The notes beneath the pieces are model-generated. The model ran no database searches, was not told where the DNA came from, and worked only from the letters and a program-made list of their open reading frames with translations. DNA of 63,734 nt, counting the filler, from Folioceros fuciformis (lineage: Eukaryota): the NCBI GenBank assembly GCA_049999805.1. It is 5 parts of 5 records of this genome, joined end to end, with 100 filler letters (N's around TTAATTAATTAA, not from the genome) between each part and the next. Parts side by side here need not be neighbours in the genome. Positions count along the whole stretch, not along the records: positions 1 to 21,515 come from JBNGIO010006217.1; 4 more parts are not named here. One strand, written 5' to 3'. Positions 1 to 63,734 of this stretch are shown piece after piece (the first letter of the stretch is position 1; each line of letters begins with the position of its first letter). The position numbers and the translations under genes are program-made.

Positions 1-49
1 AGTCTCTACAGTTGCCCTTGAAGCTTTCTTGTTGCAGTGGAGTCCATCA

Positions 50-1100
50 CTAATAATTGCTAGAAGCGGATCTTTGAAGTTCAAGAGTAGCTTGATTGAA
101 CCATTCATCCTCAAAGCCATCATTATGCTCCATGCACATGTTATGCAATACTCGGCACGCACTAACAACGGAAGACATATGTTTCAACTTCATGTCATTT
201 CTTTTTAGCAAAATAGGAAACCTACTATTCAACGTGCCGTATGTCCATTCCACCACCATTCAAGTACTAGATTGAATAAAACTCCAATAGGCTTCCTCCC
301 TTGAGGCCAATAACCTACATCTCCCACTCAGGCAAACTTATCTAGCATACTTGTTGTACATCTCTTACCAATTTCCGACCGCTCCTACAAGTTCCAATCA
401 TTCATGCTACCCGCGCCCAACCGTAATCATACTCCCAAACCATTCTTTTTGCATTCACTACTAATTGTAGCAAGGATAATAGTCAACATGGTACTCTCTT
501 GGTGCTATGGTGAGAATATGAGTACCATCCACTGCTCCTATAACATACATACATAAGGAATTCCCCTCAAGGTTTCAAACTTAGCTGCATACATCTTCAT
601 CCTACTTTCACTACTAATTGTAGCAAGCACAATAGTGAACATGGTACTCTCTTGGTGCTATGATGAGAATATGAGTACCATCCACTGCTCCTATAACATA
701 CATAAGGAATTCCCCTCAAGGTTTCAAACTCAGCTGCATACATCTTCTAGATGACCATTAGATGTACACATCATGCAAGACAACCCTAGGAGCATTGCAA
801 AAATAGCCATAGAGGTCAGCAATAGTGGACAACCTATTCCCACCGGCCAAGCGCATTAACCCAATGGATACATGAGCATCCACTCGAACTGCATGTGTAG
901 TAATTTTATCATATGTAGTAATTTTATCTTGTTTTTGAAGCATCGGTGCTTACTTCATACAAATGAAGTCAAAGGTAGGTCTACTTACACGCATCTTGTT
1001 CTTGAACAACTCTCCAGTGTATATCCCCATAAGGCTGTTGTGGAAAAACGTTTGAGAACATTGAATGATCTAACGACACTAGCTAGCTACGCCTATTTGC
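50..1100 (-). mobile_element. PIF/Harbinger-type DDE transposase remnant (HARBI1-like), fragmented
   Basis: Minus-strand pieces SIGLMRLAGGNRLSTIADLYG (HTH region), VIGAVDGTHIL (first catalytic D, about 515-545 and 667-697) and VVEWTYGTLNSRFPIL...ACRVLHNMC (E motif and C-terminal LHN). Interrupted by stops and frameshifts. Confidence 0.8.
454..747. repeat. Tandem duplication of about 150 bp inside the Harbinger remnant
   Basis: ttcactactaattgtagcaag...gctgcatacatcttc occurs at about 454-598 and 607-747 with few differences. Confidence 0.9.
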
Positions 1101-1485
1101 ATGTAATCCATGCTACCTTGTAAATTCAAAAGCAAAGAATGTGAAATAGCTTCTAATGCCATATATAATAACATGATGCCCATCAGAAAAACACACCACA
1201 AGTTTTATTTTGTTCAGAGAAATCCATGATAAACCGTAAGTAAAGGCCTCTACTTGAAATCCAAGCTCCAAGCTGCACACCTCTGAGAAAGAAAGTAACG
1301 AAACGCCTTTTGCCTTAAGCTAGAGGTTTGTATACAATGATGAGTCCATGTGAAAGAGCGTGGGACCCGAGAAAACGCCCCACCGTGGCCATGCCAGGGG
1401 CGATATACATTGCCCACCTTGGCGCTGAAATGTGCCACATGTCACTCACATGCGCGAAAAAGGTACGGGCTTGTGAAACCGGCCC

Positions 1486-1885
1486 GAGGTGAAGAGCTGG
1501 GTGCTTATCTTGCCGGGGCTACCCGAGGCGGCGGAGCGCGCCGCAGTAACCCCCGTGGCGCCTACGTACGGCAAGTTCACTTTTGGCAGTTCGACTGAGG
1601 GGATGTGCTTTCGCTCCGCCCGCCGCAGCTCATGATGTCGCTCACCGGCGATGGCCGGCTCGACCCCAAGCTCGCTCAAAGTAGGTTTCTCTCGCCACTT
1701 TAGATCTCCTTCTCCGGCAACAATGTCTCGTCTCATCACCTGGTTGCATGTGTACGTGATTTTTGCAGACCTGGAGGACCGTTACCATTTCTCGCTCAAG
1801 CAGAAGCGGGAACAGCGCAGGGACATTCAAGGCCCCCAAGGCGGCGTTGATCCGCTCTTCAACTGGTGGGAGAATGGCAAGGGCC
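1486..1885 (+). pseudogene. Oil body-associated protein (OBAP, DUF1264) 3' fragment, pseudogene
   Basis: EVKSWVLILPGLPEAAERAAVTPVAPTYGK, then a frameshift, HFWQFD*GDVLSLRPPQLMMSLTGDGRLDPKLAQ, an intron at 1681-1768 (GT..AG), and NLEDRYHFSLKQKREQRRDIQGPQGGVDPL..GKG. This matches the OBAP C-terminal half (TYGKxxHFWQxDxGxxLPxGxPQLMM). No 5' half is visible. Confidence 0.75.
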
Positions 1886-2635
1886 AGCTGGGCCCCGGAG
1901 CTGAAGCAAGTGGACGCTTCGCCGCAACAACAACAACAAGGCTACTAGAGTACAAACAATATTCTGCATTTGACGTCAACTGTAAATATGTTACACCTTG
2001 AGATACTGTGCATCTATATTTGCGCCACCTAGCCGGGCCTACCCCTTCGAAATCCACGCCGCAAGGATCTGCATGGATCAGGAGATCCCAAACCGGTGAC
2101 GATTTTGTCCCGAGTCTGTTTGGTCAAGCCAAGCATCTGATCCTGCCCGCGTCGCGCAAGCGCGGGGTCGCTGTCTAAAAATATGGCGGATTGGGATGAT
2201 TTCGACATTGTCATGCGCCTCATCCGCCAAAGAACCAACGCAACAAACGACCAGCCCGCTGGATCCCTGTCGTTCACCCTCCGGATCCGTCGATAGCGTA
2301 CAATCTAAGTCCTCTGTGGATGAGAAGCGCTCGAGCTTGACAATTGGGTTCTGAACTGAGCGGGATGTATTTAGTGTGAGGTGGTTTGGCTGAACACGGC
2401 ATCACGGACCGGGTCCGAAGGACTTGGTTCTTGTCAGCGTCGCTTTTGCTCTGTTTTGATTTGGTTTTTTTTTTTTTTTTTTTTTTTTTTCTTGTGTGCG
2501 GTTGCTGTTTGTTGAGCTCGCTGAGTTCCTCAGTCCGAGTCTCCCGCTTCTCCATGATCGAGCCACAGCTTAGTGCGTGAGACGCGTACTCTCTGGTGTT
2601 CAGCTGCGTTCCACGTTTGACGGCTTTCTCCCGCC

Positions 2636-4387
2636 ATGGAGATCCAACTAGGCCCTTCTACAGCCGAAGCCTCTTCCTCCACCTTCGCGAATGCATCTGA
2701 TCGCGTGAGCGAAGCAAGCGCTGCGATAACCATGAGCAGAGACGATGTGGATTTGGAGTCGGGGCCAGGAGAGCAGCCTCAATGCAGAATTTGTCTCGAA
2801 TCCGATGGTAAGGTTTCAATGAGGCTGTCTTGGATGAATTAGGGCAGCAGAGGAGGATTAGGGACTCGGCATGCTTTGCTGGTAGGTAGGATCTGTTTTG
2901 ATGCTAGTCTGCACCTGCATGAAGTGCATGTTAGGTCAGAAGCGTTGGGGTTCCCGACTTGCGATGACTGAGATGAGGAATTTCCAGGGAGGGATTTCAT
3001 TGCTCCTTGCAAGTGCAAGGGCTCTGCAAAGTATGTTCATCGAGTCTGCCTGGACCATTGGCGAGCTGTGAAGGTAGGTGCTTCATCTTGTCGATGCTTC
3101 TTGCAGTTGTGCTCAAGGAATAACCGTCTGGTGTTGCAGTGTAGTGTGGCTCATGTAGTCACCTATTGGCTGGAGACGTAGGCTTCTGGATGTCTTGCTT
3201 CGACATGGAAGTGTGAGCGATTTGCATGCTCTCTCGACTGTGCAGGAAGGTTTTGCATTCGCTCATTGTACAACCTGTAAGGCGCCCTATTATCTTAGAG
3301 TTCAAGTTCCAGCAGACAGGAAATGGAGAACTCTGAAGTTCCGGTTTTTTGTAACGCGGGATATCATTCTCATTTTTGCCTTGGTACAGATGGTGCGTCA
3401 TCCAATTTTCCAAACAATGCTTGTCAAGCATTGTCGAAGTGTATTACTAACCTTTCAGTTCTAAGAAGTTTGGTGCCCCACCAGGTGACCATCTCGCTGG
3501 GGTATCTGGTGTACCTCGTCGACCATCACTGGAATGATCGGTTAAGACTAGCATGGCACTACGATAATAGCGCATTCAAGTTTTACTACATCTGTGGTAT
3601 GCTTACCTCTGGGGATGAGATTCCGCTGTAGTATAGATGGTATCTTTGATGGTAACGACGTTTTGATGATGCGGATCATGCAGGAGCTCTCCTCTTTTTT
3701 GCCATCTTTGGTCTCTCAGGCTGTTTCTTTACATTTTATGATCGTCGAGTGCGGAACGATCTTGCGCAACCCTGCAGGGATTTGTGTCTTTGCTGTTGTC
3801 ATCCTGGGTATGCTCAGTTTGTACTTAGGCTCCTTCTTTGGCAGATCAACTTTGGTTTTTTGTCAAGGATGTCTCGTTGGCGGCATGACCCTGTTCCCTC
3901 TTTGGCAGGGTGTGCACAGACTGCCATTTACCAGGAACCTTATGCATGTGGACAGACTGTGCCGCCTGCTTTGAAGGCTGTGCAGCAGCGGCTGGTGAGT
4001 GCGGAACTTGCCTGGGGGGAGCTGGGGAGGCAGGGGCTCCAGTTTTTCTCATAGCAGCAGTTATAGCACTCGCATTATTCACCATCGTCGGCATTTTTTA
4101 TAGCGTGCTTGTTGCCACTATGGTTGGTCAGAGGATATGGCAACGCCATTATCACATTCTTGCCAAGAGAATGCTCACCAAGGTTCGTCACTCGTAGCTT
4201 CTCCGTCAGCTGTGGAATTCCTTGTTCTTCCATATTCCAATGCTTGAGCTTTGTATGTGCTTGGTGACTGGGATTGCAGGAGTATGTTGTGGAAGATCTG
4301 GACGGAGAAATCCTGGGTCCCGATTGGGTTCCTCCTCCACTTGCTGCCGAGTATGTCCAACAACTGAGGTCTTTGGGGCTTATGTGA
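2636..4387 (+). CDS. RING-CH (RINGv, MARCH-like) membrane E3 ubiquitin ligase, 7 exons
   Basis: Exons 2636-2807, 2988-3073, 3246-3392, 3485-3596, 3684-3807, 3909-4182, 4280-4387, all GT-AG. C4HC3 motif CRICLE..PCKCKGSAKYVHRVCLDHW..CTTC, transmembrane segments, a Cys-rich loop, and the plant-family C-terminus QRIWQRHYHILAKRMLTKEYVVEDLD. Confidence 0.9.
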
Positions 4388-4637
4388 TGAAGGCACGTGT
4401 GTCTCCTGAGAATTCTAGCGTACAACGTTTCAATTCGAAAGTGATGTTGGACTCCAACTACACCCTCGCCTTGGGCTTTAAGCTGAGGGAAACTTGAAGT
4501 CATTTCAGTTTTCACTTGATCACACACATACGGACATCGAATGCAAAATATTTTCACGAGACGTCCTCATTGCTCAGTACATCTCGTGCGCTTCACCGAG
4601 GCTGGAAGTTCTTCAACACGAGCACACCCACGCGCAC

Positions 4638-5762
4638 CTAGTAATCCTCCCCCCTTCCATAGTCCATGACAACCTCTACCTGCAAAACATACGATCCAAG
4701 GGTCAGTTCCATCAATATAGCCTCAGACGCTGTCAAAACTAGTTGCAAACTGAAGGACGCAACTCTTTCTTCACCTCTGGAGGAACAGGTGGATTCCGGA
4801 CATACTTGGAACCACCGGGTCCCCAAGGAACTGCATCACATCAGAAGAGCGTTAGTCTTCCCTTCCCTCAAACAACAGGCAATGAGCTGATATAAGAATC
4901 ACAAATAGGCAGTGGCTGTCCATCACTTAAGTAGGGGTCGGGATGTCCATATCTCTGCAGACGTGCTTCGCCTTTCAGCAACACATGCTCTATCCTCGAA
5001 ACGTCATCCTGCTTGACAAACAACCCTGGATTACACTTTGATGAACAAGAGAGCTGAAAAACCTAAAACCTTCCAGACGCAAAGCAAAAAGAACTAGGGT
5101 GCCCTCCTCCCTTGATGGAGAGAGAAGCATGAGTTCATACCAGATCCTTGTTCGCTTCAAACTCGTTCCTCAACTTAGCAGCCTGCAGAGAAGGAGGAGA
5201 ATTCACAGCTAAGAACTAACTGCGACACAGACTCAAACCTATCCGCTAAGAGGCGCTGGCAATGCCTAGACGACCGGCTTATGACCCGGTGAGCTCCGGC
5301 CATGGGGCCATCGGCCCTGTTCGAGCAACATCCCAGTTCCACGGAAGACTACCGTGCAAATCCAAGGATCAGTTGCAGAATCTAGCGTCAGCGCCAATGA
5401 CTCCAACCTAAACGATGCGAGGATCTCATGGCAGCACGGAGCACACGCTCAGCAGCACAGGCTGGTGATCGCAGTTGACATATAATCGAGCTGCGTATCC
5501 GGATTCCTCTTGACTGACACCATCTTGCAATCCACTTATTCATCCCCTCCAGAGAAAAGGCAGGCACACAGCTCAAAGTCTGTGACAGATTCAGCCCGCA
5601 GACCGGAGAACCTTCAAAGACAAAGTGCCGCATTACCTGAGGATAGAAGATGTCCCTGCTCACGGCCCAGTCAAGGACATTCTTCAGACCGCGCCGGTAC
5701 AGCAACCGCGCCCGCTGCTTTTGCAACGCGCGCACTGCCTGGATCGCCTTGTGACTACTCAT
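4638..5762 (-). CDS. NDUFB9: NADH dehydrogenase (complex I) subunit B22 / NDUFB9, LYR family, 5 exons, 115 aa
   Basis: Exons 5762-5637, 5182-5141, 5008-4927, 4830-4775, 4679-4638 splice in frame: QKQRARLLYRRGLKNVLDWAVSRDIFYPQAAKLRNEFEANK...HPDPYLIPWGPGGSKYVRNPP...VMDYGRGEDY. Confidence 0.93.
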
Positions 5763-6094
5763 TTTGCAAAGCAGAAGAATGGAACCAAAGCCGGTGCTGC
5801 TCCGGGTGTGTAAACACTGCCAACGGTGGCCTCGGGTTTCACTAATCAGTGACCGCGGTTAAGATAACTGAGACTTAACTTAAGCAGCGGATCTCCCTCT
5901 CAGTCGGCCTTGTGCCCTGCGACTGGAGAGCCCAAACTGCGACTCCACCAATTGCTGACTCGTGGGACGCATTGGCTGTGGCGGGGACGGGCAGCACGCA
6001 GCACGCTGGAGGCAGGTTTGGTTCCCTTAGATCTGTGGCAGGTCTTGTAATGCTGTGAATTGCCAAGCGCAAGGAGGCGTGACCACGATTCGTC
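5763..6094. promoter_or_regulatory. Putative bidirectional promoter between NDUFB9 and gamma-CA
   Basis: Only 332 bp separate the two divergent start codons. Contains AGCCCA at 5929-5934, the reverse complement of the site II motif TGGGCY. Confidence 0.5.
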
Positions 6095-7512
6095 ATGGCC
6101 AAGGCCGTGTACATGATGGGGATGTGGATCCGGGAGACGGGCCAGGCGCTGGATCGCCTTGGCTGCCGGCTGCAGGGAAACTACGCCTTCAAAGAGCAAT
6201 GTAGGTTTGTGCGGGCCGTGGTTTGCCCCCGTTTGCTGAGGTCGGGCTGTGAGATGTTGAGCTGAGGAGTGAAGGACTGGCCCTTTTGCTAATTCCGGCA
6301 AGGTCGTGTTGTGAAGATGGTGAATTGAACATCCTGGTCTGGTGTGTGGTCGGAGTCAGCTGAGAGGCATACGAGTTCGCATCCGGTGGTTGCAGTGTTG
6401 CTGCTTGATTTTGACCTAGGCTGTGAATTCAGTTGGATATCTTAGTGGCTTCAGCTCGTAGATGTGAGAGGAGGCTGTTTCGCAACTTGTCCACACTGTA
6501 GCCCTAACTGCAGCCAGACGATTCTCTTTTCTCTTCCTCGTTGCGGTGGATGATGGACGTTTGTGGTGCAGTGAATAGGCAGAGGACGCTAATGAACATT
6601 TGGGACAAGAAGCCTTCCCTTGCGAATGATGCCTTCGTTGCCCCCAGTGCCACTGTGATTGGAGACGTTACAATTGGCAAGAGGTCATCCATCTGGTATG
6701 GCTGTGTCGTTAGAGGTACGGGTCTGCGCCCTGTTGTTGGTCATATTGTCCCCTGTCCTTGTATCGTGCAAGTTTTACGTTTTGTGGCCATCCTTGAGCT
6801 GCGTGTGGCACGGGCGATTGTTGCAGGAGATGTGAACCATATCACAATCGGGTCAGAGACAAACATCCAGGACAACACACTAGTTCACGTGGCTAAGACA
6901 AACGTGAGCGGGAATGTTGCTCCAACTATCATCGGCAGCAAAGTCACTGTCGGTAAGATAGGAAGTGTGAATCGTTGCGCAGTTTGTCGATGTGTGGTTG
7001 TGGTGAAAGTGCCATCTTTGTAACATGATATGGGTCAACGTTACCCTTCCACAGGTCATAATGCGGTCCTCCATGCTTGCACTGTGGAGGACGAATCATT
7101 TGTGGGAATGGGAGCAACCCTTCTTGATGGTGTTGTCGTAGAGAAAGGTGCTATGGTTGCTGCAGGTTCTCTTGTCACTCAAAACACCCGGATTCCCTCT
7201 GGACAGGTATTATCTGACTTCTTTCGTCAAGACATGTGTGTGTTTCCTTCGTTGCCATCCTAATGTAGTCTGATCCGCACGGAAAACCCCATCAGATCTG
7301 GGCAGGAAACCCGGCCAAGTTTCTGAGAAAGCTCACTGGCGAGGAACTTGCGTTCATCGAGAAGTCGGCCGACAATTATTCCAAATTGGCAGAAGATCAT
7401 GCCCGAGAGAACGCAAAGACAGTGGAGGAGATCGAGAACGAGAAGAAGCTGAGAAAGCAGTGGGCACGGCACAGCGATGACTATGACTCTCAGCTCGGCT
7501 TAGTCCGTGAAA
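6095..7512 (+). CDS. GAMMACA: Mitochondrial gamma carbonic anhydrase (complex I CA-domain subunit); 3' end runs into an N gap
   Basis: Exons 6095-6200, 6572-6715, 6827-6952, 7055-7206, 7296->7512. WIRETGQALDRLGCRLQG N-terminus, hexapeptide repeats, RGDVN, QDN, three Zn-ligand His (LVH, GHNAVLH), IWAGNPAKFLR, and DYDSQLGLVRE. Confidence 0.93.
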
Positions 7513-8128
7513 NNNNNNNNNNNNNNNNNNNNNNNNNNNNNNNNNNNNNNNNNNNNNNNNNNNNNNNNNNNNNNNNNNNNNNNNNNNNNNNNNNNNNNNN
7601 NNNNNNNNNNNNTTTGGTCCCCAGTAATGCTGCTGAACTTCAATCCAGCTCTCTGTTTCTTGCAATAAGATTTCAGGCTATCCCAACCCATGTCCTCTGC
7701 CTGAATGTTCCCTGCCTAGGTAGCAAAGATACAAGAAAGCTTCAATTGGATGTACGTAGGCAGAGGACCCCAAATTTTGTTCTACGTAGCTGGTGTCTGC
7801 TGCAGCTGTAAAACATTCTTCTCTTGAGCTCCAGCTCGAGGAATCTGAGTGGTTGTCCGAACAACTACTGCTCTCTGCAAAGAAGCCTAATAACTTGTGT
7901 GAGCCAGTCAGGTGCCTCTGTGCAGAAACTGTGTGCACAACAGCATCAGCAGCATACGGTTGCGTCGAGCTTGAGTCCAGTTACTGGAGTGACCCAAGGA
8001 ATGGGAAAATTGTTCGCAGGATGAATTGTGTCTCTTTATTTCTAACTTTTCCCGTGCAGCAGAATCTGCCTCCCGAATGGCTTGAACAACGAACTTACGG
8101 CGCTTGCGTTAAGCGAGGTGGGATTCTC

Positions 8129-10340
8129 ATGCTGGCAACTCCAGCTTGCGTGACGGATGAGGCCGGGAGCCAGCTGTGTCTTGATGGCCGCGTCGCCGAG
8201 GCTGTGGGGGCCTATGTGTTTTGGTGCTGCTGGATCGTGGCATTTCCACGTCGGTGTGTTGTTTGGGGGTGAAGAAATGCGGAGCGAAGAGAGCCAGGGG
8301 CAGGAATTTTGGATCTCGTTCTGGGTCGGCGGTTCATGCCTTGATGGCGAGGAACGGGTAGAAGTCGGTTGCGCTCCTGTGCAATCACGTCCTGCGGATT
8401 TGTGTTTCTCATGGGAGGTTGGCGAACGCCATAGATTTGTTTGAGGTGGTGGCGACGCCGGATGCCTTCACGTGGTCTGCCATAATCCCTGCTCATGTTA
8501 AGCACGGGGAAGACAGGCAAGCCGTGCGGCTGTATCGTCGGATGCGGAGGTCGGCAGTGAAGCCAGACGATCACGTGTATGCGGCGGCGTTGTGGGCTTG
8601 TGCCTCCAAGCCCGCAGGTGGATGCGGATGTGGCGGCGGGGGCAGTGGAATTGGAGCAGTAGCTGGTGATGTGGAGTGGGTTCGTAGACACGGATGTGAC
8701 GTGCGGGAGGCGGAAGGACGCTCGGGCTGTCTTCGAGGGGCTTGGTTCGGAGCGGAGGGATGTGGTTGTGTAGCAAACAGCTTGGTGAATATGTTTTCAA
8801 AATGTTGGAGCTTTGAAGATGCACAAAGAGTTTACGACGGACTTGGGCAAAAGGATGTAGTGGCGTGGAATGCCCTGACAGCAGGGTATGGGGAAGAAAG
8901 CCATGCGTTTTCACAGGGTGATGAAGGATGAGGGCCCCTCCGTACCCGTTTCGGTGACCTTTGTGTGCGTGCTTCAGGCATGTGCAAGTGTAGTCACCTT
9001 GTCTTTCAAGAGGGGAAGCAGCTGCATGCACAAATTAGAGAGCAAGGACGTCAATCGGATAAGTTTGTAGCCAGCAGTTTGGTGAACATGTATGCAAAGT
9101 GTGTCAGCTTGGAAGATGAGGAGAGAGTGTTTGATGGGGGCTTCGTCACAAGGATGTGGGGCTGTGGACTGTAATGATAGCAGGGTATTCCCACAATGGC
9201 ATGGAGCACGAAGCCCTTCGCCTACACAGTGCTATGCAAGATGAAGGCAGGCCGTACCTGACTCCCTGATATTCGTTTGTCTCATGTGCAAGTGTGGGTG
9301 CCCTGGCGTTGGAGAAGGGGAAGCAGCTCTATCAGCAGATTAGAGAAAAGGGCCTACAAGCTGATGTATTTGTAGCCAATAGTTTAGTAAACATGTACAT
9401 AAAGTGCGATAGCTTGGAAATGCTCAGAGACTGTTTGATGGACTTCGTCAGAAAGATGTGGTGACAACGACTGCTCTAATAGCATGCTATTCCCAGCAGG
9501 GTATGGGGTGGGAAGCCCTTCATGTACTTGGTGCGATGCTAGAAGAGGGCATTCTTGCACCCGATTCTATGGCATTTGTGTGCCTGCTCCAGGCATGTGC
9601 GAATGTGGAAGCTTTGTACTTGGGAAGGCAACTACACGCACAGATTTTAGAACTCGGGTTTCAATCGAATGTGTATGTTGTTGGAAGTTTGATTAACATG
9701 TATGGGAAGTCTGGGAGCATGGTTGAAGCACTGGAGGCGATCGACTCCTTGTCGTGACCTGAAGTGCACTCATTGCAGGCTACACCTGTCAAGGACAAAG
9801 TGGACTGGTCTTTGACTTTCTTCAGAGAATGAAAGAAGACGACATACAACCAGACAACATCACTTTACTTAGCGTACTAACTGTATGCACTCATCGGGTT
9901 AAGTGAAGAAGGAATGGGTGTACTTTCACGATATGAGCAGGCTCCACGGCATCACACCCTCGGAGGACCACGACACATACATGGTAGATCTGCTGGGGCG
10001 TGCAGGACAACTGGATGAGGCACTAGCTTTAGTAAAATCAATGCCCGTGCCCCCTACTTCTTCTGTTTGACACACTGATAGCTGGTTGCCGAAAGTGGAG
10101 CAACGTGTTGGTGGGTTGCCATGCTTTCAACGAAGCATTGCAGCTAGACAACACAGATGCCGCAGCAGATTTGTCGATGTCCAACATATGGACAGGTGCC
10201 CAGGTGTGGAAGCGAGCACAAGAATTGCAGGCGATGAGTAGATGAAAGAGGGCACGCAGTCAGCCAGGTCAGAGCCGGTGGGCAGACGAGGACGGCCTGG
10301 TGCACAGTGTTTTGGTCGGGGACTGGAAGCATCCGACCAG
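8129..10340 (+). pseudogene. PLS-class PPR (E+) pseudogene
   Basis: Degenerate P/L/S motifs spread over several frames with stops (PDAFTWSAIIPAHV, SLVNMFSKCWSFEDAQRVYD, MVDLLGRAGQLDEA). The C-terminal QPGQSRWADEDGLVHSVLVGD is collinear with the intact PPR at 47504-50011. Confidence 0.88.
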
Positions 10341-10547
10341 TCCACCAAGCAGGCGTCTTCGGAAAGTGAAAACCAAGGAATGGCAAAGATGAGAAACAAA
10401 AACGACTTGAATATTTATTTAGCCGCACAACAGAAGGCTTTGTCTATGTGGACTAAAATCCCGACCGGTTGGCCGTGTTCCACGCGGCCCAAGTTAGGTC
10501 TCGCGTCCAGCTCAGAATTTGTGGAAGGCACTTTAAGGTTACGAAAT

Positions 10548-12756
<2,209 letters not shown>

Positions 12757-12846
12757 AGGTGGGACCCTCTTGAAATGTAGGTTTCTATTTGAGTTTGCAC
12801 AAACGCGATGAATTATAAGAAACTCGTTGCGCCGTTGTTGTCACCT

Positions 12847-15800
12847 TCATACTTCGTCGTTTTTGTTCATGAGATTCTTTGCCTCCGTCAGCTCCTGACT
12901 TAACTGCTTAAGATATCCCAGTAGTCGTGCACCCTGCTCATGCCTGCGGTCTCCCACTAAAAATTTATGCACCTTATGGTTATACTCGATCCAGCTTTGG
13001 CCAGGACTCTTCTTCCAAGCCCGAGCTCTCTGCCTCAGCTCGTCTATCTCTTTCGCGCTGTCCCACATTCCCGCATCAGCATAGATGTTCAACATGAGAA
13101 CATATGCTGCAGCTTCTTGGGGATTCATTTCTATAGCGCGGTCGAAGGCTCGCCTTCCCAACACAGCATTGCCATGCTTCTGACACGCGCCAAGCAAGGA
13201 TAACCACACAGCAAGGTCAGGCTCAACTGGCATTCTCACAAGCAAATCTTCTGCCTTGTAAAAGAGGCCTGCTCGGCCAACCAGATCGATCACACAACCG
13301 TAGTGTTCTAACTGCGCATTGATACCGTAATCTCTGCTCATGGTCTCGAAATATTTCAGCCCTTCATCCACCCTGCAGGCGTGACTACAAGCTGAGAGGA
13401 GAGCCAAAAATGTGACACTATCAGGTCTCATTCCTGACAGACACAAGCGTTCATAACATTCAACACTTGTGTCCCACAATCCAAGGCGAGCATATCCAGC
13501 AATGAGTGCATTCCATGAAACAAGATCAGGATATGGCAGTGTGTCAAAAACTCGCTGAGCATACACCATGGTCCCACACTTGCCGTAGGCGTGAATAAGA
13601 CTGTTCGCAACGAAAGGATCGGACTCTATCCCAGCTTCTAGTATACTTTGGTGGATGTCCGAACACATATCTAAGGCTCCAGTTCTGCTGCATGCTTCTA
13701 ATACTGACAGGAATGTAATCTCATCTGGCTTCATCCCGTCTGCCTGCATTGCTGCATAAATCTGCAAAGCCGTCTCTCCTTGGTCCTGCTGGATATGTGC
13801 TGTAAGCATTGTGTTCCATGACACCACATTGCGATGTGGCAAGCTGTCAAAGACTCGTTGTGCATCCTGGATGCTCCCACACATCGAGTACATGCTAACC
13901 AAAGCATTGCCAACAAAAATATCTCCTTCAAATCCTCTTGCAGCGGCATCGGCATGGATCTCCTTCCCCTTTACCAGTGCGACCTCGTTCACATTTTGAC
14001 CATCCACAGGCACACTTGTCTCCTCGTCTGCAAGGACGGCACAAGCTTGAAGAGCATTGACGTAGGTCTGAGCATCTGGTAGAGCACCCTCTTCCTGCAT
14101 TTGATGATAGATCTGCAAACCCATTGCGCCTTGGCCCTGCTGGACATAAGCTCCAAGCATAGCTGTCCATAACACAACATCTTTTACAGACAAGGTATCA
14201 AACACCTGTCGAGCATCTGCTACGCTCCCACACTTCGCGTACATACTAACCAGAGAACTACCAACAAACACATCTGACTCAAAACCCAAGCTCGTAGCTA
14301 AAGCGTGCAGCCCCTTCACCTTGGTCAGTGACTCTGCCTTGATATTTTTCCCACGTTCCGCCACAGATACTTCCTTTTCTGCAATCGCACCGCAGGCTTG
14401 GAGGGCACTTACAAGAGTTCGAGCATCTGGCCTCACGCCTTGCTCTTGCATTTGCTCAAATATGCGCCAGCCCATATCTCCTTCATTCTGCTGAGCATAT
14501 GCTGCAACAATGGCAGTCCATGAAACGACATCACGCTGGGACAAACCATCAAACACCTGCTGTGCATCCATGATACTTCCGCATTTTCCATACATGCTAA
14601 CAAAGGCGCTACCAACAAATATATCGAATTCGCAGCCACATTTCACAGCGTGACCGTGTATCTCTTTTCCTTGGTGCAGTGATTTGACCTTGATGTTACG
14701 GCCATCCACAACTACAAGTTCCTCCTGTCCTGCAAGAATGGCACACGCTTGCACAGCGCTGGCAATAGTCCGAGCATCTGGTCTCACGCCTTTCCCCTGC
14801 ATTTGGGCCAAAATCCGCAACCCCTTTTCTCCAGCGTTCTCTTGTACATACGCTGCAAGGAGCGCATTCCATAACGCAACATCAGCCTGTGACATTTTAT
14901 CAAACACCTGCTGTGCGTTCATGATGCTCCCACACTTGGCATACATACATACCAGCGTGCTACCAACAAAGCCATCTGATTCAAAACCCATCTTCACCGC
15001 CGCAGCATGAATTTCCTTCCCCTTCCGCAACGACTCCACCTTCACGTTGTGCCCGTCAAGAAGTGTAGATTCCTCAGTATCTGCAACGATTCCACATGCT
15101 TGAACTGCCCTAAGAAACGTTCGAGCATCTGGTCTCAGTCCCAACTCTTGTATATGCTGATAGGTTTGCAGGACCCTCTCTCCTTGACCCTGCTGAGCAT
15201 ATGCTGCCAGCATCGCATTCCAAGAAACTATACTGCGTTCTGTCAATCTGTTGAAGACATTTTGAGCATCCTCCACACTCCCACATTTCGCATACATATT
15301 TATCAAAGTGTTACTAACAAACACATCCGCTTCAACACCCCTTCTGACGGCTTCTGCATGTATTTGCCTTCCCTTTCGAAGTGACTCGACTCTCACCTTT
15401 TGACCACACAAGAGTGCACTTTCCTCCCTGTCTGCAAGGCTGGCACACGCTTGGAGGGCGCTGACAAAGGTTCGAGCATCTGGACTGACCCCTTCCTCTT
15501 GCATTTGCCAATAGATCTGCAAGCCTTTCTCCCCTTGATTCTGTTGAGCATATGCCGCAACCATTGCATTCCACGACACCACATCACGATGTGACAGGGC
15601 ATCAAAGACCTGTTGCGCAGACAAAATGCTCTTGCACTTTGCATACATACTTACCAAAGTGCTACCAACAAACACATCAGATTCAAACCCATGTCTGCGA
15701 GCATCAGCATGAATTCGCTTGCCCTCTTCTAGGTCTTCCAACTTGCTACAGGCCTTCAGCAAGGTAACAAACGTATACTTATCAGGCTGCACACCTTCCC

Positions 15801-16436
15801 GTATCATCTGTTGATAGAATCTGAGAGCCTCCCGACATTGACCAGCATTAGTAAACCCTGAAATAATTGCGGTCCAGGAGAAAACACTTCGATTTGGCAG
15901 TCTGTGAAACAAGTGCAGACCATCCGCAAGACTTCCACAACTGACCAGTGTTGTAACCAGAAGCTCCCCCAAGCTACTGTTTACTTCCAACCCATGTTTT
16001 CCCAAGTGAGCATGCAACTGCTTGGCCCCAGCCAGAGATTTCTTCTTCACACACATGTGCAACAGACTCTTATACAAATGCATCGGAAGCACACTGCCCT
16101 GCTGATCGATGGGCAGCAGGGCAACCAGCGCCTTGTCAAGCCTTCCCTCTCGACATGAATCTTCCAGCTCATACACAAGACCAGAGGCCCCCAGGGTAAG
16201 GGGTAGCCTGCACAACGCGCAAGTCCAACGATCTTAGGGGAAAATTCTCCGCCACCAACAGTCTGGCCTGCATTGCAACAATCCACAATCCTTGATATTG
16301 AAACAACGTCTCTCTGACCCGTCCCTGCATACCTTCCATTTCCAGTCCTGCAGGCAAATGCAGCAGCGGGATAAGCCAAATGCTCCAGCGCCACGAGCCC
16401 AGATTGAGGGACAGTTGGGAGATGCAACGTCGCCAT
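12847..16436 (-). CDS. PLS-class PPR protein, E1-E2-E+ (PG box, no deaminase core), organellar RNA-editing-factor type
   Basis: Long open exon 16207-12847 with about 7 P-L-S triplets, HYGCVIDLVGRAG, E motifs and KKSPGQSWIE..HKFLVGDRRH. Probable exon 1 at 16436-16333 (MATLHLPTVPQSG..., transit-peptide-like) joins through a phase-2 GTATGC..TGCAG intron. Confidence 0.92.
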
Positions 16437-16716
16437 CAATCCATCCCAATCTACAACAAGTGCTCCCACAGCATACGCTGCGTTTTCTACTTGGGTAATC
16501 GAGGAATTTTCTTGCTCGTGTCACTAAGCCACGTATTTATCAACTACCATGACAAGATCCCTGACAAACCGCAGAAGCCAATACTCAGGAGGGCCGTCTC
16601 GGACAAGCGATCGTGTGCGGCTTACATCTGCATTGTTGTTCTTCTTTCCATCTTATTATCATGCATTCAATTTCAATGTGAGAGCTCACGTCGGTGTTCA
16701 GAGCATCCAGATGTTG

Positions 16717-18138
16717 TCACGATGGGAGGCGAAGGGCCTCTACAAGAGTCTTGCCTTCTGGCCCTTTAGAGAAGACCTCGATGAAGTAGTTCCTGAATTT
16801 GACGGAGTCACAGCGAGGCGCATCCGCCTCGCTGATGAGCTCAGGAATGGGAGCGAGTACACAAGTACAGGATGGAATGAAGAAGGCGGCCAGACAGAAC
16901 CGCTCTTTGACACTGTTCACCAGCGCTCTGTGCACTATGCTTCTGTGCTTCCCATTGGAGAGGACCTGCAGACGAAACGTTTCTCAGTCGTGCGGGTAAG
17001 ATCATCATGGTAGATGAACCTGAGAGAGGCTGGCAGACTCCTACCTCCAGACAATCCTCGATGTTCACCACCAGAGCACCAGGGACGGGATCAACGAGCA
17101 CCCAGGACTTCCCTTCCGGACGGACCTGAAGCCCCGGGACTTTGCTTTGTAGCAGAATGGTAATGACGCTGCCATCGCTGTGGGAAAGAGTTCCCAGAGT
17201 GTGCTCTTGCTTGGGGCAGGGTGGGTACAGATTCTCCCGTAGAACACTGCCCATGTCACCGTTGGTGTCCAACATGTCATGGAGGTAGGATTCCTCCAGT
17301 CCCAAGTTCATGCTCAAAATTTCCAACACAGTCCTCGCCAGCTGCTCCACGTCCAACTGGTACTTCTCAATAACCTCCCTCCATCGTTGTTCAGACAATT
17401 TTGAAACATCATCCACGACAAGGAAGATATCATTCAGCAGCAAGCACGCTGTGTTACCGATATTTAGGTGGCTTGTCCGGCCATTCCAGGTTTCTCAGAG
17501 AAACTGGTGAGAGTGTATGGGCTAGAACGTCGTTCCAGTTCTTTGTTTTTCCAGGGTGCTCGTAAAATCGGCCATAGCCAGAGTATATGTCGGGCTTCAC
17601 AGCGTACTGTAGTTTAGTCTCGAACGGCATATCAAAGAACTGTTTGCAAACCTCCAAAGAATCAGCCATCACCAACTCCGGGACTCCATGATTCACCACC
17701 TGACAATTGCGTGAAACAAGTGGCGGTCACGGCATGTGAGAAGCAGGAAGGAGCTGTGTTGGAGCACATGCGAGATTCACCCGAAACAAGCCCCAATCCT
17801 GGCACGCAAGACGGATGTCCTCTGTCACTTTCTTCCTGACAGCCTCATCCTTGGAGAACCAGCCGGATAGGTGAATAACAGGAACTCCTTCCTCCTTGCC
17901 ATCTAAGTGTAGGGACGACAGATCACCATTGGGGCATGGGTGGTCAATGGGAGACTTCTGCCTAAATGCTTCAGGAACCTCCTGAATTCCTGCCTGCAGC
18001 ATGGGCTGGACCATGTTGTCTGTTCCCGCTCCTGCGGTGGATGCCTCGTCAACCAGGACCGAATTGGAAGCTATGGTCCCTTGCACTCCCAGACTTGACA
18101 GTCACAGTACCTTGGCCTGCGACCACCGGCATTTCCAT
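16717..18138 (-). CDS. 2-oxoglutarate/Fe(II)-dependent dioxygenase (DOXC class), 4 exons, possibly decaying
   Basis: Exons (18138 or 18014)-17781, 17699-17458, 17378-17045, 16965-16717. VPVIHL, ACQDWGLFRVVNHGV, NLYPPCP, HSD and distal H (SIVHRALVN). The 5' end is uncertain. Confidence 0.85.
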
Positions 18139-18452
18139 CCTCAGCTTTAAATTCCTGCTAAGAATATTTCATCGTCTACATGAGCGGGGAAGAGGCAAGG
18201 CCAAGTCACCATTTCGTCCATGCTCTGCATCAGTAGGTTCAGGCAAGGTTGGCGGCCATCGAACCTGCCCGTAGTAGCTCCGTTCCTTGCACCACCGGAT
18301 AACGTGGCCCCAACTGTTGCCGGCATCCCTCGAATTCTTACGGCACATGACGCCGCAGACACAGGAATGGAACGCGCACATCAGTTTCCCGGCGAAAAGC
18401 AGACCTAGATCGCTCGGATTTGAGCAGGTGCAGGTAGAGCTCGCATCAGGTC

Positions 18453-19710
18453 ATGGCGATGTGCGTGGCTGCGCTGCCGTGGTCGGAAACCTTTCACTGC
18501 CGCAGCACGATCCGCTCGTCTTCGGAGGGGAGAAGTTTGGGTGTAGTGATCACCGGCGGAAGTAAGGGCCTTGGGTTTGCCCTTGCTCGCGAGTTTCTGT
18601 CCGCCGAGGACAATGTTATACTGTGCGCTCGTGACGAGGGGCGGCTCGGGTCTGCTACCGCTGCATTGCAGGTATTGTGTAGCTGGTTCTCGCCCTTGCC
18701 GTTTGCAGGATGGAACATGAATGCTCTTAGCAGCTGGGTTTCCTGGGAATGTACGTTGTGCAGGCCCAGTTCCCGAATGGGCAGGTTCACAGCATGGTCT
18801 GCGATGTTTCAGTTCCGGGCAACGTAGCAGAGTTTGCTGCCTTCGCCAAAGAGAAGTTGGGGATTGTGCACCTTTGGCTCAACAATGCTGGTCTGTACGA
18901 AATACACTTCCTCCCTCCCTCCAGCATGTGCAGTTCGTCTCTGGAACCGACCAGAGTTTTTAGCTGAGGCATCTGTGGCCTAGTGCGGTCTTCTGCACAG
19001 GGGAGGTGACGCGAAAGAAACTGCTGGCTGATTTGGAGGCAGAGGAGATCGTCAGGGTGGCCAACAGCAACGTGCTGGGGTCTTTGCTCTGTTGCAGAGA
19101 GGCTATCCGAGTGATGAGGACTCAGCCTTTAACGGCTGCTCCCAGATACCACATATTCAACATGGGTTTCTCTAGGTGGGGAGCCAATTTCACCAAATCT
19201 TCAGCTACGCACAAATCCACAAAAGTTGCCCTCACTCAGCTCACTCAGAGCCTGTCCACTGAGCTGCAGGAAGAAGGTTCTTGTCTTGTTTTGACTTTCA
19301 CCTGGTACCCTGATTAACAAACAGTAGCTTGTTGCAATTGTCTTCTCGACTGAAGTTCGTGTGCATTGTCTTGTACAGGAATTTCCAGCATAGGAGTGCA
19401 TAATCTGTCACCAGGATTGGTTCTTACGGATCTTCTCCTTAAGGATTCCACTCCTGTTGCTCGTAGGTTCTTTAACTCATTAGCGGAAGAACCTGAAACA
19501 GTGGCTGCGGCCTTAACACCTCAGATACGAGGTGTAGAAGGGACCTGCCAAAGCATACAGTTCTTATCACCACCAATTGCACTTGTGAGAGTCTTAGGAG
19601 GTGTCCCTCAGATTGTACTAGGGGGTAGGTTTTTTGACAAGGATGGCAAGAGGGTGGAGGTTGCTGGATGCAAGTACAAGGAGAACGGAGTACGACTACT
19701 CTACGATTGA
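18453..19710 (+). CDS. Short-chain dehydrogenase/reductase related to chlorophyll b reductase NOL/NYC1, 4 exons
   Basis: Exons 18453-18671, 18764-18890, 19001-19276, 19379-19710. VVITGGSKGLGFALAREFL, WLNNAG, HIFNM, VHNLSPGLVLTDLLL, FFNSLAEEPETVA and RFFDKDG are NOL-family signatures. Active site reads HKSTK. Confidence 0.85.
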
Positions 19711-19933
19711 AAAGAAAATTTATCTAACGGCCTTTATTTAGAAACAAACTGGAAACCAAAACTATTTAGCTTCCAATCAGGTGAGAGAAGGTGACAACCG
19801 TCAAGGTGATCGGGCCATTGGGGCTAAAAGGTGATGAGTATCAAAGGTGGCAAAGGTGGTTGAGTATTGGGGCTAGCTCTTGAAATTGCTTAAAATTGGC
19901 AAAGCCTAAAAACTTCTGCTTAAAACCACCAAG

Positions 19934-20087
19934 CATATCTCAGATATCATGGATCAAGAGGAGGAAGGTGAAGGCTCTTCNNNNNNNNNNCATATCTCAG
20001 ATATCATGGATCAAGAGGAGGAAGGTGAAGGCTCTTCCTTTGACATATCTCAGATATCATGGATCAAGAGGAGGAAGGTGAAGGCTC
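19934..20087. repeat. Three copies of a roughly 45-55 bp direct repeat around a 10-N gap
   Basis: catatctcagatatcatggatcaagaggaggaaggtgaaggctct at 19934, 19991 and about 20044. Confidence 0.85.
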
Positions 20088-20780
20088 TACTCAAAGGAAG
20101 AGGAAGGGTTTACATGCCATTGTTGAAAGCCCACTTCACACCATCTCTCTTACCATTATTATTGTTCTTAATAATAATATGGCATTAGTGAATGCCATAT
20201 TGTCAAGCAATGACTAACCCCCTCTTGAAGAGAAAGAGTCTACTTGTCATTGTTGAAGGTCCTACCTGATGCCACCTCTCCTACCATTGTTGTTGTCCTC
20301 TATATGACATTAGAAAATACTAAAGCAATGACAAAGACGAACTTCATGTCATAAAACAAGTTCCAAGATAGATAGATTTCATAGTTAAAGGATGTCAACA
20401 TGCTAACGTCCTCCATAATCATTAACAACTATGGTATTTACACCAATGGGAGAAAGATGTGAAGTTTAATGCAAACACATAACAAGCAAAAAGTTTTGAT
20501 TTCACACTCTAGAGGCAGGGCCAATGTACTGAGGCTTTACAATTTGCAATTAAATAAAACCAGGATGTCAATGAGCCCTCGTATGCTCAAATGCTTTATT
20601 CAAAACTAAGTGGGTTCTCCTCACTCCAATGACAATGTAGCTTCAAGAATTAAAAAAAAATGGTGCTTGAGTTACAAAACATGTAATTTATAAGTGAAAA
20701 ATAAAAAATGGGATTGGTCTTCTTGTTTCACATATTGTAACATTTTTTTCGACAAAGGGTTTCCATCACTTTGCAACGAG

Positions 20781-21070
20781 CGTTGGCATTAGTTGGCTAA
20801 TGCCATATACAAGATGACAACGTTGGTTAATGTCATATACAAGATGACAACATTGGCTAATGCCATATACAAGATCACAACATTGGCTAATGCCATATAC
20901 GAGATGACAACGTTGGCTAATCCCATGTACGAGATGACAACGTTGGCTAATCCCATGTACGAGATGACAACGTTGGCTAATACCATATATAAGATGACAA
21001 CGTTGGCTAATGTCATATATAAGATGACAACATTGGCTAATGCCATATACAAAGATGATAATGTTGCCAA
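20781..21070. repeat. 30-bp minisatellite, about 9 copies
   Basis: Unit cgttggctaatgccatatacaagatgacaa with variants. It generates the spurious repetitive ORFs 20789-21070 and 20793-21155. Confidence 0.92.
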
Positions 21071-21515
21071 GACAGCAGCGCTGGCAACTCTAGTGGTAGG
21101 CAGACCCTTTCTTCTTCTAGATCATGATGTTTTAGGTGCTATTGGTAGTCATTAGGTTTCAAGGAGTTAGCCCGTAGTGTCCTTATCATGGGTTATATCA
21201 TGGGTTATCTCCCTCTCTAGAGGTAGACGGAATTTCCTTTCTTGCTTTTCTAAAAAAATAAGATAATATATTTATAACTATATTTAAATACAAGAATGGT
21301 TATGGTCTCTCGTGAGTTGGAGAATGGGAACAAAATGTAACTATTTTATCTCTCTCTTAGTTACCATTTATGTTTGACAACAAGTCTCGATTATAAATTA
21401 AAGGCAATAATAATTTTTAAATACTATGCCTAGAAAAAATATATATAAGGTTTTTCATTATCCTTAATAACTAATTATAAAACAATTTCTTAAAATTTTA
21501 AACTATAAAACAACC

Positions 21516-21615
21516 NNNNNNNNNNNNNNNNNNNNNNNNNNNNNNNNNNNNNNNNNNNNTTAATTAATTAANNNNNNNNNNNNNNNNNNNNNNNNNNNNN
21601 NNNNNNNNNNNNNNN
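21516..21615. other. Artificial contig linker N44-TTAATTAATTAA-N44
   Basis: All-frame stop 12-mer centred in Ns; the same layout recurs four times. Confidence 0.95.
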
Positions 21616-24607
21616 TACATAATGTTCTTGATGGATGAAGAAAGAGTGGTCCTCCTTGTTGTGTTCGAACTGTACCCCTAGTGCATACCATAGGGGTCCC
21701 ATGTCTACAACTCATACTCCTTTGACAGTAGGTCTCTCACATACTTGATAATCTCGGGACTGTCTCCAAAAACGAAGTTGTCGTTGACATACAGTGTAAC
21801 TATCGCGAATTTTTCCTTTGTTCTCAGGATGTAGACGCTGGTATCGGAGATGAGGGGAATGAAACCGCACTTCTTCAAGTATGTGTCCACAGTTTTGTTC
21901 CATACTTGTGCAGATTGCTTAAGTCCGTAAATAGACTTGAGTAGTTTGCACACTTTTCTGCTGTCCTTGATGAAGCCTGGTGGTTGAAGCATATAGATAT
22001 CTTTGTGTAGTGTGTCATACAAGAATGCCGTTTTTACATCTACCAGGTGGATGTGCAGGTGATGATGGGCTGCAAAGGCTAGCAGTATCCTGATTGAGGT
22101 TGCCTTCACCACAGGGCTGAACAGCCTGTTCTCCTCATAATCATAACCTGGTACCTGGGTGAAGCCACGGGCTACCAGCCTGGACTTGTATCTTGAAACA
22201 ATCCCATCGGCGTTGAGTTTTCTTCTGAAGGTCCATTTACAAGAGATTGGTTTGCATCCAGCAGGCAGGTTAGTGAGCTTCCAAGTATTACTGGTTATTA
22301 AGGAGTCGTATTCAGACTAGACAGATGCCTTCCACTTGGGTGTACTAAGAGCTTCTTCTTATATATATATATATATATATACATCTAAACGATGCTCTGA
22401 TACTATGTAAATTAACCTATTAGTAGGAAGTGAGATTTTTGTCTTAAATTACATTCTATTTCTTATATTGAGCATAATGATAAAGTACAAAGGTAGGTGT
22501 TTCTTTTATAGGTGCCCGGGGCACCTCTTTGCTAGGGGTGTGACCGTTCGGGGGTATAGTGGGATTAACCTAACTTGAACTGACTACTAACTGGGGTTAT
22601 GGGTTACTTAGCAGAAGAAACTGTTTCTAACAATCTAGTAGGGCAATGGTAAGGTGGCCTGATGCAGCAAGGAGGAAACCATCTCCTGCAACGTCATTTT
22701 GCTGTGGTGTATACACAACAGTGAGTTATCGCCCAATACCCTCCTCTGCACAGTATGTCTGAAATTTGTTAGATGTGAATTCTCCTCCGTTATTTGATCG
22801 GAGGGTCTTAAGCTGTTTTCTTATCCATCTCTCAACAAATTTTAAGTAAGTTTTGAATTGAGAGAAGGCTTCACTCTTGGCCTTCAAGATATAAGCCATG
22901 ACAAATATGGTCTTGTCATCAGCGAAGGTTAGGAGATACTTGCCACCACCTATTGAAGGCTGTGACAATGGCCCACAAATGTCAGAGTGGACTAATTTGA
23001 GGACATCAGAAGCTCTGTGTGGACTCCTGTTTTTGAAGGCTGCTTGGTGACGCTTGGATAACACACAAGCTTCACACAGGGGTAAGATAGGAAGAGTGCC
23101 AATCTTTCCATCATAGTATACGTCACTGGTAGCAAGTTTTGGCAGCTTAGCACCATATGGATTACCTAACCTATTGTGCCATAATATGGCTTTGTCTGTT
23201 TGATGTGAAGGTGAGAGGTCACCTTGTGACGTCAAGTGGGACTGCATAGGAATACTGTGCAAGTGAAGTCGTAAAAGATCATGGTTAGAGGATCCATAAG
23301 CTAAGACCTTCGATGATCAAATGCATCTAGGATCTGACACTCTGTAGGGGTAAACAAAATGTGACTGTTGTTGTCTCTATTTAATTGCCTGACAGAAATG
23401 AGGTTCTTGGTCATTCCAGGCACATAGTAAACATTGGTGAGGGACAATTTTAGCCCTGAAGGAAGAGGAAGGAACACTGTGCCCTTACCTGGAGATACCA
23501 ATGCCCTGTCATCACCTAAATAGACAAACTGATCGTTTACTTGCCTGTAGGTGGCTAAGACACTTCTATCAAAGCAAATGTGTGTTGTTGCACTTGTGTC
23601 TAAGTACCACTCTTGAAATGGTCTAGACTCTGCTATTGCAGATAAGCATGTGGGAAAGACTAGAGGTTGAGTAAACTCCCTTACCCCTACTGTCAGGGCG
23701 GAAGGGGAGGATTGCTTCTTTACCACGACGTGTGTTTCAGCATTCACATTGCCCTTCTTGCGAGGTATGCCAGCCTGCTTTTTACGACACTCATTTCCCA
23801 ATGGCTGGGAATTTTGCACCAGTTGCATTTCTCGGTCTTTTTGGGTTTCTTCTGTGAGGAGGCTCCCGGTGAGCAAAAATACTACACTGTACAGCAGGTG
23901 TAGTATTTTTGCCTCTAGGGTATGGTTTGTTTCCTCTTCCCTTATATGAGGTGTAGAGTGCTTGCTGTTTCCCATGCTTAGGTCCACCTCTTGTGGCTTC
24001 TTCTTGAAGAAGAGCTCCCACTAACTTAGAGAAGGTCATGGGAGGTAGTTTGATCCTGGCAGTAGATGCCAGCTTCTGAGCTTGTGCTTGTGAAGTGTTA
24101 TACGAAGTCACAAAATTCGACCAAGAGGCAGGTAATGAAAGCATTAAATAGAGTGCTAACATATCTTCCTTGATGGCTTCCTGTGTTGTTCCTTCCAACT
24201 TAGAAACAAGATGTCTGAAAGTAGCAATGTGCTTTTACTGAGTCCCCATCTCGCATCCTGCAGAGTTGAAGGTTTTTGAGGGCTGTCATCTGACTGGTTG
24301 AATTTCCACCAGAGTAAAGCTCACGAAGTCTAGACCAGATATGTGATGCAGATACAGCTCTTGAAGTGTGCCTCAACATTTCAGAGGTTAGGCCACACCG
24401 TATCATGTACATGGCTGCGTCATTTCTGACTGTCCATGCCTTGACAATTGCTGCATCATCTGTATCTAACTCATCATCTCCGGTTGTTACATCCCAAAGT
24501 CCTTTGTTCTTAAGAGCACCTTGCATCCTCATCACCCAGATATCGTAATTCTCCCCTCCGAACCTGTCCTTTTCCTTAAACATGTCACTGCTTATGTTAT
24601 AGGACAA
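21616..24607 (-). mobile_element. Degenerate Ty1/Copia internal region (gag, protease, integrase, RT)
   Basis: gag FGGENYDIWVMRMQGAL and LMLSLPASW; protease WYLDTSATTH; GAG-pre-integrase WHNRLG..CEAC; integrase VHSDICGP and LRSNNGGEF; RT VDVKTAFL, KSIYGLKQS, LYVND. Many stops and frameshifts. Confidence 0.92.
22394..22632 (-). mobile_element. Nested LTR (about 227 bp, TG..CA) with tRNA-Met-type PBS, truncated
   Basis: gctctgatacta (reverse complement of the PBS, 1 mismatch) at 22394-22405, followed by tgtaaat...tctaaca. An (AT)n tract lies next to it, and it interrupts the host element between integrase and RT. Confidence 0.6.
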
Positions 24608-26537
24608 TTTGGGTTTGGTATCTTCGTCACCCGTGTTTGTAGGATTTAACAGACACTAATGTGTGAAGTTGTAACCTGTGCTGTGCAGGTTAATCACAAC
24701 AAAGTATCTAGGAACAAATGTTAGGAGATGAATGATACCTAGTTCATGAAGACATCAGCAATCACAGAACATAATCAGGGTTAGAAACTCTATGTTGTGC
24801 TGCTGTCAATTTGTTTTCTAATTTTAAATGCCTCATCTTCCACTTATTATATGCGCAGGTGGAGTATAATGAGCAACAATTGGGTGCATCAAATCTGTGA
24901 CTTCTATTTGTCTTATCAGTATGCCTGTATACAACTCTAGAATGAGGGGAATTAGCAAGCATATGTGATTTCGACAAAGTCAACAATTTGAAATTCAGGT
25001 GAGAGATTTCTTCTCTCAGACCTTGAATACCCACACTAGAATCAATAAGGCGTCGCATGATGCTACTATGATTCCTTTCTATGTGGTTTTGGTATGATTC
25101 AAGCCTAGTTAGTAACGGCGAAATCCCTGTGTCTGATGCAGCATAAGTTGTGAGAAGTCCCCTATGATTGAGGTTACCAACAAAGCTCGCTGCAATCGCA
25201 CCACTTATGGAATCAACTTTCGGGGAAAATAAGGAGCAAAAGTCAAATGTCTCTGACCAAGGTAGAGAGTCTCCACTATTGTATTGAAGGCCTCCTGTAG
25301 GTTTCTGCAGAGATTAGGCGAATCTTGGTTGCGCAACATCCATGTCACAGTGTGCTGATGGATGGACTCCACAAGATTATGCCTGTTTTGATTTCGATTT
25401 TGCTACCTCATGTTGTTGTTTGCACGCTCAACAGGAACGTGCCAGACATTGTTTCCGCCGGTAGCCATTTGTGCCTGAATTTGTAGAAGCTTACAAGTAA
25501 AATGCAAATTATATGCATTTCTGTAAGCTATTTTCAATAAATTTCAGAAATCAATATAAAGGATCTGGCAATTGTTCTAGTGTACCTCTGCCAAAATTGC
25601 CTAAGGCAATCTGACCAGTGATGCACTAGAACAAGATCCAGGTTTAGCACATCTCCTTATAAAACANNNNNNNNNNNNNNNNNNNNNNNNNNNNNNNNNN
25701 NNNNNNNNNNNNNNNNNNNNNNNNNNNNNNNNNNNNNNNNNNNNNNNNNNNNNNNNNNNNNNNNNNAAGAAATTACATGTAGATGTAGATTTATTATAAA
25801 AATAACATTGCATATATTCAAGAAAAGAGAGTAAGTAAAACATTGAAACTTAAACTTAACTATTCATGAATGGGTGTGACTATTCATAATAGTCGTAACC
25901 CTAGCAAAGAGGTAAGACATTTTAAACTATACACACAATATGAAACTGGATATAATATAACCCTAATCTCATAATGCCAACATCGATACTCCTTCAATTA
26001 TGATGCTGGCTAGTGTCATGACTTAGAAAGTCCGTTAGAGTTTTGCATATGTGTGAACTTGTTGTGCAGATTGGTACTACATAAGTTGATCACTCATGGC
26101 AAATATGTGCATGGAAAGAGTAAATCTCTTGCGCTTTGACTAAAGAGACAGTTAACGGAGGAAAAGTTCTTAAAGAGAACAATTGGAGAGTACGCTTTTT
26201 GGCGGTTAACTTTGTGCACAGTTTATACCGGTTTAGGAATGTCCATCCAGGTGGTTGGTAACAGAATGGTGTGAGTATATAGTGATCAAGTAAGAATGAT
26301 TGGACATTCTTTTGATAATTCGCTTAGAAAGCTTGACAAAAAGGGAATGCACTAAGTGCTTTGGACCATTCGATTGCAATTGAAAAGCTGGTAGCGAACT
26401 GAACAATTGAATCAAAGCTTCTGTGTTACAAATTCTGTTTCCATGTATCATTGCATTTGAAAACGTTGTGATGGCGTGACGCAGAGCATCGTCGAACTGA
26501 CATCTTAAAACTTGTCAAGTGATTATGTCACAGCAAG

Positions 26538-26793
26538 GGAGGAGTAGTAGAGGAAAGCTACTCCTTTCATCGATGTCGTGTACAGCAAACCACCAAAGGG
26601 TGGAAGGATGGCCAATAGCCTTGGTGTGCACGATGGGGAGGAAGCACTCAAGGGGAGGCATCTAAGAATTATAAGCGTGATCACTTTACTCATATCGAGG
26701 GAGGAGAAGTAGAGGAAAGCTACTCCTTTTGTCGATCTCGTGTGCAGTAAACCACCAAAGAGTGGAAGGATGACCAGTAGCCTTGATGTGCAC
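26538..26793. repeat. Two diverged direct copies of about 95 bp
   Basis: ggaggagtagtagaggaaagctactcc...gccttggtgtgcac at about 26538-26630 and 26700-26793. Confidence 0.85.
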
Positions 26794-28560
26794 TGTTAGG
26801 AACCCTAAATACCAACCCCTTTTTAAATACATTAGGGTTAGATAGCCTTATATGCAGTTATAACCGTAAGATACATTACATGTACATTCCTCCTTGTAAA
26901 TAACTGTAACTCATTCATTCTTCATCGATGTGACCTTGAGTTCCAGACGTGCACTAGCGCTATCAGGCAACCATGTCATATCGCTTTATGGTATCAGAGC
27001 CTGGTTCTAATTAAATGCATTTCCTCATGAGTGGAAATCCCAAAAATCAAAGAAAAAGAACTCAAAACGCCGAAACATCGGGTTCTGACACAATCAGCAG
27101 ATAGAGGAGGTGTAAGTCGCAGAATTCCCATCTCCACGCTCAGGAGGGAATTCATTTGTGATGACTGTCGAGAGGAAGAGTGCTTATCTTCAAGCTCTTA
27201 TCTTGCACCTCCCTCTCGTCTGCGTGAGTGCATCCAAGGCCTATCCCGCACAAACAAGAGAAACTTCACACATACCCGGTTAGGCGATCCTGTGAGACAC
27301 AGATTGGCGAGCAGCGGCGATTTGCAACCACTTGTTGACAAGGTCAACCTACTTCAGGACTTTTTCGATGAACTCAGCGAGGTCATCTGGCAGATTCATG
27401 TCACTTGTCTCACACACAGGGTGATCAAATCCAACAGGATGAAGAAGAAATCGCCGCCGCACCAAATTTCGCGTTGCCTCATCTAACCATTCGTTTGCAA
27501 GAATGCAACCTAACTTAGATGAAGACGACGACGACCTTGATTTCAGTGCCGTTGGGATTGTGACTCCTTCTCGCCAGCCCCTACCACTTGATGCTGGTGA
27601 AGCTACTTCTGAAGAGGAGCCGCAAGTCATATCCCCAGGGCGAGAACAATGAAGACCTAATCCACCAACAGATGATCACATCCAACTTGGAGTTTCGGCT
27701 TTCTCTGGATTGACTGGAACGCCAGGCTCATCATCAACAGGTCTTCACAACAGCTTTTCACAAGCACTACAAGGTGGTGCAACCTCGACAACAGCGACGG
27801 CAATGGTCGTTTCTCAGCAACAACAATCGAGAGCGATTCCTGGTCAAGGAACATGCAACCCTATTCCAAATCCAGTGGCAAATCTTCCCACTATGGCTCA
27901 ACCTATTGCACCACTTCTTGGTTCCTTGAAGTGATTTCAAGGACTGTGACTGATTTAATGGCACGGATTATTCTGTATGGGCTATGAGGTTGAAGCAAAT
28001 TCTGGAGGAGAATGAGTTGATGGGAGTTGTTGATGGCTCTGAGCAATCACCAGCGCCAACCCCACTGAATGTTGACGATGTCCTAGCTTGGAAGCGGAAG
28101 GACAAACGTGCACGTTCAATCATCATTGCTTCACTAGATAGGATGATGATGCCTCACATGATTGATGCAGACACCTATGCAGCAGTTTGGAGTAACTTCA
28201 CCAGGATATAAAAGGACAAGAGTTTTGCCTCACAGATTCATTCATTCTGAGATTTTTTCTATCAGCGGATCAAGGAGACGGATTCGGTGAAGTCTTATAT
28301 CAACAAATTCAGAACTGCTCGTGCCAACCTAGCTTACAGTGGCACTACACATGGAGGTTCAAGCATCGACGGGTTTGCTCGCCTTCTTACCAGATAGTTA
28401 TGCTCTTTTTGCTAACTCTCTGCACGCAATTATTGCAGCAGCTGTACAGGCTACTGGAGTAGGGAATGTTCCTAACACATCATTAAAAGACGTTTTTGAT
28501 GCACTGCTTGTGGAGGAACATACATGTGGATTGTCCAAGACAAAGGGTTCTCTATTTCAG
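26794..28560 (+). mobile_element. 3'-truncated Copia element: 5' LTR, PBS, leader and degenerate gag
   Basis: tgttagg... at 26794, perfect PBS tggtatcagagc at 26989-27000, and gag LNGTDYSVWAMRLKQILEENELMGVVDG..WKRKDKRARSII, LLAFLPDSY. Confidence 0.8.
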
Positions 28561-29163
28561 TTAGTTGTAAATTGTTGAGCAGTAGGAAATGTCTGATCTG
28601 CCCATATTACTGAATTGTGCAGATGAATTGGAGCCAAATGGTTCTGAATTATACGAATTTGTGAATGCTTTCAAGAATTCCACCCGCTCTTCTTGCTAGC
28701 CTGGAGATAGAAGTTTCTTGAAGTACAGCCGCTCAAACTCCTCTCCAAAACACTCCAATTCAGATATAGGTTGTTGCTCGGCCATCCTATTCCTAGCAGT
28801 GGCTGGCCACACCTACCCGCAAGCGCCCTTTCGAGGCATATTGCCTTAACCACATCGAACCACGCACATTCTGCTCACTTGCCTAAAGAAAACATTTTTA
28901 AGAATCAAGAATTGAAATGTATTTTGGCAATTATGTAAAGATGATTCATTTAATCATCAGTTTGAGCAGGGCACGGGAATCGACTGCTCTGATACCATGA
29001 AAACTTTATCGTACACACAATAAACCACAAGCATGCACACAAAGAGTGTTCGATTAAGAACAAAGTTCACTATACATATGCCATTAGCACAAGCAGTTGT
29101 AACTGCTATGAACAACCTAACTACCTAAGGCATAACCCTAAGAGTATAGGCAATGTATTAACA
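28560..29163 (-). mobile_element. Truncated LTR element 5' end: LTR about 28998-29163, PBS and leader
   Basis: gctctgatacca (reverse complement of the PBS) at 28986-28997, followed by tgaaaac...ttaaca. The left boundary is approximate. Confidence 0.6.
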
Positions 29164-30115
29164 ACTAATATTTATTTATTTATCAGAAAGAGTGTACTTA
29201 TAGAGCAAGATTTTGAAGACCAACCAGAAGCTGCTGAAGATTGCCAAGAGGAAGGCTATTGAGCCTCATGACGATGATTGAGTTGAGTTGAAGAAATCCA
29301 TACCTCCCATGACAGAATGGACAGAAGACAGTGACCTGGATAGAGAAGGTTCTGAGTGGAAGGAGGTGCCTGAGCCCGAGGAAGAGGAATCGGCGAGAGA
29401 AGCCACTGAAACGTTGACTGATTTGGCAGACCTACCGCCATAGGAGGGACTTGTTGTCGAACCACCTATAGAGGCAAAAGGGAGTAAACCTACGAATGGT
29501 GGAGGGGGACAATTAGAGGAAGGAGAACCTACTGCGGAGGAGGGAAGAGAGCGAGAAGAGGTGCAAGAGGCAACAGAGGACAAAATTCTGCAAACAGAGA
29601 GTAAGCCTACATGTGCATATGGGGACCCTATGCGTTTGGGAGGAAAAGATCAAGACCTGAAGAAAGACAGCCAGCTGGTGCTGCCGACAGTCTCGGAGTC
29701 TCGAGGAGCAAAGAATCTTCCTATGCAGAGTGATCCAACCTCTGCCCACCCTTGTACAATGGTATCGAAGGGAGTGAAGCCCCCTTTTGTTGAAAACATT
29801 AATGCTTCACCCTTGCAAGATTCCAAGACGCAATAGCAAGGAGATTAGACGGAGAGTAGCAACAGGAGGCCAAGAGCTGATTGCGCAATGGCTAGGGAAG
29901 GAGATAGGCTAGGCTAGAGAGGCTGAGTTATTGTTGAAGACTAAGAATAGTTGATAGCCTCCTTATTGGACGGGATACTTGCTAGATTTGCTTTTTAAAC
30001 TACTTTAATCATGGTATCGGTGCCTAGGCCCCTAACTGAAAATAGATGGAAGGCTAGGAGTATAAGATGAGCTGCTGATGCTCATTTCACTGTGGATTTT
30101 AGGTGTGTTGAAGGA

Positions 30116-30322
30116 TATCGCGATTGCTAGGTAGGATTGATCATAGCACACTTGAGCAAGGAAGCAGCTATCGTGCGTGAGCAAAACTTGAGGCAAGAAC
30201 AATAAAAAACGGTTATTGGAGTTTGCGCGACTTGGCGCATATGAAGTTTGATGAAACGGTTATTAATTGCCTCCTTAATAAATCCTAATTAATACGAGTT
30301 GCTAATCTAAACACTTCCAACA
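30116..30322 (-). repeat. 3' LTR of the full-length Copia
   Basis: Matches 36013-36219 with about 11 substitutions in 207 bp (counted by eye). Confidence 0.95.
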
Positions 30323-33300
30323 CCCCCACTCAATGAGTATTGCCGTGATCTAGTCGAGATGTGTGTTTTGTGTTCTCTCACTCCTATAGCTTGGCACAGC
30401 TCCAAACCTGCAAACCGAGAGCATGCAATGACCAGGTACGTTCTGACACATTGTCTACACTATTGCTCAATCTGCAAACCTATACTACGCCCAACAACTA
30501 GCTCTTGATCATCCTCCTCCAGGTACAAGTCCAAGGCGCCTGCAATTTTCAAAATGCTGCTCCGCAGACAATGCCTTGGTTAAAATGTCCGCCGGATTCT
30601 TTGAAGTGCCTGATGTAGATTAATCTCACCTCGCCCCTTGCCACCACATCTCTAACAAAGTGATGATGAACCTCTATATGCTTCGTTCGGGAATGAAAAA
30701 CCGGGTTGTTGGTGAGGGGAATCGCTCCTTGGTTATCACAATATAGTTCTGTTGGTTCAGCCTGAGTTTGCCCAATGTTGTCCAAGCACCTTCGATCCCA
30801 GATGGCTTCCTTGGCAGCCATTGTCAATGTCTTGTATTCTGCTTCGGTACTTGATAGACAAATGTTTGCATTTTTCTTGCATGACCAAGAGATTGGTCCA
30901 CCAGCTAGTACAAAGACATATGCAGCGACGGACTTCCTACTGTCTGGGTCTACTGCCCAGTCACTATCACAAAATCCTACCAGCTCAAGCACTCTGCTGT
31001 CCACACCCTGGTAAATGATGCAATAGTCTGCTATATGCTTCAGGTATCTCATAATCTGCTTGACCTGAATCCAATGATCTTTGCCATGGCTTGCTAGGAA
31101 TTGAGAAACAAGATGCACATAAAACACAATATCCACCCTTGTCAAGCACGTCAGGTATATTAGCGTACCTATTGCTTCTTTGTAAGGCACCTTTTGCATT
31201 TCCTGAATTTCTGCTGCTGAGGCCGCTGCTTGCTCTTTTGACAACTTCACACCTGTAGACAAAGGAGTATTGTTGCCATGGGCATCCATCAGATTAAACC
31301 TGCTAAGCATGTCATTTATGTACTTCTTCGGCGACAGTTTGATCGACCTCTTGGATCTATCCCTGATCACCTCGACTCCCAAGCACCACTTGAGGGGACC
31401 TATGTCCGTCATTTCAAACTCCGCCTTCAGCAGATTTTTGACTGTGATTAGCAAACTAGCCGGACCTGGTGTTGCTGCTAGTATCAAATCATCTACATAC
31501 ACCAACAACAACAGGTATATTCCCTTCCTTTTTAGCACATACAAGTTGCAATCAGCTGTGGCCTTGATGAAACCACACGTCAACAAGAAAGCATCCAGCC
31601 TGTTGTGCCATGCTCGTGGGCTTTGCTTGAGCCCATAGAGTGTTTTGTTCAACTTGCACACCAGGTGTTCGCTTCCCTTTTTAACATACCCTTCTGGCTG
31701 CTGCATGTAGATTTCCTCATCCAAGGTTCCATTCAGAAAAGCTGTGCGAATGTCCATCTGTTCAAGATCAAGATCTTCATGTGCAGCCATGGCCAAGACA
31801 AGTCTAAGGGTCGGAAACTTCACAACAGGTGCAAATGTTTCGAAATAATCTTCTCCTGCACATTGTGAGAATCCTCTCACCACCAATCTTGCCTTCAACC
31901 TTTCTACGGACCCATCAACATTAAATTTAGTTTTGAAAACCCACTTATTGCTGATTGCTCTCCTGTTCTATGGCAGCTCCTGCAGGGTCCAAGTTCCATT
32001 TTTGATCAAGGATGCATACTCATCCTCGACTGCCTTCCTCCAGCCCTTACATCTGGGCCACTTTACGCCTCTTTCATGGTTGCTGGATCAGTTGGATTCA
32101 CGTTGGTTGCAGCGACTGCCAACACTTGAGCAACTGTGAGTTCATTATCCGGGTGACCTTGCTGTATGGTAGCCAGGAGGGATGAAAACGTGGGTGCTTC
32201 TTCCTCATCACTCATGTGCTCGTCCTCTCCTGCAAAAAAGTCCCCCACTGGATGCGAACTATCTACCTCTCCTGTGGAAAAATCAGTACGGCTGTGGCTA
32301 CTGGTCCACTGTTCAGGCCGGTAGAATGCAGGTGCTGTGCGAGTCCTAGTCGATGCTCGTGCTGGTGGTACTTCAGGTGCCGCTGGAGCTTCTGGAGCCT
32401 CCTCAAAAACTTTATCCCCTGCAGAAATCAAATCTGAGTCCTGAAGCACTTCCCCACTGAATCTTCGCCAGATATATCGAAGGTGTCCTCTTCGTCATGA
32501 GATACACTATGCTCGGATTGGTCAAATACTACTGGTTGGACTTCCTCCAGATTGTCCAATGCCATATCCAGTCTACTATGCCCAAATTCGAACGTGCTAA
32601 CTACATCTTCTTCTTGTGTAGGGGCAGCTTTAGGCATGGAATGTGAGGGCTCACCTCCACCAGCAGCAGCAGTGTGCTTGTGCTCCAGCAAAGCCTCATT
32701 GAAAATCACACTACGAGCATACTCAACCTGCCTAGTTGCAGGATCAAACAACTTATATGCCTTTATTCCATCTGTATACCCGATGAACACCCGCTTCACA
32801 GCTCTGTCCGACAGTTTTGCATGCTCCCTCTTCTGCTTGGGAACATGGGCGTAGGCTGGAGAGCCAAAAGCCCTCAGATGCTGCATTGTTGGTTTTCTCC
32901 CGCACCACAATTCATAGGGGGTTCGACCCTACAATGAACTGGTTGGCAACCTATTGTGAAGGTAAGCTGCTGTTGTAACTGCCTCTCCCCAATAGGTTAG
33001 GGGCAAATTCGCATGCTTCAATAACGCCCTTGTGGTGTCTTGACTAGTTTGATTCCACCTCTCCGCAACGCCATTTTGCGAGGAGCTATAAGGCACAGTG
33101 AATTGGCGTGCAATGCCAAGGTTGCTGCAGTAGTCATTGAATGCATTTGAGTCAAATTCTCCTCCATTGTCAGTTCGTAGGTAGAGAATTTTCACACCTA
33201 GCTGCAACTCTAGGCCAAGTAATGTTTAAAGCACCCAAAAGCTTTGTTCTTATGCTTCAAAATATAGATGTGCACATATCTGCTGTAATCATCTATAAAT

Positions 33301-36012
33301 GTTAAGAAATACCGGCCTCCCCCAAATGACTCCTTTGACACTGGGCCACACAGGTATACATGAACTGGCTACAACAATCCAGTTGCTCTTGTGCCACCAC
33401 CCTTCGGAAATGCTTTTACATGGTGCTTAGCAAAAGTACATGCTTCACAGAAATCTAGCCTGCTCAAGTTCTTTGGTACACCATCAAAATACACATCCAA
33501 ATTCTTCATTGCACTCAGCTTAGTGGGGTTCGTGTGCCCCAATCTCATGTGCCAGATATGAGTCACCCCAGCATCAGAAATAGATGGACTGACACCCGCT
33601 AATTGTGCTGAAGGTGCTGGTATACTATGTGCATCTAATGAGAACAAGTCGTGGGCTAAACTACCTCCGGCAATTGTTTTCCTTGACTGTTTGATTAGTC
33701 ACATGGACTTCTTAAAAATAACCTCATTGTGATTATCTGATGTGAGCTGATGAACTGAAAGCAAATTCTTTGTTATACTTGGAACATGAAGTACATTTCT
33801 GAGTGTGAGAATGGAACCACTTCTTAAGCGTAGGTTAACATCTCCTACTGCATGTATTTCTAGCTGACTATTGTCACCTAATAGCACTGTTTGTGGGGTA
33901 CTATTCTTAACATAGCTCACAAAGACAGATCTATCACAACAAATATGGGCAGTTGCCCTAGAGTCCACATACCAGCTTCCCTCGCAAGAGCTGGTTGCAT
34001 TCAGGCACACTGTTAGTGCTTGATGTGTATGACGGAACCTCTTGGTCGGCTTCTCATCAGCGCTGCATTCAGCTCCTTCCACAATAGAGGTCAGACTCGG
34101 AGGTGAACAAACCATGAGCACCGACGGCGATGTCTTCTCCTTCTTGGCGGCCACATGTGCCTCAAGTAACGGAACACGCCTCAGCTCATTGTTTTTCTTC
34201 TTCCTACAGTCCCTCTCCCAGTGGTTGGGAAGGCCGCACCAATTGCAGTTCCCTACTCTCTTCTTGTTTCCCGATGACTCTCCAGGTCCACTCAGGTTCG
34301 ACCACTTGCCCTTGCCAACCTGCTTGTTGCCCTGTGGCTGTCCAGGTCTCATAGGGCCCTTGGGCCTTGTAGTGAAGAGAGCTTGGCTTCTAGGTGGCTT
34401 GGATAACTGCCTGGTCATCTCCTCTTGCAGCAGAGCTCCAACCAATTCGTTGAACTCCAGTGCACGCAACTGATCATCATCGATGTTTGCTACCAAGGCC
34501 AGCTGCCTGGCCATCCGCAACACCGCATTCTGGCTAGACACAAAGTGTGAATAGCTCGGGGGTAAGGCTGACAGAAATCTTACACAGGCATCCTGCTCAT
34601 TCACTCGTGCACCAGTCTGCTCCAGCTTGAGTCTTGCACTCCGAAACTGCGTGACAAACTGGTCAATCGGTTCTCCTTCCCGCATTTTGAGTGAATGAAA
34701 TTTGGTTTGAGCAGCCATCCTCGTCATCATATCCTTGGCATGATAGACCATGGCCAAGTGATCTCACATTTCCTTAGATGTTTGGGCATCAATCACACTC
34801 ATAGCCATTTGCTCACTCAAGCCAATGCGAATAATGCCTTGTGCTCTCTCATCTAGCTGATCCCAGCGCTGCTGTCCAGGTGAAGTGCTTCGGAAACTAA
34901 GGATGTCATCGTCCGGCCTTGGAGTTTCTCCTGTGACATGTCCCCACAAGCCAGCTTCCCTCAAGAAACCACGCATGCGCATCACCCACACATCGTAGTG
35001 GGCTCCGCTGGTAAGGCGGTCCTTTTCCTTGAAATCAACCTTCATAGATGGGAGTCTCTCATGGTTAAGTCTTTCCTCGCGTTATTCTCCACCCTTTCTC
35101 TTCTTTCCTCTTCTCTATCCGCTCTCAGTTTTTCTAACCTCTCTTGTTCCTTCCTTGCACGCTCATAGTTGGCTTCCTCGTCCATTTCTGACTATTCAGC
35201 ACCCTCTTGGAACAAGCCCCTAATGCTCGCTTGAACTTGGTACTCAAGTGCCTGATCGAAGCCTTCATCTGAGCCGTCCTCCAGGATTTAAGATGAGGTA
35301 TCCTGAGTTGCACCCGCAGCAGGTGCATCAATTGTACACGGGGGGTCACAGAGCTGGTAGCGCCCTCTTCTCCTGAATTCGCAAGGATCGAAGCATGCTG
35401 GCCTCCTCTCTTGATGCCGATTAGCAAACCACCAATGCCGAGATTGCTCCATGGTCACTTGATGCATGTCAGCATTAGCAGCAGCGGTATCGCTGCTCTC
35501 CTCATCCTGGACCGTCCAATCCTCTCAAGAAACCACCAATCTCCAGAGCTTCCAGCACCCACTTGACCCAGCAAATTGTGCACAGGTTCTTAGGATCGAT
35601 GGAGCACAAGCCTTGCACGCTTGCGCACCGGGAAAGCACCAGATTGTGTGCTCCAGGTCTGGCCGTATTGTCGCCTTCGCTGCCTCACGCCAGGCTGCCT
35701 GCTACTGCACGCACACTGCTGGCTACAACAACCCAGCAATGCCGCTAGCACCTGGCTGCACTCCACCAGGCCTGGCAGCCCCTCACGCAAGTGCGCAACT
35801 AGGTCGCCGCCCAGCTGCGCCTCTACCACACGCCGCCGCGCTGTATCCAGCAATCCATCTCAGCCGCGCTGTATCCAGCAATCCATCTCAGCCACGCTAC
35901 CTGCATAGACGAATTCTGGCCTCTCTCAAGTGTGTGCGCCGCACGGATTAGCGGCCGCCAGGTCAAGCAATCAGCGCGCCCAAGTGCGCCATCTCCACCT
36001 GCTCTGATACCA

Positions 36013-36219
36013 TATCGCGATTGCTAGGTAGGATTGATCATAGCACACTTGAGCAAGGGAGCAGCGACCGTGCGTGAGCAAAACTTGAGGGAAGAACAAT
36101 AAAAAACGGTTATTGGAGTTTGCGCGACTGGGCGCATATGAAGTTTGATGAAATGGTTATTAACCGCCTCCTTAATAATTCTTAATTAATACGACTTGCT
36201 AATCTAAACACTTCCAACA
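36013..36219 (-). repeat. 5' LTR of the full-length Copia
   Basis: Directly abuts the PBS (TGGTATCAGAGC on the minus strand) and is flanked by the TSD AAGGA. Confidence 0.95.
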
Positions 36220-36904
36220 AAGGAGCCTAGGATGGCATTTCGGACTTGGCTGAGAAGCTACTTCTTTGCTGATTTTTGAAGGCTTTAGTCCTTCATCTTG
36301 AAGAAATTGTCACTCTTGCCCTTCATTCCAGATATCTCACCAGTGGCACTGTTAGTTTTTGCCACCAGGAGCAGCAAATCGCTCATGGGGACGGACCATG
36401 GAATCCTAGAACGACAATGGGTGTGGCCACTTAGCAAGGGTCCTCGGGGTTTCGGGGTCCTGCACAACCACACTCTGCTTCTTCATGGACTTGATTGAGT
36501 GTATACCTATCACCATACTTGTCCTCCCTTGTCCACTAGGGAGGTGACAAATTGAAAGTGAAACAAGGAGTTCCCCTCGAGTGTTGTTAAGAAATTCTTT
36601 GTTGCTTCTTGGTTTGTGAGCATACTTATGCCTTCATGCAACTGTTGCAACCTTTGAAAAGCCATTTGCACTATCTTCCCTTTCTTATATACAAAGGATG
36701 CAAGCTTTACAATTTTTTAGGAGTCTTTAGGGGGAAGGTGTTATCTAGGATTCCCATGAACTCTTCTACTAGGTTCATGTATTTGGGTGTGTGCACATAT
36801 TCATCTACACCCACGGTGGCTAACAGCCTTTCGACTACAGTCAAGCTCTTCATCGTTGGTGGCTGTGTAGTGGCAGCAATAGTTTTTTCGTGAAGAAAAT
36901 AATT

Positions 36905-39900
36905 CTAATTATGAGTGGAAAGGCTCCTCCCACTTATGATACAAAGGAAAACCCTGCTAGCGTATGTACATAAGTTGAGTACCAAAAAGAGAGAGGGGGA
37001 GAACTGGCCTAGAGCCCAAAACTCAAGACAAGGCGCTCTGCGAGCGCTCCCCAATCCGATGGTACCCGCATACTGCCAAAGCCTCTCACAGACCCTAAAT
37101 ACATCCACCTCCAAGCCTCTCACAGACCCTAAATACTCACCTTCCCCAGGGGCACGAGTGATTCCAGCGATCTTTCCTAGACGATAGGAGACCTGCCGTT
37201 CTCCAGTCTTTCCTCTTGAACTAATTCCATCAGGATTGCTCCGACGGATTGCTCCAGGGCTTCTGCTGCTATCAATAAATGCTCCCATATGCACCATAGC
37301 AAAGCTTTCGGCGAGGCCGACTTCTGTCCACCATAAACCACCGTGGACCAGTTGGCCCAGAGGTGAAAAAGACACGAAGACCACAGTAAGCCCCACCATT
37401 GGGTTTTCAGGAGAGGCTTGCCCGAGGCTGCATCCAACCCGAATAGGGCTGATTGACTCGTGATCCTGAGGTTAGCACTAGGAAAGATCAATTGAAGCCA
37501 CCTGCCCACTTCCCTCCAGATCTCTTGAGCATTATTGCAATGAAAGAATATGTGGTGACTCTTGTTTGGAGCCCCCTTGGTGCACAGTCGACACACATCC
37601 TCACCCACTGCAGCTAACAGCCCATCCTAGTGATCCGCATTAGGCAAACACACTTGAAAGAAACACCAAATCGTAAACCTGACCTTGGGTGGGACTCCTG
37701 CGGACTTCCATAGGAGCTTGATGGCTTCCCTTAGTCATCGTCTAGCTAGTTGCAGTCGGGCGCCATTGGTTGTCTTTGCTTGACTTGCTACGCTCGCACC
37801 AACCGGAGGAACAGATCCGCCATTGGGAAGTTGAAGAAAGATTGAGAAGAATCCTTTTTGCACCCCGGACGCTTGGGCCACCTATAAAGATCTGGTCTGA
37901 AGGTCAGAGCCCAGTTCTCACCTAATCGGAACCAACATTGAACCTTTGTTTTATCGGAGGTACGTGACCCAATTGGGCGTTCGCCTGCCATGCACCATCG
38001 CCCTCCCCAAGCGAATTTATAGAGGACAGTGATAGCCCGCAGCTCTCCCCCTCGGCTTTCCCCATCGTCCCTACCCTGCACTTCCAGAGAACCGTGAGGA
38101 GCCACAACCTGGAACGACTCCAGTATCTCTTTGCCATCAGCTCTCGCAAACTAGATCGCCCTGTCCAGATCCACTGCTTCGTCATGCTCATCCTCCTCCT
38201 CTGACTCGCTTCCTTTACTATCCATGGAGTAAGCGTACCACCCTTCCTCTCCCATGATAGGTTTCTGCCTTAAGAGCTGTTGCACCTTTTCCACTAATCC
38301 CTCGTGCAAGCATGAAAAAATAAACTTGACGTGCCGGGCCCCAATGCCAAACTCCCCTTTGACCTCCGCTACTTCCTTCCAGCGGGACTCAACTCTGTTC
38401 CATAAATGTCCAAGCCGGATAACGCCTTTCCGACAAGCCAGCCCGAAGATTTGTGACCGATTTACCCTATACCTGAAGTCTTGTACCCATAATCTCGAGA
38501 AACCCTGCAAAGGAATACCAAGAACATCATCCACATGGGAGAAGTTGCCCGGAAGAACATAATGTTTGACCTCCAGATAACTACTCCAAATAGACTTAAA
38601 AAGCGGGGAGCAATCTGTAGTATCCAATAGCGGTTTGTTAGCCAGAATGTTGTCTATATGCCTCCTTCCCTTGGGGACAGCTTGAGTGCAATCCAAGTGC
38701 TATGTTAGAAGGCTCTTCCAAGGATAGTTTGTTGGATCAGCTGCTCTAACAAGCCACTGCGCATGCAAAACTTTCATCTTGGCAACCGGGTCCACCACCC
38801 CAAGACCCCAATCCACGCGGCTGAATAATATGCTGCCAAGACACCTTAGAACACCCTGCCATACTATCTCTCGAATGCTTCCACAGGAAAGAAATCAGCA
38901 CCTGTTGTAAGCGCCTCACCTCTGACTTAGAAGGGGCCCACAAAAACAAATAGTACCAAAGAGTTGCAATTAGGATATGGTTGATCACCACCAACCTACC
39001 TGCCAAATTGAGCTCCAACAATTGTAAACCAGCCGCTTTTCGAATGAACCTGAGACAGACGTACTGCCCTATCTCCCCATTCTCATCCCCTTCTTGGAAA
39101 GGGAGCCCCAAATATTTGTGAGTAGACCCGAGGGTCACTCGCCTGATGTGATTAATACACTGAGGGGGCTCTCCCTCCATGTGAAGACACATCATGCGCG
39201 TCTTGTTCCAATTCACCTTGTAGCACGAAAGCTCACCAAAGACCTTAACCTGTTGGAGCAGCGCTTTTAATGAGGCCTCCTTTGTCGAGGAAAAAAGAAG
39301 AGTATCATCTACGAATGCAGATACCCTTATCTGTGTCCCATTTGAGTTCCGAATACCCACCACTGCCGGGTCTTGCTTGACAGCTCTAAGAAAGAAGTCA
39401 GTGACGATAATAAATAAAAATGGAGCAAGGGGGCATCCCAAACGTACCGACCGGGAGATTTCGAAACGCTCCGTAAGAGAACCATTGACAGCTACCTTGG
39501 CACCTGCGTCTTCACACAAAATGGCTATCCATCTGCAGAAGTTATTTCCAAAGCCGAAACTACGTAGGCATCGCCATAGGAAGTGCCACTCAATTGAATC
39601 ATAGGCCTTGTAGAAGTCAAGGGAAATGAAAACAACAGCTTTCTTCTGTACCTGTGCATTGTATTTAGCCTCCCTCAGAAGAAGTAGGTTGTCCAGGATG
39701 CACCTATTTTGAATGAACTTTCTCTGTTCTTTCTCAATCCAATCATCAAGAAATGGAGTAATTCGGTTAGCCAGTACCTTAGAAATCACCTTGTACGTGG
39801 TAGTGAGCAAGGTAATCGGGCACCAGTTGGATATTGGTAAACTGGCGTCTTGCTTAGGCAGTAGGGAGATAACCCCCAAATTGAACCAACCCCCCATGCT

Positions 39901-42248
39901 ACCCTCCTCCTAGCACGTGTTAACCGCCTCCATGAATAGCGGTTGCATAAATTCCCACCCCCGAGCAGGAATTCGGGGGGAATACCATCATGCCCTGGGG
40001 ATGTATCCCTCGGCATCCCCTCCAAGGCCCGGCACACCTCATTGGCAGTTATCGACTGATCCAGAGCCTTGCGTTGGTCTTCGGACACTTTGGCCGAAAA
40101 CACACCATATGTCGAAGACCAAAGCCGTTCCCACCCTGCCATCTTCCCAAGACTAGAGAAAATGCCAACAAAGAAGAGGGTAATAAGGGCTTTTAGACCT
40201 TCAAGCGACTCTTGCACCACGCCATGCGCGTCTAGGAGGGCCCGGATTCGCGTCCTATGCCGGTTAGCAGCCACCTTGTTGAAGAAGAATTTAGAGGGGC
40301 CATCCCCCTCCCTTACCCACTTCACTTTGGCCCGCTTAAACCATCCTCTGGCCTTGTCTTCTTCTAGCTTAGCCAAGGCGCACTGCACCTCCGTTCTCCG
40401 AACCTCTTCCGCACTTTTGAGGTCCCGGCCCATGCAGCTCCTTTATAACCAGCCTAGGTCCTCCCTCAGAAAACATTCTTGTTGACGTTGCTCTCTTGCT
40501 CATTGAACCCCTCGCCTCCGCAGGTACCTAGTAGCTTCCTTGTTAGCACGCATCAATATGATCACCGCATTCTCTTCTTCCTGTGCCACTCCCTGCCAGA
40601 TGTTTTTGATATCTTCAAAGACACCTTTCTCCTTTAGTAAGAAGGTGTTCATCCGAAAATGTTGCATGAGTCTCCTTGGGCGCTCTAACCCAGGAGCGAG
40701 CCTCAAATGCAAACTAATAGGGTGGTGGTCAGAAAGTATCGTACCAGCGAGGATACTGTACGACTCAACGAAAGCCAACCAACCTGCTAGTAAATAAAAC
40801 CTGTCCAACCTGCGCGCTCCCAGGATTCTGGTGTTGTTGGTTGGACCAGCTGAACATCAAGGACTGTGGTTAGTGATGCGCCAGAAGGGCCACCCAAGGA
40901 TCCTACACTGCTAAGATTGTATCTCTCAGCTCCTGCCAAGACATAGGCACCGCCCGAACATCAACTGGACTATCGCCACAAATGTCCTCACGGCGTTCAA
41001 AAAAGTTGAAGTCACCAACCAACAGCCACGGAATCTGCTCATCAAGCTGCTCACCAAGCCTGCACCAGAGAGTATTCTTGTCGACAGCAGCATTAGGCGC
41101 GTAAATATTGCAAATTCCAACCGGACCTTGAGAAGTTTGTACTACCAGCCACACAAACCTCCCATCCTCATCTTGCCCCGATTCCAGGATGTTATGAGTT
41201 TGCTCAGGGTGAATTGTAATGGACACTCCGCCGCAGGTCGCTGAAACTCGTTGAGAGGGGATTTGACCCCCGCTTGTCTCTCCTGCTCTAGCAGTTGCCC
41301 AAACCGTTCTCCCATGAAGAAATATTTTCTTCACTTTCTGAATATGCTCCAGTGATAATTTATGCTCTTGCAAGCAAACCACATCCCACGTGACTTCCTC
41401 TTCGAGCAAATTCTTTAGTGTTCTACACTTCGACGCCGTCTTTGACNNNNNNNNNNNNNNNNNNNNNNNNNNNNNNNNNNNNNNNNNNNNNNNNNNNNNN
41501 NNNNNNNNNNNNNNNNNNNNNNNNNNNNNNNNNNNNNNNNNNNNNNAAGGGCCACCTAAGGATCCTGCATCGCTAAGACCGTATCTCTCAGCTCCTGCCA
41601 AGACATAGGCACTGCCCAAACATCAACTGGGCTATCCCCACGAATGTCCTCACGGTGTTCAACAAAGTTGAAGTCGCCAGCCAGCAGCCACGGAATCTGC
41701 ACATCAAGCTGCTCACCACGCTTGCACCAGAGGGTATTCCTATCAACAGCAGCATTAGGCGCGTAAATATTGCAAATTCCAACTGGACCTTGAGGAGTTT
41801 GCAGCACCAGCCACACAAACCTCCCATCCTCATCTTGCCCCGATTCCAGAATGTTATGGGTTTGCTCAGGATGAACTGTAATGGACACTCCTCTGCGGGT
41901 CGCTGAAACTTGTTGAGAGAAGATTTGACCCCCGCTTGTCTCTCTTGCTCTAGCAGCTGCCCAAACTGTTCTCCCATGAAGAAAGATTTTCTTCACTTTC
42001 TGGATATGCTCCAGCGACAGTTTATGCTCTTGCAAGCACACCACATCCCATGTGACTTCCTCTTTTAGCAGATTCTTTAGTCTTCTACACTTCGACGCCG
42101 TCTTTGACCAACTCCCCAACCCACTAACATTCCAGGAAATGATCCGCAAATGAGACCCCCTCTCGTAATTTTTCAAAGTGTCAATACCCATTTAACGGGA
42201 TTTGCTTGAAAGATTCCGGACAGCAGACGGCTTGGGCATCCTAGCCCC
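36905..42248 (-). mobile_element. L1-clade LINE ORF2 (AP endonuclease, RT, zf-RVT), degenerate
   Basis: SWNVSGLG, LQEHK, NIYAPN, GDFN, DRFY, SDHHPI; PGHDGIPPEF, PITLL, LDFYKAYD, LGCPLAPFLF, AFVDD, YLGLP; CRLC..HIFFHC. The 3' boundary is approximate. Confidence 0.92.
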
Positions 42249-42348
42249 NNNNNNNNNNNNNNNNNNNNNNNNNNNNNNNNNNNNNNNNNNNNTTAATTAA
42301 TTAANNNNNNNNNNNNNNNNNNNNNNNNNNNNNNNNNNNNNNNNNNNN
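42249..42348. other. Artificial contig linker N44-TTAATTAATTAA-N44
   Basis: Same layout as 21516-21615. Confidence 0.95.
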
Positions 42349-42415
42349 TGAAGCATTCACTAGATTTATTTTTCAATGAACTAAAAATCTACTTATTACA
42401 TAACCAAACCCTTAC

Positions 42416-43908
42416 CGAGATAGTTGTTCATAAACTTTGTAACCTTTGAATTCTTTTGAGTTAGAGAAATGTTCCACCTATCTAAAATTGTTATTGCAGC
42501 TTGATCAACATGATAAAGGATTGAACTCAAGCCACCATACTTCTCAATTACATTGCAATTTCCACCCCAAGACAACACTCTTGCTAGATCATTTCTTGTT
42601 CCCGTAGGTAGAATGGTGATTGGTGGAGGTGATACATAATTACATTTTTCAATTTCATCCAACACCCACCCTACAGTACCATCACCTCCGCATACTAAGA
42701 TTAGAATCTATATTGATCAACACCTGTAAAGAACTTCAAACCTAGTTGAGGCCCATTTGAAGAGCTGAGATCAAATACCTGCATAAATCTGTTGCATAAG
42801 ACCAAATTTGGTCATCAAATTTTATCATTTGATCCTAAGTAATGAGATTTTGTGGAAACCACTTACTTGTAATGGATTTAGTAACATATTGAATCTTCTT
42901 CTAAGAGACACGCCATGTTGTGCTCCACTTTTACTATTTATAAAAACCAATAAAGGTCTTGATTCATTGCTCAAGCCTACTAGATAATATCGTTTTGATC
43001 CTATGTGGTCCATTGTCTCATATTCTTCACATGTGGTTGAGAAGATGTTGACATTCGATTTCCTTGTAAACTCCCTTTGTTGTCCAGCACTCCAACATCC
43101 ACTAGTTGCACAAACTTTGCTAGGTCCAATAGACCTAGTATGCATCTCCCCAAAGGCATTTTGTGAATTATGCTTGGGTCTAAACTTAATATCCAATATA
43201 CTAGTTTTTTTAAGATGATTATTTTTTACAGCATTAAGTCTTAGCCTTGTCATCAAATTGCTTGCACTGTGTCTTAGAGACCTAAAAATACACTTTGAAA
43301 AAGTATTGCTAATCTCTCTCACACAAGATGGAGAAATTATCAACTTTCTATGAACTCCTAAGTCACAAAGCTCATATGAATTTTTCTTAATGTATGGGTG
43401 ACAATAAACATGAACAAAGCGTTGACACCATACACATCTCCATGCTGGAATAGATGACTAAAAAGGACCATTGCAAGGTTTCTCACATAATATGCAGGTA
43501 TTAGCATCTTGTACAACATCCTCCATATGTATCCATCCCTCAGCCCATTGATGAAGAACGTATGGTGTTGAAATTGAGACAACTTTGCAATCGTGTGATG
43601 CATGCTTACAACAAAAAGAATGTGCTGTCACCCCACATGTTATGCATCTATGTAGACTAAATACATTCCTTTGTATTGACGAGTTTAATATCTCCAAGCA
43701 AACGCAGCATACACATGGGAACTCTTGACTACCTGTTTCTTGATACCATAAATGTGAATGGGTCCTTATTGGTTCCTCTTTTTTTGCAAGATTTCAAGGT
43801 ACACATAACAATTGCAGTATACCAAGCATTAAAAAGGGTTCTTTTCCATCGAATTGCTATATTGACAAGAATAGTACAAAAAACAAGACCAATAAACCAG
43901 CTCATCAT
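42416..43908 (-). pseudogene. DGK: Diacylglycerol kinase (C1-domain, DGK1/2-like) pseudogene, 3' part cut by the linker
   Basis: N-terminal TM segment, two C1 domains ([53 protein letters not shown]), [41 protein letters not shown]. Frameshift near 43780, in-frame TAG near 43458, and a 5-nt insertion near 42703. Confidence 0.88.
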
Positions 43909-45039
43909 GATGCCATATTATTTAGTCATGTGTTCATTTCAAATTTACAAAAAATCTTTCTTAATATGAGAAATTATCCGTAATCTCAATACAAATAATA
44001 ATGCCCTAGATTAAAGAGTGTGTGGCTTGTGAGTACATACATATCAAAGTGTTGTAGCTTTCATTTATACACGTAAAGAGCTATTTTAAAATCGCTTTTA
44101 CATACTATGTTGAAGAGACAAGTCTACATCATCATTTATGTGGGTTGCTACATTGTGACATACAACATTCACTTGCAGCAAAGTGCGCTGCAAAAAGAAA
44201 AGAAAAGAAAATGTGCAACATCATCTTGAAAACTAGGAACTCTCATGGATCACGCTTATTTGCTGAAGGACTAAACATGACTCATCACCCTTAACTAAAA
44301 CTTGTGTTGCAACTTTGATGAACATCCACTTTATTGAAATAGCATAAGCACCTAGTTTGAATAAATCTAATAAGATTAACATGCTCAAGAATGAACCGTC
44401 TCTTTTCCATGTTACAAGTTATAACAAACTTGGAAGCCTTTGCACAATCATTTTGATCAACTCTCATTAAGAGATGTATGAACTATTGTCTTTTGTTTAA
44501 TGTATATGGAGTTTGTAACTCTAACATACATCAATACACATAATTGGGGTTTTGATGGCCATAAATCTTAAGGGCAAGAAAGTATTTATCATTAAAATAT
44601 AGATTTATATAAAGACTAAAAAAAACAAGAACAATACATGAATGTTTGGTGCCAAAAAAGATTTTGAGGCCCACATTTATTCATAGAGTAAGGGAAGCTA
44701 TACATTAAAAACTAAATTTTAAAATTCAGGTTTGATCTTATTAAATAAAACCTCTGTAATGAGGTAGCTGCCCCTCAAAATAACCTTGTGCATGATAAAG
44801 GATAATGAAGAATTTATTTCAAAAGAAATGAGAAGAACCTATCTACCTGTGGCATGGAAGCATAATTGTTAAGAGGGCATCAAATGACAAGGGACTAACC
44901 ACATTGTTGCCAATCCTCTGACTACCAAAGAAGTTTATTTATCAAGAGTCTAACTACCTACCACACTAAGGATATTAAAATTGGGAACAGAGAAGGGCCT
45001 ACTTATTACTAGAGTTAAAGATGTCACGTTGATGTTGTT

Positions 45040-45397
45040 CAAAACACTACATTGGCCAACAATAAGTTCAAAATACTACATTGGTCAACAATAAACTACA
45101 TTTGCCAACACCAACTGTAGGGCTATGGACACATTGTCTAATAAACTACATTGCCCACAATAAACTACATTTGTCAACACCAACTATAGGGCTATGGACA
45201 CATTGGCCAACAATAAATTACATTTGCCAATGCCAAATGTAGGGCTATGGACACGTTGTCCAATAAACTATATTGGCCAACAATAACTATATTAGCCAAC
45301 ACCAACTATAGGGCTATGGACACATTGGCCAACAATAAACTACATTTGCGAATGCCAAATGTAGGGCTATGGACACGTTGTCCAATAAACTATATTG
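45040..45397. repeat. Complex tandem repeat (units of about 53-65 bp built from about 22-bp subunits)
   Basis: Recurring gggctatggacacattggccaacaataaactacatttgccaacaccaactata variants up to the linker. Confidence 0.85.
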
Positions 45398-45497
45398 NNN
45401 NNNNNNNNNNNNNNNNNNNNNNNNNNNNNNNNNNNNNNNNNTTAATTAATTAANNNNNNNNNNNNNNNNNNNNNNNNNNNNNNNNNNNNNNNNNNNN
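45398..45497. other. Artificial contig linker N44-TTAATTAATTAA-N44
   Basis: Same layout as 21516-21615. Confidence 0.95.
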
Positions 45498-45726
45498 GCA
45501 ACGGGCTCTTTTATGACTGTTACGCTCAGCTGTGACCACCGCGTTGTTGATGGTGCGATGCTTTGCTTGATTTTCAATAGAACCTATTATTCTGTTGAAT
45601 ATGGGGCGTGTTTCAGTGTTTTTCTTGCAATGGAGGCTGATGCGAATTGTTCTTCTACTTTTCTCTTTAGGTGCTGTCGGAGCTCAATGGCTGGGAGCAT
45701 TCAAGGGGTTCATTGAGGATCCAGAC
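45498..45726 (+). pseudogene. 3' fragment of mitochondrial pyruvate dehydrogenase E2 (dihydrolipoyllysine acetyltransferase)
   Basis: SFMTVTLSCDHRVVD, an intron at about 45553-45671, then GAVGAQWLGAFKGFIEDP (catalytic DHRxxDG). The usual terminal xxLL-stop is missing. It could instead be the tail of a gene lost in the gap. Confidence 0.7.
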
Positions 45727-46220
45727 ACTTTTTTCGTTTTTTCGAAATGGTGGCCCATTTTCTTTTTCCGCGGTAGACTCCAACCTTTTCTATCCGATAG
45801 ACTGCTAGTGTATTCAGAATTTAAGAAACCCTCCATCCAGATGGATGGAAATAACCCTGCATTCCTGTCCCCTCCCATCTTTCCTGCCGGGAGCATACCA
45901 CCATTCTCACCCCGAGCACTTCCGGCTCCTAGTCTCCCAAGTCACCCAAGAAAAGGCCACGATCCATTACGTCGGGGTTGCCATAGAAGAAAGCTAGCGA
46001 ACCATCTCAGGAGATTGTGCCTCAGGTATTCATGACAGCCAGTCACTACCATGCTCTCTTTTGTCACTTTACTGTCTGAAATCACTCTTGTTGCTGTGGC
46101 TGCATTTTAGCTAGCAACTGCACAAAAGCCGTTTTATCCAGTATGTTGAGGTGGTAGGCATAATTTTGATAGAATTTTAAAAATGTATCCTCGAAAGAAA
46201 TGGGTTGACTGTTTTCTCCA

Positions 46221-47360
46221 GTTCTATTTTCCAAACGGTACTCCAGCATCTAGGGAGATTACGGATAATGCATGGTCAGAATCAATCAAATATTTGCAAA
46301 CTATCCTGATGGCATGCCAAGGTCAGGTATTTCTGTGTTAGTGGTGGAAAGGGATATGTTTGTTTGGCCCTACTCGGATGCGTAGGTTGCACGAGTCTTA
46401 GTACCTCTAGCATCCTCACTACTTTAAATGCAGGCTTTGTTATTGTTACTCGGGAGATCTGCAATCTCCCATCTTTCTTCTTCAGCTGTCTTTTCAGGAA
46501 GATTGATGTAAATAACACTGGGCTTATCAAGCAATGAGTCGTTCCAACCTCTTTCACTCGCTTATGATGTCTGTCGGAATCAATGTCACTCAGATGTTTT
46601 TCTCGTATGTCAGAACCAATATCTTAGAGCTTTCTACTGACCGCCTAAGCAATGTTTGGGTGTTTGCGTATCTTCTGGAGCAAAACATGTTAACGGCAGA
46701 TGCCCCCACAGAGATCTTCAACGTATTACTGGTGAAGTATGCCTACGCTTTGCTTTCCAGGTAGGCTGTGTGGGACGGAAAATGAGTTGTTCTGTTGGAT
46801 GACATTTTACTGTACCGATTGCCTGCATCGTCAAGCTATCATCGTTTGTTGAGTATTTTTGTATCCTTGCAGGTTCAGGTGTATTGACTTTGTTAAACCG
46901 AATGAACTGCAATATTTCTATGAGGGGCAGCTACTTCGAATGGAGAGTATGGCACAGGAACCTGTTCTGTTTGAGGATATGGTACGTCAGATGACGGACT
47001 TGATTGGGCCTAAAGTATTGGACGACAGCTGTCTCATTAATAATCTTTTGCAGCATGTTTTTGTGATGCTCCCCGCTTGATCTCTTTTTTTTCTTTCCGT
47101 ACAGAAAGAGCCATTTTGAAACCATTTTAACATTCTTTCCAACCTTAATAACTTTGTTGCCTTCGAGACGACGGATCCTTTTCTTATTCGACAGGCCGGG
47201 GTATGTGAATTTGGGCCTTATTGTTGCAAAGCATGCTGTGAAGCCCTTTTTTTTTTCATGTTTTCTTTTTGGGGTTGTATGAACGAGAAGATACGTCTTC
47301 GACAGAGGACCGATTTGCTCATGGACAGTGTCTAGGGTTGTCCATGGAGAAAGATGGGGG
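46221..47360 (+). pseudogene. PP2A regulatory subunit B'' (EF-hand) pseudogene fragments with introns
   Basis: [100 protein letters not shown]. Large internal parts are absent. Confidence 0.8.
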
Positions 47361-47503
47361 AGTCCTGCACACTTCGAAGATGTTGGAATAAGGGGGTACT
47401 AGTGGCAGCTTACCAACATGACGACTGTGGGATCAGGCACTGAGCCGGATTGCCAAGACACCACATGAGTGTGTTATCGCTTCCCTGTCATTTACAACGC
47501 ACA

Positions 47504-50011
47504 TCAAGGTTGTCTGATTTTCTGCGGCTCCTCGTTTAGCTCGATCCGGTAGCGACCCCAATCGGCACCTAGCTTAAACGAGTAGAAATCTGGCAAATAT
47601 CCGTATTTCTTAATTTCCGGATCCAATTGTTTCAGCGTGGCATAAATACGTTCACTCTCGGGATGCTCGTCATCCCCAACAACGAACCTATGCTCCCGTC
47701 CCCCCAAATCTGTCCAGCAGCTGTATCCTGGTTGCTTCCATGCCCCAAGTTCTTTCCTCCTCTTCTGCATCTTCTCCGCCTCGTCCCACATGTGAACACT
47801 CATGTATATGTTCGACATAGACACAAATGCTGTGGCATCTTTCGGATCGCGCTTTATTGCTTCCATAAAGGCATGGAGTCCAATCTCCACGTTGCTCCAC
47901 TTCTGACACGAACCCAACAGGCTGTGCCAAACAGAATCAAGAGGCGCCACAGGCATTGCTCTAACCACATTTAAGGCCTCGTCAAGATGGCCTGAACGAC
48001 CGAGTAGGTCCACCATGCATGAATAATGCTCGGCGGTGGGCGTGATGCCGTAGTGTTTGCTCAGAGATTCAAAGGACTCCCGCCCCTTGTCCACAAGCCC
48101 CACATGACTGCAGGCTGTCAACACACTGAGGAATGTGATGCCATTCGGCGATATGCCATCGTCTGTCATGCGATGAACCAAGTCAAAGACGACATCACTC
48201 TGTCCTTGCCGGGTGTATCCAGCTATCAGGGCATTCCAAGCGAACACGTCCCTTTTAGGCAATGCATCAAACACCTGCTGTGAATCTAGCATACTCCCAC
48301 ACTTTGCATACATATTTACCAAACTGTTGCAAACAGTTCCATCAGCTTGAAGCCCTCGCTCCTCGATCTGTGCATGTAGATGCCTTCCTGCATGCAAAGC
48401 GGCTGCACTTGCAGATGCTTGCAGGAGGCTCACAAACGTCACCGAATCAGGTTGAGCAATACCTTGTTTTCGCATAGCAGTGTACAGTCGAAGGGCTTCC
48501 TGACCCAAGCCCTGTTGGGAATAGCCTGCTATGATGGAGTTCCAAGTCACAACGTCCTTTTCATCGATTCCGTCAAACACTACCCGAGCGTCCTCTAGGC
48601 TGCCACACCTCGAATACATGGTTATCAAACTGTGGGCTACACAGGCATCAGCCTGAAGACCTTGTTGTCCAATTTGTGCATGAAGCTGCCTTCCCTTCTC
48701 CAAAGCAGGCGTACCAATACTCGCACACGACTGCAAGAGGCAGACAAATGTCGTAGAATTGGGTGGGGTGGTCCCTTCTTCCTGCATAGCGCTGTAGAGA
48801 TCAAGGGCTTCCTCACCCATGCCCTGCTGGGCATATCCTGCTATAATGGCATTCCACGTAGCTACATCTTTTTGATGGATTCCAATAAACACACTCTTGG
48901 CATCCTCCAGGCTGCCACACTTTGCATACATGTTTACCAGGCTGCAAGCTACGTCCAGATCAAGCTCAACTCCGTGCTCACCAATCTGTGTATGAAGGTG
49001 CTTACCCTGCTCCAAAGCAGGAGTGCCCACACTTGCACATGCCTGCAGGAGGCACACAAACGTAACAGAATCTGGGCGCACAGTGGCTTCTTCTTGCATT
49101 GCGTCATGAAGGCAAAGGGCTTCCTGCCCCAAACCCTGCTGAGAGTATCCTGCTAGCATGGCATTCCACGTGACCACATCCTTGCGAGCAAGCCCGTCAA
49201 ACACAGCCCGAGCATCCCGTGCGCTGCCACACTTCGCATACATGTTCACCAGGCTGCACCCTAGATCCACATCAACGGGCAGACCGAGGTCTCCAATCTG
49301 TGCATGAAGCTCCTTCCCCTCGTCCAAAGCCGGGGCTCCCACTTTTGCACAAGCTTGCAGGAGGCACACAAACGTGACAGAATCTGGTGCAGGGATGCCT
49401 TGTTCCTGCATTGCAGTGTAAAAACGGAGGGCTTCGTGACCCATGCCACACTTGGCATACATGTGCACCAAGGAGCTACAAACAAAGACATCAGGCTCAA
49501 TTCCACTGGCCAACAGGTCAGCATGCACCTGCTGCCCCGTTCCCAAATCTGCTCCCCTTGCACAGGCCTGAAGCGCTGCCACAAACACGTGGCCATCTGG
49601 TTTCACACTTCCCCTGCGCATTCGATGATACAATTGGATGGCATGCTGGTCTTGCTCATACCTAACATGCGCAGAAATGATGGACGACCACATAAAGGCA
49701 TCCGGCCTGGAAACCTCTTCGAACACCTTCATGGCATCCTGCAACCTGCCATGCGAAGCATACATCCGCAGGATATGGTTGCACAGGAAGGTGTCTGACT
49801 GGTATCCCTTTCCCACCGTAAACGCATGGACGCGGCGCCCCAGATCCAGGTCCTTGCTAACCACGCATCTGTTGAGAACAGTGTAAAGCACGGATTTGGA
49901 AATATGACAGTCCGTATGCATCAGAAGCCCCAGAACCTCCACCGCCTGATGGACATGCCCCAGTTGACAAAGCTTGGTCACCAGGCCTGCGATGGTCGGG
50001 GTCTGGGTCAT
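47504..50011 (-). CDS. PLS-class PPR protein, E1-E2-E+ with WW-like PG box, no deaminase core
   Basis: About 835 aa open frame of P-L-S triplets, HYSCMVDLLGRSG, and WKQPGYSCWTDLGGREHRFVVGDDEHP..GYLPD. No HxE/CxxC was seen downstream. An upstream exon is possible. Confidence 0.92.
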   Translation of the reverse strand: MTQTPTIAGLVTKLCQLGHVHQAVEVLGLLMHTDCHISKSVLYTVLNRCVVSKDLDLGRRVHAFTVGKGYQSDTFLCNHILRMYASHGRLQDAMKVFEEVSRPDAFMWSSIISAHVRYEQDQHAIQLYHRMRRGSVKPDGHVFVAALQACARGADLGTGQQVHADLLASGIEPDVFVCSSLVHMYAKCGMGHEALRFYTAMQEQGIPAPDSVTFVCLLQACAKVGAPALDEGKELHAQIGDLGLPVDVDLGCSLVNMYAKCGSARDARAVFDGLARKDVVTWNAMLAGYSQQGLGQEALCLHDAMQEEATVRPDSVTFVCLLQACASVGTPALEQGKHLHTQIGEHGVELDLDVACSLVNMYAKCGSLEDAKSVFIGIHQKDVATWNAIIAGYAQQGMGEEALDLYSAMQEEGTTPPNSTTFVCLLQSCASIGTPALEKGRQLHAQIGQQGLQADACVAHSLITMYSRCGSLEDARVVFDGIDEKDVVTWNSIIAGYSQQGLGQEALRLYTAMRKQGIAQPDSVTFVSLLQASASAAALHAGRHLHAQIEERGLQADGTVCNSLVNMYAKCGSMLDSQQVFDALPKRDVFAWNALIAGYTRQGQSDVVFDLVHRMTDDGISPNGITFLSVLTACSHVGLVDKGRESFESLSKHYGITPTAEHYSCMVDLLGRSGHLDEALNVVRAMPVAPLDSVWHSLLGSCQKWSNVEIGLHAFMEAIKRDPKDATAFVSMSNIYMSVHMWDEAEKMQKRRKELGAWKQPGYSCWTDLGGREHRFVVGDDEHPESERIYATLKQLDPEIKKYGYLPDFYSFKLGADWGRYRIELNEEPQKIRQP

Positions 50012-50422
50012 CACGCAAACTCCAGTTACATGTGCAGGTTGGGCAACCCATGTGCTTATCCAGAGCTATCCGGGCCGAAGCCACGAGCCCTTGTGCCAAC
50101 TACAGCCTCGCTGCTGCAAATCAGAGCCCCGGATGCTTCAAGGGAACGACGGCCAAACACCTGAGCTAACGCAGAAACAAGTCTCATTCCAGCTGCCCTA
50201 CACTGCCCCGCCCTGCCCTGCCCTTCCCTGAGCCTGAGCCTGACCCGAAGCTTGCACCACACGATTTGATCTTGTAATTTGATAATCGCAAAATGCGATT
50301 TCATAATTTTTGGCACCGAAGAGAAGAGGAAGGGGCCGGGCCTGACATACGTACTGTCTGTAGTTCACATCACTGTTCTTGGAAGGCCAAGCGTACCGAT
50401 CCAACGTCCCTGGCTGCGGCTC

Positions 50423-50609
50423 AATGCTTTCACTCGTGTGAAATCGTACGGGGCATGACCCGTCCATCCAAGGAACACCGTACGCCTGAGGCCAGCCAGG
50501 GAATGCGTTGCGGCAATACCGTATGTGTGCTGGCTGGCCTCAGGCGTATGGTGTTCCTTGGATGGAGTGGGCATGACATGCCACATAGGATTTCACACTG
50601 TGAAGCATT
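50423..50609 (+). ncRNA. Long fold-back (candidate miRNA/hpRNA precursor, or MITE-like inverted repeat)
   Basis: 37-bp stem, 50463-50499 pairing with 50530-50566 (one G:U). Outer arms continue imperfectly to 50423/50609, and the loop folds with several G:U pairs on the + strand. Confidence 0.5.
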
Positions 50610-51173
50610 CATTGCTTCGGAGATTGAGACGCCGCCGTCGTCCGTCTGGATCACGTGTTTTGGAACGTGTGACACGGGAACTGTAACAGCCCCGTTAGAG
50701 GTGTGCCAAAGGTACAGTAGTACCGAGACGGGAACTGTGGACGAATTGCAGTCATGGTTACTTCTGTCGTGACCCGTGACCTGAGCGGGTTTCGGATGGA
50801 GTTCCCCAGTGCCATTGCGTGCAATGATACGGAGACGTGGGAAGGCGGAGCGTTATTCGTGAAGCGAGCACCGAGAAACTTCCGGTGCACTTTCCTGGAG
50901 TCATCTACAAAAATTGGCAAGGGCATATAACAAGGGGTTCGCATCTGTGCTTCCTGCCTCCCCGGGTTGCTTTTCCTGGCTTAGGTGTGTCCTTGGAGAC
51001 TGCAGTGTGCGAGACATACCTTTGAGCCGGTGCCTGGTGAGTTTGTCACTGGTTCCGCTGCAGCTGCTGCCATTTGGATTCGGGTCTGGATTCACTTCCA
51101 AGCTCAGACTACAGCTCCTGGAGCTCGAATTACAGCCTTCGTAGCCGGGTTGATCAGTGAGGCCGCCGCGAGG

Positions 51174-52234
51174 ATGACGATCAAACTGTACGGATTCCCC
51201 CTCTCCACCGCCAGCTCCCGGGTGTATGTCGTGCTCTACGAACTGGGACTGGAGTTTGAGCTGGTGCCGATCAGAGTGGCCAATGGCGAGCACAAGGATC
51301 CCGAATACATGAAGTTGCAGGTCAGCAAAATCTGTCCACCTCCGAGTAGAATTCTTCTTCTTTTTCTTGCTGCTGTTTTCGAAATCTCGTTGATGGCCGC
51401 GGCAGAAGAGCGTCACATCGCTCCGAATGCAATGCCTGGCCTAACTTGTAGTTTGTGTCCTGAGGCTCAGGTGTGGCATTAGTATTCCCGCAATGTTCTT
51501 GGAAAGTTTGAATAGAATGACTTGAATGTGTGCTCGACTCACTCTGGAGCGTTGTCCCTTGTGCGATTCTTGAAACAGCCTTTCGGACAAATTCCGGTTC
51601 TGCAGGACGGAGATATCCGCATTTTCGGTAAGTCAGTAAATTCAATCTTCCTTCCGCCATCACCTGAGCGAGATGAGATAGGTGAATTCGAGCCTCAGGG
51701 CCCTTGCCCTGTGACGGGCTTAATGATGACACTGCGCCTGTGAATGTCGCTGCAGAGTCGAGAGCTATCATGCGATACTTGGCCGAGCAGTACGCAGAAG
51801 AAGGCAAGTCGTTGCTGGGAGAAACGGTGAAGGAGAAGGCCCTGGTGCAGCAATGGATGGAGGTGGAGGCGCAGAACTACTCCGGGCCCGTGGGCAGCAC
51901 GCTGGTCCAAACAGAGGTCTTCCGCAAGTTCAATCCGCTCATGGTCCCAAACGCGGCCGTCAGGGCACACCACCTTGCCAAGCTTGGCCAAGTCTTGGAC
52001 ATTTACGACGCTCACCTTGCCAAGAACAAGTATCTGGCTGGGGATAACGTGTCTATCGCCGACCTGGTGCACCTTCCCTCCACCACATTTCTGCTCTTCT
52101 GCTGTGAGGAGGCGAAGCAGCTGTACGAGAGCCACAAGCACGTCTCTGCCTGGTTGACGGACCTCAGCTCCCGGCCTTCATGGCAGCGGGTGTCCGCCGA
52201 CATCGCTCCTCACATCAAGAGCCTGACGGAATGA
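51174..52234 (+). CDS. GSTF: Phi-class glutathione S-transferase, 3 exons
   Basis: Exons 51174-51320, 51579-51627 (49 nt, typical of GSTF), 51756-52234. KLYGFPLSTASSRV, GEHK, QPFGQIP, FESRAIMRY, QWMEVE, YLAGD..SIADLVHLP, RPSW. Confidence 0.93.
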
Positions 52235-53806
52235 GCAGATGAGGTTGGTCCAGCGCCTCCCGCATCCCTCGCGGGCCTTCACGTGCTTTCACGCCCCTTG
52301 CCGAACGCCTCTGTTCTGTAAAATGGACTACACTCCTTCGCGAGTCTCTCTGTAATATTAGTGTTTACGAGGCCTGGAGCCAATTCGTCGTCCGTCCAAT
52401 GTTGATGTAAACTTCCATACATATTGCAGTTGTTTTGGAAATTTTCTAGACTGTGAATCGGGAATGGGACGGGAAACGAGACAACCAGCACACGAAGGGG
52501 GAGTTGGTTCTTTGGCCCCAACCTTATGATGGCGACCCCGTTCCCGTGATTCGATTCTAAAAAGCAGCGATTCCGCACAGGAAGCAGAACAAACAGGAAG
52601 GTGGGACGGAACGGGACGGGACCTGGAGGCAGCCAGCTCCTCCTGTGGTGTGATCGATATCGTCCGTGGGAAGGAAGAACGGGGTGGGGCCCGGCAACCG
52701 TCTCTCTCCTCGGCCCTGGGCCTGACCGCTCTTGGTTTCCCCGTCTCTCTCGCACAGGCACAGTGCAGGCGAGGCGAGGCGAGGCGAGGCAGGGTAAGGC
52801 AGGCTCATCTGCACTCCTCAAGGCGAAGCTGTGTGCTTTCGCCGTCTCGACTGCTCGTCGCAGCGTGCCGCTCAGATCGTCCTTTGCCGCGCCTTCTTCC
52901 GCACGGCTTGGCACGCATCCAGCGTCCCGCTTTCTAGCGCCTGCTCCCGCCTTGTCGCCAGCGCGCTGCTCTGCTCTACTCTCCTCGGTTCGGCTCGGCT
53001 CGACTCAGTTCTGCCTTCGCTTCTTGTGCTTCGCGGATCCGGGGCCGCAATCTCCATGTAAGTATCCTGATGCCTCGCGCCCCTGTGGCGCCTGAATTTG
53101 CCCTCTGTCTGCTGCGCTAGCGACTCTGTGGGCTTTCTGTACGTCCTTGCTCTGTCAGTTGTTGGATCCGCGGCGATGCCGGCTGCGCCATCTCTGCTTG
53201 CTGCCCTGCTGCTATGATGTGGATTTGTGTCTGTCACATTGCGCAATTCTCGCGCGTGCCCGTGCCCTAACTATGCCAATTCAGTTCAGGCCAGCTTGGC
53301 GGCTGGTTCCGTGCCGATGTCCGGTGCCGGGATGTGCGTGTTCGCCTTCGTCTGCCTGACCTGCAAGGCTGTGTCGATGCCGAATCGGGAACCTTACAAG
53401 GCTGTGCCACCTTGGAAGGCGTCTGTCTCCAATTGCGATTGATTTGATGTGTCGGGCTAGCTAACTCATGTTGTGTCCGGGAGGTACATCCACTGTGCGG
53501 GAGAGTGGGAAAGGGGTTGTCTCGCTGTTTGAGATGCGGTGAGGAGGGTACACAGTGGGAGTGTAGTTGGATCTGGTGATATTGTATAGGATACTGATGC
53601 TCGTCTCGGCTACGCAACGCAGAACAGTAGTTCCGGGGACTTTAAAGTTCGTCACCACGGCGTGCCACAATAACTCCAAGTGTGAGTACACCTGTTGTTT
53701 GCTGCCCAGTCCGGAGCGGTGTGGCTGCTGGATGTGTGGCTGTGCGTGTGCTGACAGTGATTTGTGGGTTTGCGTGTTGCTTTGGGAGCTGGCAGATCCC
53801 AAGACC

Positions 53807-54139
53807 ATGTCTTGGAAGACAGCCCCGTATGCGACGGTGCGAGATGTGCCCACTTATCAGGAGAGAACGAAAGAGACCATCCCCCCCTGGGACAAGGACC
53901 AAAGCTCACCGGTGAACACGAGGGGGCAGCGCCATTACACAGCTGCACAGATTGCGCCATACGGCAACACCCACAATCAGCCGGCTCCCCGTCGTCTGAC
54001 TGAGTTGGAGAAGATGGTGAGGGCTCCTTATGCCACGTACGATGTGGACTCTGGTAGACAGCATCAGGCGAGGACTCCTACCGCAGTGCCTGTACCCCGC
54101 GACGCTCCCCGCGTGGCTGACTTGGCTGGAGATTCATGA
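53807..54139 (+). CDS. Candidate small orphan protein (110 aa) with APY repeats
   Basis: ATG in accATG context 11 nt after a ggcag acceptor. Contains TAPYAT, IAPYGN, RAPYAT and IPPWD. No recognised family; other exons are possible. Confidence 0.45.
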   Translation: MSWKTAPYATVRDVPTYQERTKETIPPWDKDQSSPVNTRGQRHYTAAQIAPYGNTHNQPAPRRLTELEKMVRAPYATYDVDSGRQHQARTPTAVPVPRDAPRVADLAGDS

Positions 54140-55893
54140 AGCCTGATAGTAGAGGAACAGGACGTTACCGTGTGGTAGTCTTTTCATTTCATACTTCCCC
54201 ACTTGGTTGTACTTTGGGGAATGGACAGTCCCAGTGGCGAGGGAACTCTGTGGCACCCCTTCCCTCATGTATCTACTGCAAGTGTGTCCGCCTGCTGGAG
54301 CTGGTGGCGGTGGAAAACGGGCAACTACGCCTGGGTTGTCCACGCGCACAGGCAAATTGTGTCCATAGCGAGCGAGGAACGTGCACATGGCTTAGCTGTA
54401 CAAACTGGGTGGAGAGAGAGTGGAAAGAAATTCGGTGTGTTTGTAACAATCCTTTCACCTTTGTGCTTCCGTGAGGCATCCGGAGTTGGAGTGATGTCCC
54501 TATCTCGGGGCATCCACCAAATCGGTGCTGGTATCATCACTGCTAGCTGGTGCCTTCCTCGAGTGTCAGTGCGGCCTCTGGTGGGACTGGCTTGATCAGA
54601 GAGGTTCCAAGATTGTGCCAGATTTTGTGTGCTGTATATGTTTGGTGACGATGGAGGAATCTGCAGTGCCAGCCACGTCTGATGCTTGTGAGTATGTTAG
54701 GTGGCAGGGTTTCGTTTGGTAGCAAGTCATGTCGGCTGCGGTGGAGGGGTCCATGGGCTAGGCTTAGGAGCCAAAAGCTCCTAGTGGGCTTTCTTTCTTG
54801 TTATACAACATGCATGGAGTTGCATATCTAAAAGTAGAGTGGAGTAACACAGCAAGGCAGGGGCCTTGTTGGGCTGCATACAAAGTGAGTAGGCTTGTCG
54901 CTTGGGTCCACCACTCTCGTACTCGGGCCGCACAAATTCAGTGATGCTGACTCCATGGAGGGCCCCGTCGCTCCAGGACTCAGGAGCTGTCAACAACATA
55001 CAGAAAATGAATATCCGAAAAGCATACAAGATGTGGAGGTCAGGTCAGACAGGAGTCTTAGGCGTCGGAGCGAGAACTTGACCCAATTGCATTGCGCAGG
55101 CGAAAAGTATGAATCCTTCCAGCTCCCTCGTTGTCACATACTGCCCNNNNNNNNNNNNNNNNNNNNNNNNNNNNNNNNNNNNNNNNNNNNNNNNNNNNNN
55201 NNNNNNNNNNNNNNNNNNNNNNNNNNNNNNNNNNNNNNNNNNNNNNTGTGGACGGGGGGGGGAACCGAGGGGCAGGAGACGGAGACGGAGACGGAGGCGT
55301 TGGACCGAGAGCTTGACCCAAAATTTCATTCCGCACCCAATCACAAAAGCCAGTAAACCCTGCCTCCTCTCTTGCTTTCCCTCAAGCCCAAGTGTGTGAA
55401 GGCCATCTAATGTAGCCTGTCAAAGTGTGGTTAACACCTTCAAAATGCTCCAAATCGGTCGCTGCCCCGCACTGAGCACCAAGACGAGAATCTTGTGTCT
55501 TTCGTAGACGTCAAGGCACAGTACACGGTGTGATGAAAGTGAGCCGGACTGTCAGCCGGTTCTGAAAAGACAGTCGCCCTTGTCGTCCAGGTCTTTGGAC
55601 CGACGCTTCATCCGTACGCCTTGTGGACTTCCGTGGCCTGAGGTGAATGCATATATATGTATTCCAGTTAGCGACGAGCTCAGTCGGGGCAATCGATATC
55701 GTTCCTGGGCTGGCTCGAAAGTGAGAAGCATTCGTCCGTCGACGTCCCCTTGGCTGCCCAGCTCGCCCTGAGCCTCTCAGATTTGGGTGATATCTCTCAG
55801 CCACCCGCTAGCTGCACCGTTTAGTGCTGGGCTCGTTGGGTTGGGTTGGGTTGGGTTGCGTCGGGTCGGGTCGGGTCGGATTGGTTGTCGCTG

Positions 55894-56978
55894 ATGGCAC
55901 CCTCCACTCCCACCTCCGACCTCCACGGTACTGCTAGCAGCAGCTCCATCACATTGTATGGCATGTGGCTGTCTGCACCAACCATGAAAGTTGCCCTCGC
56001 CCTGATGGAGCAGAACGTGGATTTCCAGTTTCGTACAGTACAGATTCTCAAAGGAGAGCACAAGCGAGCCGACTACCTGGCCAAGAATGTGCGCTGCTAA
56101 CTCAATTCCCCTGCTGTGAAACAGTTCCGTGAAATGTCAAAAAGTGTTTAATCCTGCAACATTCTCTCGTTCGTGCTGATGCGTAAGGCTTGTGAAAATT
56201 TGGCAGCCCTTTGGACAAATCCCTTGCTTGGAGGATGGCGACATCACGCTGTGGGGTACGCTGCCACTGCCGTATCCTTCGTTGTTGCACTTAACGCTTT
56301 CGTCTTGGCGTGCCTCCACATTTTGATGACACTCGTTGCTTGGTGGCGTTGTCAAGTCTCATGATTTTTTTGGCAGTAGAATTGCTCGCTGTGAGGCTTA
56401 CCGATACCACTGTGGATGGGACTTGTGTGGCAGAGTCTGGGGCGATCATCCGCTACATTGTGGACAGGTATCCCGCACAAGGACCAGGCCTGTACGGGAG
56501 AAACGAGAAGGAGAGGGCGCTCGTGGAGCAATGGCTGGAAGTGTGCGGGCAGAATTTCCTCCCAAATGTGGTAGAAGTGGTGCGGCAGGAAGCCTTCCAC
56601 TTCGTGTATCCTCGGAACGACCCTGTGCTGCAGCAGAGCTTGGAGAGGCTGGGCGCCACCCTGGACGTTTACGAGCGCAGGCTGGAAGTGAGCAAGTACC
56701 TGGCAGGGGACTTCTTCTCCTTGGCCGACCTGTCGCACATCTCCTACACGCACCACATGGTTGAGCACTCGGCAGCAGGAGCAGAGCTCATCAGCAGTCG
56801 CAAGCATGTGAAAGCCTGGTGGCAGGACATCACTTCTCGACCCGCCTGGAGCACGATCCGAGACAAGTGTCCAGCGGAGTTCGATGGCCTCGCCCGACTC
56901 TTAAAGGAGCTCAATCTTCACACCCATGGTTCATCCTCCTCTTCGTGCCAGGAGTCGCAGCAGCAGCACCAACACCAA

Positions 56979-57012
<34 letters not shown>

Positions 57013-57074
57013 TGGAGCTGGAGCTGGAGCTGGAGCTGGAGCATGAGCAGGTGCAGGTGGTGACCCAGAATTAG
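55894..57074 (+). CDS. GSTF: Phi-class glutathione S-transferase with low-complexity C-terminal extension, 3 exons
   Basis: Exons 55894-56088, 56207-56255 (49 nt), 56434-57074. TLYGMWLSAPTMKV, KGEHK, NPFGQIP, WESGAIIRY, QWLEV, YLAGDFFSLADLSH, RPAW. Confidence 0.92.
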
Positions 57075-57707
57075 GAACGTTGCTTGCTGCTGCAATGCGT
57101 CCTGTTGTTGCCCAGGCTGTAATAGACTAACCTAGGGGGCTTGGGGCTCGCAAGGCATACTGTTTGCTACAGTTTTCGTGTTTACTTGTTTTAGTGGTTT
57201 ACTGCTACGATGGTTTCATCTTGTTGGCCTGGATGTAACATTCACCTTCACACAAGACAAGGGTTTTCAACCTCGTAGCTCACATCTCATCCTCAAATAA
57301 ACTCGCTGCTCATCGTCCCGCTTGTGCGCACAAACGGGATAGGGGAAGGGATAAACAGGTGACGCGAGTGCATTGTTCATAAGGTTAGTGGCATTTAAGG
57401 TAGCGCTTACTTAAACCAACCGACTATCAAACGCCGGAAGTTGTGGGCAATTAGCAATTACTCCTATGCGGTCCCCGAGATTCGACCTTCGTCCGAACCA
57501 TTAGCTGACTCACTTGATAATCTCCCCTGAACAAATTTGTCTACTTCACGCGCTAACGTACATGTTGCACCAGAAGTCGGGGGCTGCACTTAACCTGGAA
57601 CCTGGATCAAACCTAGCAAAGCTTGGTGCATGTGCAAGGAACTGCGATGTCCTTAAAGCATGATATGAGGGTTCAACCCCAGGAATCACAGCAAAACCAT
57701 CAGCTGT

Positions 57708-57968
57708 GTGGATGTCTCCCTGTCAGCTATTACATCCAACAGGATCGGAGAAGACGAGAAGAATGTGAAGGCCGTCTTCACACTTGCGCCGAAGGTGGCG
57801 CCCCCTGTAACCTTTGTTGACGAGGTTGACACCAGCATGTCAGGCCAACTATCCAGAGTCGGCGAGCACGAAACAATGCGGCAACCCTAAACCCAGAACT
57901 AGTTCTTGGCACACTGGGATGGTCTTTTGATACGAGGCAGTGATCGTGTGCTTGTTCTCGCTGCTACA
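57708..57968 (+). pseudogene. Intronless AAA-ATPase (MSP1/spastin-like plant family) fragment
   Basis: VSLSAITSNRIGEDEKNVKAVFTLAPKVAPPVTFVDEVD...VGEHETMR, then disrupted, then FLAHWDGLL...DRVLVLAAT (Walker B and sensor 1). Confidence 0.8.
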
Positions 57969-57979
57969 TATGGGCCTAT

Positions 57980-59760
57980 CTATTATCTACTGCAGTGCCT
58001 GGCCCACTAAATACCGAGGCTGGTGACTTGTGAACCAAAGAAATGCCTTTCAGAACCCGTGCACTAGATTTTCGCATATTCGCACGGTTTGGGGGTCTGA
58101 AAAGCCCAAGTCCTCGGCTGATGCTGGGGCTGCACTGTGAGAAGGTATTCCACGGGAGGGAGAAGTTCCTGAAGCTGCATACAACAAATGCTAAGCATAA
58201 ACCAAAAGGAATAAGATCACGAAGCCGAGCGTCTTGCACTACGACCAGAAGTCATACCTGAAAGACCCTCAAAATCTGCCGTTACAATGATTCCAGCAAG
58301 ACCAGCACCTATTATCCTTGCCACAGACACCTGCCAAAAACTAATGAATTCCTTGCTGAAAAGGGAAACAAAAAGCCACCGAATTGTCAAACTGAGCTTC
58401 TGCATTGTATTCTGACCCCTAAACGCAACTACACTGCATGCGAATGAGGCTCACGCATTTGTCCTCAGCGCCAGCTTCCGTGCCGAAAGAGTGGCAGATA
58501 CCTTGCCACCTCATGGTGTAGGTCGGGAGAACCGTGGAGCCTCTGATCTGCTGAGAGGAGCCGGAGTTGCAGGTGGCGGACGTGATTCAGGCCTTGTTTG
58601 AGTTGTTGGTGCGAATCTCTCTTGGGAGGTGCAGAACCTCCACCTCCGCTACCACCACCACTTCCCCCTTGGTAACTGCTAAACTTGCTTACATCACGTT
58701 GGTCCTCCACCACTATACAAATAGGCTGCAAATGAAATACGTAAAGGATGTGGTACCATGAATGAGCTGAGCTGCTTGAATTGCGCCTTCAATTATGAAC
58801 TTAACGAGCCCAACACCTGGCAATATGACCTTCAGTATTTACCTCTCCAATTTCAACATCCCTGGCACCATCTCCCACAAGGATCTTAGCGAGATACCCT
58901 TCGTCCATTGCCTCCAACTCCATAATTGCCTTATCCTAAACACGATTACAGCCATGGGCAAGATTGTGTCTCGACTGCAGACATCGGAATACCTGCATCT
59001 GCTTGCCAGAATACAATACGTTCGAAACTACCGTTTCAATCTCACAGAGAACATCGCCCGCTGCGACTTCATCGCCTTCTTTCTTCCGCCACCTTGCTAT
59101 GTTTCCCTGCCGCATTTGTGCATGGCAACAAAATCAGCAAGCGACCATACAAAAAACACAAAAGAGTGATGCAGGATCGGAACACACCTTGCTCATGGTA
59201 GGCGAAAGACATGGCATCCCGATTTCCTCATGCGGAGGAACTGGACACAGCAAACCAGACGTCGATCAGCGAAGTGAGCAATAGCACGACCTCCCAATCA
59301 CGCGAGAATCCCTACATCAGAGTTCCAAAGCAGATGGTATGGATGACTTTACCATCTCGTGAAGAAACGAACGACCTGGATGGACATTGCTTGCGAAAGG
59401 ACAGTGAATCGTGTTGCGATTTGGACCTGCACAGCGGAGGGGCTTCGTCTTAGGCAGCGCATGGGGAGACCCTGCGTTCAGATGTATCCCACATCTGACG
59501 ATAAAGCTATCCCTATTCCCCCAGCGCATCGCAGAGGCCCCGCCACAAGCGAACGTAAGAATTGCATTGCCCAATGCCTGCAGCGACGTCAAAACTGACC
59601 AGATGGAGCCGTTTGGACTGCCGTGGAGAGCCGATCTGCAGGCGGCAGCAACAATTCCCCGATGCTGAATCGCAGCGTTGGACGCAGATTGATAGCCAGC
59701 AGTCCGCGTGATCGCAGCTGCTGCCCATAGCACAGCCAGGCCCACCCGGCGTGACGCCAT
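57980..59760 (-). pseudogene. 5' half of a mitochondrial pyruvate dehydrogenase E2 gene (transit peptide, lipoyl domain, E3-binding domain), disrupted
   Basis: Exons read PPHEEIGMPCLSPTMSK (about 59235-59188), [25 protein letters not shown] (about 59106-59032), DKAIMELEAMDEGYLAKILVGDGARDVEIGE (about 58935-58843), PICIVVED. A frameshift and TGA fall in the linker, followed by ARKLA and a degenerate IGAGLAGIIVTAD. No catalytic domain follows. Confidence 0.85.
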
Positions 59761-60195
59761 GGCTACCAGACCACGGTTAGCTCGTTTACCACGGTTACCA
59801 GACCTGAGGTAATGCAGGGAGCAGAAAAGTATTGAGGAAACCTGCCTTCCTTTATACCATGTTATTTAACAAACCCATACATATACATGTACATCCATAC
59901 ATACATACAGTACACATGTGCGTGTATGGTATGCAAGGAGTTGTACTGTATGCCTTGATTCGCTTTCGCAGTTGATTGGGGAGGAAGAAGAGGAGGGTGA
60001 TCCGGATGAGGTGGGATTCGCAACGGACATGGCAACTAGTGTAGAAGTGGCGGAATCTGGTGGGAGCGAAGAGCGGGAAGCGGGTGGAGCCTGGGCCACA
60101 CGTCCGGTCGGATCTGCTCACTCCTGACTCTGGTCTGCTGGGAAATTGCCGATTGGGAATCACGAGAGCCGGCAAAGCAGCAGAGGCCACTGTCA

Positions 60196-60198
60196 AAG

Positions 60199-60241
<43 letters not shown>

Positions 60242-60391
60242 CACAGCCAAAGCCAAAGCCAAAGCCAAAGCCAAAGCCAAAGCCAAAGCCAAAGCCAAAG
60301 CCAAAGCCAAAGCCAAAGCCAAAGCCAAAGCCAAAGCCAAAGCCAAAGCCAAAGCCAAAGCCAAAGCCAAAGCCAAAGCCAAAGCCAAAGC
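60196..60391. repeat. Compound hexanucleotide microsatellite (GCCAGA)n(GCCAAA)n running into the linker
   Basis: Read directly from the sequence; it explains the AL, AK and QS repeat ORFs. Confidence 0.97.
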
Positions 60392-60491
60392 NNNNNNNNN
60401 NNNNNNNNNNNNNNNNNNNNNNNNNNNNNNNNNNNTTAATTAATTAANNNNNNNNNNNNNNNNNNNNNNNNNNNNNNNNNNNNNNNNNNNN
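60392..60491. other. Artificial contig linker N44-TTAATTAATTAA-N44
   Basis: Same layout as 21516-21615. Confidence 0.95.
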
Positions 60492-63400
60492 AGGTTAAAG
60501 TCTGATACTTTTAATGTCTTTAAGGAGTGGCTCGTCATGATTCAACGTCAGACAGGACTCTTGTTGAAATGTCTTCGTACAGACAATGGGACAGAATTTG
60601 TCCATGCCCATTTTACTCAGTTCTTGCTGGACAATGGAATTGTAAGGCAGCTTATAGTTCCTTATACTCAGAGCAGAATGGCGTTGCTGAGAGGAGAAAT
60701 CAGACCCTGCTAGGCATGACCAGAAGCATGCTAGAATGGTCTGGTCTAAGCAAGGCCTTCTGGGCAGAGGCGGTGGTCACCGCTACCTATATCTTGAATC
60801 GTCTCCTGACAAGTGCGGTGGAAGGCAAGACTCCTTTTGAGGTGATTTGGCAAAGGAAGCCCAGTATTTTACATCTTCGGGTCTTTGGTTCTCCAGCCTA
60901 CGCTTATGTGCCAGAGGAAAAACGTAAGAAGTTGGAGGACAGGGCCAAACCTCTGCTATTTGTGGGTTATGGAGAAGAATCAAAGGCATACAAGCTGTAC
61001 GACACGCTTACTAATTCAGCTATTTTTGCTCGAAGTGTGACATTTAAGGAGCTTACTTCTCCTGCCAAGCCTTATCTTGATTCCTTACTACATAATCAGG
61101 AGACTGTCACACATGTTGAAATATCAGACCAGGATGGGTATACTTCTTTTCCACAAGATGAAGCTCCTGAAGATTATGCTCAAGTTCCTGTCCCTCTTGT
61201 TCATGATCCACAGGTTTCAGCTCCTGGTTTAGACGAGGATTTTGCAGTAGCAGTAGATCCTCCTATGTTAGCAGATCCTCACCCCATAGCTGATGTTGAA
61301 GTTAACAATGATGAAGCTGTGGCTGGATTTGGTGCTGATGATTTACATGTCCTTCAGGATACAATTCCTCCTAATGATGGTCTGCAACTTCCAGGGGATG
61401 GGGAACCTCCTCAACCGGTCCTCCCTGTTATTCTTCCAGATGTGATAGAGCCGGAGCCTCGATATCCACAAAGGACACGATTACCTCCAGCTCAATGGGC
61501 GGAACCCCCATACAAGTCAATCGATTTTCGCAGACATCAAGCTGGTGTTTCTCTTCCTCAAGTTCATGTTTCTTCTACAGAGATACCTTCTTCTATCAAC
61601 AAGTCGGAGCCTCGTTCATATCATGAGGCAGTTACAGGTCCAGATAAGGATTTCTGGATCCCTTCCATCAAAGATGAGTATGACTCGCTTATTAAAAATG
61701 ACACTTGGGAATTATGTCCTTTGTCTTCTGGACGTAAAGTCGTTGGCTCCAAGTGGGTTTTCAAACATAAGTTGAATGCAAATGGAGAGATTGCTAGGTA
61801 TAAATCCCGTTTGGTAGCACGGGGTTTTACCCAAATTCCTGGAGTTGACTTCACAGAAACTTTTAGCCCAGTGGTCAAAACTCAATCCATACGGATGATT
61901 ATTGCTCTTGCAGCAGCTCATGCCTGGGATTTACAACAGATGGATGTATGTATTGCTTTTCTTTATGGGGAGCTTGAGGAGGACATATACATGCAACAGC
62001 CTGAAGGCTTTGTAGACCCTGAACATCCTGACTGGGTTTGTCGTCTCAAGAAGACCATATATGGTCTTAAACAGTCTGCTAGGGAATGGTACAAAACCAT
62101 TGACGCATACCTCAAGTCTCTTGGGTTTCTGCAAAATCCAGGTGATGCTAATGTTTATTTCTATTCCAAGGCTGGTGGTATGGTGGTGCTTGCCTTATAT
62201 GTTGACGATGCTATACTGGCTTCCAATGATCCTGCATTACTGGCTTGGGTTAAACAGATGCTTCATTCCAAGTTTGACATGAAGGATATTGGCACCCTCA
62301 CCTTTGTACTTGGTGTACAGTTGGTTCGAGATTTTTCTTCTAACACCATCATGTTACATCAGTCTAAATATATTTTAGAAACTCTTCGTCGTTTTCAACT
62401 TAAGTTTGCCAAGCCTGTAGCCACTCCTGGTGTTGCTGGTGTTAAATTGTCCATTGCCCAATGTCCTCAGACAGATTCTGAGAAGGCAGCCATGTCTACT
62501 GTTCCTTATAGACATGCGGTCGGGTGCCTTAATTATATCTCCTGCTGGACCCGTCCTGATATCCAGTATTCTGTTAGTGCCGTTTCTCAATTCTTGGACA
62601 ATCCTGGTAAGGAGCACTGGGGTGCCGTTAAACGCATTCTTCGGTATTTACAGGGCACTTTACATTATGGGCTATGCTTCCGGGGGCGAAGAAAGGACAC
62701 ACTTGCCGTCTTTGGTTGGGCTGATGCTGACTGGGCCACAGATCCGGATGTGCGTCGAAGCATATCCGCATATTGTTTTACCCTCTCTGGTGCTGCCATC
62801 CATTGGAGTTCCAAGAAACAGGTTTCTGTAGCTCTCTCCTCGACTGAGGCAGAGTATAAGGCTTTAACTGAAGCCTCTAAAGAGGCTATTTGGGAGCGCT
62901 GTTTTCTTGCTGGACTTGGCTTTCCTCAGCTACAGCCTACGCCCATTTTCTGTGACAATTTATCTACAATTGCTATGACAGCTAATCCACGCTTTCATGC
63001 CCGCACAAAACACATTGAGGTGCAACATCATTTTATTAGGCATTCTGTTCAACAGAAAGAAGTGACAATTCAGCATGTTTCAACTGATCTGAATCCAGCT
63101 GATCTGCTTACGAAATACCTACCTGCTTCCAAACATATGATACATATGGAGGCGCTCGGTATTCAAGACTGCTCCTCAACCTAATTCTGATACATACCCG
63201 AGCTGCAGGTATGGTGGATGAAACTTCATCTTGAATCCAGTCGCATCCTGCAGCTCCTCGGCTTTTCTTCTGTTACTCTGGAGGCAGTGGAGTTTCTCTG
63301 GCCCGTTTCAGCTATTGCTCCAGTGCCTCTGCTGCCATGCTATTGGTTTGTGTTGGCTTCAGTTCCCTCACGGCGAAGGAAATCTGCAGCTGACACTCCC

Positions 63401-63734
63401 AATTCGCGATCTGCCAGCGTTGTTCAGTCACGAACTGGTTCCACTCCTGGTGCTGGGTTCGTTGTGCTTTGCTCCGTGCTCGTCACCCCTGTTTCCTCAC
63501 TTCCTCGCAGCGTTTCTGGTACACGAGGAACACCGCTAGTGCAAAGGCGCACAGACTGAGGCATTGACCCAGTATTCCTGCCATGGCGTGTGGATCGGTC
63601 ACCTCGTAACCCAACAGCCTGCTTTGTTTACGGGGGCATGTTGGAAGTAACCCCGTTAGGGTTAGCTTCTTATAAACGTTGCAGCTGTTAGGTGGTTTAA
63701 TAGCTAATTATGAAAGGTCATGACTCTTGGAGAG
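60492..63734 (+). mobile_element. Ty1/Copia 3' part: integrase-RT-RNase H, 3' region, PPT and start of the 3' LTR
   Basis: ORF to 63184 with EQNGVAERRN, HLRVFGS, SRLVARGF, YGLKQS, LYVDD, DADWA, STEAEY, CDN, TKHIEV. One frameshift near 60650 (LRTDNGTEF lies in another frame). gggggca precedes TGTTGGAAG at 63639. Confidence 0.94.

Follow-up and report, generated by a model that had tools for sequence, protein, structure and literature searches.

No part of PLS-type RNA-editing factors is less well understood than the L motif. It conforms poorly to the recognition code and, in seed plants, depends on MORF cofactors – two features that lead those who design synthetic editors to try to do without it. 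In PPR motifs the base is read by residues 5 and 35, and the a–b turn lies at the far end of helix a; the E and E+ proteins of flowering plants recruit DYW1, DYW2 or MEF8-type proteins. The canonical L1 motif of PLS arrays is reportedly 35–36 aa long, a length attributed to Lurin in 2004 and Cheng in 2016.

PMC13324415 describes the L motif as being of "35 or 36 amino acids". According to PMC13041630, MORF/RIP proteins of seed plants attach to L motifs and swing helix b inward by ~6 degrees to an RNA-binding geometry; PMC8809517 reports that the named lineages which carry the long L motifs described below are without MORF, and presents the monotypic S-type (SS) arrays of Selaginella as a lineage-specific PPR variant. 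Editing factors of the E and E+ subclasses borrow a DYW domain in trans: CRR4 from DYW1, and E+ proteins with DYW2/NUWA (PMC11121751; PMC13324415).

The long L motifs of the protein analysed here occupy the same place in the P1-L1-S1 triplet as canonical L1 and keep the same flanks (T3, F4, V5, A10-C11...L-x-x-G-K-x-I-H...G-x-x-x-D), but contain 51 residues, with helix a predicted to be longer and to be followed by a beta-hairpin. Both this extension and MORF/RIP concern the L motif: MORF, however, is a separate protein, whereas the extension is a built-in element of 16 residues. Like the E/E+ factors, the protein is a PLS array that ends at E2 without a deaminase; those factors, in contrast, are editing proteins of seed plants with ordinary L motifs. 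SS arrays and long L motifs are both concentrated in lycophytes, but the SS variant alters the type of array and brings no new secondary structure, whereas the long L motif would add a beta-hairpin to an all-helical repeat. In the portions of the literature searched, no 51-aa L motif, L-motif insertion or hairpin within a PPR motif was found, although Cheng et al. (2016) and Gutmann et al. (2020) may describe one.

A PLS-class PPR gene with five long L motifs

The gene lies in a window (the whole stretch of DNA analysed) of 63,734 nucleotides, filler included; the coordinates of its parts are given in Table 1. Pfam matches to the protein include PPR_2 (E 3.5e-111) and E_motif (PF20431, aa 1014–1077), and the DYW family is absent among the 14 Pfam families listed. 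The stop codon follows 14 residues past E2, no DYW-like remnant was found 3' of it in any frame, and the C-terminus aligns with relatives that end at E2. The initial annotation had described the protein as lacking a DYW domain, and both the Pfam matches and inspection of the downstream sequence agree. Tandem P1-L1-S1 triplets, followed by P2-L2-S2, E1 and E2, together with the fold predicted by AlphaFold2 (AF2), place the protein in the PLS class; with no DYW cytidine deaminase bearing HxE and CxxC zinc ligands, it falls outside the PPR-DYW subclass. Taken jointly with the subfamily and the non-reading structural role proposed below, it is probable that the protein is of organelle type, within the PLS class of PPR proteins and the E subclass, and without a deaminase of its own. 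A look-up in a protein atlas returned only generic PPR clusters. Since there is no ATG before codon 45, the gene model is incomplete with regard to the true 5' end and any transit peptide.

Table 1. Parts of the PPR gene and of its long L motifs, in window coordinates
Feature	Window	Strand	Residues	Extension, approximate (aa; window)	21-residue string (window)
Intronless PLS-class PPR ORF: N-terminal L/S-like region, 7 x (P1-L1-S1), P2-L2-S2, E1, E2; no DYW domain	12847-16215	-	1122 codons + stop		
Triplet 1, ordinary 35-aa L1	15583-15885	-	aa 111-211 (101 aa)		
Long L motif 1	15325-15477	-	aa 247-297	aa 262-277; 15385-15432	15382-15444
Long L motif 2	14974-15126	-	aa 364-414	aa 379-394; 15034-15081	15031-15093
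Long L motif 3	14623-14775	-	aa 481-531	aa 496-511; 14683-14730	14680-14742
Long L motif 4	14272-14424	-	aa 598-648	aa 613-628; 14332-14379	14329-14391
Long L motif 5	13921-14073	-	aa 715-765	aa 730-745; 13981-14028	13978-14040
Triplet 7, ordinary 35-aa L1	13525-13827	-	aa 797-897 (101 aa)		
P2-L2-S2, then E1-E2 and stop	12847-13524	-	aa 898-1000 (P2-L2-S2)		

The P1 motifs start at aa 111, 212, 329, 446, 563, 680 and 797, and from this spacing follow triplet lengths of 101, 117, 117, 117, 117, 117 and 101 aa. ORF coordinates and P1 spacing thus bear out the central claim of the initial annotation, namely that five consecutive L motifs contain 51 residues rather than 35; the 21-residue strings that it quoted for them were recovered letter for letter, and the L1 motifs on either side (triplets 1 and 7) have the ordinary form, as claimed. 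Five of the seven L1 motifs therefore depart from the canonical motif in length (35–36 residues) and in its short a–b turn, but the long motifs keep its flanking residues and its V/D type of fifth/last pair. In the P and S motifs the corresponding pairs are TD, ND, SD, NS and NN, which we take to be canonical from the code table.

As proteins the repeat units are 52–60% identical, and it is because of this divergence that Tandem Repeats Finder reported no tandem repeat in the gene at the DNA level; a comparison of the five window copies gives no sign of recent intragenic duplication. Triplet 1 shares 61–65% identity with three triplets of other members of the subfamily (the best being P0030, aa 76–176), and the positions of these suggest that they are the first triplets of their proteins.

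Predicted structure of the extension

Two AF2 runs, which had most alignment rows in common and are hence not independent, predicted the same helix-hairpin-helix at all five sites (mean pLDDT 96.1 and 96.8). In long L motif 1 (model 1) helix a spans aa 247–263, the two strands aa 267–269 and 272–274, and helix b aa 276–291, the 10-residue block with the hairpin having a mean pLDDT of 93. For long L motif 2 the same model places the helix-hairpin-helix at fragment residues 153–197 (hairpin block, mean pLDDT 92), and long L motif 3 is alike in both runs. In model 2 the strands of long L motif 4 fall at fragment residues 173–175 and 178–180 (hairpin block, mean pLDDT 92), the turn of this hairpin being R-G in place of D-G; the same model has a helix-hairpin-helix in long L motif 5. 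The prediction is thus of a helix a that is longer by ~5 residues and, before helix b, of a beta-hairpin of two three-residue strands with a D-G turn. An insertion between the two helices, and a hairpin within it, had both been guessed from sequence: the models place the extension there with high confidence in all five copies, and add the lengthening of helix a.

The superhelical scaffold of the model is shared with 9kfx, a synthetic PPR-DYW protein with RNA (9kfx_A: Foldseek E 1e-21, TM 0.81, rmsd 2.0 A), and with 5iww, a designer PLS protein with MORF9 (5iww_D: Foldseek E 1.3e-19, TM 0.76, rmsd 2.9 A). The L motifs of both, however, match the profile of the window motifs only at positions 3–14 and 31–51: no solved PPR chain has the extension, and nothing in the PDB covers it.

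Distribution and descent of long L motifs

The extension is not confined to the gene in the window. When the lengths of triplets were counted with a triplet HMM in the query and the 120 homologues that matched it best, long triplets were found in 71 of the 121 proteins – a frequency biased by the choice of the set, which was picked by similarity to a long-L query. Lengths of the 888 full triplets in these proteins are bimodal: 402 are of 101 aa, 89 of 102 aa and 199 of 117 aa, with 331 falling within 113–119 aa. Because the distribution is bimodal across so many triplets, the long motif is not a product of chance.

The row of five long motifs noticed in the initial annotation is no peculiarity of this gene: it is the usual layout in an old subfamily present in lycophytes and ferns. 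Carriers nearly always have a short first triplet, a number of long internal triplets and a short last triplet, and the window protein conforms (s-L-L-L-L-L-s). Counting from the C-terminal end, only 6 of the 71 carriers have a long triplet at position 1, and at positions 2–5 long triplets occur in 61–67 of 66–71 proteins.

When the five window L motifs were turned into a search profile, it matched 447, 241 and 69 of 1.84e9 cluster representatives at E<=1e-3, 1e-10 and 1e-30, respectively. On local calibration a score of at least 131 bits was reached by 61 of the 71 carriers and by none of the 50 non-carriers; long triplets are present in 149 of the best 150 profile matches. Counts of long and short triplets were 53 and 10 in Selaginella, 36 and 110 in Adiantum, and 4 and 66 in Diphasiastrum, as against 0 and 64 in Ginkgo, 0 and 28 in Cryptomeria, and 0 and 8 in Calypogeia; seed-plant matches contained no long triplets. 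Names are attached to 14 of 20 further representatives (Selaginella 9, Ceratopteris 3, Diphasiastrum 1, Adiantum 1), and every named carrier belongs to a lycophyte (Selaginella, Diphasiastrum) or a fern (Adiantum, Ceratopteris). A further 18 long triplets occur in three transcript-derived EukProt ORFs. To judge by a single-copy ECD/SGT1 neighbour of the gene, the source organism is not close to any of the four named genera. Named sequences match the ECD/SGT1 exon at 45–50% identity at best, with little to choose between angiosperms, a conifer and Sphagnum, and the top match of all is a contig at 61%.

Descent was examined on a tree built from P2-L2-S2-E1, the extension being left out. The long/short label changes 5 times on this tree compared to 37.2 times in shuffles, none of 500 shuffles giving a number as low; a single clade of carriers is not rejected by the AU test (p 0.34), and the window protein groups with the carriers. 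That the carriers form an old, phylogenetically coherent subfamily with a 51-residue internal L1 is, jointly with membership of the E subclass and a structural role that does not involve reading, the reading to which we lean. If the source organism stands outside lycophytes and ferns, the subfamily would be much older than its named carriers show. There is also a consequence for annotation: motif finders that assume L motifs of 35–36 residues will split or mis-score long-L proteins.

Conservation of the extension

Across lineages the extension keeps its length together with L14, A15, E18, G25 and K29 (conservation 0.81 for E18, 0.72 for G25 and 0.73 for K29). Differences between long and short motifs reach beyond the insertion, and include helix b: position 2 of the L motif is R in long motifs as against V, Y or I in short ones, and positions 43–44 are A and R/W as against I and I/V. 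These correlated substitutions – R at position 2, and A rather than I at position 43 – accord with the suggestion, made from the window alone, of a distinct motif class of ~51 aa.

The flanks are nevertheless better conserved than the extension. Mean information is 1.32 bits in the extension and 2.0–2.5 bits in the flanks, identity among the five window copies is 38% as against 59%, and identity within two pairs of Adiantum orthologs is 65–66% as against 84%; on these alignments the extension is the faster-evolving and less constrained segment. Lesser conservation would be expected if the extension were tolerated and essentially neutral, having originated once and then spread by triplet duplication and family expansion, and the occurrence of length variants (113–119 aa) and the small size of the subfamily (69 to 447 representatives) are consistent with such a history. 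We think it unlikely: the length and the E18/G25/K29 pattern have been retained in both lycophytes and ferns, the long motif is nearly all-or-none within a protein, with first and last triplets systematically short, substitutions in helix b are correlated with it, and the fold is predicted with confidence.

Putative role of the hairpin

In the mechanism that we propose the P and S motifs, with their canonical fifth/last pairs, would read the RNA bases, while the long L motifs, which keep the usual V/D pair, would add little to base choice. General PPR geometry would put a hairpin at the a–b turn on the solenoid rim, across from the residues that read bases, so that the hairpin would be a built-in structural element and not an additional base reader: it may hold the L motif and its neighbors in a geometry competent for binding, or may provide a regular rim for protein contacts. 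Base reading is, we infer, a less likely role for the hairpin than bracing of the solenoid or docking of a protein at its rim. As a whole – a PPR protein of the E subclass, belonging to an old long-L subfamily and bearing a structural, non-reading hairpin – this is the explanation that we favor, with fair rather than high confidence.

Binding of RNA by a ridge of hairpins recurring at every third motif had been raised in the initial annotation; such contacts would add affinity or read structure. K29 is conserved and the hairpin half of the extension is slightly basic (mean charge +0.5), but averaged over its full length the extension is acidic (−0.9) and its helix part more so (−1.4), K29 is replaced by N in long L motif 5, and the a–b turn is far from residues 5 and 35 (as in known PPR structures; PMC13041630). 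Because of the slight acidity of the extension and its place at the a–b turn an RNA-binding ridge is disfavored, and we rate it very unlikely.

The same annotation had suggested recruitment of a deaminase partner, and here 69 of the 71 carriers are without DYW, an association that is only correlative. A docking ridge, on which the array of hairpins would receive a partner in trans (most obviously a DYW deaminase that stands alone, or an adaptor, since the carriers have none of their own), would account for the scarcity of DYW domains among carriers (2 of 71, P0055 and P0098) compared to all-short proteins (14 of 50), although this comparison is confounded by taxon, many of the all-short DYW proteins being from seed plants. 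It would also suit the C-terminal end of most carriers, which falls after E1 or E2, the predicted form of the hairpins (evenly spaced, structured and on the solvent side), and the precedent of the E/E+ proteins of flowering plants. However, P0055 and the Diphasiastrum protein P0098 have both hairpins and a DYW domain, and DYW recruitment in known cases, as described in PMC13324415, takes place at the E2 end and not along the array. Docking of this kind seems to us rather unlikely.

A stronger proposal is that the long L motif is a functionally distinct motif class of MORF-less plants, in which the hairpin replaces MORF/RIP in cis or forms a docking rail for a deaminase supplied in trans. Were a MORF-like role to hold, the built-in hairpin would fix the L motif in the geometry in which it binds RNA. 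Most proteins in MORF-less lineages have ordinary short L motifs (66 of 70 triplets in Diphasiastrum, 8 of 8 in Calypogeia), and the hairpin is therefore not generally required; we consider the proposal decidedly improbable. A natural L variant with a confidently predicted hairpin, carried by a coherent and mostly deaminase-less subfamily in MORF-less lineages, offers a concrete handle on the question of the L motif: assays of RNA binding and of editing in E. coli already exist in which the consequences of removing the hairpin, or of grafting it elsewhere, can be followed.

Sequencing runs and cover of the gene

A further account would make the insertion an artefact: an unspliced mini-intron of 48 nt, an assembly error or a pseudogene. 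No run is recorded as RNA for the source organism, which leaves room for such an account, but all five insertions are in frame within an open ORF of 1122 codons, the extension is kept in transcript-derived ORFs of other species, and the sequence of DNA run X1 matches that of the window, no difference being listed. Moreover, the run X3 joins across nine GT..AG introns of neighboring genes, yet one of its contigs is unbroken over 13335–14251, thus bridging extension 5; among the 15 of 24 X3 joints that are listed, none skips an extension. An artefact is scarcely credible.

Another X3 contig lies without a break over 17043–18115 of the window, where the oxygenase ORFs shift frame. X3 may therefore include RNA that is unspliced, or else DNA, and the cover that it gives to the PPR gene hints no more than weakly at expression. 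Just upstream of the PPR ORF the cover of X3 is nearly nil, an observation not counted as evidence.

Organization of the window protein

The PPR open reading frame of the window encodes a PLS-class protein that is matched by Pfam PPR_2 (E 3.5e-111) and carries an E motif at aa 1014–1077; the DYW deaminase is absent from the 14 Pfam families listed for the protein, and a search for a DYW remnant downstream of the stop codon found none. P1 motifs starting at aa 111, 212, 329, 446, 563, 680 and 797 define seven P1-L1-S1 triplets of 101, 117, 117, 117, 117, 117 and 101 residues, after which the protein continues into P2-L2-S2, E1 and E2. The five L-motif strings quoted in the initial annotation match the protein exactly, confirming its observation of longer L motifs (51 aa, against 35 aa for short ones). 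The extra 16 residues (the extension) are confined to the L motif and lie, as was proposed there, between its two helices: all fall after the conserved A-C closing helix a and before the L-x-x-G-K-x-I-H with which helix b begins. Inspection upstream of 16215 and of aa 1–45 showed that the first ATG of the open frame is codon 45; because none precedes it, the gene model is provisional at the 5′ end, as to start codon, any 5′ exon and organelle-targeting peptide.

Features of the window, with positions along the joined stretch
Feature	Position	Strand	Details
PPR ORF, 1122 codons	12847-16215	-	single open frame
Second PLS-class PPR ORF, 853 aa stop to stop	47507-50065	-	E motif, without DYW
Degenerate PPR pseudogene	about 8300-10250	+	PLS-like motifs over all three frames, stops, frameshifts
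ECD/SGT1-family gene (PF07093, E 1e-85)	10242-13328	+	five short GT..AG introns, 77-127 nt
2OG-Fe(II) oxygenase gene (PF03171)	16841-18086	-	divided among three ORFs of differing frame
Assembly gap, about 100 N	7513-7612		inside gene at about 6200-8000
Long ORFs, reverse-transcriptase / integrase / gag-like	21708-24655, 30552-34763, 38154-42191, 60524-63181		from ORF text alone

Contigs from two sequencing runs bear on whether the extension is a mini-intron. Those of the RNA-like run join across nine GT..AG introns in two upstream genes, introns that the DNA run does not skip: the RNA-like run thus contains spliced RNA. It may also contain unspliced RNA or DNA, since one of its contigs is unbroken over 17043-18115, at the oxygenase gene. 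Another is unbroken on 13335-14251, with no difference or gap, and spans the fifth extension, which argues against a mini-intron; among the 15 of 24 joints listed for this run, none excises an extension. The extension is also present in transcript-derived ORFs of other species. Contigs prove neither expression nor strand, so that for transcription of the PPR gene they provide a weak hint.

The extension is predicted to form a hairpin

AlphaFold2 was run on aa 212–562 (alignment A1, 46 rows; mean pLDDT 96.1, pTM 0.88) and aa 446–796 (alignment A3, 51 rows; mean pLDDT 96.8, pTM 0.90); the two runs are not independent, as the alignments have most rows in common. The five long L motifs are modelled alike: helix a comprises 17 residues (L positions 1–17), two three-residue strands (positions 21–23 and 26–28) are separated by a two-residue turn, and helix b spans positions 30–45. 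The turn reads D-G in three of the five; in the other two it is C-G and R-G. Mean pLDDT of the 10-residue blocks containing the hairpins is 92–95, and every residue of both fragments scores at least 50. The beta-hairpin guessed at in the initial annotation is supported, as a prediction, at all five sites.

The scaffold superposes on 9kfx_A, from a synthetic PPR-DYW/RNA complex (TM 0.81, rmsd 2.0 Å, 41% identity), and also on 5iww_D, from a designer PLS/MORF9 complex. When a profile of the five window L motifs was compared with all PDB sequences, the 9kfx and 5iww chains were matched at profile positions 3–14 and 31–51 only: the matches skip positions 15–30, and the extension is therefore in no solved structure.

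Long triplets define a subfamily

A search with aa 212–796 yielded 120 best homologues (identity at most 47%), and a 117-column triplet HMM built from the in-register alignment A1 was applied to these and the query. The 888 complete triplets found in the 121 proteins are bimodal in length (402 of 101 aa, 89 of 102 aa, 199 of 117 aa; 331 within 113–119). The extension is not confined to one gene: long triplets are present in 71 proteins (carriers) and missing from 50. The carrier pattern is nearly invariant, with a short first triplet, long internal triplets and a short last triplet; numbering from the C-terminus, 6 of 71 carriers have a long triplet at position 1, and 61–67 of 66–71 have one at each of positions 2–5. 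With its s-L-L-L-L-L-s layout, the window protein is typical of the carriers. Its five long triplets share 52–60% identity with one another and 52–59% with the best triplets of other proteins; such similar values within and between proteins point to five in a row being inherited architecture, not recent internal duplication.

Long and short triplets by source
Source	Long	Short	Proteins
Selaginella moellendorffii	53	10	10
Adiantum	36	110	18
Diphasiastrum	4	66	10
EukProt, three transcript-derived ORFs	18	6	
Logan contigs	222	157	
Ceratopteris	0	22	2
Ginkgo	0	64	
Cryptomeria	0	28	
Calypogeia (liverwort)	0	8	

On the 121 proteins, a score of at least 131 bits with the L-motif profile was reached by 61 of 71 carriers and by none of the 50 non-carriers. 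With the same profile, a search of 1.84 billion cluster representatives gave 447 matches at E≤1e-3; the stricter cutoffs of E≤1e-10 and E≤1e-30 left 241 and 69. Among the best 150, 115 lay outside the first homologue set, all with long triplets, and 34 of the remaining 35 were carriers. Exact sequence checks of 20 of the 115 left 6 known from contigs only and 14 named (Selaginella 9, Ceratopteris richardii 3, Diphasiastrum 1, Adiantum nelumboides 1). In this search for taxonomic range, of the kind suggested in the initial annotation, the named matches are lycophytes and ferns; no seed plant, moss or liverwort is among the named carriers of the homologue set and the 20 matches checked.

A tree was built by quick search from the P2-L2-S2-E1 region, leaving out the extension (116 rows, 148 columns). 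The long/short label changes 5 times, compared to 37.2 in shuffles (0 of 500 as low), a branch supported at SH-aLRT 97 sets off all 68 carriers together with 18 short-only proteins, and a single carrier clade is not rejected by the AU test (p 0.34). Together these sequence comparisons indicate that the long-L variant defines a coherent subfamily, common to lycophytes and ferns. The single-copy ECD/SGT1 gene adjoining the PPR gene is 45–50% identical to those of angiosperms, conifer and Sphagnum alike, with no fern or lycophyte among its best 120 matches: by these distances, the window organism is no close relative of the named carriers.

Constraint on the extension

Residue frequencies and information were calculated from 95 gap-free long triplets. 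The extension conserves L14 (0.79), A15 (0.81), E18 (0.81), G25 (0.72), K29 (0.73) and L33 (0.84); mean information is lower in it (1.32 bits) than in its flanks (2.0–2.5). The window's five copies are 38% identical in extension columns and 59% elsewhere; for two orthologue pairs of Adiantum capillus-veneris and A. nelumboides (78% overall identity) the values are 65–66% for the extension vs. 84% for other long-triplet residues. From lineage to lineage the extension retains its length, the glycine of the turn, a glutamate and a lysine, and the pattern indicates a weaker but real constraint.

Long and short L motifs also differ outside the insertion, even inside the same proteins. Position 2 is R (0.53) in long motifs but Y/V/I in short ones, position 43 (helix b) is A (0.67) rather than I (0.71 in all-short proteins), and position 44 is R/W rather than I/V. 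These changes fit a motif class that has been repacked better than they fit a mere indel.

Likely role of the hairpin

By the table of the PPR 5th/last residue code, the P and S motifs of the window protein have canonical pairs (TD, ND, SD, NS, NN) and the long L motifs the usual V/L/A-D. Base recognition depends on the last residue and on residue 5, where helix a begins; the a-b turn lies at the far end of both helices. The hairpin would lie on the solenoid rim, away from the bases, and the extension is slightly acidic (-0.9; helix part -1.4, hairpin part +0.5). Rim position and slight acidity make a built-in structural brace or protein-contact rim more likely than an RNA reader. In seed plants, as described in PMC13041630, MORF proteins bind L motifs and rotate helix b inward, giving RNA-binding geometry; non-seed plants, according to PMC8809517, have no MORF. 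Many proteins of MORF-less lineages lack the hairpin, which is thus no general requirement. A DYW domain is found in 2 of 71 carriers vs. 14 of 50 non-carriers, a comparison confounded by taxon, and most carriers terminate after E1 or E2; a link between hairpin and missing deaminase is suggested.

Relation to described motifs

The PPR family, PLS class and E subclass are well known already. The motif surveys of Cheng 2016 and Gutmann 2020 reportedly took in Selaginella moellendorffii, and specialists may for this reason have met long L1 matches. Outside those large surveys, the parts of the literature searched make no mention of a hairpin-bearing long L motif: L motifs are still given as 35 or 36 residues in the sections covered of a 2026 PPR-DYW structure paper (PMC13324415), and no such motif appears in the covered passages of a 2026 review of PPR structures. 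A structured beta element within a PPR repeat, and the subfamily defined by it, appear to be new.

Other features of the window

The second PLS-class PPR has three L motifs with a 7-residue a-b loop (the usual length plus 2) and lacks the 16-residue extension; along the joined stretch, the two kinds of PLS gene are within 35 kb, on different parts. Inside the PPR pseudogene, contig depth in bin 9038-9471 is about 2400 in both DNA and RNA-like runs, indicating a high-copy repeat. A contig of the RNA-like run joining the last ECD/SGT1 intron extends to 13328, so that this gene would, at its 3′ end, run into the final ~480 nt of the PPR ORF, which is convergent with it. Both runs cross the assembly gap with an identical 21-letter stretch. 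The four retrotransposon-like ORF regions lie in AT-richer stretches (GC 0.35–0.45).
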